Source: Botryllus schlosseri (Eukaryota). Taken from it: 64,000 nt of DNA. The notes beneath the pieces are model-generated. The model saw only the letters and a program-made list of their open reading frames with translations. It was not told the DNA's origin and ran no database searches. A program made the translations under genes and the position numbers. Shown piece after piece: positions 1-64,000 of this stretch; within the stretch, counting starts at the first letter, position 1; each line of letters opens with the position of its first letter. The stretch is taken from the NCBI GenBank assembly GCA_051294905.1, contig CM119372.1:8868001-8932000 (forward strand), given 5' to 3'.

Positions 1-235
1 GAAATTACTACGCTAATCATCGGGTCACAGCCTTGAAACTTGGTACAGTGCTAGATAACAGCATGAAAATATACCATCCTAAATCCTGTCACCCAACTCG
101 ATATGGAACATACTCAAAATCAACAAAAACCAATAGCGACTTTGTCTTTAATTACTGTTGCACACGGATCGACAATAATATAGTTGTCCAAGGCATCTGG
201 GCGTGACAGTCACGTGATTTTCCGTGTGTTCACAT

Positions 236-2037
236 CAGAGGTGGTCACTGGTCAGTAACGAATTACTTCTACTTTTTCGAAGTACTCAAGTAGTTTTCCT
301 CTACTTCTGGTACTTCTGGTAAGTAGATCTTATTTTTGCTATCTCTATACTTCTACGTTGTTATATTTTGTGATCTACTTACTTACTTTTCGCCATTTTC
401 AGTTTGTCAGGTAGAAGTAGTTCAATCCTCCAATCAGAAAGATAGCCTGATGAATTTCGTGACTGTTTTCACGGAGTATCAACATTTAATTTTCATAAAA
501 GTTGAGTAAAGCCCAGAATTTTCCTCGCGCTTCGCGCACAGTGGATATGGAGTGACCAGCAGTATGATATCACGTAATCTAGCAGCCCATGGCGTGTACT
601 AATCTGGAAAAGTATACTCTGACTTTTTTAGTTTTAGACCTGTTTTAGCATACCACCTTTGAAACTTTCTGGACTAAAGACATGAAATACATTTTCCGCT
701 TTTAGAAGTAGTATTTATATTTCATTTTCAATTCCCAGTATCATATTTTGAGATCTAATTAGTATCAGTTCTTTTGTCTGCATATCATACATGTTGACGT
801 ATAACAGCAAGTGTGCCTTTAATTTTCGGAAATAAAGCTAAACAATATGGCATTTTTACGATCCACCATATTCCACTAATCGTTGCGCGTTTACTAATCG
901 CGCAAAGTGTTTACACCGTATCCTATACAACTTCTCCGTATTGCTCTTCGACTAAACTACGGGCCCTATGGGGGAGGACGCCATACCATGATATATTCTA
1001 AAACGTGCTTTTCGAGTTACAGAGGATTTACAGATTTCCATATCAATACTATTATTTTCATCCCATGATGCGGACGAATGCTTATTAGGACTCTTCAAAA
1101 ATGACCTTTTTTCTCAAATCGTACTGGCTACTTGATAAAATTGTTAGGTTACCTAATTTAAGCCTACACACAAAATTTGGTTCAATTCCAGCCAGTAACC
1201 GCTTTGCTACAGGAGAAGAAAGTTTCTATTTATTATGTAAAAATAAATAATAAAAAATTTGAAAATTTTCTGTTCACCACATGAAAGTGTTAGGCTGTCT
1301 ATAGAAACGATGCTCACGAAATTTCGTTCAATTCCAACCAGTGGAAGCGGAGTTATTGCCGTCGAAAAATTTGGATTTGAATAAAATAGTATTTACGGTG
1401 ACCGATTCTTTGTTTATTTATTATAGTTGTGCTCACCGTAAATACTATTTTATTCAAATCCAAATTTTTCGACGGCAATAACTCCGCTTCTACTGGTTGG
1501 AATTTAACCAAGTTTGGCGTGCATCGTTTCTATAGACAGCCTAACACTTTCATGGGGTGAACAGAAAATTTTCAAATTTTTTCTCATTTATTTTTAGATA
1601 ATAAATAGAAACTTTCTTCTACTGTAGCAAAGCGGTTACTGGCTGGAATTGAACCAAATTGTGTGTGTAGGCTTAAATTAGGTAACCTAACAATTTTATC
1701 AAGTAGCCAGTACGATTTGAGAAAAAAAAGTCATTTTTGAAGAGCCCTAATGCTTATGCTGTCGAAAATTGGATACCTCTTGGTATGCATCAATATAAAT
1801 CAAGCTCTGTACCCTTCGCATAGCTTAATTTCTAGCTTTTGACAGTCCATGCGAACGAATCACGATCGTTTTCACGATTACTTACTTACTTGAGTAGATC
1901 TAAAAAATGTCAATTCTACTTCTACTTCAAGTAGTTTTAGGTTGCATATGAAAAAAGTACTTCTACTCGTACTTGAGTAGATTTTTTCGTCGCTATTTCT
2001 ACTTGAGTAGCTTTCTTGACTACTTTGACCACCTCTG
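236..2037. mobile_element. hAT-type non-autonomous element (CAGAGGTGGTCA termini) with CTACTT/AGTAG-rich subterminal repeats; hosts a nested fold-back MITE
   Basis: Termini cagaggtggtca...tgaccacctctg are inverted repeats. Flanks gttcacat (228-235) and gttcacac (2038-2045) form an 8-bp TSD with 1 mismatch. Homologous copies at ~2460-3131 and 55713-57052. Confidence 0.8.
1086..1749. mobile_element. Fold-back (whole-length palindromic) hAT-type MITE
   Basis: Termini taggactcttcaaaaatgac...gtcatttttgaagagcccta; the two halves are near-perfect reverse complements. TSD atgcttat at 1078-1085 and 1750-1757. The empty site gaatgcttatgctgtcg is present in the sister host copy at ~2843. Confidence 0.9.
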
Positions 2038-2459
2038 GTTCACACCACCTTTGAGTTTAAGCACACGTTGCTCAAGTGCTCACTTCTCATACACATGATT
2101 TTTGATGATACGCCCGTCTTGGTCATCATAGGTTATACGCAGTTATTAGGCCGATCAGTAGTCGAATTGTGACTGTTGTGGTGGTACTTCGTGCGTGTGG
2201 GTCGTACGTAGGGGAGTATGGGGTTCTAAATCGAAACCCCGTTCTCTGAAATGACAATTCTATATCCATTATTTATAGTTCATTTGTAATCAGGCAATTA
2301 GTATCACGCTGTTGCGTTTCGACTGAAGAGTACGATGACATTTTAAAGTTGAAGCCTCACCATTTCCGAGCTGATATCTAAAAGGGATCAGCGGAATTTA
2401 CACTGATTTGGAATAAATAGTAATTATAATGTTTTCGTTTCGTTTTGCATTTTTTTAAC

Positions 2460-3131
2460 GTTAGACCTGTTTTAGCAGACCGCCGTTGAAACTTTTTCTT
2501 TTCATTCCCAGTATCATAGTTTGAGTTCTAATGAGTTTCAGAACATACATATTGAAGTATAAAGAAATTGTAGTAATGCCTCTATTTTCCGAAAATAAAG
2601 CTACACTATATGGTATTTTTACGATCAGCCATATTTTTGTTAACATTTACTAATCGCGCAAAGTGCAATCCCCGTATCCGACACAACTTTTTCTGCATTG
2701 CTCTTCGACAAATACTACGGGCTTTATAATGTGGGGGTGAGCGCCATACCATGATATTTTCTAAATCGGGGTGTTCGAGTAAACGGAGGATTAGCATCGC
2801 ATTTCTATATAAATGTTATCATTTTCCTTCCATGATGCGGACGAATGCTTATGCTGTCGAAAATTTATACCTCCTGGGATGCATCAATATGAATCAAGCT
2901 CTGCACTTTTCGCATAGCTCAATTTGCAGATTTTGACAGTCCATTTTAACGAATTACGATCTTTTTCACAACTATACTTACTTACTTGAGAAGATTCAAA
3001 GTCAGTCAATTCTACTTCTACTTCAAGTAGTTTTAAGCCGCCTTTAAAAGAAATATTTCTACTTGTACTTGAGTAGATTTTTGCGTCGCTACTTCTACTT
3101 GAGTAGCTTTCTTGACTACTTGACCACCTCT
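2460..3131. mobile_element. Partial second copy of the 236-2037 element
   Basis: Colinear similarity to 634-2037 without the nested MITE; ends in ...gactacttgaccacctct. Confidence 0.75.
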
Positions 3132-3581
3132 TCTTGTCTAGTCAAATTACTTTATCACTGCGAAAGGAAATGATTCTCATGCGAGCGGATGTTGAATAAC
3201 GACTAATATGATAGTGGTGAATCATACATGTTTGTTTCCCCACCCGAATATATGTTTGACGATTCCACTTTCGTCTCGTTTGTGATCAGTGTGAGCACTT
3301 CCCCTTTTCAATATCTGCAAATGAATGCCGCGGCTCAAGGCTCTCACCTTCCGCACGATCACCATGACTCGACAAAAGTAACCTGATCACCGTATTTGTA
3401 AACGGGCATGAATCGAACGGTAGATTGCGGACTGCGCAGAAGGAACTGATCGTTCGTGACACCGGCGCCGTATATAGCAGTTAGTTGTAAGGACATTGAC
3501 TAAGGAGCAAATTCAACGGTCCATACGTTTTCAGGGTACAACAGTTTCTACTACGTAGTGCGTATACTTTTCACCGAAGAA

Positions 3582-6500
3582 ATGAACAAAGCACTGAAAT
3601 TCGTAGTTTTTCTTGGCACAACAAGGGAAGGTCGCTTAGGCGAGAGGGCAGCAAAATTCATTTTAGAAAAAATTAAATCTAGAGGCCATCAAGTTGAATT
3701 CTTTGGTGAGTCCGAACTATGATTATGTTTGATGCTATATTGTGGTCAATAATCTGGCCCTGAGGAATTGTTCAACAGTTCTCATGAGTGCAGAAAAATT
3801 TATTTCATCTTGTGAATATGTAATTAATTTCGTTTCGAAAATGTCGTATACTGCATTGCATACTCCCTTCCAATACCATAAAACTTGTCGCAGCAAACCT
3901 ATTATAGTCAGCAGCTGGGTGTGTCCTACACTACATATGATTGCCGATTACAGGGCTAAAAATGAAATTATTGTGTTTATCGTCATCGATTTGTGCATTG
4001 TGCCCAGCGGCATAGGCCAGAGGTGTTTAGGATGCCTGAAAAACCCGCTTTTCCAAGATCGAATACCCCTTCATTTTGAATCCCCGATTCCAGCTCTAAT
4101 TTAGTATCATAGTAATCTGTCGTTTGTATTTTGATGCGTGAATAGACTGATTGTGATTAGTTGTCCCATCAAACTACACGAGGATGCCCCTTTTCTCTCG
4201 TATTTTTTCTCGTCTGTGAAATCGAGAGCAGCGAGGATGTAGTATCCAGCAGAGATGAGCATGGATTAGGATTAGGTTTTGAAAAAACAGGATTTGTGAA
4301 ATTTTGTCGGATTTGGATTGAATTTGTATTAGACATTTTTTTCAGAACGGATTAGGATTTGGATTGGATTGACCTTTTTTCTGGGAGATTGAAATGTCGT
4401 GTGGCGAACGGCGACAAACTTAATTCAGATCAGTTATTTATGTACTTATGGTTACTAAGTTATCTTGAATCAAGTGAATCGTTGGTTGTGAAAGAAAATC
4501 TTCGAATCCCTCCATTGCATAAATTGGTATTTTTTCTGAATTTCCAGTTGGAATCGGATTAGGATTGGACATGGACTTGAATATGTGAAAGTTATGAATT
4601 AGGATTTGGATTTGGATTTGAAGGTTCGGTTTTGGATTGGATTAGGACATAGAAATTTCAAATACGCTCATCTCTGGTATCCAGTACAGAGGATGTAGTA
4701 TCTAATACAGAGGCCGGCAACGTGCCAAAATATCAAAAAATTGTAAAATATCACCAACTGGCCCGCCTACCATTTTTAATTTTGTCATATTTAGCGTTTC
4801 AAGCAAGGAATGACACCAACCACCTATCTGTAGCTGGTAACGGCATCGGTTACGTCAGTGATTCTTGTATTAGGCCTATTGGTCGCGAAGGGTATAAATT
4901 TTGGTCGCTACCGCAAGAGACCTACCGCCTAATGTACGCAATGTGTGCATCATTTAAATTTATAGTCGCGCAATGAGCGATCTTCTCTGATTGCCTTGAT
5001 ATTTTCCAAGTATAGTATACTGTGTTCGGTACCATAGCCAATAAGTGACAGGCCCATCAAAGATTTTATGATGAGATGGCCCGATGATAGAAATGTGCCA
5101 ACCCCTGCAAATCATTTTGGCAACACACACAGGGCACGGAGTCGCATGTTGCAGAACGTGTGTCTCATATCGTGAAAATACCCTTGGCCAAAATGCTGAT
5201 TCCTATACAATATTCGCGATCCCGCAAGCTGTACAGTTCACACACACACTCCTAGACTAAAGTTCCCGAACGGTTTCATAAGATATTATGTTGTGGGTTT
5301 ATGTTGTGGGTTGTTTGTGGGTTTCCCAAAATCAAGAAATTAGGTCACGGTAAATCGCACGGAGCGTTAACAAAAATGTATTGGATAACTAAAACCTACC
5401 CCAAAAGGCTGTGTTATGTTGATTTATCAAATAATTTTAGCTTGTTCCATTTTAACAACGCATATGACATGATTTGCAACAAACATGGTTATAATATGTC
5501 TTGTTCGTCACATCATTTGGAGTGCCGTGAAAAATCATTTTGCGTGCCACAAATGGCACGCGTGTCGGGGTTTGCCGACCCCTGATCTAATATCTATGTA
5601 GGTTAGGGGTCACGAATAGGCAAGCGGCCGTGGAGATCATATTTTGCGGTCTGATTTGGGATTTCGGACGCATTTCGCAATGCTTAAATTAATTTAAGTT
5701 TCAAAATATTGTTAATGTTCAAAATAAGCAAATAAGCAATAACGACAACAATTAGCTGATATGACTGGGAAATAAGAAATGGGCATATTGCCTTTGGCCC
5801 AGACACTGACATGACCAGATACTTACAAACCGGCTCGTGGCTACCCCACAGGATCAAGCGTTACGAGAAGACAAATCTTTCACCTTGTGCCGTTGCGTTC
5901 CTCGTTATCCCCAATATCGATTGTTCAATATTGTCCAATCGCTGGGAAACGCTGTCAGGTATCGGGCTCAGCTCATAGTTCAAAATAAATTGGAGGTGAT
6001 GATTGTGATATTTTTGTTGTATTTATATTCCTGTCATAGAATTTGTTTCTTTTGTGATAACGATGCCCAATGCCCATGTTCGAGAGCACAAGCCGTTTTG
6101 ACGTAGAGTTTTAAAGCATAGTTGATAAACGGTATGGCCTATTTTGTATCGATATTGCATACTTGCGGCCTCTGCGAACTTTGAAAAGTGGCCCTCGACC
6201 AGTTTTGAGTTGGCGATCCCTGATGTATGTAGTGTCGACATTACTTCATATTTAACCATATAAATAGGGCTGGGAAAAATCGAGTACCTGAGTGATTCAA
6301 TTCTGAATCACGCATTATGCTTCGAGTCGGGGATTCGAGTATCACTCATTATGACGTAATAACAGTATGTAAGATGGCCATGTTCAAATCTGCACCTTTT
6401 ATGCGTCCACAAAGAATATAATGCCTGTTTTCCATCATATTGAAGATACTTTGGTATTTCCCGACCATGCCGATTTCATTGCGCTTTGTGAGATGTTGTG

Positions 6501-7749
6501 GATTGATCATGACTTCAGAAATATGTTATTTCCAGTAATATTAGTAGCTGAGTATAGCTTTGTACGATGTGTTTCGTATGCTGCGATACGGCCAATCAAG
6601 GTTTCAAGGCTACCACAGTGGAAACTAGTATCGAAACTATAATTCTCGCTGATGAATTAACTTTCAGTGGCGTGGAGCGTATATTTTCAGTACTTGAAAA
6701 ATTCGCGTTTTAATACTCGAGTCGAAACATTAGAATTAGTGCTCGATTCAAATTCGAGTACTTGAATGATTGTGCCCAGTCTTACATATAAATCGGTTAG
6801 AATTGAGAGCAAACCTGTTTTTAGAATGATCTCCTTTTGCATGAACTGGCTACGCGCTTGATATTACCGCTGTAAAAACGCTTGCACATATATAAATTAA
6901 ATAGACAATGAAATCGTTGCATGTTCTGGTTCGTCTTATCATTTTCATCATTTCAAAACAGATCCCGAAGTGCTGAAATTACCCATGCTGGTCAAACCGC
7001 TACATTTCTACAGAGATAGATCCACGGCCCCTGCGCAACTTCTGGAAATGAATCAGAAGGTTATGTAATAACGTCGAGCTGCATGCGGAGAGGCTTTTTT
7101 AACGAATTGGGCCAACTGTTTTCAGATTGTAGATGCAGATGCCATTGTCGTGGTTTCCGCGGAGTACAACCATTCCATTCCTCCAGCTTTGTCCAATCTG
7201 ATGGATCACTTTCCCGGAAGCTCATTCTCTTACAAACCCTCAGGAATTATGTGCTATTCACCAGGTTTGATGTTAATTCTCAATACAGGCACGTAATGCT
7301 TCGCTGCACTGAAAGTCTATGTTTCCGTATTCCGACATCGTGGCACTTAATGTCTTATTAAATGTCGAAATTCGATAGAGAACAGTCAGATGAATTCCGC
7401 AGCACAAATCTATCCATTCCTAAAGTTACATGCTGCTTTCATAGGGCAATACGGCGGGGTCCGGGCTGCTATGCAGCTTCGTGCCTTCCTCGGCGAAATG
7501 GGATGCATCTCTGTTTCCAATATATTCGCGATACCGAAGATACACGAACGTTTGGATGCGGAAGGCAAACCGAGCGTAAGTCAGCGTCATCGCAAACACT
7601 TTGTCATACTAATAAAATCATATATATGTTTGCTTCCGCAGTCTGACAGTGGAACCAATGATAATACCGTGAAGAACGCTACTAACTTTCTGGACCAAGT
7701 GCAGTGGTGGGCTGAAGCGGCAAGACATCAACGAGCACTGCGCAAATGA
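3582..7749 (+). CDS. NAD(P)H-dependent FMN reductase / quinone (azo/chromate) reductase family flavoprotein, 5 exons: 3582-3705, 6962-7059, 7126-7264, 7445-7575, 7642-7749
   Basis: All introns are GT-AG and phase-compatible. Translation [26 protein letters not shown]...[27 protein letters not shown]...[23 protein letters not shown]...[14 protein letters not shown] carries the flavodoxin-fold FMN_red motifs G(S/T)xRxG, EYNxS and GGxRA. Confidence 0.9.
4250..4676. mobile_element. hAT-type MITE with GGATT-rich subterminal repeats (intron 1 of the reductase)
   Basis: TIR cagagatgagc...gctcatctctg; TSD gtatccag at 4242-4249 and 4677-4684. Confidence 0.85.
4708..5584. mobile_element. Charlie/Buster-like hAT MITE
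   Basis: Termini cagaggccggcaac...gtttgccgacccctg; TSD atctaata on both sides. Confidence 0.8.
6265..6784. mobile_element. hAT-type MITE (TAGGG terminus, CGAGTA/GATTCG-rich)
   Basis: Termini tagggctggg...cccagtctta; TSD catataaa on both sides; related to 50382-50840. Confidence 0.75.
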
Positions 7750-10251
7750 GAACGCCACAATATTTGAAGCAAAATGGACTTTGCACTCTAATTTCCTCTT
7801 TGTGATATATTTGAAAGCTGAAAATGAACCTTTTTCCAAATTTAACTCGCATGATCATTTAATTGTTAGGTTTTCCGAAACGGCGAATAATTTTGCCACG
7901 TCGCCATGACCAAATATCGGATGCGGAGGTTCTTAACTGATGTTCCACAGAACACTAGGGGCTCCGTGAGCCAATCTCGCAGAGGTTCCGTAGAGGTCAA
8001 GGGACACAGTCAACTCATACATATGATTGGTGGTGATACGCCCGTCTTGGTTGTTATCACGCCGTTGAGTTTCGACCGTATAATACAACGGCATTTTTCA
8101 AGGTGAAGCCTCGCATTTCCGAACTGATATCAGAAAGGGATCAGCGGGAGTCACGCTGATTTGGAAGAAATAGTAATTGCGTTTTGTGGTAAAATTTTTA
8201 TTTTAATGGATTTGTTTTTTAACAGTATGTTGATGATTTAATGTGCATTTTGTGCACCAGTAATCTATAGTAATGTATGGGATGTGCAGTTAGATGGGTA
8301 TTATGGTAGATTTTTGTTTTCATGACTCAGCGAAAATTTGGGGTTCCGCGAAGGCTTGCGGATTAGCATAACTATCTCGCGGGTTAGTAAGGTTAAGAAC
8401 CACTGAGATGCAGATAGATAGTGTAAAGAGGAAGTAGTTTTGCCTGAAACTGTTCAAGTGGAAGTTGTTTACAACAATAGCCACCTGATTATGTAGCCAC
8501 CTGAGTCCAAGTAGGCAAAACCTACGCGAGGAGTCCGAAAAAGTTGAACAACTTCGTTACGGACCACTGTGACCTGTGACCACCTCTGAGAGAGAGCCTC
8601 TGGCGGAATTTCACAGAATGGTTCTTTCATGATATGCAGGGGTCGGGAAACTTTGGCTGTATTGATGATCGCATATGCCACTCTTAGAGAAATTAAAGCT
8701 GCGGCGATCTATTGTCCCCTTCTCCGTGATTCGTCAATTGAATCATATGTTTATTCGTGGCGGTGTTTACGCGATACAAAGTGCGACCGGTGTATGCTCG
8801 GGACTCGCGAATATGTGGATTGTGGAGTCGTGTTTGGCTGGCTAGCCTAGAGCTTGATTACTGAGCGATGGCTTTTTATTCGGACGCGACTGTCTTACAA
8901 CAGGAGAATTGATTTAGGCTACTGTAAGCCCTAGTAACTATAGGGAAAGTGGACTCACACCTGTCGACTGAAATAATTCCGTAAATTGAAATCTTGCTTG
9001 ATAATTATGAAGCGATTTCATTGGATCAAACTTACTAAGTACTGCTACTGGATTCCGCTATCGCGACAAACTAGCCTCCTGACACACTTGGACAACTAGA
9101 TAATTCTACTTGTCTAATTTCACTAAATTAGAGCGAAATGCCAGTAATCTAATTCTAATCTAATTTGTGACATGTTTATATGCTCTAATTCTAATTCTAA
9201 TCTAATTTGTAAAATGTATAGGCTACTTATGCTCTAGTTCTATTTCTAGTCTAATTTGTGAAATGTTCCTATGCTCTAATTTTAATTCTAATCTAATTTA
9301 CGGTTTTACTGAAAATGCCTCTTTTTCCGAGGCATTTTGTAGCGAGAATATCCGTCTCACGCAGGGAAATTCAGTGTCAAGCTGCTATCGCATTGCTTAC
9401 ACCGTATACATACAGTCATAGTAGTTATTGTGACGAATAATAGCCCCGCTGGCTGTAGTCTGCGAGCCGAACAACATGCTAGTTTCGATCACAAACAGAA
9501 CGACAGCATAGAAAGAGCGATAGTTAACACAGGCTTATTCACTTTCATGCCCTCAACTACACCAGAAAAAGAGGATGATTTCTTCCACATTTGTAAATAC
9601 TTTATTTCGCATTCCTCCAAAATCACTAATCAGATCGCCACGAAATGTGACCTCGCGAGCCGCGTGTTGGTGACCCCTGTTATCGTGCGAAACGAGCCAA
9701 GCTTGATGTAGAGACGCTAACCATATTCTTCTGGTTATGTAAATGCACTGTGATTTGAAATGAACTTGATTTTTGCTTTATTTATTTATCAATCTTAATT
9801 TCATTCAATTTCCAAGTTTTCGCGAATTCAGTAATTCTAATTCTAATCTAATTCGAAAAGAAACTATATGTAGCTGTAATTCTAATTCTAAACTAATTTG
9901 CAAAAAGCTGTGGAGCTCTAATTTTAATTTTAATCTAATTCGGAAACGCTGAAAATTTTCTAGTTTTCCAAGTCTGCCTCCTGGTAACTGACAGTGGTCG
10001 TATAGTGACTACTTGATTACATCATACCTTTATTGTACCAAGCTACCAACATTGGCATTCCATAAATTGACTGATACGCTGCAATATTGATATCCAATAC
10101 ATAAGGCACACGAGTCAAATACGCCAAATGGCAAATCTCTCGGGGTTTTACTGCACTCGGACATGTCCTGGAGCTGGAAGAGTCATATTCATTTACCGGA
10201 CACAAAATTATCACCGAAACGTGGCCTCTGTTCTACGGCCTTAGACGCTGC

Positions 10252-11046
10252 ATGTCAGCCTGGGTTCTTCTGATACTCTTTAAATCCTTAATCCAATCGA
10301 AGTTACAGTATGGCATCCTCTGTTGGGGAGCTGGCAGTAAAACTACTCGAGCTACTGCAAAAACTACAACATGCATTGCAATACTTCGCATCATAGGTAG
10401 GACTCCAAAGGGACCGGTTTGTCAATTTCCAGTCCATCCAACAAGTCGCTGCTGAAAAGATTCGATGTCCTAAACACAACGATATGCGAAAAATAAAAAT
10501 CGCCAAGTTTATGTATCAGTTCCACTGCGGTCATGGCCCCGAATATTTTGATGACTTATTTACCTCGGGATCAGAAGCGCACAAAGTAGGCTACGACACA
10601 CGCCCGACCATGTCGTCCATATCATATGATCGACCGAAAAGATCATCGCTCTATCAAATATTTCCGACCTGACGTGTGGAACAATCCCGTCGGCTATCTG
10701 ACAGTCGACGATCATGTCCATTGCCACATTCCAGTCGAAATACAAGCAATTTCTACTAAATGAATACTAGTCCGTCATCAAGATTACCGGACCACGACCT
10801 GACCTATCGATCTCGCCTTCCGTGACATGCCACCTCAATTTTGTCGCTTGCTTTTCCATATTATCTTCTTTTACTTCTCATTCAGTGTGCATGCCCCCTC
10901 TTTACATTGCCTATGCCAGGGTGGCTGTCTGATTTCAAAGACTACTCCAAGTCGTTTCGACACCTTCCTTCTTTTCATTGTATCGCAATTTTTGTGGTGT
11001 ATTGAACTGATAAAATTGCTGATAAACCGAACCGAACCAAACCGAA
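10252..11046 (+). mobile_element. Decayed 3' end of a CR1/L2-group (Crack-like) LINE: ORF2 C-terminal remnant, 3' UTR and short-repeat tail
   Basis: Frameshifted peptides LFKSLIQSKLQYGILCWG...AILRII and KIAKFMYQFH...PEYFDDLF...YDTR are typical of the post-RT region of CR1-group ORF2. The 3' UTR is shared with 61458-61735 and 62040-62379. Tail (accga)n. Confidence 0.75.
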
Positions 11047-11948
11047 GAGGAATAAGTCATTTATAGGTCATCATCATCATTGGTTTATTAGCAATTTTAT
11101 CATAAATATGTAGAATATATTAAACACTTTAGCTTCTCAGCGAGACACATACTCCGAATTAATTTAGTGATCATCGCACAAAATTGTAGTAACGTGACTG
11201 ACGGTCTGTCTAATATACGAGACGTGCTACCACTACACAAAATACTACGGGGATTATCGTCACATGAGCACAACCGCGGTAATTCGAAATTTGGGGTTGG
11301 AAACTGAATTTGTAATAAACTTCGCTTCGCGTACTGATCGCACTACACAGCAATATAGGAAATCTGACCATACATGGCTGGATGATATATAATGAGTTCA
11401 GTCCTGGTTCTATTAAATTAGGCCACATCAGTTCTGAGCACTAAAAATACGGCTCTCATGAAGAATACCACGTATAGCGAACTTCGATTTCGTGCGGCCA
11501 TGACGACGTCACGAATGTTCAATTTTGACGTTGGAATTCATGGAAATTGTTATAGGCTCTTGGGTAAATACAATGGAAAATAACGGGCCAATATGACTTG
11601 ATCCCTTCATCAAAAGTTTCCCAAAGCCCGCTACAACTGATGTCACCACGGCTTAGCCTATAAATCGATAAAATCCCAGTCGTACTCTGGCCAATTGACC
11701 TATATCGGGCATCCGCATGACACCCACTAGATGTCAATAAATATTTAAAATTATCAATTACCGTGTTTCTCGTACGAACATAAAGTCGCACCACATGCCT
11801 CGTGGTACGTTAGATTTTTTCAATTTTGTAAAATTACAAGGCAGTACATACGGAACAGCTTGCCTCTAGTCGCAATTTTTCGTTGACTCGACTTGACTCG
11901 GATCATTTTCTTCAAAATGGATTTTAATGATTTATCAAGCATATAGGC

Positions 11949-12242
11949 CAGGGTTACCATACGTCCTCCTTTAGGAGGATTTATCCTCATTTTTCAGGTT
12001 TTCGAAAATATCATCCGAGGACGCCTAATGTCCTCCTTTTGGCAATTCGTCCTCTCTCTACAGCTTTTACAGCTTTAGGATAATGGATAGATTCGAGTGA
12101 AAACGGGCATAAATGACGCTCATTCGTGGTGCGATCGAAATCGGCGATCCTTTTTTCTTCTAGTTTTGATGATCTAACTTTTCTGATTTGGTCAAAGTGT
12201 CCTACTTTCCCGATTCCAACATATGGCAAGATTGGCAACCCT
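11949..12242. mobile_element. GTCC/GGAC-rich hAT-like MITE family (GGGTTACC...GGCAACCC); related copies at ~21031-21310, ~30795-31050, ~52500-52962
   Basis: Shared termini agggttaccatacgtcc / ggacgtatggtaaccct and tgtcctc repeats at several loci. Confidence 0.6.
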
Positions 12243-12680
12243 TGAGTGGGGAAACTGATCCGGGACCTTCGATACCACACAAGAGTTTCACAGAAAGGAG
12301 TTGAAGTTGACTGGAACTCTATTATGAACAGTAAACAATATGACTTGATACTCGAGTCTTAACACTTTGACTCGGACTCGACCCAGTGCTCCCTGACTTG
12401 GACTTGACTCGGTGGTGAATGGAATATGACTCGAGTCAAAATTATAAAAGTCAAATTGACTTGTGACTTGGAACCCTGTTCTTTCCTACTCCTACGTCCA
12501 ATATTCTCAACTTCGCTAAAATTTCTTACGTCAAATACACCTCGCAACAATTACATAAAAGTATCAGAACACAACGAATGTTTATTCATTATAGTAAAAC
12601 GAAAATAAGATCTTGAAGATAACTATATTTAATTGCAGTAGTTTAGAAGCCACAGTGAAAGGAACCTTAATGCGAAAGAT

Positions 12681-14298
12681 TCACGTCGTAAATATTTTTA
12701 TCACTTCCCTAACCCGGGTCCCACAAATCACGCATCTTTGCTTTGCTTTCCCGCATTCGTAACAGCAGCACAAGTGACCGCAATCTAAGAACAAGCAATC
12801 ACGATTCCGCCTGTTACATGACATACAACGGGTTTCGTTTATTGCTGATTGCAGCTGATCGCGTAGCGGCGAGTCGCTTTCTACATTACCACAGGATCTA
12901 CCCTCTGCCACGCATGATATCGGTGGATTCCGTATTGTTTCATGACATTCGACTTCGGCGTCTTCCATTGGCTGGGGATCGAAGGTAATCCCACTTTCTT
13001 TTCTAATGATGTCATCAATAAGTTCTCTGAGGCTGCTGTGATAACAGCCCGTTGACCTGTACTTATCCGATAATATTTCCTCAATAATTGATCGATCAAA
13101 ACCGAATTGTTCTGCTTGCGATACTAATTCCGCCAAGTCTTGATCAATATGACTTTGTGATGCAGCTGCTGGCGACCGGCTGAGTGATGGCGATAATTGC
13201 ACGTTTTGTGGCCTGTGAACAGCGCTGCTGGGCGGTGACCGCGTAATTGGCCGGGCATCATATTGCATTTGCGGGGGTGGTGACGGAATCGTCGGTCGCG
13301 TTAAATTCGGATATCTTGCATTCAGATTTGCAACGTAATCGGGTCCCATTCTTGACAGAACGTATTCGCATCTGCAAAAAAGACCATCGGGTTTACTGAC
13401 CAGGCTCAATATGTTATTATCGTTTTTTCTTGCGTTTGAGATTATGGTCTTAGCTACTTCAGCTATACGATTGAAGTGATTGCGAATACTTACTGTGGGA
13501 AATATTTGGCATGCTCCTCCATTGGGTCGTCACCTGCCACCCAATTCTGCAATCCTCCATTGCAGTAAAAGCATTTACATCTGTCTCTTTCACCTGACAA
13601 CGAATAAAAAATTATTGGTTAGCTGAATTTGTCGGTTGTAATGACTGCATATTCATACATACCCAAAAAAAACAATCCTGCGTCGGCTAATTTATCTGGG
13701 CTCAGTATGTTGTGCTTGTTCCAGTTTTTAAAGGTTGAAAGCCTTTGCGACTTTTCCGTATATGTTGGAGAAGTTGGATTTGCACAGTTGAAGATATCCG
13801 TGAAGAGACTGTAAAAAATTAAATATAAACCATAATTGCCAGCCAATTCCTATGGTCAAATTTGTCATCTTACCCATGGTTTGCTGATAGTCCGCCTTGA
13901 AAACTGGTAGGTATACCAGATGTTGACACGCTTCCGCTTCTGCAAAAACAATTATGCATATGTGAATATGAGTTAAGAGCAAGATTTGAATATGCTAATG
14001 CGGATCGGACGATGTAATGCTACAGGTGTCTGCGAATTCTCGAAATATGTAGCGATGTGCAAAATATTCAATGATAACATTTCTTGTAATGCTCATTACA
14101 TCATTTAACTTTACTGGTCAACAACCCTTGTGTTGTCTTCAACTTGGAGTAGGCTACATTCATAATTTGAGCTTACCCATTCACAGCATGAAGCTGCGAC
14201 CTTCTGCTGTCCGGCTGAATCATCCCAGTTTCACAAGGCGAACTATCATAGAGAACTTGGCACGTATTTTGCTGCGATTCTACTCGTCCCAACTCCAT
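12681..14298 (-). CDS. Inhibitor of apoptosis protein (single BIR + UBA-like + C-terminal RING), 5 exons: 14298-14177, 13939-13874, 13808-13663, 13593-13494, 13371-12681
   Basis: Phase-compatible GT-AG introns. [11 protein letters not shown]...[47 protein letters not shown]-like: [19 protein letters not shown]...[60 protein letters not shown]. Confidence 0.92.
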
Positions 14299-14370
14299 AT
14301 ATACACTATATAATAGGTACAAAGAATACCTTCGATCAAGCCCGGTCGCATCACCGAAATGGTTACCAAA

Positions 14371-14524
14371 TTATATACCCGGGGAATCACCGCGTAGTCG
14401 CGTTCGCGTACACTGGGCACTCGGCAAGCGACGCATATCTTGTTCAAAGAGCGCTGTTTCGACAATTACGTCACATGACTCTGTACATTCTCTACAAATA
14501 GACAGAGATTCCCTCCTAATTCCC
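14371..14524 (-). promoter_or_regulatory. Putative IAP core promoter: TATA box plus kappaB-like sites
   Basis: TATATAA on the minus strand at 14371-14377, about 75 nt upstream of the ATG. GGGGAATCAC at 14381-14390; GGGAATCTCT and GGGAATTAGG on the minus strand at ~14504-14524. Confidence 0.35.
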
Positions 14525-16779
14525 GCTCAGTTTCAGGCGGTGACTGCACAAGAATAAATACCGCTTTCTGTCTGCTCTACTGTACACAGTGCCGGCAAAA
14601 TATCTTTACGATCACTCGGCGAAAACATACAAATAAAAATTGTACAATGTACAATGTACATTGTACAAGTTTTTAGCTTGTCATAAAGAGCTTTGCGTCA
14701 AGAACAAACGCTTATAGTATTTTCGTTCGAAGTCAGTGTAAAGAAATTTTTGTCGACACTATACTATCTGAGTTGCAACACATATATAAAATATTCACCG
14801 TTGATGTCAGTTAAGTAATATATGTTGCAAACCACGGACATTCAGATTTACCTAGGCTACAAGATATATTTGAGGCAAACAAAGCACTCAATTACATTTT
14901 CGAATGTCATTGACCAATGACCATGCTTCCATCATAACACGAGAAAGTTGTGAAACCTAGCTAAATCATTTTGCAAAATATTGGTGCAATTTGTGTGGTT
15001 TAGGGAAGACAAGTGCCTCAACTGTTGCTGGATAACCACATTCGATTGATAAGCGATTGGCCTGACAATCCGACAATGGCAGCGCAGAGAAATGAAGAGC
15101 TTGCAGCTCTCGACTTCACGAACCGCCTGTGTAGTATGAAATGTGAAGCTGCGACGGCCAACGTACAGTGCAGAGAAAATACCTTCTCTCTGATGTAGCT
15201 CTTATGTATTCCCATACCTAGCCTCAATTGTGAATAGGCCTACGTGTACGTATAGTAGCCTGCGTAAGTGCGTATGAAGAGTGGTATTGAAGTATTGTGA
15301 TAACCATAACAAACAAGTCATCAACTGAGTCACGTAACTGCTAACCGTTTTGGTTATATTATATTTGCGAATCTGATTAGCGGAATCTGTCTCCCCAATC
15401 GTGCACCTCATCACACGTCACTGAAGATAAGTAGCCTATTTCATAGTCAAATTTCCGTGGCAAAGATACAGCTCGATTGATATGATGATGACACCTCGAT
15501 ATCTATATCCGTCAACTATGTCCAATCTATATCTTATCTCTGCGACATATGGCTGCAACGAGCCTCATGCCCCTAATAGGGGAAGAGCAAGAAGGTAGAA
15601 TGGTGACGCAACCAATATTACCACGGGAGTACTAGGGAGTATAGGTAAATGGTAAATAAGAAACCTCTCAACAATGTGGTGACGCCCCGGAGGCGAAATC
15701 GAACATTTCAGAGGGAAATAAATAATCCAAAATCAACTTTGTAATTGGTCCTTATCCAAGTCTATTTGAATGGCGAATATACAATATAGAATTGCGAAGC
15801 ACAGTGTTTTACTTTCCGGGCAGTTTTTCCGCATTGAACTTATGGAAAAGTCACTACGGGTAAAAGAAAAAAAATGTTATATCAAGTGCAATTTTGTCTA
15901 CGACCGTTTTCAGAAGTTTCCAGTTTTTTTAAACTCCATCTAATCGACACACCACAAGATTGTAATACACATATATGCCAGTACGCCAACACTCTTCTAA
16001 GTACAAGCGTGAACGACTGAACGTAGACACATGCGCGGTTACCGTTGCCAGTTAACAGCTCTGGAATGTATGTATCTAAAATTATAAATGGAAAGTGTCC
16101 TCGGGGGACGCCTAAATGTCCTTCCTCTTTTTGGGGAATTTGTCCTCTTTTTCTCTGAAAAGGATCTAAATGCCACGAAAAATGCGACTCCGACGCGGCG
16201 ACGAACATCAGAGTTTCGTAAAAAATCGGGAGTCGGGTCAAACTGATGACCTTTTTTTTAGTCAACACAATACTATCGTTCGAAATATTCTGTTTCACGT
16301 TGTCAGTCTTGAACCAGTATGACATCACAATCACTAAACAATAAACATGGCCAGTGGCCACTAATCAGCGCGGCATCATATTACATTACCGAAGGATATG
16401 TCGATCACTTCATTTCGCGTACAAATGAACAACAACCTCATCCGGAGATTGAGATTGAACTGCTCAGTCGAATCTCGCTAATTGGCGGTATACTGATAAC
16501 AAATTGCTGAATTGCAAATGAATAGGAAATTACTGTAGGTAGATACAATAAGCATTTTATGGACGGGGTTTCGATTAAGAATGGGAGGGGTTCCGACACC
16601 AGAACGCCCTGGCTACGCCACTGATAGATCTTTCATAAATATACGGAACGGTGGCTTTGAGACTTGAAATTACACCATTAGTCAAATTTCCAAGTATTAC
16701 TCACAAAATGAACGAATGTCAGCATATTACTCATCTCGAGAACTAAAATTTCAAGGTTAATATATGGCATAAATACAAT

Positions 16780-17213
16780 CAGTGGTGGCCTTACGAACGG
16801 GGTGGGGGGTGGGGTGGGGCTGGGCGAGACTTACCGGGGGCCCCCTATAAGTATCTAACAGTAACTTCTGGGGAGCCCCCCAGACCCCCTTTCCCCCGGT
16901 AAGGTTTGGCCAGGTGCTGGATTCGGCTATGTATATTATTGCATGTGTCTAAGGATAGACTACATCAAGGCTAAGTAATTCTACCGCAGGCAGAGACGTG
17001 TTGATCATCGGGATACGGGACTTTTCTAACAAATGCAGAGATTTGATGATGATTGACACATCCGTATAGAATCATATTCTTGCTTGGTACACGGATTTCC
17101 ATGTTTATTCGTTATTATCCTTAAAAAAGAGCATAATCCGAATAGGGGGGCCCTTCGACCAGGGGGGGGGGGCGGGCGACCGCCCACCTCGCCCACCCCA
17201 AAAGCCACCACTG
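16780..17213. mobile_element. hAT-type MITE with G/C-run subterminal motifs
   Basis: TIR cagtggtggc...gccaccactg; TSD aatacaat on both sides. Confidence 0.85.
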
Positions 17214-19006
17214 AATACAATCTACTTTTAAAGTCGCTCTTGAAAAACAAATTTCTTGGTCACTCTTGGTAATGGTCACTTTCTCGTATGAACGATATTC
17301 ATAAATTCACGAAAAGTAAGAGTGGAGATTTTAGTCCCTCGTCTGCATTTTGTAATTGATTACAGGGGCCCAGCACTTTGAATGTGATGTGGTCTCAAAT
17401 TATAGTTGAATGTGTGAATATCATCCAAAAGTCATCATATTCCAACTGTAGATAAGAAAATTTATCGAAATGTAGGCCTACAGCTGCACTTCGTCTATCT
17501 CAATGGCATTGAGGTGAAGCGCCAATGCATCTCAGCCCTTTCCGTCCAATACGAGCAGCAGCCAAGTAATGCGTACCAGATATTTCAGATAGGGTTAAGA
17601 AAGAATGAAGCGTGATCCCGATACCACAGCGAAGATGGTACATTCCTTTTGGATGTAGTTCGACTACGATGGTTTCTGAGGATATAGGGGCTGCTTCCGA
17701 AAATGTTTATTACAGTTTAACTATAATTTGAGACCGCATCATATTTAGAGCGCAGTCCCCCTTTCACTTTCGCGACGGCCAGCATGTAGTCACTAGTCAC
17801 TATAAATTTACAGAAAGTAAACGAGGGAAGTTTTCGGACAATTCGGACATATTTAAAACTAACTTTTATAACTTTGATGAAGATCTAAGCGTGTACGAGT
17901 AAAAGGGATAGAGATGTGCTGACTGATCTGAGTTTTTCGAGATCCGAATCCAATCCGGATATTGTTTCCATCTGTGAATTGCAGATCCGAACCCACAAAT
18001 ACCATATGTTTACGCTAAAGCATAAATCCTAATTATACGACTTCAAAGGAAGCAGGCGTAAAATCTTATTCATATAGATTGCAATCACCGAATCTAGTGC
18101 TGATGCGGATCCAGTAGTTCGGAGTAAAATGAAATCCCGGGGTGTGTCGTCCTGTTCCGAAAAGTTGGCCGTGTTCCCGTCCTGCTGGAATCCTCCTGTA
18201 GCGTACAAACTAGGTACGTAATTATTTTGTCGTGAGCGTTGTTCATAGCTAACCAAGCAAGTAATTGTAATATTACAACAGGGCGTTAACGAATAGCAGA
18301 AAGCTGATGTGATGTTTCCATCGAGTTATTATTTATGAAATGATTACGAATCACTGCGCTGGGGTATTGGAATTGCGGTGGAATTACCAAATATGGTGAG
18401 ATATATTGCTTATATATTCGGGTATCCCACTTAAATTTTACTGACTACATTTAACGAGGGAGGGCAGCGTAAGTGGGACTTTGAAATTGTCGCGTTAAAG
18501 TTCCCGCACGTTTTATATTCTACTATAGCTTTAGTTTTGTCGTGGCACAGAGGCAATAAATGTGAATTGTCAGATCGCAATCCCAAGAGTATATTGATAG
18601 TATACCATCGCACAGTCAGTCCTGCCATGATCGTCACAGTCCCCGACCTTGCACTGTATAGAACTGCATAATATATTACTAATTCTCTCTTTTCTCGAGA
18701 TGAAAACTTTGCATATTAGAGTAGTGGTGTTTGTTTTGATGTATGGATCCACAATCACGTTATCTGGTCACATTAAAAACTGGTAGGTAGTTTCGGGTAA
18801 TTCCCATTATTAATAAGCTTTATATCAATTGTATCTTTCAGTAAAGTTCTACTCCGGCATCACTACCGTCAATGCGGGAACGACTTTGAACCCAGCAGCA
18901 AAATGGTATCACCGGGATTCGTGAGATACGAAGTGAAAATGTATAGTGATAGCTTTTTGCTGATTCTTGAAATTTTGGTCAGCACAGCTGTTGTACAGAG
19001 TTGTAA

Positions 19007-20004
19007 GGGGTAACCAAGTCACAAGGTTCCGAGTAACAAGTCAATCTCACTTGAATGGTTTTGACTGAAGTCAAGTCGAGACATTTTTAATTCAGCATCG
19101 AGTCAAGTCCAAGTCGGGGAGCAGAGGGCCAAGTCCAAGTCACTGTGTTCACTGTTCAGTTTCGAGTTCAGGTCTTGTTCAACTCACTTTTTTACAACTC
19201 TGCTTGGATGGCTCTTACTCATTATATACTAATTTCCTCTCTCCAGTTTGTGGCCTTATTTTTCAAGTACCAGTTCTGATGGACGAAATACGAATAATGT
19301 GGTATATCATTCTTCGAAGTTACAATAAAATAAATGCCTTCTTGGCCATCCGAGTCTCGAGTCATACTTGGTGGAGTCATGCGCGATGACTCGAGTGTCG
19401 ATTTGATAAACAAATTGACTCAAGTCGAGTCGAGTCATTTTCCGTATTTTAAGAAAATGACTCGAGTCAAGTCGAGTCATCAAAAAATCGAAACTCGGGT
19501 ATCTACAACCCAGCAGCCAGGGTTGTAACCAAGTAACAAGTCAAACTCACTTTTATAGGTTTGACTCGAGTCAAGTCGAGTCATTTTCAACTCACCACCG
19601 AGTCAAGTCCGAGTACAAGTCATTGTGTTGACTGCTCAGTTTCCAGTTAAAGTCATGTTAAACCCACTTTTTATAACTCTGTTTGGTGATATCGAATGGT
19701 TCGTAGTTATAATATACTAATTTTTCACACTTTTAGTACTTCCTGGTGGCATTTTCAAGTACCAGTACCTATAGACGAGATCCAATAGTGTGGTTGCTTT
19801 ACTATTTTTCGAAATTACAATGAAACATCGGTCTTGGCCGTCTGAGTCTCGAGTCATGTGCAATTACTCGAGTCCAAGTCGAGTCAATACACAGATTGAC
19901 TCGAGTCGGGTCATTTCCGTAATTTGAGAAAATGACTCGAATCAAGTCGAGTCATCAGAAAATCGTGACTCGAGTCGGACTCGAATCGAGTCATTACAAC
20001 CCTG
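19007..20004. mobile_element. Two adjacent copies of a GACTCGAGTC-rich MITE (cagggttgtaacc...ttacaaccctg)
   Basis: ~19007-19512 and 19518-20004 are colinear. Further copies or fragments at ~11880-12477, ~24805-24900 and 50143-50373. Confidence 0.75.
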
Positions 20005-22788
20005 CCTGCAGCCATGCACTTCTCAATTCAAAACTCAGCTCGTTGTTATAAGGCTAGAAACAAATGCACAATGTTATACTCAATGAATATGCACGAGAAG
20101 GTTGTCAAATAGTCGAAACGACTTCGCAATGTTGATCAGCCTAACCTAATATATAGCTATCCTGGCCACCAGTATACGTAAATAATGCCCCGAATATCAG
20201 CGACATTGCTAGGCTAGTCTTCCCTTTCTGTGTTGCTCGTCGTCTTCAAACTCCAATAATATCACACTTTTTTACTTTCAAGTCTCTTTTCGTTTCGTGC
20301 ATCCAACTTCGGGTTGTCAACTTCGAGTAGACTACGACATACTCATTTTTCTGTATTGGAAGTGGATACCACCTCATCCCAATGCAATTTCGCATTTGAT
20401 AAACGAGATTGAATCGTGTCGCTCCAGGCGTCCACGTTACGCGATTAGAAAGACTTCAATGACAGCGTCGAAGACTCGAAGCCGCAGCGCGTGCTTGAAT
20501 GCTGCCGTGTGTGTATGACGACGCTAGGCAGGCGCGATTCTCTCGGTTTGTTGTGTCTCGAGAGCCAGTGTACTGTACTTCCAACTTCAAGCGATTAGCT
20601 GAGTTATAGCGATATACTGACGTCATTCTTCGTAAACAAAATCTGGAATCGTGCACAATAGTACAAAAATGTATGAATATCGGGTATATGATGCAGGGGA
20701 CACTATTTCGGCAGCATGCGTATAGCTTAATACTTGACGGAACTATATTTCCCGGATGTGACGTATGAAGTGAAATATAGCTCTGCGACTTCCTATTCTC
20801 CGGACGAACTTATAATTCAATGAATAACTCTAACTTGTGGCTGTAATTGTAGCATGGCTGTAATTAATTGTAAAACTACCCTATCCTACCGTTATTGACG
20901 TTCTGGTTGGAATGAAGACAATATAAATTGGTGCGACGAAAATCATGAAAGGGTGGCCACCAGTCCAGATGATGTCATTCTATTTCTGTTACTAATTTTG
21001 TGGCGGGTTGTGTGATGTGCACTGTTCGGTAGGCTTACCATACCTTCTCTTTTAAGAGGATTTGTCCTCTTTTTTGACTTTTTTGAAAGTGTCCTCGGAG
21101 GACGTCCTTATGTCCTCTTTTTTGAGACCTTTTTTTTTAGTCTTCCACCCGACAATGTGGGTAGTAAAACGGTATTTTGAGCTCTGAGCGAAAAGAAGAC
21201 CTTTTTTTAGTCTTCCACCTGGCAATGTGGGAAAAATTCTCCGGTTTTGCAAGTCTGAAGTTTCTGAAAAAGTGTCCTCTTTTCAGATTTCCAAAATATG
21301 GTAAGCCTACTGTTCGGAGGTGGTCAAAGTGTTCACTTTTGCTACTAAAGTAAAAGGATAAGCACCGGATATTACGATTATCATTGTCAACGGCTCTGCT
21401 CGTAATAATAATCGTTTTAGGTACTGTCACAAAAATGATGATATCGAGCCCAGCATGATATACTGCGCCACGCCGCTAGACGACGCGTGCACTCACCCAT
21501 CTACCAGAATAATCATGGAACAGACAATATACGGACCGGAAGCCATCACTATTGGAGTGAACATTACCAATAGAGGATCAGACATCGCGACGCTGCGGAT
21601 CCCTCAAGCCTACAGATGCATCCACGTATAATGGACAAGCCAGCTATCGACAAATTACTGTGTTATCTGTATAGCCCATTCCAGCGTTTCATTACTCAAG
21701 TTCACTATAACTATCGGTTTTTAGTGCAAGGTCGTGGTATATGTACAGCATACGTAAAGACTTGATGGTGCAAATCTTTCCGAAACGTTTCAAGCGAATG
21801 TATTGGATTTAGAATTTTAATGTGATCAATAGAGTAAATTCCAACGCCAAATAAATTACTTTTATGCACACCGTGAACAGGTCACTTCAGGGAACACTTT
21901 TTCGCAACAATATGGTATTCATTCTAACGAAAGTTTAATGTATCGTTCAATTGGCTTATACAGTTTTTCGGTGCGAACAGTTTGTATCCATCACCATGAC
22001 GACATCATAACGAATAGTCCACTCCTCGAAGTAATTGAGGATATTGTACGCTCTGTCTCTGTCTGTAAATTGCATATATATTATAATAAGTAGAGAAATA
22101 TATTCTTTAAATATATACTTTCCGTGCTATGTACGTTCGTATTTGAACATATCAGAACCAATGCGATGAAGCATACGTCCAGGACCAAACGGTGACCTTC
22201 AATATTTTTCAAAAAGAAATGTGTCTGGACCTCTGACTCATGTGATATTCTCAAAGATTTCGGTCGTCCTACCTACACCATAAAATTTACTGAAATTCGC
22301 ACGAAAACGGCCAGCTCGAGACTTCAGGCTTCCGGATAAGCGAACATCTGATAAATAAGACTCTCAATCGACCGTTTATTTCATTTAACCCTATTTGAGC
22401 GCCTGGCCTACTGGGAAGCTCGTGGTGATGCCATGATCCCCGAAATAAGGGGCACTGGAGACTGAAAAAGCCAATACGCGCTCCTGTTTTACAGGGAATT
22501 TGTGAGTGTTATTGAAACAACTATGAAGATTTTCTTAAATAGATTGTATCCACCATCACAATCAACATTGACAACATTGATCATGAACTTTCGCATAATT
22601 GTTTTCCATCGTAATATCAAGAACGCCATCAGTGACTACACCACAGCATTGAAGTACAGACGTTGAAAAGTGACAATAGCGCATACGTTTATCACTTCGG
22701 CGTACAAGTGCCGTAGAGCCAATCATTGATTGGTAGTCTCGTTGATGATCCATTAGTACCACGCTCTGAGAAACTGCTATTCGTTCAG

Positions 22789-25700
22789 AGATTTGGTAGA
22801 GGCAGGCAAATCTTTGACCGCGTTCGCCATGCGATTTTACGAGGAATTGAAGTGCAGATTAGATCGCCAGGTTATTAATGCAGTGAAAATGTGTCCTTGA
22901 CCCTGAAAAGAATCATTATGTTTCAAGAATTCTTCAAACATATATATCTGTGCTTGTTGACTTTGTCTTTTAGATTTGCAGTTTTTTGTGTTGATTTCGT
23001 ATGATAGTTATCTTTATTTTGAGTGCGCTCTGAATAATGAATGCACGATTTATGTATATGCCTTATATTGGGCCGCAGTACCCTTATCGAATGCCAGGCC
23101 AGCCTTCGTACTGCATGCCTTACGTCCAGACAGGTTAGTGTCGAGTAGAGAACTGTTTCCGCCCTATCTAAATCAACTTCTTGTAGATTTAGGGGTCCCG
23201 CTCTACTACGTCAATTCCTATCCTCAGATGCCAGTTATACCATGCGATCCATATGGTTTCAATCAGCAGTCAATGCCCCTAATGCTCCGACCACCATTTC
23301 ACCAGTTTCTACCTCCTCCGCCACCGTTCGCGCAGCAAAACAGTTCTGTAGCTGCCGCCGCGAGATACCCTATTGTACCGGGAAGCAACCAATCGTTGAA
23401 TCGCCAAGTGCCGAATGGTATATACTGGAACACGCATGCCAATAATTTTCCAATGATTCGACTGGCTCTTTAGAAAATGCGCGCGGGTCTAACAGCACCA
23501 AGCCTGGAAAGACGAAGAAGGCGAAATCTGCTAAGCAGGATTCAAACACCGACTGGCACAGCAAGACCGGCACATTGAAAGCGCCCGGCAGTCGCCCGCG
23601 AGCTGATACATCAGTACTCCGTCGCTCAGGTCACAAGAAGGTGAGGATATGAAAATACGTTTTGTCATAAGAACGATATTTGTGTTGGATATCTATCAGC
23701 CCTCGTGAACTGCGGCTTTTCATCAAGCTTAGGCTTGAGTAAGAATATGTATAAGGCGCAGAGTTAGAAGTTGTTGCCTTATCAGCTGATTCTGTGCATA
23801 GGTTCTGTGCCATTCAATTTTGTTTTCAGTAAGGCATACTTCAATCTATCGTTAACAATCCGTTACTGTTTTCGTAGAATAAAACAAGGAAATCTAAAAG
23901 AAAAAAAATTCACTTGGGGCCACGTCCGGCAGCTAGTAAAAATACAAGTGAATTGAGCAGCATCAACACCGACAACACGCCATGTAGGTTTGCTGATAGG
24001 CCTATACCGGAATTGGAAATTGTTTGAAATCAGTCCGCGATTCAGTGTGTTCCGATTCGGCAAACCGAGAAGTCGAATTCGAGGATGAAGACGCAGATTA
24101 CGAAACATGCGAGGAGTTGGAAGAAATGCATCCGGAAACCACTTCTGACCCGATGAATCGTGGACGCTCTCGAGAAAAGGTAAATGGTTTAATATATTAT
24201 ATTGAGTCTTTATACGGATACGTAGAGAGGTGGTTCTCAATTAGGTGGTTCTCAATTTAAAACAAAAATCAATTTAAAACAAACATGTTCAAAACAAGTC
24301 CCTTTTTTAAAACATGTTTGTATTGTCTTTTTTCAAGACGTGACGTCACGAAAATTCAATTAATACGTCACGGTGCATTGACATTGACAATTGAAAATAT
24401 AGGGTAAATACAGCTCCTTTGACGAAATATCTGTACTATTGCTGTTGAATCGACTATATTGAGAGTTCTAACCATCCCATATCGATATACGTCGGCAATA
24501 TTGGTAATTGTCCGTAGGCTTATATACAACATGTTTTTGGAGTGTAGCTACACAATTATGGCATAATTTTACAACTTAAAAAAAAAAAAAAAAGGCCTTC
24601 GTTTTGAACACTGTTTTAAACATGTTCTAAACAATTGTTTTAACACACGGTTTGTTTTAAATGCAACCTATTCTCAATGATGATCGAAAGAAAATTTCAT
24701 TTCATTTCATTGTATGTTACAATTGTATGATGTCTGCCACGAAGACGTCTATTTCTTAACCGAACTGCAGTAAAAGTTGATATCAATGCACGTAAATGCA
24801 GTGTTGAGGTGACTCAAATCATGACTTGACTCGAGTGGCGATTTCTGACTTGACTTGACTCTAGTCTTTTCGCCAAATTGACTTGACTTGGTCGAATCCT
24901 GGGTTTATACTGGTTTCCGCTTACGTTTTCCATGCGGTTAGTTTCATCTAAGGTTGCATTTAAAACAAAAATCAACGTAAAACGAACATGTTTAAAACAC
25001 GACCCTAAACACGTATTTTATTGTTTTTATTTTGTGTTTTTTAGCCCTGACGTCACGAATCCTTGAGTGGCGTCACAGTGGATTGACATTGACAATTTAA
25101 AATATAGGATAAATATGGCTCCTTCGACGAGAAAGGCTTCATACCACTGCCATAGACAGACCAAAAATACATTTAACCGGTACTACATCGGTATGCGACA
25201 TGGGTATGCCGTACGCTCATATAGTCCACTGCATGTTTTTTCCAAAGTATATTTACACAATTACGGCATCATCATACAGCGTTCGAACATAAAAGCATTT
25301 TAAACGAAGTGTTTATAAACACCGTTTGTTTTGGATGAAACCCTAGTTCCATCAGCATAGCAACATAAAAAAAAAACAGCTTCAGCATTTCAGCATTTTA
25401 TTAAATTGTGAGTTACGAAAGAAATACAGTTAAAATCATGATAGGTTTATATCAAATCAGAGTTCATTCTCGTGCTCAGGAACATGAAGGCCTCTGTATA
25501 TATGTACACTGTACAGTCGGGCATTTCAAAAATGACTTTTTCTCAAATCGTATTGGCTACTTGATAAAATTGTTAGGTTACCTAATTTCAGCCTACACAC
25601 AAAATTAGGTTCAATTCCAGCCAGTGGAAGCGGAGTTATTGCCGTCGAAAATTTGGATTTGAATAAAATAGTATTTACGGTGAGCACAACTATAATAAAT

Positions 25701-28700
25701 AAACAAAGAATCGGTCACCGTAAATGCTATTTTATTCAAATCCAAATTTTTCGACGGCAATAACTCCGCTTCCACTGGTTGGAATTGAGCCAGATTTGGT
25801 GAGCATCGTTTCTATAGACAGCCTAACACTTTCATGGGGTGAACATAAAATTTTCAATTTTTTTATTATTCATTTTTATATAATAAATAGAAACTTTCTT
25901 CTCGGCTACTGGCTGGAATTGAACCAAATTTTGTGTGTAGGCTCAAATTAGGTAACCTAACAATTTTATCGAGTAGCCAATACGATTTGAGAAAAAAAGT
26001 CATTTTTGAAGAGCCCTACTGTACAGTGTACGACATACGAACACCAAGCTTGGCTCATTTCGCACGAGACAGTCCTCTTGTAGCATTTTCAGGAATAAAA
26101 ACGTGATGAGAATTTAAATTACGAGCATAGAAACATATCACAGAAAAGATTAGGAGATATTTCCCAATCCGTCTATTTCTGACACATGTAGGACTGTACG
26201 TTTCATAAATTTGTGTATCTTTCTCAGGTGACGTCAAGCTGTTTCTCGTTCCGGATCGCCAAGACGAAATCGTCCAAAGCTGAATTGCCGATATCAACCG
26301 AGACAGACCGCACGCCATTGTTAGCACGATACCCTGCAACGGACGACTATTGGGCGGCTATATCAGGTATGGAGTCGCTATGGAACAGATCCGAGGACAG
26401 TGTCCTATGTTGTACTGGGAAAGAGTGTAAATGCAAAAGGTGCGCGAACACGACGCGAACAGATAAGATGCTGCTTCCGACGCCTCCAGATCTGTGGTGG
26501 GACAGATCGGCTGGTATGGATTTATTCTCGCAGTCGCGAATTCTTCAGAATGCGGACGGGGGTATCCCGCTGAAAGGGAAAAATACATCGGCGGCGTATG
26601 TTGTAGTCGATGCCGCTCACGCGAGCCTCGAAAAAAATTCGACTGCAGGCGAAGAAACTGACAACAAATGCGGCTCTGATCTTACAAGTGGCGCCGTTAC
26701 TTCGGCGCGGAGATTGTTGAGCGTGGACTGGAACTCTATTTCAAATTCCAACACAGAAGACGCCACGAAACAAAGCGGAGGGAAAGAGGTCGGCCAGGTG
26801 CAGAGCATTACAGATATGGACAGTGCGATTGTGGAACGCGGGCCGCTAGCCATGGAGCCGTTCACTATGACCTCCAAGTTGAAAGCGTCTTTGACAGACA
26901 CTTTGCTACGCATCAAGTCTACTTCCGGACTCGAAGGGTCGCCTGTCAATAAACTGACGGAGAGAATTAAGAGGCAGGAGAGGGCTTCGATTAAACCTGG
27001 AGTGAGAGAGTTCTTTCAGACTGCGTTCACTTCGAATGATATAAGCAATTCCAGAGTGAGTGAAGTGACGAGCGTAGATTTTCAAGGCAAAACTTGCAGA
27101 GTGGTTACGAGTGACGCTGTCCAACAGACACAAAACAGCAATGCTTCCAAATCGCAATCGCACTTGCCACCCCAAGAACATGTCACTTCCGCGCATCCCG
27201 AATCGAATGCTCGTCTCAACGCAGAAGTATCGAAAGATAGTCATGGAACAGCCGCCGGATTTGATTATAGCGATGGAAAGATCGAAGGCGTCACGGAGCG
27301 GAATTCAATCCCAGACACGGACGTACAACAAGACGACACGGAGATACCACCGGATAGCATTGAAACCGCGCCTGTGGAGGATCCAACAAAAAAGCGGCCA
27401 ATCGGCGGTTTTCAGTTTCCCAGCTCCGACGAATTGTTTCGGCCGAGAAAAGAAGCCGACAGCTGCACGCCCGAGCTATCCGCCCCGAAATCAACCGTCG
27501 CAACGGCCGAGTTCTACGACATTTCGAAGCCCGTTCCGTTATCGAAAAAATATTCTGATGCGATGATTGAGGCAGTGCCAAGATCACCTGTCAAACTTGA
27601 CAACCTGAGTCGCAAAAAGTCGATGAGTTTGAACGATTTGCGGGACGCTTTAACGAATACCCGTGAAAATCGCGAAGATATAGAACATTCTCGAGTTCAC
27701 GGCAAACCTCCGCTTGGCCGAGTCGTCGGGGTTAATGCTAGGCGTGAAGCAACTTGCGATGACAATGGCGCCGCGAAAAATGGGAATGATGACGTGACAA
27801 AGACAGCGGTGAGTAAGATAGAAAAACCGAAGCGAGCTTGGAAAGCCAGCAACGACAAAACGAAGTACCCGACTGGTATCCCGCTCAGTGGCATGCTCAA
27901 CGATACGATAAGACGAAACTTCCGTCGCACAACCAGCCCAGTCGCTATTTTCCAGGTACACTGTGCAGCTACCGCCGACCCGCGTAAAAATTCGAGTACA
28001 TACTTACGACCTCCATCGATTGATGATTGGTCGGCAGTTATGGTGCAGCCAACACCGGCGGATCAGTCTGCCAGCGTGCAAGCACTTTCGTCTCGAGAGC
28101 AAGGCGAACATGTAGCGGACTGCGATCAATTGCATCAAACTCGTTTCATAGCACTGCCGGTTGTCTTGTACCCGCCTGCCGCTGTTCTAAAGCCTCGCAT
28201 CAGCGAAAAGTCGCGACTCCGGCATCAAGCCATAAAGAGAAGAAATTCGTTCGCCACTCTTCGCGGGGCCTCGATATCAAATAAGAAGTCGCGGAGCAGG
28301 CCTGGCGTGGTGTATAAGAGATACGCGCCCGCGGCGAGCCAAATATCAGGCCCGGTTTTGGCTATCGATAAAACTTACCCTACGTATCGTATATCACCGA
28401 CGCAGCCTGGCAAGGGCGACTCGAAGACAGTCGGCAATTCGCAGGTGCGTGTGTTTTGATGAAATTGTTATCCTGTTAGCACTAGGAAGGGTCAGAAACA
28501 ATAAAAACTCTGCTTTTTCGTAGTACTCGAGTAGATTTTGCCTACTTTTACTACTTCCACTTCTACCTGAAAAGTTTTTGAGTCAAAACTACTCACGGTT
28601 TGCACTTTTTAATTTCGAAAATAGGGAGTAGTATTTGGATTGGTTCGCATCTAATTTATGAGTGAAGTGATTATAGCAACCTCGTGAAGTGGTCCTTGTA

Positions 28701-31700
28701 ATACGTCAGCTGAATATAATTTTTAAGATCCTGTCTATTGGTACAGTGGTAGTCGTACACTGGTGCTGTAGTTACGAAGATTGATCTGCAATTTTGAAAG
28801 TAGTCACCGACGGTTTACTGCTACACAGAGTATGCGAACCCGGGACGAGATCTATACTTTTTGAGACTACACTTGCTCGATAAGTTTTGAGACCTTCCAT
28901 TTTCTTCTACTTCAAGTAGTTGTGACGAGTCTTGGAGATTACTACTTCTACTTGTGATTGAGCAGAAAATTACAACGATGACAGCTTCGACCACATCTTA
29001 ATGGCGCATTAATTGGACGAAACTTGTTTGTAGGCGCGGGCTACGGAGAATGCGACTGCTGTGGAATTGTCGCGACGCGTCAGAAGAACCGAGGTTGAAG
29101 GGGTAACTAGAGCTTTGGACGCTAAATCTGGCGCTTCTCAAGAGCAAAGATATCCGGAGTCGAGTAAGTTACCCTGTGGCCGGAGGCTATATTCTAGTTA
29201 TCCGTCTCACAATAGTTCCGGGTATAACATCAGTCGGGAGTTTGAATTTGGATAACAGGCGCAGGCCTAGAATACTTGCCTTTTACTTACTTGGAAATCG
29301 CTACTCGTAGAACTTCTACTTATACGACGTTACTTCTATCACTACTTGAGTACCAACAGTGACTATACTCTGACCATCGCCTCTATAAATAGATTACATC
29401 ACATTACCAGTAATGCATCTTGTGCAACTGTACCGTATTATACGTATACTATAGCACGCGCCAGACGGGTCCAATTTACTAGGGTTGCAGTCAAAACAGA
29501 TGGTTGCTTAAAAAGACCTTGATAAAAAAAATTCAAGATGTGTAATTATGCTATAACCGTGTAAATACTTTCCGAAAACAAGTTGTATGAGCCTACAGAC
29601 GACGATTACCACCCGATTTAGCCGACGTATACGATACGTTATGATTTGGAACCCTCGAAATAGTCGGTTCAACAGCTATAGTACGTATAGATATAGATCA
29701 TTGGTACGGAATGAATGTTGTGATGATGATGACCGCCGACCACAAAACTGCTGCAAGACGATGTACAGTCCTGGTTAAAAATATTTTGGGTCCGTATATG
29801 ACAGAGTTCGGAAGCCTATTTCGCAAAAGTTATATTTGCCCTATATTTTCAATTGTGAATATCAATCCACTATGACGTCACCATTGAATATGTTTGACGT
29901 CGTGGCTCGAAAAAAAACGTGATGTATACAAGGGCCACGTTTTAAATATGTTTGTTTTAAATTGATTTTTGTTTCAAACACAACTCTACAATTAACCGTC
30001 TATTCCAATTCATTTAGAAGATAAATTTCCAGTACAACCATTATTGTATCGACTTGCTTTTGCTCTTCAAGTCGTATTGCTTTATTCAGATAAGGAGCAC
30101 GAAAGTGCGATAGGAGAGCAATCCCCGACTTGGCCATTTACAGCTGCGTTAGACACGGAATTTGCCGAGGTATGAACTGTACCGCGTTGCTTTGCTCTCT
30201 CTGTCGAACTATTTGATTTCAACACGGCGAAGTCATTGCGTTTCTGTCGCAAACCGTCACTGGAGTCGATTGTTGAATTGTAACGGCGTTCACATTTTTA
30301 GGACCTAGCCGTCATCCCCGAAGAGGCTGTGGCAACTAACGTGGACACTAGCGGTACGTTCCCGATTGAGTTATGAAGTCTTTTGCAGTGTAAGGGTAAC
30401 GTTACTTTTGGTTATACTCTATCCAGCGAGCGGAAAGTCGCGAAGCTTCTTGAAGCGGTTCATGAAGAGGAAAAGCTGGACGAAAAAGTTCTCTGTGACA
30501 AAGGACGCTACTGCCAGTCTGTCTTCCCAGCACGGTTTGGACGCGAAGCTGCAATACCAGCCGGAAAAGAAACCGACGCGACAAGGTTGGAGTGTATGCA
30601 TATATATTGAATGTTGCAGCAACAGAAGATAATGACAATAAAAACTCAGATTGTATTGAACACAGGTTTGTATTTGCGACTACTGTCGCGTAATTGGTAG
30701 TCACAACAGTCTCGCTCATCAATAGCGTCGATAGGGATATACCGACCGTATCAACAAAGCGCGGTCCGGCCCCGATCCAACTCCGACCGTATCCTAGGTT
30801 TACCATATTCTGGAAATCTGAAAAGATGACACCTTTTCAAATGTTCAGGCTCGCGAAATAGCTGCCGGCGCGTTACTTCAGTGCTGGTTTACTGTATCTC
30901 AGTCGAATTTTGCCCTATATTTAACCGAAATTCTCAAAAAAAGGACAAAATCTCAAAAGAAGAGCGCATTTGAGCGTTTTCCGAGAACACTTCCAAAAAA
31001 ATCTAAAAAGAGGACAAATCATCTTAGAAAAGGACGTATGGTAACCCTACCGTATCCGGAAAATATGAATCCGGGCCCGGCCAAAAATGAAGCAAAAAAA
31101 TCCGATCGGGTCTCCAGTCCGACCTTTTTCCACGCCCTGCTCTGTGCATATCGGAGATGAGCGGATTTTCCTCTTTTTCGACTTTTTTTTGAAGTGCGTC
31201 CTCGCAAGACGCCCAAATGTTCTCTTTATTGCGATTTAGTCCTCGATATTGAGAATTTTGGTTGAATAATGGGCAAAATTCGAGATACAGTAAATCAGCG
31301 CTGAAGTAACGCCCCGGCTGCTATTTCGGGAGCTGGGCTTGGAAGTTGACCTTTTCTTTTTAGTCAACCGACCATGAAGTGCAAAAAGTTTTTCATTTTT
31401 TCAGGATTTTTCTCTGGTATTGCAAGTCTGAAAATTTGAAAAAGTTTCCTCTTTTCCGATTTCCAAAATTGCACGAAAACATAACCCAACACACCCCTGG
31501 GATATATATATATCCATAAGATTTGCATTGGTCTCCATCGTTTTATTCATTGGAAGGCGGAAGGGTGTGAAATTTGTCACACGATAGGGTGAAAATCAGC
31601 GACAAAATACCGGTTTTTCGTTCATGTAGTAGATAGTGTTTCGATCAAACCGCTTGGCCTAGAGCAAGTAGGCTAAGCGAAATGCCTAAATAATGAAGGA

Positions 31701-34700
31701 CCGCTCTTTTCTCGATACTTGTTCCTCGCAATTTCAGGCAAGCTGCGTTCTAATTTTGCGTCCAAGAAAAATCGATTGCTCGGTCGCGGTAGCAAATCTC
31801 GACTGCAAGGTCTCTCCTCATTCACCAACGAAGACGTCAACGGAAATTCCTCCGAGTTTGCAGACTCGGACAACGCAAATTCTCGTAGCGTTGCAGAGGG
31901 AAGCGCGAAGAGACCCGACAATACCGGTAAGCGATTACCGAAAGAAGATAAGACTGTGAAACACGCGCTTTACCGACCGACGCTGGTCTGTATGGCGTCT
32001 ATCGAAACGCCCAGGCCGTCTCAGGCGCGCCGACTCCAGCAAGTGACGGGAACTGTCGGACGCGACTCGCAGTTATCAGGTGAAATCCGAAGTCGATTTG
32101 ATGCGTTGCGGCGGAGAAGGCGTATGTGAAAAACAGAAGTAATCGAAGTAGTCATTGCTGGTAGTGTATTAGAAATAGAAGTAATGTCGGGAATTTCTAT
32201 TTAGTACAGAAATAACGATATCCAAAACAACGAGAAGACGCGATGTGAAACTAAAACATGAAGGTCAAAAGAGTAGCCTAATAGGCCTACTCGAGTAATT
32301 TCAAAGTAGATATGGTCCAGGGTAGGATAGGATATGGTCCAGGATAGGTAGGATTTGGTAGTTGATCGGAAGCGACTATACTTTTGAAGCTGAAGGGTGT
32401 ATCTTCGCGAATAACATAAAATGGCCGACGACTCTTCGAGTATATAGATGATATTTTCTCGTGAATTCAGTTACCGTGGTACAGGTCCTGTTTTGCCCAT
32501 CAGTTGATAACTAGTTACCCATAAAAGTGATGCAAACACACCCTCGTCTACTTTCTTCTTTACAAAATCAAAAGTCAAGTAGTTGAGCGTAAAGCACTCA
32601 TAGGCAGCAGCAGTAGAAGTAGTGTAAACATTTAACCACACGGAAAGTACTGCAAGTACGCAAAACCCATTCGAGTACTCCGAAAATGTAGACGTACTTT
32701 ATTGATGATCAGTTTGATGAAAAAGTGAATTAGCTGAATCAGTCAAAATTTGATTTAATATTTCAGGAAAAGGGAGTGGTTATCGTGAAGTCGACGGATC
32801 GGGTCCTATGCCAGCCCCGATCATGCGTGGGCGCGAGAAGTCCGCAACCAGTACCCCAGGTGCTCGCATAAATTCTGAGACTGCACTGTAAAAATTATTC
32901 TTGTAAAATTACAGGAAAAAATATGGTATACTCGATTACTAGTTTACAGTATTTTTCTTGTAATTCGTTACAAGCTGACAAGCTAAATCTAGTAAACTCA
33001 GTACAAGATATATCTTGTAACTCTCTTTTTCTCTCTCTTATTATACCCAAATCTTGCACCTGAACTGGCAGAAAGACCCAATGCATTCGGCGGCCATGAT
33101 TGTTCACAAAACTATATAGCGAAAAGGCTCATTTATTTAAAGCCGATTAACAGCAGCAGATCAGCAGGAAATATACAACAGGCTCAAGCACAGTATGAAA
33201 ATCAACAGCAGCATGTATAAAAAGAAATTGTGCAAAAAATATTTGCAATACTTAGCCTGCAGCAGACCAAGCATGCTCCACAGGAGTGCAGCTTGGCTTG
33301 ACAAGCACTCATGTAGTTCCTAAAGTATCATTAGGTCCAGTACAAACCTATTTTCTACTTTACAACGTCAGAATTGTCAAGTAATGAAGTATGCTGAAAA
33401 TATAATCACTTGAGGCCAAATCTACTTCAGCACTCCCAAAAAAGCAAAACTATTTACACTTACCATTGTATATCAATGATCAAATGAATTTAAAAACTGC
33501 AAATCAATTTGTTTCACACATTGAAGCGACCGCAGACGGCATATGCAGCCCTTTGATTTTTGCAATGCAGATGGTCAAGAAATGTAGAGTCTTATCCACA
33601 CCACGTGCGAACTGGATATTGAATACCCAATGTATTGACAGAATGAGAGCTAAAGCATGTGTGAAATTTACTACGTCATTTATCACTAGCCCGTCGAAGT
33701 GCACCATCCAATTGGTTTGTCGAGTGTCAAGATGTATAACTGGGTGCGGTGATTCTGGATTATCCTGAAAAAAGAGGGCACACAACTGTATACTGAAAGG
33801 CAAAGAGAGTATGAACTTATATAGCCAATAATACTATCAGAGTAATAATGGCTGATGTATTAGGTCAAAATTATGACTATGACAGCACTTATACCAGGGG
33901 TACCTTTTCAGCCAAAGGGACCCAAGAGATTTAGGAACCATTGAGTGGGCCACTTGAATGTTAATGACCTTTCTTAAGTCGTCCGATAGGAGCCAACCGA
34001 ATTAGGTAACATTAAAAATAAGACTTACATTTTACATTATGACATGAGAACTCTGTGGGCATTCATGTCGTGATCGCGCTAGGTGGGAAATTTTTCAAAA
34101 ACAATGAATGAATTCGATAAATAAATATGTTACTTGCAAATATTGAAGGTTGCCTTTGTATACCACTGGGTTAATTTTGCAAGGACATGATTATTCGGCG
34201 TTTAGATATGGCAATATCGAAGGTTTCGGTGAACATCCCTCCGTCCTATTGTGAAAAGTTTCATCGTCGACGATCTCGATGCGAGCACACAAGCGAAGTC
34301 GCATGTTGGACGACACAACGTTATCTCCTAATTGCGAATATATAGTTGGACTCAATTCTGTAAGTGACGCGTATTTATAATTTTCAGGAGGGCTCCAATA
34401 CTAAATGCAAAAAATCGAGTGACAATAAATCATGCGAAGTGCCAAGAAAAATATCAATATCATTTTCATTTGGCCATCGGGTCAGCCCGAGTACGAGTAA
34501 TTCTAATAAAGGTCGCGTCCTAGTCTAACTCACAAATTTCAGTCACGAATCGTCTATAAGCATATTACTGGAAACGACTATCGTCTAAGGGTCAGGGTTT
34601 ATCATCATGAATTGGAAATGTGGCGAAATAGTGAATCTTCCACTGCATGGGCGCGGATAGTGAAGTTTGATAAATAGTTTCAGGCTTTCGGAGCAATTTA

Positions 34701-37700
34701 AGAGCGAATTTTCACTTTAAAACTTGAAAAGATACATGTGGCACTTATATATTGTAAAATTATTGAAAATCTAAAATGTCGTCGCGGCCGCACAAAATGA
34801 TTTGGCGGGCCGCGTGTTTGAGACCTCTGATCTAGACCATTGTTAATCAGCTTCATTTCTTCCAATAGCTGAAACATTATCAGTTACCGTTAAACAGAAA
34901 TCAAACCAATGATATTGCTTCTTACCCAATATGAATTTCTGAGAAGGGGATACTCCACAAGAATGTCAGCAGTTGGCATGTTCCCGTCTTCTATATCTAA
35001 CCGACGCCTTTTGAAAGTGGCTTTCATTGCTTTCATAAGCTTTGCCTTGGCTGGGTTAGATGAACTTGATTCCGATAACATGATTGACTTATGTTCGGCG
35101 AAGCTTTCCTCATTGTTCGAAGATTCTCCGACCTGAAATTTTTAATTAATATATGAATCAGCGGTTCCCGACCGACAAGCCACGAAAATAGTAATTTCCT
35201 ACTTCGTTAGCAGGAAGACCAGAACTTCGGGGTTTCTTGCATCGAGGGCTGCTCGTGTCGGATTCTTCAGTATGGAGCCGTCTCCGTGGACCAGGTCTTC
35301 CATAATTTATTCTATTTGCGATGAGAACCGGATCGTCTGGATTTTTTTACTTTCCGACGTTCGTTAAAAATTTTGTGATCGAGTTTCTTTTTCCAAGCGT
35401 GCTAAAATGTTACGGATTTTAGAGAGTGTAGCACAGGGGTGGGCAAACTTTTGAGCTCGGGGGCCGCATTCAACATCTGAATCCATTCGCGGGCCGTCAT
35501 ATCACAAAACGCACCCAGGATGCTAAACAACTTAACGGGTAGTTTGATGGCATGGAAGGTTACGACTGTGGATGAGAGATTTTAAAATATGTAATTGAGA
35601 CTAAATACAGAGCAATAACTATCAATGGGATGTAAATCGCGCGAAGTGCAAAAATTTTTTTCAGTTGAGCTCAGCTTCGCGCCCCCATTCAGATGCTTGC
35701 ACGCCCCCACGGGCGTGCCCACCAGTTTGAGAACCACTGTCTTAGAATTATCGTGGTGAAATATACTAAGAAAAATTTAATCAAGTCCCTGCATTAATTC
35801 GATTTTTTTGTACGCATTTTATCAATATTTTTAAAAAGTTTCTTTAGACTCTCGCGGGCCGCACAGAACGGCGTAGTTTGCCCATCCCTGGTGTAGCACT
35901 ACCATACTTCAAGCTTCAAAACTCACCCATGCAGGAAGATAATGACCTTCATCTGCCAAGCTTGATCTCAGAACTTTATATTCTTGCACTAGAGCTGTAC
36001 ATACCAGTGTTCTCGTATACGGTGGCACGTCAAGTCTGAATGAAAAGAGGACGAAAGTTACGTAGTCAAGAAGCTGAATGCACCAAAATTGGTATCGGGT
36101 CATCTCCAGTATTTTCATTCAGTATATCGTGAGTACAGAGGACTATGGTTGTCACAAAGCGTTAGTCTGTGAATAAGGACGTAAAAGGACGTAATAGAAC
36201 CGACCTGATCGTGTGCATGGCCCAAAATTATGCCCTTTGTGACCCATCCCACACGTTGAAAAACGCTGCACTCGAATATAGATCACTTTAACAGCCAATA
36301 CATACCCAAAAGTGTTTCGTTAGATCGTGGAACAGATGGTCCACAATTGCTTTTTGACTCCAGTTTTTCCACCTCGTTGTGCAGATAAGCAGGAAGGCAC
36401 ACCTTATACTTGCCGTCAGACCATCTTTGAGGCATTTTAGTACATTCTTCAGCATCCATCAATGGCGTATCAGTTATAGGTGTAGAGGGCTCCAGATCAT
36501 TCATGAATGATGAAGCATCAACGCCTTGTTCTGAATTTCGCAGACCACTGCACATATCTCCTGCAATCAAAATATCACTTATGAGACAAAATTCTGGTTC
36601 CCAAAGGAAGCGCTAGCTACAAACAAGGCGACTGGGTGGGGGGGGGGGGGTATAAATGTTAAAATAATTGATAATAATAAATTCAAATTAAAAATCTAAA
36701 TATTGATTGACTTCTCCATTCTCAAAGTATTCGGCTGTAAGATAACGTTGCGCAACACGACTACATTTAAACGCCGGAACTAGAAAGCTATACTTAGCTG
36801 TCAGTGTTTATATTCTTGATTATACTAAGTATAGCTTTCTAGTTCCGGCATTAAAATGTAGTCGTGACGGTGTATATCAGTGTTCCCAAATACATTCTTA
36901 CACAATGTGTAAGTGACATTCACAATTACAAATTCAAAACAACGCCATACCTGTCAGTGTTCATATTCTTGATTATACTATGGCGTGGTTTGTAATTTGA
37001 ATTTGTTCAGCGTCTGTTTCAAGGTAAAACTTTTGGTCTCCACCCTAAATGTCACTTACATTCTAGTCTTCACATCCCAAGTGTTGCAACCAGACTAATA
37101 AAATTTTAGGTAGGCCTTGCAAGTTTACAATCTGGGCAATCCATTTTTGATAATATTAATTTCGAAAATAACCTCGCGGGCCACTCAAAACCTTCTCGCG
37201 GGCTACATGTGGCCCACGGGCCACGGGTTGGCCGGTCCTGCAGTAGGTGACATAAAACTTACTATTCGCCTGCTCTTCAGTCAATGATACATCCACATTA
37301 GTGACATTACTGGTGTAATTTGAATTACGAACACCAGCACCAAGCAAATCTGTCACTTTCGAAAATTCTGCAAGACAAAAATATCAAGTAACGAAGCATG
37401 TATATTATGGTAATTGTATAACCATGAGACTAAATTACCTGATTTTTTTTTCACTCAATTTCAAAATATCGCCACTGCGTAGTTCCACTTCAGAATCAAA
37501 TTCAGCCCAGCCAAATACTTTGTCATGGTACTCAATGTTGGCATTGTCAGCGGGAACTTCAGGAAATTTATGTAATACAGCAGTTTTCACTTCTAATACA
37601 GAGTTTACTCTTTACTCTAAACACTTTTGAACAGTCACCATAGGTCACCTTCAACTTTAACTGTGCTTCAGCGTTAGCCATAGCAATCAAGACTATTTCA

Positions 37701-39628
37701 ATAACCTGAAATAAATCAAATCACAAATATTGATCAGTTATATACGCCGCGACGTAACCTCATCAGGTTAATGTCATTGATTACATATATATCTGCTGCG
37801 GTTCATGATACATCAAGTCTGTAGGACGAAAAACACGAACGCCATCTTCTTTAACAGAGTAACTATGAAAGTGTTTGATAAACTGAATAGACTTTATCAA
37901 TTTAGAACAAAAGAAGCACTCGGCATTGACAAACTATATATACTCAATTCTACAAAGTGTTAGTTCATCAGCAGTTTTCTCAATGGCTGGATCAGCCACT
38001 CGCGTTCGCGCCGAGATGGGCGGATATAATATTGTAAAATCCAAATCCTGTTACGAATTCGAGATTGAAATCCAAGTCCAAATCAATAAAAGGTAGGCAT
38101 CTGATCCGAATAACACGTTGAAGTGTAAAGTTATGTGACATTTCAAGTTCATTTCTACATATATTGATCGTAAAATTAATCTAAATTCGATATCCATTGT
38201 TCTTGAATCAGATAAAAATTATTAATTGCGATTATTTGAAATCGAAATCCAAATCCTTATTCGTATTGATCTCGCGCCTTTTTGATAAACCGCTCAACCA
38301 AAACCGGCGAATTTATTTTGTGCAAACAGGATGAATTGGGAGTTTATATTGAAATATAATGACCAAAAGGATGATAATGAAAAATAGTAACATTGGAATC
38401 GCATCGTATTTTGTGTCTTGTGCATTTTTCTATTGCCGGATATGATGTCTGGGTGTTTTTGAACAACGTTTCAACTCACATGTCATAGGGGCTTGTCAGG
38501 GGTGTGTTCGAACTGCGTTAACACTCGGACATCATGTCTGAGGCGTGACTGGAGTAAATTCGGACTGCGTTGTCTATTGAACATCATGGTAGGGATGTGT
38601 TCGGACTGCGTTATGACACTCGAGCATCATGTCTGGGACACATTTAGGGCATGTCTGGGGTGTGTTCGGCCTGTATTGACACTCGGATATCATGTCTGAG
38701 GCTTGTCTGGAGATAGGTTCGGACCACGTTGTTAATCACCCATCATGTCAGGGGGTATTTGTAGCGCGGTGCACACTCGAACATCATGTCTGGGACATGT
38801 CAGCGCATGTCGACGGGGTGGGGGGGGGGCGGTGTTCGAGCTTCGTTGACACTCGGACATCATGACTGATGCATGTCTGAAACAGGTTCGGACTGCGATG
38901 TCTATCGAACATCATGTTTGGGATGTGTTTGGACTGCGTTTTTACATTTGAGCATCTTGTCTGGGTCATGTCTAGGGCATGTCTGGGGTGTGTTGGGCCT
39001 GTATTGACACTAGGACATCATGTCTGAGGCATGTCTGGAGATAGGTTCGGACTGCGTTGTCAATCGAACATCATGTCAGGGGTGTGTTCGAACTGTTGTT
39101 GACACTCGAACATCATGTCTGGGACATGTCTGGGGTGTGTTCGAAATGCGTTGACAGTAAGACATCATGTCTGAGGCATGTCTGGAGTAAGTTCGAACTG
39201 CGTTTTCGATCGCACATCATGTCGGGGACATGTCTGGGGCATGTCGGGGGGCGTGTGCGAACTGTGTTGACACTCGGACATCGTGTCTGGGCATGTCTGT
39301 GGTGTGTTATGGTGTCTGGGGTGTGTTATCGTGTCTGTGACGAATCTTGAGTGAGTACAGACTGCTATTTTTGTTCATTCTTCTTGCAGAAAATATAAAC
39401 AATTTACAAGCATAATTACAAGCACCGACCTATGACAGCTTGTTATATGCTTGCATTTGGCATTTACAAGCTCGATCGAGCTTGTATCAAGCATTTATTA
39501 GCTCGTTACAAGCTATTTTACAAGAATTATTTTTACAGTGTGGTGATGTCTTGGAAAACTCGGACGTCCGATCCATGACTACTATGTTGTGTAGCACTAA
39601 AATTGCGGAAACTGACAACGGTGCATAG
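22789..39628 (+). CDS. Large multi-exon Ser/Lys/Arg/Pro-rich protein of unknown function. Exons ~22789-22870, 23187-23640, 23878-24179, 26228-28444, 29034-29163, 30090-30169, 30302-30353, 30427-30585, 31739-32121 and a last exon 32767-32883 + 39543-39628 split by a transposon; 5' end unresolved
   Basis: Consecutive GT-AG junctions are phase-compatible, including a 2.2-kb open exon. Stop TAG ends at 39628 and AATAAA is at 39721. Two apparent 1-nt deletions in T runs (~23447, ~24023). No recognisable domain. Confidence 0.7.
25517..26018. mobile_element. Second copy of the fold-back MITE (left arm internally deleted)
   Basis: Near-identical to 1086-1749; TSD ctgtacag at 25509-25516 and 26019-26026. 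Confidence 0.9.
33504..37681 (-). pseudogene. Spliced SAMD3-like / EnSpm accessory protein gene inside the CACTA element, with frameshifts in exon 1
   Basis: Exon peptides: MANAEAQLKLKVTYGDCSKVFRV...IEYHDKVFGWAEFDSEVELRSGDILKL (37681-37439); LDVPPYTRTLVCTALVQEYKVLRSS...PAW|HAWKKKLDHKIFNERRK; LMKAMKATFKRRRLDIEDGNMPTADILVEYPLL; FTHALALILSIHWVFNIQFARGVDKTLHFL. The motif order matches SAMD3-like proteins as I recall them. A 7-bp duplication (agagtaa x2, minus strand, ~37605-37618) breaks exon 1. Confidence 0.65.
35434..35890. mobile_element. Charlie-like hAT MITE nested in an intron of the CACTA cargo gene
   Basis: TIR caggggtgggcaaact...agtttgcccatccctg; TSD gtgtagca; shorter relative of 48987-50049. 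Confidence 0.88.
38440..39335. repeat. Subterminal degenerate tandem array (ACATCATGTCTG / GACACTCG / GTTCGGACTGCGTT units of ~33-45 bp)
   Basis: More than 15 recurrences of acatcatgtc separated by alternating related linkers, lying ~200 bp inside the right TIR. Confidence 0.85.
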
Positions 39629-40170
39629 ATCTTTTGCTTTTCATTTGATGTTATGCTAGCGTTTTTGTCGACTTTGAGATTTTTCCGTTATGTCTTGTAT
39701 CACTGTTTGACCGTTTCATGAAATAAATTTTGTATAACACTCATGCTTCTGTCGATCACTGTTGACTGTGTATGTGGACGTGGGAGTTCAGGAGATTTAA
39801 GCGGAAATGGAGAATTCGGTCTTCAATATATCACGTGGCCACGAAATATGATGAGAATCTACTACATCGTTTGAATACGGAGTGAAGCCGATTGATGTGA
39901 ATTGCATCGTTTAGTTCTATCGACGAGCGCACCTGGACGTTGTCGTTATCGCTACACCATGTTTTGCCACTATGGGGGTCTCTATAGTGTCGCAGCAATT
40001 ACCTAAAGACTGAAGTGTGCAGGTCGAGAAACTTCATACGGAGACTCTAAACTCAACGCAAACGATTTGAAACAACTTGTGTTGTACTGGATTGTTGCGG
40101 AATTATCAACGGTTAATATCCGTTAGCGAGAACTTCATAGAGAATCGCTGCTGACCACCACCTTGTACAC

Positions 40171-40783
40171 TAGGGCTGTTCAAAAATAACTTTTTTTCCC
40201 CGGATTCCAGCCATTCACTGATTAAATTGTCAGGTTACCCTAAAAAACGCTGCACACCAAATTTGGTTCAATTCCGACAAGTATAGGACTCCGCAGATCC
40301 AATTAAAATTTTTAATTTATTAGGGTAAATTGAAAAAAAAAAAAATTTCAAGTTTTTCTGCCAACCCCATGAAATAATTGTTGAGCTGTCTTCAAAGACC
40401 ATGCAAAACAAATTTGACGCAATTCCGACCAGTAGAAGCGGAGTTATGTGAGTTTTTCGATGATAATCGTCGGATTATCCTAGATCGGTGGATAATCCGA
40501 GAATCATCAACGCAAAACTCACATAACTCCGCTTCTACTGGTCGGAATTGAGTCAAATTTGTTCTGCATGATCTTCGAAGACAGCTCAACAATTTCATGG
40601 GGTTGGCAGAAAATATTTTTTTTTCATTTTTCCCTAATAAATTAATTTTTTTATTTGGATCTGAGGAGTCCTATACTTGTCGAAATTGAACCAAATTTTG
40701 TGTGCAGCGTTTTTTAGGGTAACCTGACAATTTAATAAGTGAATGGCTGGAATCCGGAAAAAAGTTATTTTTGAACAGCCCTA
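40171..40783. mobile_element. Fold-back hAT-type MITE, diverged sister subfamily of 1086-1749
   Basis: Termini tagggctgttcaaaaataac...gttatttttgaacagcccta, palindromic along its whole length; TSD ttgtacac at 40163-40170 and 40784-40791. Confidence 0.9.
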
Positions 40784-42080
40784 TTGTACACGTAGCGTAC
40801 AGTGCTATTGAAATTAACATACAACCCATACATAATTACTGTAGTGACTAACATTCATTAAACTACGTAATTATAGACAGTAAGCTTGTACTAGCGTGAG
40901 TCGAGGTGACCTGCAGATCATTTTATCAGTTACAGCTTTACAACAGGGTTCTTGGCATTCAGTTGAATATTTGTGCGTAACATTGTTTATGTAACCCAGC
41001 AGTGGGCTTTTGAGACAAAGAAAACTACGGTATTTCGTTGAGCCATAACACGGGCATCATCTTGTGGGGAAACCTATGTCATTGTCCCAAATATATAGTA
41101 ATCTATTATCTTTGGAGTTCTTTATGTACGTAGCTCATACAGTGTCACTATAGAGATTGTATGATGGAGTGACGACTGATTTAAATGCCTAATTAATATT
41201 CATCCGCAACATATTTTGTTTGCGTGGTTTTTCAGCAATTATCTTGTAAAAATGGATATTTATGGTATTTTTGCCCATAATACTATAAATATGAGATATT
41301 ATACCGGTATTAGTGCATTGATATACCGAAATATCTATATAAGTTGAACTACTCTATTTACACTGCGCGCAATAATATTTTCAACTCCCTTTAGATAGGT
41401 CACGCTCCGCTTTGCGGAGGGAGCTACCCATTGTTACGTGTACCATTAATAATCCCACATGGAATTCACACGGTGGAAAGTTGAGTGTTTGGTTGGTTTA
41501 ATGCATGCTTATCGATGGGAATGAGTCGGTGTATTGGAGGTTGAATACTTATAACGGACTCGGTGACTAATTGGACGTCTTAATATGTTTGGCCTGATTA
41601 GTGAATATCTTGGATACTTGCGTGACAGTCTTGCGTTTGTTGCCGTACGAAGCGATGAATATACCGGTATATAATCGCTGCACAATGCGCACGGTCGGTG
41701 AATACCAGCGATGATTTATGATATAATAGCTATTATAGTGGCGTATTATATGATTATAGAAGATAACAATAATAGGGCAGGCGATGAAAATGAAACGGCA
41801 TTTCGTTGCAGGCGAAGTGGGTATGCCATACCATGGTCCTTCTGGAAGGCGTCATTCAGCAGAATCTGTATGTATTTCAACCTGCCGACGAGAAAATATA
41901 AGTCACTTACCGTACTATTGGAGGACATTGATGTGATACTATAGAATTAGCGAGCTATCTTCATGTACTGTTCCGGTATGGTAATTGTTATTTGATTAGC
42001 AAAACGGAAATAAAATTCTGAGTATTATGCTTTCACAGAAATTCTGATTCCTTCATAACCGATACTTTTTCGTAAAAGTT

Positions 42081-42698
42081 ATGGCCGAAGAATCATTGTG
42101 GGAGGATTGGGAATCCATCACCGAGGAGGAAATTTCCCAATGCTTTGAAGGATTGGATGAGTGGAGTGGAATAAGTTGTGACGTCTGTGAAGCCATATTT
42201 CCCACCGTAAGGGAACTCAAGAAGCACGGGAAAGTGCATAAGCTCCCGTCACCAACTGAGCAAATTGACATCGATCGAATAGTGGACATTTTGAAGATTG
42301 CTTGCCGTAATTGTCATTCTATTTCCAGGTGTGGACCACGATTTGAGGAATTGGATTTAAATCTTATTGTTCCACTTGTCAAACGCTTGAATGCTGTGTT
42401 CTGTGACGTTGGTACTGATGGCATTTATCAATACTACTCCAACATTTGCCAGCAGGCAAGCAACCTTCTTGGACTGCAGCATCAGCTTCTTGCTGCATCT
42501 TTGCTCGTGAAGATTGTTGATGCACTTGTTCACCAAGCTGAGGAAAAAGTTTTCACTGCAAGAATGTCTGGTATCAATAGCAGGGAATCGGGGGGGTATA
42601 TTGGTATATTGTACCAAATCTGGAATATTTTTGTGCCTCACTGTCTTTGGCAACTCTTTTCTTGGAAAAGGTATCTTCCTTTCTTTCTATATGAATAA
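42081..42698 (+). CDS. C2H2 zinc-finger ORF carried by the P-like element (3' end probably truncated)
   Basis: CDVCEAIFPTVRELKKHGKVH is a canonical C-x2-C-x3-F-x5-L-x2-H-x3-H finger, preceded by an acidic N-terminus. Confidence 0.6.
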   Translation: MAEESLWEDWESITEEEISQCFEGLDEWSGISCDVCEAIFPTVRELKKHGKVHKLPSPTEQIDIDRIVDILKIACRNCHSISRCGPRFEELDLNLIVPLVKRLNAVFCDVGTDGIYQYYSNICQQASNLLGLQHQLLAASLLVKIVDALVHQAEEKVFTARMSGINSRESGGYIGILYQIWNIFVPHCLWQLFSWKRYLPFFLYE

Positions 42699-42817
42699 AT
42701 ATATCAATTGGAATCGTTTGGTGCATTGGTTTCTTGATCTGAGTGAGAGATAGCCTACCCTGCATACCTTTATGATTGTGCTACAGCCTACCCTGCATAC
42801 CTTTATGATTGTGCTAC

Positions 42818-43191
42818 ATCTTTCAGGCAAATTTAGCTTAGGCAGAGCTCCCACTTTCAGTTGCTTTCTGGTTTTGAGCTGACGAATGATGTCGCTCTCA
42901 AAATAATTTTCGCGGATTGCGGCTCTATTATAAATTACACTGTTAATTCTGATGAAGTTGAGACAGCTGCTTTACTTACGTCTCCTTATGGAGCAACGTC
43001 TTGATACGATCTCCTTTTGAGGGGTCCCTGATGGAAAGAAGGAGGCTGGCCATTGCTGCGTGCTGCTTCTGGGCCGCTTCATTCCTTAACAGCTCTGGTC
43101 TTCGTACCGTGAATAAGGACCTCTTACGAGATTGATCACTACGCGGAATGTTCACATAGGTACATCCAGGGATAGCGCAGTTTTTGGCCAT
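42818..43191 (-). pseudogene. Decayed THAP domain (N-terminus of a P-type transposase), exons 43191-42980 and 42924-~42818
   Basis: MAKNCAIPGC...RSLFTV...KET|AAIRENYFESDII...KQLKVGALPKLNLP. The C-x4-C start and AVP-like (ALP) end are present, but the third Cys and the His read R and Y. GT-AG intron in phase. Confidence 0.7.
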
Positions 43192-46100
43192 AATTGCCGC
43201 GGAGGATCTATTATTTTTAACTACTAAAGACGCGAAATGTACAACGGGATATAAGACAATGCGATGTAGCCTAGTGAACAGAAAAGAAGATGTCAAAACG
43301 AACAAGTACAGTCTTCCAATGTAACATAGGCCTAATGCCCGATGAAACAGTGTACGATATTGATCTTTTGGATGTAGTGATAATCTTTTCGTCGCTCTCT
43401 TTCATCCGCTTTCCGTGTAGTCTATTCGTTTTTTTCATCGGTTGCTTATGCACAGAAAATAGTTTGGGCAGTTTTGTATTGGTATCAGCGGCCACTCAGT
43501 TACCGCATAAAGCCTTTTATCAATTATAGCATTGTCTACGAGTTTACGGGATTCGGCCGCGGAGAGTTATCGCTGAATAAGGCATTGCGGGAAATTGATT
43601 TTAAACGTGTTCTGGGTGGAGGCCAGTTGTGAAATTTTTATAGTGAGAACATATTGATGCTTCCTCGTAACATGCAAAATTTGAAACGTCTAGCTAGAAT
43701 ATTTCCACCCTTTCTCGGCGGTCAAATTCGTCCCTGTATTTCCGAAATCGCCTATACTTTTACATGTAAAATAGGACAATCGGACTCTCGCGAATGGAAT
43801 TTTACTCCGCAAAGTCAAGCGTGACGGATCTAAACTTAGAACAATGGGTCGTCGCTCCATCCTACAGTCTCTATAGTGTCACCAACGCTCCAGCTTTATG
43901 AGATAAATTTGGTGACCTGGTCAGAATCTTATCGTGGGATTTTCCACTGATACTGGTTAAAATCAGCAAACTACGATTCGTTTGTGTATACTCCCATTAT
44001 CGCATTGCGGAGCCGAACGGAGGGCGTGTCTTTAAGACAGAGATATCTAGACAAGATGTCCCTGCTTTGAGAAAACGGGTCACTGGTACATTCAAACCGC
44101 ATTACTGGTGTATTGCGTCATCCTTTGTTATTCTTTTAACTAATCAAAACCGTAGGTGCTTGGACGATGTTCTAAACATCATGAAGTCTATTCTCTCATC
44201 TCTAATGCGGTACGTAAAAGTATACGGTAAATGAAAGCAGTTATTCATCCCACTAAGCAAGAATGGTTGACATAGCGATGTAACCGTCCCACTGAACCAC
44301 AGCTCATGACCTAATGAATTGATGAAATATGATTTACTGGACCTCCTTCCTGAAGCATTTATCATCATTGAATATATATAGCTGCCAATGGTGCAAACAC
44401 ACCAAATTGTGTTGAGTGACCTATGGAGATATGTTGAGCATGCATACTTGAATATACAATCCTTAATCTCTCGAATATAACATGGCCTCTCCAACTCCAG
44501 GTGGCAGCACCTAGTTGTATCTGACAAAGCAAAGTGATAGTTTTCTTTTCACTTGTGGTTCAGAAACGTTAGATCTATACAACTTGGAGATTAGTCAGAT
44601 TACCTTTCCCTTTTCACCTCTATTTGTGCTCATACTGTTGTACGGTAACAAGTATAGTCCAGGGAAATGTGATTTATCACAATGTAGTACATGTTCCATT
44701 CTTCAAGCATCAACCACGTTTCTTAATATGGATGAATCAATATTACACCATTTTTTATTGTCGATGAACTGAGCAAGTAGAACTGATCTCGTTTCAGTCA
44801 ACATCCCATGATATGGCGAGATAACCTTTTCTTCCTCGGCTGCCATTCTGTGGAACAATCTTTCAGTTGCTATCAGATTATCTGACTCGCTATATGTTTT
44901 CAAGCCCAAAATCAAATCCATTTCATTCACATGGAGCGTTTGAACTGCAGTAGTGTTCATTCTGCCTGACAACTATGCACTACGTCTTTTGCATATTGTT
45001 TACTTATATTTTATTGCCTCTTGTGTACAGCCCCCGTGTGTATTAATGATATATTTTTATATTATGTGCTCTATAAATTATTGTATTTATTATATAAAAT
45101 TATCTTGTTTGTAAGGATTTTTCATGTTAAACTGTAGCATATCTTCAAGGACTAGGAAGGGTGATAAATTTGTAGATTGACAATTACCCTGAATACTGTT
45201 TCCAGAGTTCTTGGCACAGATTAGTTTTTTATGAAGTATCTTTACTTTAGGAACAACAATTACTGAGCAATTCGTTCAATTAAACATATATTGTGAGTTG
45301 TGTGAATCTGTGTGCTATCTTGCTTAACCCTTCTTCAATTGTTGCACGACTACGACCATTACTCTTTATCCCCTCAGATAATTCTTCATGCCTGCTGTAG
45401 GTGAATTGTCACTATGCCTTGTATTACGGTATTTTGATTTTATGGTCCTTGATCAAGGGTAGGGGTGAAGTATTGCAAAACGCCCAATGTTGCTATAGAC
45501 TACAGTTTGCTCATGGGGAATACCCTACAACTCTCGTTAAAATCAGTCTTCGGCATTAGGTCTGCGGCGTAGCCTTGGTGCACGACTTTCGCTGTGGTTG
45601 ACATTTGACAAAATGTGTAAGCTAATCGATATTAGCCTCGTGACTTCATATCTGAACTTGACATGTAATGACATAGAAAACTTGTATAACTTCTAATTCT
45701 GTATTGCACGAGTAGGCATGTATTCTTAAGACCGGTTCTTGGTGAAACAAATATTTAAAGTCTACGACCACTGTTCTAATGCTATGAAATACGCTGCTGT
45801 TTAGCAATTTCATCTAGAATTGTAGTTGAAGCATGCAATTTACACTTCACTGTTCCTGTATCATAATCTCATGAATAGCCTACTTTTCAAAGGACCATAA
45901 ACCTTCCGTATTGCTAATGAAGATGGACTGTCCATATTTTAGTATTAACACCATGAGGTAATTAGTGCAAGACTCGGTCAATATTGTTCTGCATAGAAAT
46001 AATTTACATCAGGTTAGAAATTTATAGAAGTAGTTAGGGTCTTGATTTCAGTGCAACATATTTACCGATAAACCTATTCTTTTTTTACCTTCTTAGAGTG

Positions 46101-46235
46101 AATATAGATATTTGCAGCTGATTGTATTTAGGACCAATGATCTTACCAAGTGTCATGAATTATGATCATTTATGTTTCAGCTTTATCAATCATAAATAAA
46201 TAACCCGGTCATTACATCGTGTGTGACCTGTAACA

Positions 46236-48119
46236 ATGACTATATTAGATCGTGGGTCAAATTCAAAAAACAAGGAGGAGAATGCGCAAGCGAGACAGTC
46301 CAACTTGGACAACGGGAATTCCAATCGAAAGCAACGAACTCGCACAAATCATCCAACACGGACAGATCGTGGATTATCTCACGGCTTGAATGTACCTGCC
46401 GCTAGTAACATTGACAGCACATACCGAGCAAACTACTGGGATGATTCCTCATCTCCAACTTCTCATCACTCGCCAGAGTATGTTGATCCCCCTCACATTC
46501 AAATTAGTCACAACGAAATTAATATCCATGGACATATCAAGCCTCGAGGACTTTCGAAAAGTTCTAGCGTTGTACAATCCCCGAATCCAGAATCGCTCCA
46601 CGTTATGTCTGAACCCTCGGCGGTGGAAGACATTTCCCATGCTTCTAATATTGCGGCGACAATCGACAGTGCTCACGCTGTGTCATATTCCGCTAAAAAT
46701 TTATCACGAGTCAAAAAAACAACGGAAAAGAAGATATACCATAAAAAGAAACGCAGAAACATGCCCTACCAAACCAAGATTACGAAGGCGCAAGAAAAAT
46801 TAGCATCGCAGCAACATCGCGCAAAATTACTGTCGAAAGCTTCAGAAAACAAACTTCAAAGTGGCGCATCAAACATTCTCCCACGTCCGTATTCTGCGAC
46901 CGCGTTCCTTGCACAGGAAAACGCGTATAACAACAATATGGAGCTCGCGAATCGATTTCGAACGTTCAGTGAAGAAAAAACTGATTTCAAACCCACACGC
47001 GATACTACTGTTCAATACACTAAAAAAGTTCCGTTATTTCCTCAATGTGATATACCGAATAGTCCATCGGGTTTGTTAGAGGAGAAAATAGTGGCGGCAG
47101 AGAGGACTGTTTACGGCGACCACAATAGCGAAGGTGAGGAAGTAAAGCACAACTCGGACGATGAGCACGATCACAGTAGGTTGAAGCGTCTTCACAAAGG
47201 CATCGATTTTGACAAAATCGAATCGGAATTTGAGGAAAAATTGAAAAAAACTCGGGGTTTCACCATTAAACTTATGGAGGAAGATGGCGCTTGTTTGTTC
47301 CGAGCGGTTGCTGATCAAGTATACGGTGATCAGGGCATGCACGATGAAGTGCGGAAAAATTGCATGAATTATATGAACAAAAACGCTGATTATTTCAAGA
47401 ATTATGTAACCGAGGATTTCGAAGCATACATAAATCGAAAGCGTGATGTTCATGAATTCGGAAACCACTTGGAAATGCAGGCCATGGCGGAATTGTACAG
47501 CCGCCCATTTGAAGTCTACCAATACAGCACAGACCCTATCAATACTTTTCAGAGCAGCAATTCATCGGCGAATGTTCCCATCCGTGTAAGTTACCATAAG
47601 AATTCGCATTACAATTCAGTAATAGATCCGTTCGCGGCCACAATTGGCGTTGGTCTGGGTTTACCGTCATTTACGCCAGGACTAGTGGATAAAAACATGT
47701 TGAATGATGCCGTCAAGGCTTCTTGCGAAGTTTGGGAGCAGCAGATGCTCAACGATAAAGTCCAGGCGACAGATTGGGAGAATACGGACGATGCTATTTT
47801 GAAGCAAGTAGCTCGCGAATCTTATATCGCTTTTCTGGAGCATAATACGTCAGATGTACCCGGTAAAAACGATCGCAAAACGCCAGAAAAGAGTCCGAAT
47901 GAGGAGAAACAATTTGAGAAGTCCCCCAAGTCTAGGGTTGTTAAAGAATTTCCTAAAAAAACGAACAAAACTGCTGCTCACTCAGCCAGTGACTGGGTTG
48001 CCGAAGAGGATGAATGGGAAGTATTATCTCAAGTATTAGCGAATTCACAGCAGGAGTATATGGATGTATTAAAGCATCAGGCTACTCACTCTAAAGCTAC
48101 GTGTAGTAAATACACATGA
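46236..48119 (+). CDS. OTUD5: OTU domain-containing deubiquitinase 5 (DUBA)-like, single-exon ORF, 627 aa
   Basis: OTU Cys box [33 protein letters not shown], His box [18 protein letters not shown]5-specific [12 protein letters not shown] and ATDWE motifs, and C-terminal [16 protein letters not shown]. Confidence 0.93.
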
Positions 48120-48986
48120 TTGTTCCTTTTCTTAGTGACACCAATGTTTCTTTATTAGTCGGCACTGGAATCTTTCGCACCAGATCTAATATATGGTCGT
48201 ATTGGATGACCATGCTGATGACATCCGCACGATGAGGACCCGTTCAACTCTTCAAATAACTTATGAAATTCGAATGAGATTGGCTCAATCTTTTTCTGAT
48301 GAACTGAGTTTCAAAGATCGCTTACAATTATAGCGCCTTATTTTGATATTATTTAACTGCGCAAGAGAAATAAACTAGTTTAACTGAATCTCAATTTGTG
48401 TCAATGCAATTCTGCGGTTTTTACCGGTGCATATAGCCAGGAAAAGAATTTTGGTGGACAACAGCTATCGGTGCCTTGCCTCCTCTGTTACGCCCACGGC
48501 TACATTCATATGGTGAGAAGAAGATATTAATATTCCTGCATTGCCTGAAATGTAAACGCTGCATTCAAAGCTGGCTATATTGCTACCAATTTTCCGAAAA
48601 CAAGATTAGATCACAAATTCAATTCAATATGGGGGGTGTGGTGCTATATTTAAAATTTATCAAGGCTACTTTTTAGTTTGCTTACTTCAAAGGTATCGAA
48701 GTCACTCGATTTGATCGCTTTTTTCTGCTATGCATCATGACTGACAGGCCTTTTTTGATAGTTTCGATTTCGATATTCTGACAGGGCGAGATTGTCGATG
48801 ACCGGTCACGGATAGGTGATTATTCCTTCTAATTATTCCCCAGGCTCTCAACCGTTCTTTCGGCACTCCTTTTTTGTACTGAGAACAATACGCCGAGTGC
48901 TGGCATTAATGTAAGTTCGCCATTTGAGTCGTATTTATAGTTTTTACGATTTGATCTGTAATTGTTATCGTCAACAAGCTCTAACG

Positions 48987-50049
48987 CAGGGGTGGGCAAA
49001 CTTTTGAGCTCGCGGGCCGCATTCAATATCTGAATCCTTTCGCGGGCCGCACTATATAAAATTAGGATTATAAACCAAAACGCTATACTGATATTTGATT
49101 ATAAAGTGACGACATGGAGATAATATAATATATGTGTTTATTTAAAAAAGCCAAACATTGTTTTGATGATATCGTACATGCGTCAGAAACATATAGTGGC
49201 GAGATTTCATAGGCTGGCGGACCTCAATAACCAATTTGTCAAAAATATAGAGATGAAAGTCGGTTGGCCCGATTCTTGAAACAGGATTGAAATTTAAATC
49301 TGTGAGCAGCGATCTGTTCATAGATTTACTAATTCCACTTTTAATTCAGTCCCGGGACACACAATGCTGACAGCATCATAGCCATGTTAGCTCCAAACAC
49401 GCTTCTACTATGTGTAGATAAAATATAAATACCCCATTCTGTGTATACAGACAACGAATCTACCTAAGGCACGCCCGAATCGTTTTTATAAGCACATCAC
49501 TGAAATAATTAAAAATGAAGTGGCCGATCTGAAATCCCACTGGTGATTCAAATTATGTCAATTTTGTTGCAGCTATGCCGCTGTGATATTAAGTATGTGC
49601 CTCAGATCAGTGGTTCTCAAACTTTTCAAGACACGCCCCCCCCCCCCTTATGATGGTGAAAGATTTCGCGCCCCCTTATCGTCATATCACAAAACGCAAC
49701 CAGGATGGTGACAAACCTAACTGGTAGTTTGATGGCATGGAAGGTTACGACTGTAGATGAGAGATTTTTTAATATGTCATTCAGAGTAAATACAGAGTAA
49801 TAAGTAGCCTATAAATTGGTCGTCAATCGCGCGGAGCGCGAAAAAAATTTCAGTCGAGCTCAGCTTCGCGCGCCTCTTCAGAAGCACTGTCTTAAAATTA
49901 TCATGATGAAATGCACTAAGAAAAAGTTGATCAAGTCCCTGCATTAATTCGATTTTTAGTACGCATTTTATCAATATTTTTAATAAGTTTATTTAGACTC
50001 TCGCGGGCCGCACAGAACGGTGTTGCGGGCCGTAGTTTGCCCACCCCTG
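48987..50049. mobile_element. Charlie-like hAT MITE (composite, with an internal cagtggttctcaa terminus)
   Basis: TIR caggggtgggcaaact...agtttgcccacccctg; TSD ctctaacg on both sides. Confidence 0.88.
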
Positions 50050-50142
50050 CTCTAACGCCACGGTTACCGTTACTGCGAACATGTTTTACTTCAAGTTGTG
50101 CGCCGCATCAGCAGGTATATATGTGCTCACCTCACTATTTAG

Positions 50143-50373
50143 CAGGGTTGTAACCCAGTCAAAAAGTCAATCTCATTTCTTCGAAATAACACTGAAATGT
50201 CGGTCTTGGCCGTCTGATGCTCGAGTCATATGACTTGGCTCGAGTCACTCGCAATGACTCGAGTCCACGCCGAGTCATTACACAGATTGACTCGAGTCGA
50301 GTCATTTCTTGAGAAAGTCAAGTCAAGTCGAGTCATCATAAAATCGTGACTCGAGTGCATGATTACAACCCTG
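50143..50373. mobile_element. GACTCGAGTC-rich MITE
   Basis: TIR cagggttgtaa...ttacaaccctg; TSD ctatttag. Confidence 0.85.
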
Positions 50374-50381
50374 CTATTTAG

Positions 50382-50840
50382 TAGGTCTGGGTACAATGAT
50401 TCGAGTACTCTAATCTGAATCGAGTATTAATTTTGCTGAGTCGAGTAGTGAAATTATAAGATCCTCGCAACTAAAAGTTAATATATTAACGAGAATCATA
50501 TTTTTGATACTATTTTCCACTGAGGAAGCCTTGGAATCGTGATTGGCCGTGTCGCAGCATACGAGGCAGTAAAAAGCTACGAACCTTACTGGAAATAACA
50601 CATTTTCGAAGTGATGATCATACCACAACACTGTCACAAAGTGAAATGATATCAATGCATGGTCGAAAAAATACCAAAGTATCTGTAATGTGACGGATAA
50701 CAGGCATTGCGTTATTTGTGGTGGCATAAAAGGTACATATTTGAACTTTGACATAGTATATTCTGTTGTGACGTCATAATAAGTAATACTCGAATACTCG
50801 CGAATCGAATCACTCAGGTACGCGATTTTGCCCTGACCAG
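50382..50840. mobile_element. MITE related to 6265-6784 (opposite orientation)
   Basis: Shared internal sequence with 6265-6784; flanked by ctatttag on both sides. Confidence 0.75.
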
Positions 50841-51560
50841 CTATTTAGCAAGTTTTCGTCCTGTGGACTTGAGTTGTCCGAGCAGGCAGACAGAGGGGTC
50901 GTACATCGAAGCGACAAAGAACTTCATATTAACAGCGCCGGATGCCGAAAATCAGTGCACCCTCCAACTGATCCATCCTATATAGCCTACTTCACTACTT
51001 CTAGCCACCGGAGATGCAACGCGCGCCGTCTCGTTCATCATTAGTCGCATGCGCATAACGGTGGCGATAGCACGACATTGGTTGATGTTGCTAATTAACC
51101 ATATAATCGTTATGTTCTGTCATCAACCAGCCGCGTGATGAAATCACATCAAACCACGTGAATAAACAACGGAATCGTGTTTACAACATAGTTTGCCAAA
51201 CTCGAATAGGTAATAAAATACTATTAACCTTTATTATGAAAGCGATAATACACATAATCATACTTGTGGCAAGAGATTTTAGCAAATCTAGGCAATATTA
51301 ATATGGGAAGGAAAGAGATATGTAATATAAATTACAACATGAATTCCGCTCACGCAAGGGCGATCATCGCTTACAAGAAAAGAACGCAATTCAAAAGATC
51401 TAACTGGGTCGAAATACTGACTGGGTGAATCAATATGATCGTATCGAATGCGTCATTCGACCACGAGAGGCATTTGACATATGTGGAGGAAAATAGCATG
51501 GAACGTAAGCATAAAATTGCGATGTAGCCAGCAAGGTTCTGAGTTCCGGCTATATGGAAG

Positions 51561-52262
51561 TTACAGTTTCGTCAAGTCCTGGGCTTCGCTCGAGCCTTGC
51601 GCTTCATTACGATTAAATATATCAGAAGATACGGGATTAATTGCAACCCCTCTCAGTATCTTCATGTGCTGGTCCATTTTTGCCATTGCTTGGTCAATCC
51701 AGTCCGTCGATTTTTTGTTTTTACATGAGGTTTTGATAACGAGAGCTAAATGCGTCACAGAAAATATCAACGCCGCGGCACGAGCTTCGAGTAAATTCGG
51801 ATTTAGTGGGGGCTGAATAGCGTTCATCAAATCGTCTACTCTGGGCGTTATCCTCTGGGCGACTTGAACAATTTCTTCCAGTTGTGATGAATATATCTTC
51901 TCCCTCCTAAGAGTATTCACAACAAGTTTTTTCGTAATTTCTTTACATGTTTTAAGTATCGTGAGGCAGTGTGGAATCAATCCTTGCGCGTCGAAGGCCC
52001 AGTCTTCCGTTTCAAGAAGATCTCTTAGCGTATCGTCATCACAAGTGATGATATCACCCAGTTCTAATTGTCCACTTACACTTGCCTCACTCTCATCGAC
52101 TGTAGCGGAAACCGCTGCCGGGGATATGATATTATATCGTTCCGACTCTGATTCGTTTGATCTATTGCAATATTTATTGCGACATAGTACGAGTAGAGCT
52201 ACAAATGAAGCAAGGAATAAAGCTCCCAAAAAGCTCACAGTAGCGACAGCAACAATCTCCAT
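51561..52262 (-). CDS. TMEM98: Transmembrane protein 98-like, single-exon ORF, 233 aa from the ATG at 52262
   Basis: N-terminal TM segment MEIVAVATVSFLGALFLASFVALLVLCRNKYC; conserved EDWAFDAQGLIPHCLTILKTC, RITPRVDDL and PPLNPNLLEARAAALIFSVTHL. Confidence 0.92.
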   Translation of the reverse strand: MEIVAVATVSFLGALFLASFVALLVLCRNKYCNRSNESESERYNIISPAAVSATVDESEASVSGQLELGDIITCDDDTLRDLLETEDWAFDAQGLIPHCLTILKTCKEITKKLVVNTLRREKIYSSQLEEIVQVAQRITPRVDDLMNAIQPPLNPNLLEARAAALIFSVTHLALVIKTSCKNKKSTDWIDQAMAKMDQHMKILRGVAINPVSSDIFNRNEAQGSSEAQDLTKL

Positions 52263-53779
52263 TTTCAGTATATAACCCGTGCTTGCCACTGTCGTCGTAG
52301 GCGAAAACAAAGTGCGCCAGACACGAGATGACCCGAGGCGAATTGCAACGAAATGTTTCCGATGAGTAAACGAAAAAGGCGAATGTTTGATGAGTACATT
52401 CGAACTTCGATGTGTTGAGCGCCAACTGCTGGGAAGTTTTTCGAAAGGGAGATTTGGTTATTGGTTCGAACAATGTATAGTTGGCCTATACATATTTTGG
52501 CCTATACCATTTTGGAATCGGGGAAGAAGGTCACTTATATCAAATCGTAAAAGTTAGTTCACCTAAATTGAAAACAGCTGATTTTGAAGTATTTACTTGA
52601 AATCTTGTGTTGACTAAAAAAGGTCAGCACTTTCACTCGACTCCCGATTTACCCACTTTTTACCGTACCTTGTGCGGCGTTGACTAAAAAAGGTCATTTC
52701 TCCGATTTGACTACCGAAATACCCGCTTTCACCTTGTTTTATCAGTGTTGAATATGAAAAAACGTCATTTTGCAGATTTTACTTCCGAGCAACCCGTCGT
52801 CAATCTTTTAGCCACGATTTAACGTATTATTTGGTGGTCTTTCGGGCCATTTTAAGGTAAAAATGAGGACAAATCGTCAAAAAGGAGGACATTTCGGCTA
52901 GGAGAGGACATTTCTTCAAAAAGGAGGACAAATACCTCTAAAGGAGACGTATGGTAACCCTATCAATGGTTCGAATTATGCAACTGCATTGGGAAACGAG
53001 TACCGCTATGATAAAAAAATCTATTCGTAACATTTTTGATCTCACCCAATTTGCATAAGGCATTTTCAATCCATGCATTTCTTTAGAATTTACATCAGAT
53101 TGTTAGAACCAAATTACTTTCATTTCACATTTCATCAGCAATAAAGAAGTTCCGCGTGGTACAGAATCTGATCATTGCTGCGAACAATACGTTTATATTG
53201 GCATATATATTCGCTCTAAGAGCCTATAAGCTTTTCAGCTGACTGTCCTCAGGAGCGACCGTCAGTAAATGTGTGGATAGGAATTCGAAATTTAAAGATA
53301 AAATACATAGCACGGCGTAAGAATGGAAGAATACAGCGATAGGGGAAGTTAACAAAACGAGAGTTCTAACTACATTATATATATAAATAAACATGAGCAA
53401 TGAGACAGATACAAATTGGCCATGTGCAAGACTTGAAAATCGACTGTTATTATACGTAATGAAATGATGCTGATTTATACTAGGATAATAGCAAGGATAG
53501 TGCGTTTCTGACATCAAGGAACACAGGGGGATAGCCATGCTCTTTTTCCGTCGTGCGTTCCATTTCATTTTATTGATATTTTTCTCAGCAACGGTATTGT
53601 TCACTAGGGCCGTCAAAAATATTGGTAAGGGCATATAATTACTATCAGTTTTTTTATCCTCTCTCAGCCCACGTGATCAGATTTGCCGATGAAGCTGATG
53701 GATTTGGTGTCTCTGACAATTTAGGACACATACGTTCATTGTTATGAATTACTTTGTTGTGTGTTGTATTTCGTGCGGA

Positions 53780-55074
53780 CAGCACCGTAACTGCCGCACC
53801 CCAAACCCCCCAATTGGGGGGGGGGCGAGCTCGAAGGGGGCCCCAAATTATTTCGTGAATTAGCATAAATTATAGAGTATTTTTTGAAAATTTATGCAAT
53901 TTTTTCCAAAATTTTTCGCGCCGGGCGCGATTTAAAGTTACCAAATATCTTGATTATTTGGTACTCTTTCTCCAAGAAAAAACACGCAAGATTGATAGAA
54001 ATGGACATATCGGCGCTGGCCATTAACATGCCGCTACGCACCAAGATATATAACGATTTAGGACTTATTACATGCGACTCCAAGGAGTGTGCCAGAACGA
54101 TCGGCAGCGCGAAAAGCTTGGCCGAAACGGACTGCCCTTACGCAAACCGAAAACTTCGTTGTATATACAAAATAATAGGTTTAATTGTCCATAGGCGTCT
54201 AAATGACTGGCGCCATATGTCCCTGTCTTGGCAATCTGAACCTCAGAAGACAAATACCATCCAGCAGGAAAAAAATATATGCCAGTGAAGAAATACCAAT
54301 TTGAAATCGTGTGCATCTTTTAGTTTAGTACGTTTGAGCGATTCTACATTTTTGATATAGCAGACAGGAGGTCACGAAATAAAATCATGTAACGAAGTCA
54401 TAACAACGGGTCCGCCCGCCCGAAGATGTTTATGTATTATTTACAGTTTCCGGTAAATCTGATAACGTGAGCAGAGAGGACAAGATATTGATAGCAATAT
54501 TTATGCAATTCCCGATCTTATTGGCCGATTGTATCATGAATTATCGAAAATTTTCGCGCTTCGAGCTGGCTCACTAAACAGTGCAGCTAATTTCGTGGCA
54601 AAAGCGAACTCTGTGATGAGGGGTCGGTTTATCACCCTATGAGAACCCAAAACCCAAGTTTTTGTCGGGGGGGGGGGGCGGGGCTGACGAAGTGCTGTTT
54701 CGTTCCTGCCAACGGGTTTACGCCCGAAGATGTCTAATTATTAGTGGGCGGTCCTACGTTTTAAAACAGACCTCGCTGAGCTCTATCGGTAAATCTGATT
54801 ACGTGAGCAGAGAGAGGATCAAAATTGATAGCAATATATACGTAATTCCCAATTATATTGCCCGATTCAATCATGAATTACTGAAATTTTTCGCGCTTCG
54901 CGCGTCTGTCTCGCCTAACGTACACCCAATGGAGATGTTAAATAGCGTCAAAAAGCGGACAGCCAAAGGAGGGTCTGGGGGGCGAAGCCCCCCAGAAGTT
55001 AGATTTATCACCCCACGGGGGGCCCAGAACCCAAGGTTTTTTTGGGGGGGTGACGAAATACTGTTACGGCCCTG
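53780..55074. mobile_element. hAT-type non-autonomous element with an internal ~300-bp tandem duplication
   Basis: Termini cagcaccgtaac...gttacggccctg; TSD cgtgcgga at 53772-53779 and 55075-55082; ~54390-54660 is repeated at ~54690-55040. Confidence 0.8.
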
Positions 55075-55712
55075 CGTGCGGACCTCCCACGGGAGGCTCG
55101 ATATGATAAAGTCTTCAGAGACGTGTCACCCAGCACTGGAGCAATTTTCACAGTTGATAACTATATTCAATAAAAAATAACCAAGAAACGAAACGAAAAA
55201 CAAGAAACAGTATCATCGAACAATTCAAAATACAATGCGAGTACAATTTAGCGGTAGTTAGAGATAAGATAATGAAAACATTGTTTTCTAAATGCACAAG
55301 AGTCTAAAAGAGATCAGGTGGTAGCTTATTCTAAATATTGACACCAATAAAACTGATTGAATTTTGCGCTAGACTGGTAGAGTGGTGATGCACGGAAAAA
55401 AGTTTGAGAAACACTGAGATTTAAAGTCACATATGTTTGAAATAATTATTCCATATATATACAATGCATTATACAGTTCTTTCCCGAAATTCCAAAAAAA
55501 AAAAAAGATTTTGGGCACACCTGAGAATCTGTGACTGCACACTATTTGGGAATAACTGACTACAGTTTATAATTCTAACTGCTTCAAAATCAGGGCGTAC
55601 CAGTCGAATGAATAGAGGATAATTGTCCGGTCATAATTGGACTGTTTTAACTTCTGAGCTTTGGCTGTCTGCTTCCAAATCCTAATCTAGGAGAGAGAGA
55701 GGCAGATATATT

Positions 55713-57052
55713 CAGAGGTTGTCAAAGTAGTCAAGAAAGCTACTCAAGTAGAAGTAGAAGTGGTGACGAAAAAATCTACTCAAGTACGAGTAAAAGTACT
55801 TCTTCCATAAGCAACCTAAAACTTCTTGAACAAGAAGTAGAATTGACTAACTTTAAATCTACTCAAGTAAGTAAGTAGTTGTGAAAACGATCGTAATTCG
55901 TTCGCATGGATTGTCAAAAGGTGCGAATTGAGCTAGGTGAAAGTTTCCGAGCTTGATTCATATTGATGCATATCATATATATATATCGACTTTTCAATTA
56001 GATAAAATAAAAAAAGGGCAAAAGAAAACAGGAGACAAAAAGAACATCGATTTTCGACAGCATAAGCATTCGTCTGCATCATGGGATGAAAATGATAATG
56101 TTGATATGGAAATGCGATACTAATCCTCTTTTAAATCAAGCAGCACGTTTTAGAAAATATCATGGTATGGCGCACTCCCTGATATTATAAGGCCCGTAGT
56201 TTAGTCGAAGAGCAATACGGATAAGTTGTATAGGATACGGTGTAAACACTTTGCGCGATTAGTAAACGTTGATAAAAATATGGTGGATTGTAGCTTTATT
56301 TCCGGAAATTAAAGGCATTACTACATTTGCTTTTATACTTCAACATGTACGTTATCCAGACAAAAAAACTGATATTAATTAGAACTCAAAGTATACGATA
56401 CTGGGAATTGAAAGTGAAACATAAATACTACTTCTAAAAGTGGAAAATGTATTTCATGACTTTGGTCCAGAAAGTTTCAAAGGTGGTATGCTAAAACAGC
56501 TCTAAAACCAAAAAAAGTCTGAGTCCACTTTTCCAGACGAGAACACGCCATGGACTGCTATATTACGATATGATAAGTAAATGGGTGATTGCGAAACATC
56601 AGCTTCAAACGTTATGATGAGCCATACATACTGTGATGAAATATTTCATATGGGTGAAGGGCGACAATGCGGTGTGATCGGAACCACGCCGATCCGCTAC
56701 CTAAATTATATTCACCGATAATTTCGTGAAATAATACTGGTTACTTCGTATCCACTGAGCGCCTAGTGAGACGAACATTCTCGGCTTTACTCAACTTTTA
56801 TGAAAATGAAATGTTGATACTCCGTGAAAACAGCCTCAAAATTCCTCAGGCTATATCTTCCTGATTGAAGGATTAAACTACTTCTACTTGACAAACTCAA
56901 AATAGCGAAAAGTAAGTAAGTAGATCACAATATATTACGAAGTAGAAATAGAAGTAGTGTAAGTCAAATCTACTTGAGTAAGTACCAGAAGTAGAGGAAA
57001 ACTACTTGAGTACTCCGAAAAAGTAGAAGTACGTCGTTACTGACCACCTCTG
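55713..57052. mobile_element. Inverted-orientation copy of the 236-2037 element, lacking the nested fold-back MITE
   Basis: Termini cagaggttgtca...tgaccacctctg; reverse-complement colinear with 236-2037. Confidence 0.82.
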
Positions 57053-60000
57053 GTTTTATTGAATAGAATTGCAATCAAAACTATAATACAGGGCGTAGCG
57101 ATACGATCCTTACGGATTCCCGCAGATCATCCAATCAGCCGCATTGATGGAGTACAAAAGTGTCGCGTAATGAATATTGAAAACAGGCCTAACAGTGGGA
57201 AGTTGGAACATCAACAGGGTAATAGTCAACAATAATAAACAAAGTAACGAATGAAAAATTAAATACAATCGATCGGGATGAGTCGGGAATCCATCGCTCT
57301 TTTCGAAGATAGCGAATCAAAATCCACTGTATTATTGTGCAAGATAAACAAACATACGACCGTATGGCGATGTTTGCACGGTACACAACGCGTAGATTGT
57401 GAGGTGACTATAACTTGACCACTGGTCCAAGTGGTACATGGTTGCTGGCTAACGCTTGAATATATCATAGCCTTGTAAAGGCTACGATTATATTAAGCAT
57501 TGCGAACAATGGTTCTTTATTTGAACATTTCTTCCTTCCAGGAGCGTGTACTGTACGTATAGGGAAAGTGGACTCATACTTATCGACTGATACATAAGTC
57601 TGTATATTGAGAAGTTTCGGATGGATGTAATTATTAGGCGATTCCGTAAAATCAAATACATTTATCATTTCAATAGAAAAGTAGTCTGCTATCGCGTCAA
57701 ACTATATGTATATAGTCGTGTACCGGACACAGGACAGGTGCTGTACTAAGTAGGTACTACTGTTTCGATTGAAACAAATTTTATCAAATTTTGCTCTCGG
57801 GAAATCAACCTAGCTATGGTCATAATTGTTATCGCAATACATTTCTTCACTTTGTCTTCGCAGCGTTTCGATTGGAAGAAATGTCAATACGGAGGAGTAA
57901 GATGCAAGTTAATATAATGACGTCAAGATAGCTTGCCACATCAGCAGTGGAAGAAGTGAAGCCGAGGGATTGGATTGATTAGTTGACACCAGATGTAGTC
58001 ATTGCAGTGCTTCTACTAAGTAGTTTTCGTCTATTTGTAGTTATTTACTGAAGTAAATATAATTTTCCGGTACTATGTTACTTCGTAATATTCTGTGATT
58101 ACTTACTTTTCGCTATTTGCAGTTTGTCAAGTAGAATTATTCTTTCCTTTTAATGAGAGAGAGAGAGAAAGAGGGAAATTTTCGGGGTAGGTGGTACTCA
58201 GGCGCGTACCCAGCCGAAAAATAAGGGGAGGGGGTAAATAAAAGGGGGATACGATTTTTTTCGAATTTACTAATGTAGCATCAATTCATTAGGGTTGAGT
58301 AAATGCGTAAATGACGATTATACGCAATCTCCTCATGTTGAGGAACCTACGACTACGCGTATAAGATTGCCAACGAGTCCGGAAGTGCTGTCAATTAAAT
58401 TTGCGAGTGATCGACCGTGAGCAATTAGATACGCGCGCTTATCAACGCGTATTACGCATAGCCTCGGCGAGGATTTGTGCAAGTCAAAATGTAGCAGTTG
58501 TTATGGAATTTGTTCTATAATGACACCGATTTCAGGTGGTTCAAACCTTTCTAATCTTTTATAACTCAAGCCTTGACACACGTCTTCTGATGTGGTTATG
58601 TTTAGGTGTTAGCGAAAATTAATCACGTACGTACGAACGGACAATCGTACATATTTGCGGACATTCGATGTCATTCAGTTTCGCGATGTCACTTTTTTAT
58701 CACAATCGCTAATCCGCATACCCTTAACGGCATTCTCTCCAACGTCTCCAGACCATTGAGAGATAATAGGAGCCAAGGCATCGTAGGCCGATATGCGATA
58801 GTTAGGCCAGCGATGATATCTTTCGTACCAGGCCTATTGCAGATGCGATTGTATATAGGCCAGCGATGATATCGAGCGCACCAGACTAATGCAGAATGTA
58901 GATGCGATTGTGCCGGCCAGTGATGGTATAGTGCGCACCGGGCCTATTGTAGGGTTGCCAAACGTCTGGAATTTCCCAGACATGTCCGGAATTTCACTGT
59001 TAAAAATACGTTCGGGAGGAATTTATAAAATATGCCTAAACGTCCGGAATTTTAGAGAATTGAAGTAAGCTCATAAATTTTTTGTAAATCAACGTAAACA
59101 AGATTATTTTGGGGCAGATTTATGTCGCATGAAATTTTTCTTTTTAGTTTCATTTAGTATCATATATATTGGTTTTAATATGGGGACTACCGCCCTCGAT
59201 GAAACTGCGATCAAAAATAAATAAAAATAACATTCATTTACAAAAAGATGTCTAATTGTAATTGCAATTACAAGATAACGGTATATTTATAGAGTCGGTT
59301 TAGGCCGTTTGGATGCTTTATTCAAAGATGTTGTTTCTACACCTGGGGGTAGTTTGCCTTTATTCTGGGGTTTGCGGAGATGTTGAACGTAATTAGCTTC
59401 CAAAATAGGCCGTGAGTAAGTCTGGGCAAATGTGCCGACCTTTAATTAGTAATCAGCTCATCAAATTTTGAGCTGGGCCACGGCACATTTTCAAATTGGA
59501 AATGGAGTCGCGACCATAAAAGGTTGGAAACCACAGGATGTGCGTTGTTTATCAGGGATATCTTGAAACTCTAGATTCTAGATATCCCTGGGTGTTTATA
59601 TAGCTCAGTGGTGCAGTGCACAACAGGATTGACATGAACATTACTTAACGATGTACAATTACGCTCCTTGCATTTTCGAAGTCATCATCCTCCACCAGCT
59701 CTACCGCTAACTCTGATCATGTGGGCGGAGAGAAGCTCAAAATTATACAGTAATATATGGAAGAACCAATATTATTGGTTATTACTAGGGTTTTTTTTTT
59801 TTTACCAAAACAAACTGAATTTTGACCAAATTTTGACCTAACGTATGCAAATTAGGTGTTTTCCCACATGATGTTAAAATTGTACCACTTATCTTCATTT
59901 CTGGTTGGAACTGACTTTCCTAACGAAGTAGTTCGACCTGAAAAAACGTTTTTGGCTTAGAAACAGGAATCTTTTTACATGAAAAAAAAAAACAATATTT

Positions 60001-60167
60001 TAACGAAATCTGGCCCTATGAAGAATTCCAGTGGTTACAATATGTATTATGGTAGAAATATTTAAAAAAAATTGTAGTACAACCCACAACGAGAGATACT
60101 TTCCTACATTCTTGGGTAGAAAGTGCATGTCCTTATTAAGAAGCTGGCCAAGGACGTTCAACTATAG

Positions 60168-60999
60168 CAGGGGCGGGCAACTTCTACAGTCGGCGGGCCG
60201 GATTTAGGAAAATTGAGTACTTGGCGGGCCGGATTGCTGAATCGATACATTATTCGCCCGTTTATCCACATATACAAGGAATAAATCGTATTTAATGAAT
60301 GTATTTTAACGACAGCAATGTCACTTCAAAGCTATTTCTCGCCAATAATGACGGAGACAATGTGGATTTGAGAACAGCATTGTCATACAGGCACCACCAT
60401 GTCTGCTTCTCTCTGATCAATCGACACACGGTGAAATCCTTAATTAAGATTCCAAGGCGTTCGATAAGCCCACTACCCCTAATTTACCAAGACATCCATT
60501 CATTAGGGTTGAGTAAGTGACGGGATAGCGTCGTAGTTCAACTGTGTGTCCAAATTAATCTCGATATTGAATTCATGCGGCCCGCGTCCCCTACGAAATT
60601 TGAAAGGTGGCCTGCGACCCGTTTTGAGTTGGCGACCCCTGGCATATGCGGTGCAAAAAGCCTAGAAGTGTGCCGTGCTACAAGTCGGCGGTTACGGAAT
60701 CAAAAATAAGAAATACCAGCCTGGTGTAAATGACCATTGTAGTCGAAAAAAATCATGATTATCACAGATGACATAAGGGTTGAGTGCATCGTCAATGCCG
60801 ATAATGCAAGTCTTCTCGCTTCGACGAACTTCCGCGTAAGCTCCACTCTCGCAACGCTCCTCATACACGTATATAACATACAGTCACTAAAATTTGACGT
60901 AGTAAGCAAGTAGTGGGGACTCTCGGCAGACTGAGGACGCGGGCCACATTATCATGCAATACGGAAAACTGTCCGCGGGCCGTATGTTGCCCGCCCCTG
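60168..60999. mobile_element. Charlie-like hAT MITE
   Basis: TIR caggggcgggcaac...gttgcccgcccctg; TSD aactatag on both sides. Confidence 0.88.
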
Positions 61000-61146
61000 A
61001 ACTATAGATTAGATATAACTAACCTTCGGATAGATACGCAACACCCGTCGTCACGCTTGCTTGCTCGGAGAAAATTACTGCTCAGCCATCTGAACGCAAC
61101 GTAATTGCCAATCCCATAGCTGACGACCAGATCGCTCAAACCGAAT

Positions 61147-61449
61147 AAAGTTGAACTTATTTTAAAGCTACTGTCGCACTGATTCCGAAAATATACATTA
61201 AAATCTGATCAGGACAATGGAACCGCCTCGAAATACACCTCAAAGTCTGAAAATCGGCATTTTTCTGAACAATCGCAGCCACGCAAGGGTCATTGTTATG
61301 GTCATTGTGGTGCGTCGCTGCGATTGTTTAGGACAATGCCGATTTTCAGACTTCGAAGGCTATTTCGGGCTGGTTCCTTTGCCTTGATGAAAGTTTAATG
61401 TATATTTTCGGAATCAGTGCGACAGTAGCTTTAAAATAAGTTCAACTTT
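61147..61449. repeat. ~300-bp fold-back inverted repeat (probable MITE)
   Basis: Outer arm aaagttgaacttattttaaagctactgtcgcactgattccgaaaatatacattaaa has a perfect reverse complement at the right end; inner arms pair imperfectly. Confidence 0.8.
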
Positions 61450-61457
61450 CTACATTC

Positions 61458-61735
61458 TAAATGAATACTAGCCAGTCTTCAGGATTACCGGACCACGACC
61501 TAACATCGACCTCGCCCTCCGCCACATGCCACCCCATTTTGTCGCTTGCGTCTTATATTCTCTGCAGTACTTTTCATTCAGTGTGCATGCCTCTTATTTA
61601 CTTCGCCTAGGCTAAGGTGGGTGCCTGATCTTAATGGCTACTCCAAGTTGTTTCGACACCCTCCTATCTTTTCATTGTATCGCAGTCTTGCGATGTTTTG
61701 AAACGATGAAAATATTAATAAACCTGACTGACTGA
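61458..61735 (+). mobile_element. LINE 3'-UTR fragment of the same family as 10252-11046
   Basis: taaatgaatactag...gattaccggaccacgac...ttcgacacc...aataaac followed by (ctga)n. Confidence 0.7.
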
Positions 61736-61874
61736 GCAGTTGCTTTCCCATTGGTCAGGCGGAAATGTTGCTCTCCGAGCGCAGTGAGCCATGTAATTTT
61801 CCATAAAAAACACGGGGATTCACCGTGGAGTATCCCGTCTGCGCGAATAGGCTCTCGATCAATATATAATAGAT

Positions 61875-62805
61875 CAGGGGCGCGCAATTTCTCCTGTCGG
61901 AGGGCCTGATATGGGAAAGTGAAGTAGCCTACCGGCCAGATTACATAATCGATACATTAATCGCGTGTTTATCTACCTATATAAGGAATAAATCGTATTT
62001 AATGTAAACTTTAAGTTTAACGTATTAGACAGTAGACATCCGACAGTCGACGAGTGTCCACATTCAAGTCGAAATACAAGCAATTACTACTAAATGAATA
62101 CTAGTCCATCCTCAAGATTACCGGACCACGACTGATCTATCGATCTCGCCTTCCATGACATGCCACCCCATTTTGTCGCTTGCTTTTTTCTATACTATCT
62201 TCTTTACTTTTCATTCAGTGTGCATGCCTCCTCTTTACATCGCCTAGGCCAAGGTGGGTGTCCGATTTCATAGACTACTCCAAGTCGCTTCGACACCTTC
62301 CTATCTTTCATTGTATCGCATTTTGTGGTGCATTGAACTGATAAAATTGATAATAAACCAATGATGATGATGATGATGAACGCTATATAATGAATTTAAT
62401 ACCCTAAAGTAGCCCACTTCAATAGCTGTTGAGGTCAATCAGACATCTGCGGTCGATCAAAGTTGTCAACAAGTTCTTCGAACTCTGGCTGCATGTCTGG
62501 TGTAGAAACCCGTAGTAAGACTGCACGTGAACATCATTTATATTCATCATCATATTTATATTGGAACGCAGCCTCAATTGTCTTGTTAATGTCGGAAAAG
62601 TTTGCTCGCAAATGTATGTAGACCCGAACAGAACAAGTAGTTTCATGACCATCTTTCTCAGGTTGGCAAACTTGGATTCATTCCTGTGACGCATAAAATT
62701 CGTCAACACTTTCAGATAAGAATTTCACTTTCTGTGCAGAAACTCTCTGCAGGCCACTCAAAATCCCGTCGCGGGCCGGATCTGGCCGTCTGTTGCCCGC
62801 CTATG
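61875..62805 (-). mobile_element. Internally deleted Charlie/SPIN-like hAT element with a transposase C-terminal remnant (62419-62709) and a nested LINE 3' end (62040-62379)
   Basis: Termini caggggcgcgcaa...ttgcccgcctatg; TSD taatagat/gaatagat; peptide FANLRKMVMKLLVLFGSTYICEQTF is the hAT dimerisation motif. Confidence 0.8.
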
Positions 62806-63245
62806 GAATAGATGTAAGATAGTAAACTAGTAATCGATCAATGACAATATATAGATATGATGTGGAGCTAAAGGACGATGTTAGACGCAATATGGCCTGC
62901 AATTACGACCTGCCGTGCCTATTTATTTCGTGCTTAAAAAACGAGACCGCGGCATTTGTTTTTATGTAGTTGCGATGATTTCGTTAGTTGATGAGCTTCT
63001 CAACTTCTCATCAGAGTTCTATCGAATATTATTGATGTCATATCATGTGATATAATTTTTAGTGATTATATTTGTATTCTCCAAACTTCGGTGCCTTTAA
63101 TTGCTATTGTAGTCCCTTCGCAGTGTTGAGTTTTTCAGTGCTATAATGCTTACTTTGACTACACAATCTTGGGACGTGTTGACATTATTGCATTAATCCA
63201 TTGTTGAATGGGATAAACAAACGAGGAAAAAAACAAAAGCCAGGT

Positions 63246-63649
63246 ATGGCACAATCAGACCCATCACAATTTCGAAACTGGATCTTGGTTGGCAAGGGAC
63301 TTATCAGGCGGGGTGAATGCATAGCTAAAGGAGGAGAATCAGAAGTTTTCTGGTACGTTTACCTAGATTTTCAGCTGTGCGGCTTTTTTTATTGCAAATT
63401 TCTTCGTTGTAGGGGCAGCTTCAATGGCGGACATGTGGCATTGAAAGTGGTTGCTAATCGTACCACTTCCAATGAAACGAATGTACTTCAACTCCTGAAT
63501 CACCCAAATATCATAGACATACTTTACCATGTACGTATTTTTATTACGAATATTATTTCACAAATATAAATTTGCATATGTGAATACAGGAGATTGTCGA
63601 CACTCATACATATATCGTTTTGGAGCTTTGTCATTCTAACTTGAATGAG
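63246..63649 (+). CDS. Protein kinase, N-lobe exons 63246-63352, 63413-63530, 63590-63649; continues beyond what is visible in this window
   Basis: Spliced peptide IAKGGESEVFWGSFNGGHVALKVV...NETNVLQLLNHPNIIDILYHEIVDTHTYIVLELCHSNL covers kinase subdomains I-V; GT-AG introns in phase. Confidence 0.85.
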
Positions 63650-64000
63650 GTATGTAACTTTGTCTGTGTTATCGGATAATAATTGTCTTTAACAAGGTAA
63701 TCATATAGGTAGTAGGCTATACTGTGTACATATGTATTCGAAGTAGAAGGTAGCCATTGTCGGTATTCAAGTAAAAGTAGAAGTGATACCTTTCATAATG
63801 ATGATTAGCGGTTAGAAAAATTTCTTTCACTCAAGGCAGACAATGTTCGATGCGATATACAAGGCACTGCTGTCTATCAGTCTAGCACCCATATTGGCCT
63901 ACTGTAACAGTGTTTGATCGTGTTATTTGGGCTGTCTTTATTTTGACGCTTCCTCAACTTTTTCCTTCCCTTCATTGATAGTAATCGGTTCGCTGATCTC

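Follow-up and report, generated by a model that had tools for sequence, protein, structure and literature searches.

A non-autonomous CMC-EnSpm-type transposon in the probable last coding exon of a Botryllus schlosseri gene

Results

A 6,657-bp DNA transposon was found at 32884-39540 in a 64-kb stretch of the Botryllus schlosseri genome (contig CM119372.1; hereafter the window, to which all positions refer), where it splits the probable last coding exon of a host gene, its own gene opposing the host gene on the minus strand. We think it probable that the copy belongs to an active animal CMC-EnSpm family with two genes, that it has lost the transposase gene, and that it was mobilised in trans into a TG within the last coding exon of a host gene specific to the lineage. 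The explanation starts from observed features: the transposon ends and the target-site duplication (TSD) that flanks them, repeats in the subterminal regions, an interior present in multiple copies, and a stop codon in the terminal inverted repeat (TIR). An internal deletion at 37983/37984 within the family would have removed the transposase gene, and the gene left over would be the family's helper (the second ORF), now broken. Intact copies would have provided the proteins in trans for cutting and pasting the defective derivative, and insertion into the TG of the host exon would have duplicated this TG. A preliminary description of the locus had proposed a CACTA/EnSpm element in the last coding exon whose excision restores the frame; the TIRs, the TSD and the reading frames bear this out, with small corrections.

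Ends and Target Site of the Transposon

Comparison of terminal repeats in the 64-kb window delimited a pair of 26-bp TIRs at 32884-32909 (beginning with CACTG) and 39515-39540 that are identical in 25 of 26 positions, the termini of the transposon being CACTG..CAGTG. The sequence CACTGTAAAA and its reverse complement occur once each in the 64 kb, at the two transposon ends. On either flank the plus strand reads TG (32882-32883 and 39541-39542), which makes a 2-bp TSD, a match that by itself has a probability of about 1 in 16 by chance. The earlier interval 32884-39542 placed the end in the right region but included one copy of the TSD.

The earlier name CACTA holds as far as the EnSpm type is concerned but is loose, because the ends are CACTG and the TSD has 2 bp. 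Plant CACTA elements, strictly defined, combine CACTA termini with a 3-bp TSD, and the transposon has neither. It does have 5'-CA..TG-3' termini with TIRs and a TSD within the range of 2-5 bp, as do members of the CMC/CMCT group (EnSpm, Mirage, Chapaev and Transib), which are characterized by CA..TG ends and 2-5 bp TSDs (PMC12730594). Subterminal repeated motifs, another mark of CACTA/EnSpm elements, are present at both ends: of the 41 occurrences of TACAAG/CTTGTA in the window, 11 are found no more than 150 bp from one or other transposon end, with ~0.2 expected, and form a left cluster of five copies (32900-33019) and a right cluster of six (39405-39524). The transposon would accordingly be placed in the CMC-EnSpm type, the copy having no transposase to prove the superfamily.

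Upstream of the element gene lies a subterminal tandem array (38450-39330) of ~52-bp units with a 158-bp higher order. It contains eight exact p53-type half-sites; paired half-sites with a spacer of 1 have 1-2 mismatches each, and there is no perfect full p53 site in the array. A zebrafish report defines a p53 response element as two RRRCWWGYYY half-sites separated by a spacer of 0-13 (PMC3485254). It is conceivable, but we hold it doubtful, that the array is a p53-family sensor, by whose eight repeated sites DNA damage or stress would switch the EnSpm family on, or p53 would silence the family, and that every fresh insertion, the present one among them, would set a p53-responsive block beside a host gene.

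The Interior Is Multi-Copy and Carries a Broken Gene

Relative to the median of seven single-copy bins, the interior is 8.9-15.9 times as deep in X1 and 7.7-14.2 times as deep in X5, another sample; this is a summed contig depth and not the true copy number. A deep X1 family contig, 179 in depth, has no match to the left of 37984, its first 85 letters being different. This internal break (37983-37984, minus strand) is probably the site of the deleted transposase gene. No long ORF is present in the transposon copy, and Pfam gave no match in the pieces scanned, where a DDE transposase with C(2)C and H(3-4)H motifs was sought. A missing transposase is expected, since the copy would be a deletion derivative.

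A multi-exon gene is located on the minus strand at 33504-37681, with the ATG at 37681, exon starts at 37705, 37367, 36560, 36035, 35401, 35132, 34868 and 33764, and AATAAA at 33132-33137. The frame 34388-34140 was not counted as an exon because part of it falls in a repeat of high copy number, with a depth of 21,859 at 34315. The gene had been described as broken, and this holds, with no fewer than four lesions. Positions 37605-37618 hold a 7-nt duplication, a stop accompanied by a frame change lies near 36285, the frame also changes within an A-run near 35345, and a hAT-like end interrupts the gene at 34829. Its former description as a cargo gene is not supported. The better reading is that it would be the element's own second (helper) gene, since it is amplified with the element, reads from other copies map onto it, and two-exon relatives of it occur elsewhere. 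Reads of the RNA run X23 stack on it on one strand and carry the letters of other copies (297 of 297 at 33248 and 242 of 242 at 37906), and relatives of two of its exons are found, with their order preserved, on a JGI contig.

The helper gene may be "SAMD3-like". At E<=0.001 it has 16 relatives, mostly short unnamed proteins, three of which are repetitive-looking or uninspected; among the nine that were looked up, none bears the name "SAMD3-like" and one is named "hypothetical protein". Its Atlas matches are "hypothetical protein" as well; they score 0.97 but with low recognition (1702) and are weak. Pfam gave no match for the helper pieces scanned. With the last exon, no solved structure was retrieved from PDB below E 0.2, none of 54 candidates among longer proteins matched, and no viral locus was found (0 of 17). 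L001 and L002 have no recognisable transposase or TIR, and the literature searched contained no report linking "SAMD3-like" genes to animal EnSpm elements.

The alternative that the internal gene was captured from a host, and that the whole unit, including MITEs and lesions, arrived already decayed, is unlikely. It would suit a copy that is only ~1.5% diverged from its family and yet has four or more lesions and several nested ends, and defective family copies do multiply, as seen from a joint skipping 1,224 bp (35256-36481) whose depth is 345.8 in X5 and 22.8 in X1. However, the gene is amplified as much as the rest of the interior, with reads from other copies covering it, and nothing in its 16 mostly short, unnamed relatives marks a single host source gene. 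As to the nested MITEs, one hAT-type MITE with both ends and an 8-bp TSD is located in a helper-gene intron (35434-35890; related pieces are found at 48987-49049 and 49680-50049), but the three other hAT-like ends (34829, 35739 and 37240) have no matching TSD.

The Host Gene and Its Probable Last Exon

Upstream exons of the host gene were traced on the plus strand within 23186-32121 (23186-23417, 23474-23640, 26228-28444, 29034-29163, 30090-30169, 30302-30353, 30427-30585 and 31738-32121). The probable last exon begins at 32767 after TTTCAG, its phase matching the phase-1 donor at 32122, and its 5' part extends to 32883. With the transposon present, the frame stops as ...SETAL* at the TAA at 32889-32891, inside the left TIR. 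After removal of 32884-39542, it continues for 28 more codons to the TAG at 39626-39628; the 3' part of the exon (39543-39628) is followed by a probable native 3' UTR (39629-39730) with AATAAA at 39722-39727. Frame translation confirmed the previously described restored frame, stop inside the TIR and loss of 28 amino acids; the polyadenylation signal is also present, but at 39722 rather than 39721. The chain of ten exon pieces with GT-AG sites is open over 1,206 codons only with the transposon removed, an openness that is partly circular because exons were picked for phase fit.

An open run of 28 codons has a chance of 0.25, and AATAAA within 120 nt a chance of 0.10, both weak alone. The in-frame codon score of the tail is matched by 3.2% of 3,000 random stop-free frames, the other two frames having negative scores, and the GC content is 0.45 before the stop and 0.31 after it. 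The codon score and the GC drop support a coding tail. We consider 32767-32883 and 39543-39628 to be, probably, the last coding exon of the host gene.

It is rather improbable that the transposon instead hit an exon-intron boundary, the GT at 39543 of the empty allele being a donor, the 28-codon tail a product of chance, and the gene continuing downstream. The empty site does read donor-like (CTG/GT), and its score of 3.9 on a small matrix made from the window is lower than those of ten correctly placed training donors (4.7-9.1), a misplaced eleventh having scored 2.2. The chance of the open run fits a boundary, but the codon score, the GC drop at the stop and the AATAAA all suit a terminal exon. 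RNA reads gave no support for the host exon or its end: the depth of X23, in ~3% of the run, is 0 on host bins 26100-28913 and 31728-32665, and X21 (organism B), with six mapped reads, is uninformative; neither is evidence of a silent gene. Downstream, in 39730-46200, no obvious further host exon was seen by eye or in the ORF list.

A relative of the big host exon has 36% identity across 93% of the exon length. Protein searches found no orthologue of the host gene, full-length or C-terminal, none of 661 candidates matched the exon at 31740-32120, Pfam gave no family in the host pieces scanned, and Rfam had no matches in 30000-41000. We propose that the host gene is lineage-specific. Among 13 X5 variants listed for the big exon, 10 change an amino acid, so no sign of constraint is seen there.

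A Probable Empty Allele and the Age of the Insertion

At the left junction, X1 record 5 (31427-32913, no differences) passes into the transposon, reaching 30 letters into the TIR. At the right junction, X5 record 16 (655 letters) matches 39541-40026, a match to the right flank that reaches exactly to the TG, and its remaining 170 letters do not continue into the TIR, which is the outcome expected of an empty allele; the record has one gap of unspecified position, which could lie in the 28-codon tail. The empty-site check in reads of other individuals, suggested earlier, thus gave a contig that leaves the right flank at the TG and fits an empty allele. The empty-site joint is absent among the 15 of 355 joints listed, and a 24-nt probe from the right flank had no match in metagenome contigs. 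The transposon copy differs from other family contigs in 20 of 1,359 letters (1.5%), whereas X5 differs from the window in 135 of 4,296 letters of the single-copy flanks (3.1%), which is above the copy divergence. These data strongly suggest that the insertion segregates, X5 having the empty allele, and the insertion is probably young. A recent, possibly polymorphic insertion had been proposed from the identity of the TIRs; the X5 contig boundary and the copy divergence support the proposal but its basis was rejected, as a TIR match cannot date an insertion. We find it very unlikely that the insertion is fixed or old, with the short C-terminus now the normal protein and the X5 contig end due to another rearrangement: although the joined form is not among the joints listed and the nested MITEs suggest some age, the X5 match ends at the first TG base, as an empty allele must, a filled allele would extend ~30 letters further (compare X1 at the left end), and the copy divergence is below the allelic one.

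In the filled allele, the last 28 of ~1,200 residues would be replaced by two. The mRNA would end inside the transposon, where the first plus-strand AATAAA is at 34120, or would be spliced to an acceptor-like plus-strand site in the right TIR (ending at 39538); such splicing would leave the junction well downstream of the new stop codon and invite nonsense-mediated decay. A clean TIR-to-TIR splice-out of the transposon was discarded, because the left-TIR donor has a score of -0.2 (rank 260 of 413) and the resulting message would be out of frame.

Discussion

Several known systems resemble the Botryllus transposon. The zebrafish EnSpm-N49/N49B hybrid in ctnnb2 (ichabod), with CACTC ends and a 2-bp TSD, is likewise a non-autonomous animal CMC-EnSpm element with CACT-A-run TIRs that is inserted in a last exon, and it is mobilised by an autonomous partner, as we propose here (PMC13189230). 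It measures 2,469 bp, has a 15-bp TIR, lies in the 3' UTR, and its destabilisation of the transcript was assayed (PMC13189230); the Botryllus copy measures 6,657 bp, has a 26-bp TIR, interrupts coding sequence and still carries a helper gene, now broken. Maize En/Spm and its defective derivatives share the two-gene design (in maize, the first intron of the second gene contains the transposase ORF), subterminal cis repeats and deletion derivatives moved in trans (PMC2613891). The plant elements have CACTA ends (PMC2613891) instead of CACTG, and TnpA-like binding of the repeats by the Botryllus helper is putative. SmTRC1 and other animal TRC elements also belong to the animal CACTA superfamily and have 2-bp flanking direct repeats, but their TIRs start with CCC (PMC1636069). 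Zebrafish EnSpm-N6_DR is another non-autonomous EnSpm-type element carrying RRRCWWGYYY sites; it has two full p53 sites in 346 bp, whose function was tested (PMC3485254), whereas the Botryllus tandem array has eight exact half-sites, and its putative full sites have 1-2 mismatches.

The insertion is an ordinary insertion variant and not a new mechanism, a fresh example of the familiar non-autonomous animal EnSpm insertion. The finding would gain weight if p53 binding of the array were proved. If the helper gene is "SAMD3-like", it would be one more example linking such genes with animal EnSpm elements. The insertion is a marker of recent activity in an EnSpm-type family, and it would offer a natural allele pair in which to test how such insertions alter mRNA ends.

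Structure of the Element and of the Interrupted Host Gene

The element occupies positions 32884-39540 and is bounded by 26-bp TIRs that are identical at 25 of 26 positions and whose first letters are CACTG. TG flanks it at 32882-32883 and 39541-39542; the preliminary description located the element correctly, but the interval reported there, 32884-39542, includes one TG in addition to the element. TACAAG/CTTGTA motifs are clustered at both ends (11 of the 41 copies in the window lie within 150 bp of them), and a subterminal tandem array of ~52-bp units is found inside the element at 38450-39330. The array contains six strong donor-like sites on the plus strand (score 9.1), and a plus-strand acceptor-like site at 39525-39538 in the right TIR would, by symmetry, be brought by any insertion of the family in either orientation. 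The ends and TSD agree with the CMCT definition excerpted from PMC12730594, and not with the strict plant CACTA definition. The window copy carries no transposase, and we therefore assign it to the non-autonomous CMC-EnSpm type. Animal relatives with 2-bp repeats also appear in excerpts of PMC1636069.

The existence of a host gene on the plus strand follows from its 2.2-kb exon (26228-28444), for which a single relative, 36% identical over 93% of the length, was found among 8,000 scored candidates. When eight upstream exons bounded by GT-AG sites are joined to both halves of the split exon (32767-32883 and 39543-39628), one frame is open over 1,206 codons and the others stop early; this openness is partly circular, since the upstream exons were picked for phase fit, and one of them was begun three bases late (its true start is 29034), which leaves the frame unaffected. 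In the filled allele, which carries the element, the host frame is closed by a TAA at 32889-32891 within the TIR. As had been claimed, removal of the element restores the frame, which then stays open for 28 more codons (39543-39628), up to the TAG at 39626-39628. The AATAAA said to follow this tail is present as well, at position 39722 rather than 39721.

The chance of the open run alone is 0.25, and that of an AATAAA within 120 nt is 0.10. The in-frame codon score of the tail was matched by 3.2% of 3,000 random stop-free frames (the 5′ half of the exon is less clear, at 13%), and GC content drops from 0.45 to 0.31 at the tail stop. Counted against a last exon are the protein search, which found no orthologue spanning the host C-terminus, the listed variants in the big exon, 10 of 13 of which are non-synonymous, and the zero RNA cover of host exons in the runs placed on 26100-40150. 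We nevertheless consider it likely that the split exon is the last exon of the host gene. Inside the big coding exon, over the stretch 26122-28116, contigs of public run X5 are 3.4-4.4% different from the window, a very high allelic divergence.

The Filled Allele and a Probable Empty Allele

Four of 24 listed runs were compared with 26100-40150. Contigs of run X1 showed no differences from the window in six single-copy pieces, and X1 is therefore probably the source of the window and not independent; its fifth listed contig match continues past the left junction into the TIR for 30 letters, and public-run contigs thus contain this junction. Run X5 comes from another sample and another study. 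Its sixteenth listed match, a contig of 655 letters whose orientation was inferred via the eighth X1 match, which overruns the stretch end, matches 39541-40026, and the other 170 letters extend leftwards, not along the TIR. The match of an empty allele has to end exactly at 39541; that of a filled one would continue into the TIR. The empty-site joint was not among the best 15 of 355 joints (ranked by support, mostly repeats), and the support for an empty allele in X5 is therefore strong but indirect. In X1, X5's letters appear as a second haplotype at 26630-26754 (depth 4.2 of 12.2), and the right-flank contig ends at 39563 without entering the TIR; both observations are only suggestive of heterozygosity for the insertion.

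Among the matches listed (16 of 34,819 pieces; match threshold 90%, gaps uncounted), 20 of 1,359 letters (1.5%; three pieces) distinguish the element copy from other contigs of the family, against 135 of 4,296 letters (3.1%) between X5 and the window in seven single-copy pieces (Fisher p = 0.0008). Judging from these sequences, the element copy is younger than the typical allele divergence at the locus, which fits a segregating insertion. Together with the stop of the X5 match at 39541, these values bear out the earlier suggestion of a recent, possibly polymorphic insertion.

The Internal Gene, a Probable Helper

The internal minus-strand gene, the element's putative helper and called the helper here, begins with an ATG at 37681 and ends in a stop codon at 33504. 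It has eight or more acceptors, and its AATAAA is located at 33132. Its lesions are a 7-nt duplication, a stop with a frame change near 36285, an A-run frame change near 35345 and, at 34829, a hAT-like end. The duplication, a perfect tandem one at 37605-37618 in a helper exon, could have been left behind when a MITE was excised. At E ≤ 0.001, 16 relatives of the helper's last exon were found, and JGI contig L001 carries relatives of two helper exons in conserved order. No informative name was found among the relatives, and Pfam, PDB and Atlas searches named nothing; "SAMD3-like" is a tentative label for the helper. Helper genes of this kind may already be in Repbase entries.

Relative to the median depth of seven single-copy bins, four bins of the element interior reached 8.9-15.9x in X1 and 7.7-14.2x in X5; as summed contig depth does not equal copy number, we state only that the copy level is of the order of ten. 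Reads of RNA run X23, all on one strand, covered 33135-33603 at 105x and 37356-38293 at 29-84x, and they carried the letters of other copies, from which they must therefore stem. If the library is of 3′ droplet chemistry, as we assume, the read strand is that of the helper. In a deep X1 family contig the match starts at 37984 and goes rightwards, and the 85 preceding letters differ; other copies thus hold different sequence there. The window copy has probably lost the transposase gene by deletion, and the X23 peak at 37906-37935 may mark its 3′ end in intact copies. In maize En/Spm, the transposase lies within intron 1 of the second gene, according to PMC2613891. "Cargo gene", as the helper had been called, is the wrong term, since the gene is amplified with the element and covered by other copies' reads, and the transposase was probably lost beside it at 37984. 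A subfamily with a 1,224-bp skip (35256-36481, with 10 other letters) is present in X1 and X5, at depth 345.8 in the latter; defective subfamilies therefore multiply, and the window copy may, as had been proposed, have arrived in an already decayed state.

p53-Type Sites and Other Features of the Window

The preliminary description did not mention that, of 22 exact RRRCWWGYYY half-sites in the window, 8 lie in the array. Several units hold two CATG-type cores 11 bp apart, which make full sites with one or two mismatches, none being perfect. Shuffles of the array gave a mean of 0.15 half-sites, the tandem copies not being independent; for a single unit, a half-site has a chance of 1.4% and the two-core form one of 0.01%, for a pattern picked post hoc. 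A simpler reading of the motif is that it would bind the element's own proteins. Zebrafish EnSpm-N6_DR bears functional p53 sites (excerpt of PMC3485254); given the simpler reading, p53 sites in the array seem quite improbable. Repeat-like DNA of a host-gene intron contains, at 24281, a perfect p53-type motif made of two half-sites with a spacer of 1, and more half-sites at 24310, 24618 and 24984; the stretches noted are 24281-24319 and 24984-24993.

An intronless plus-strand ORF of 630 codons at 46227-48119 has an OTU protease domain (Pfam PF02338, E 5e-17); we take it to be OTUD5-like and possibly a retrocopy. Minus-strand ORFs are found at 12681-13529, with a terminal C3HC4 RING finger (PF13920; presumably IAP-like), and at 51561-52457, intronless, with a membrane-like segment and a GCIP_C match below cutoff (presumably TMEM98-like). 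At 42048-43401, a plus-strand C2H2-like ORF faces a minus-strand THAP-like start, both recognized by eye with no Pfam match; this region also contains a 33-bp tandem duplication (42752-42818) and looks by eye like another decayed transposon. Large hairpin MITEs of one family (arms up to 295 nt, 96%) are located at 1086-1728, 25537-26018 and 40194-40765.

Proposed Mechanism and Consequences

Intact copies would supply transposase and helper to the window copy, whose TIRs and subterminal motifs would act as cis signals for transposition, and insertion would duplicate TG. In the filled allele, the final 28 residues would be replaced by two. Splicing is unlikely to remove the element cleanly, given a score of -0.2 for the left-TIR donor and an out-of-frame product. 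The predicted mRNA could end within the element, where the first plus-strand AATAAA is at 34120, or donor-like sites inside the element could be joined to the acceptor-like site of the right TIR, which scores 7.9 (training acceptors, 4.0-12.1). A splice junction far past the stop codon would invite mRNA decay.

The nearest parallel in the literature is the ichabod allele of zebrafish (PMC13189230), in which the last exon of ctnnb2 carries a non-autonomous CMC-EnSpm element that has CACTC ends and a 2-bp TSD. We conclude that the insertion into this host gene of no assigned function is real, of a known kind of element and probably polymorphic.
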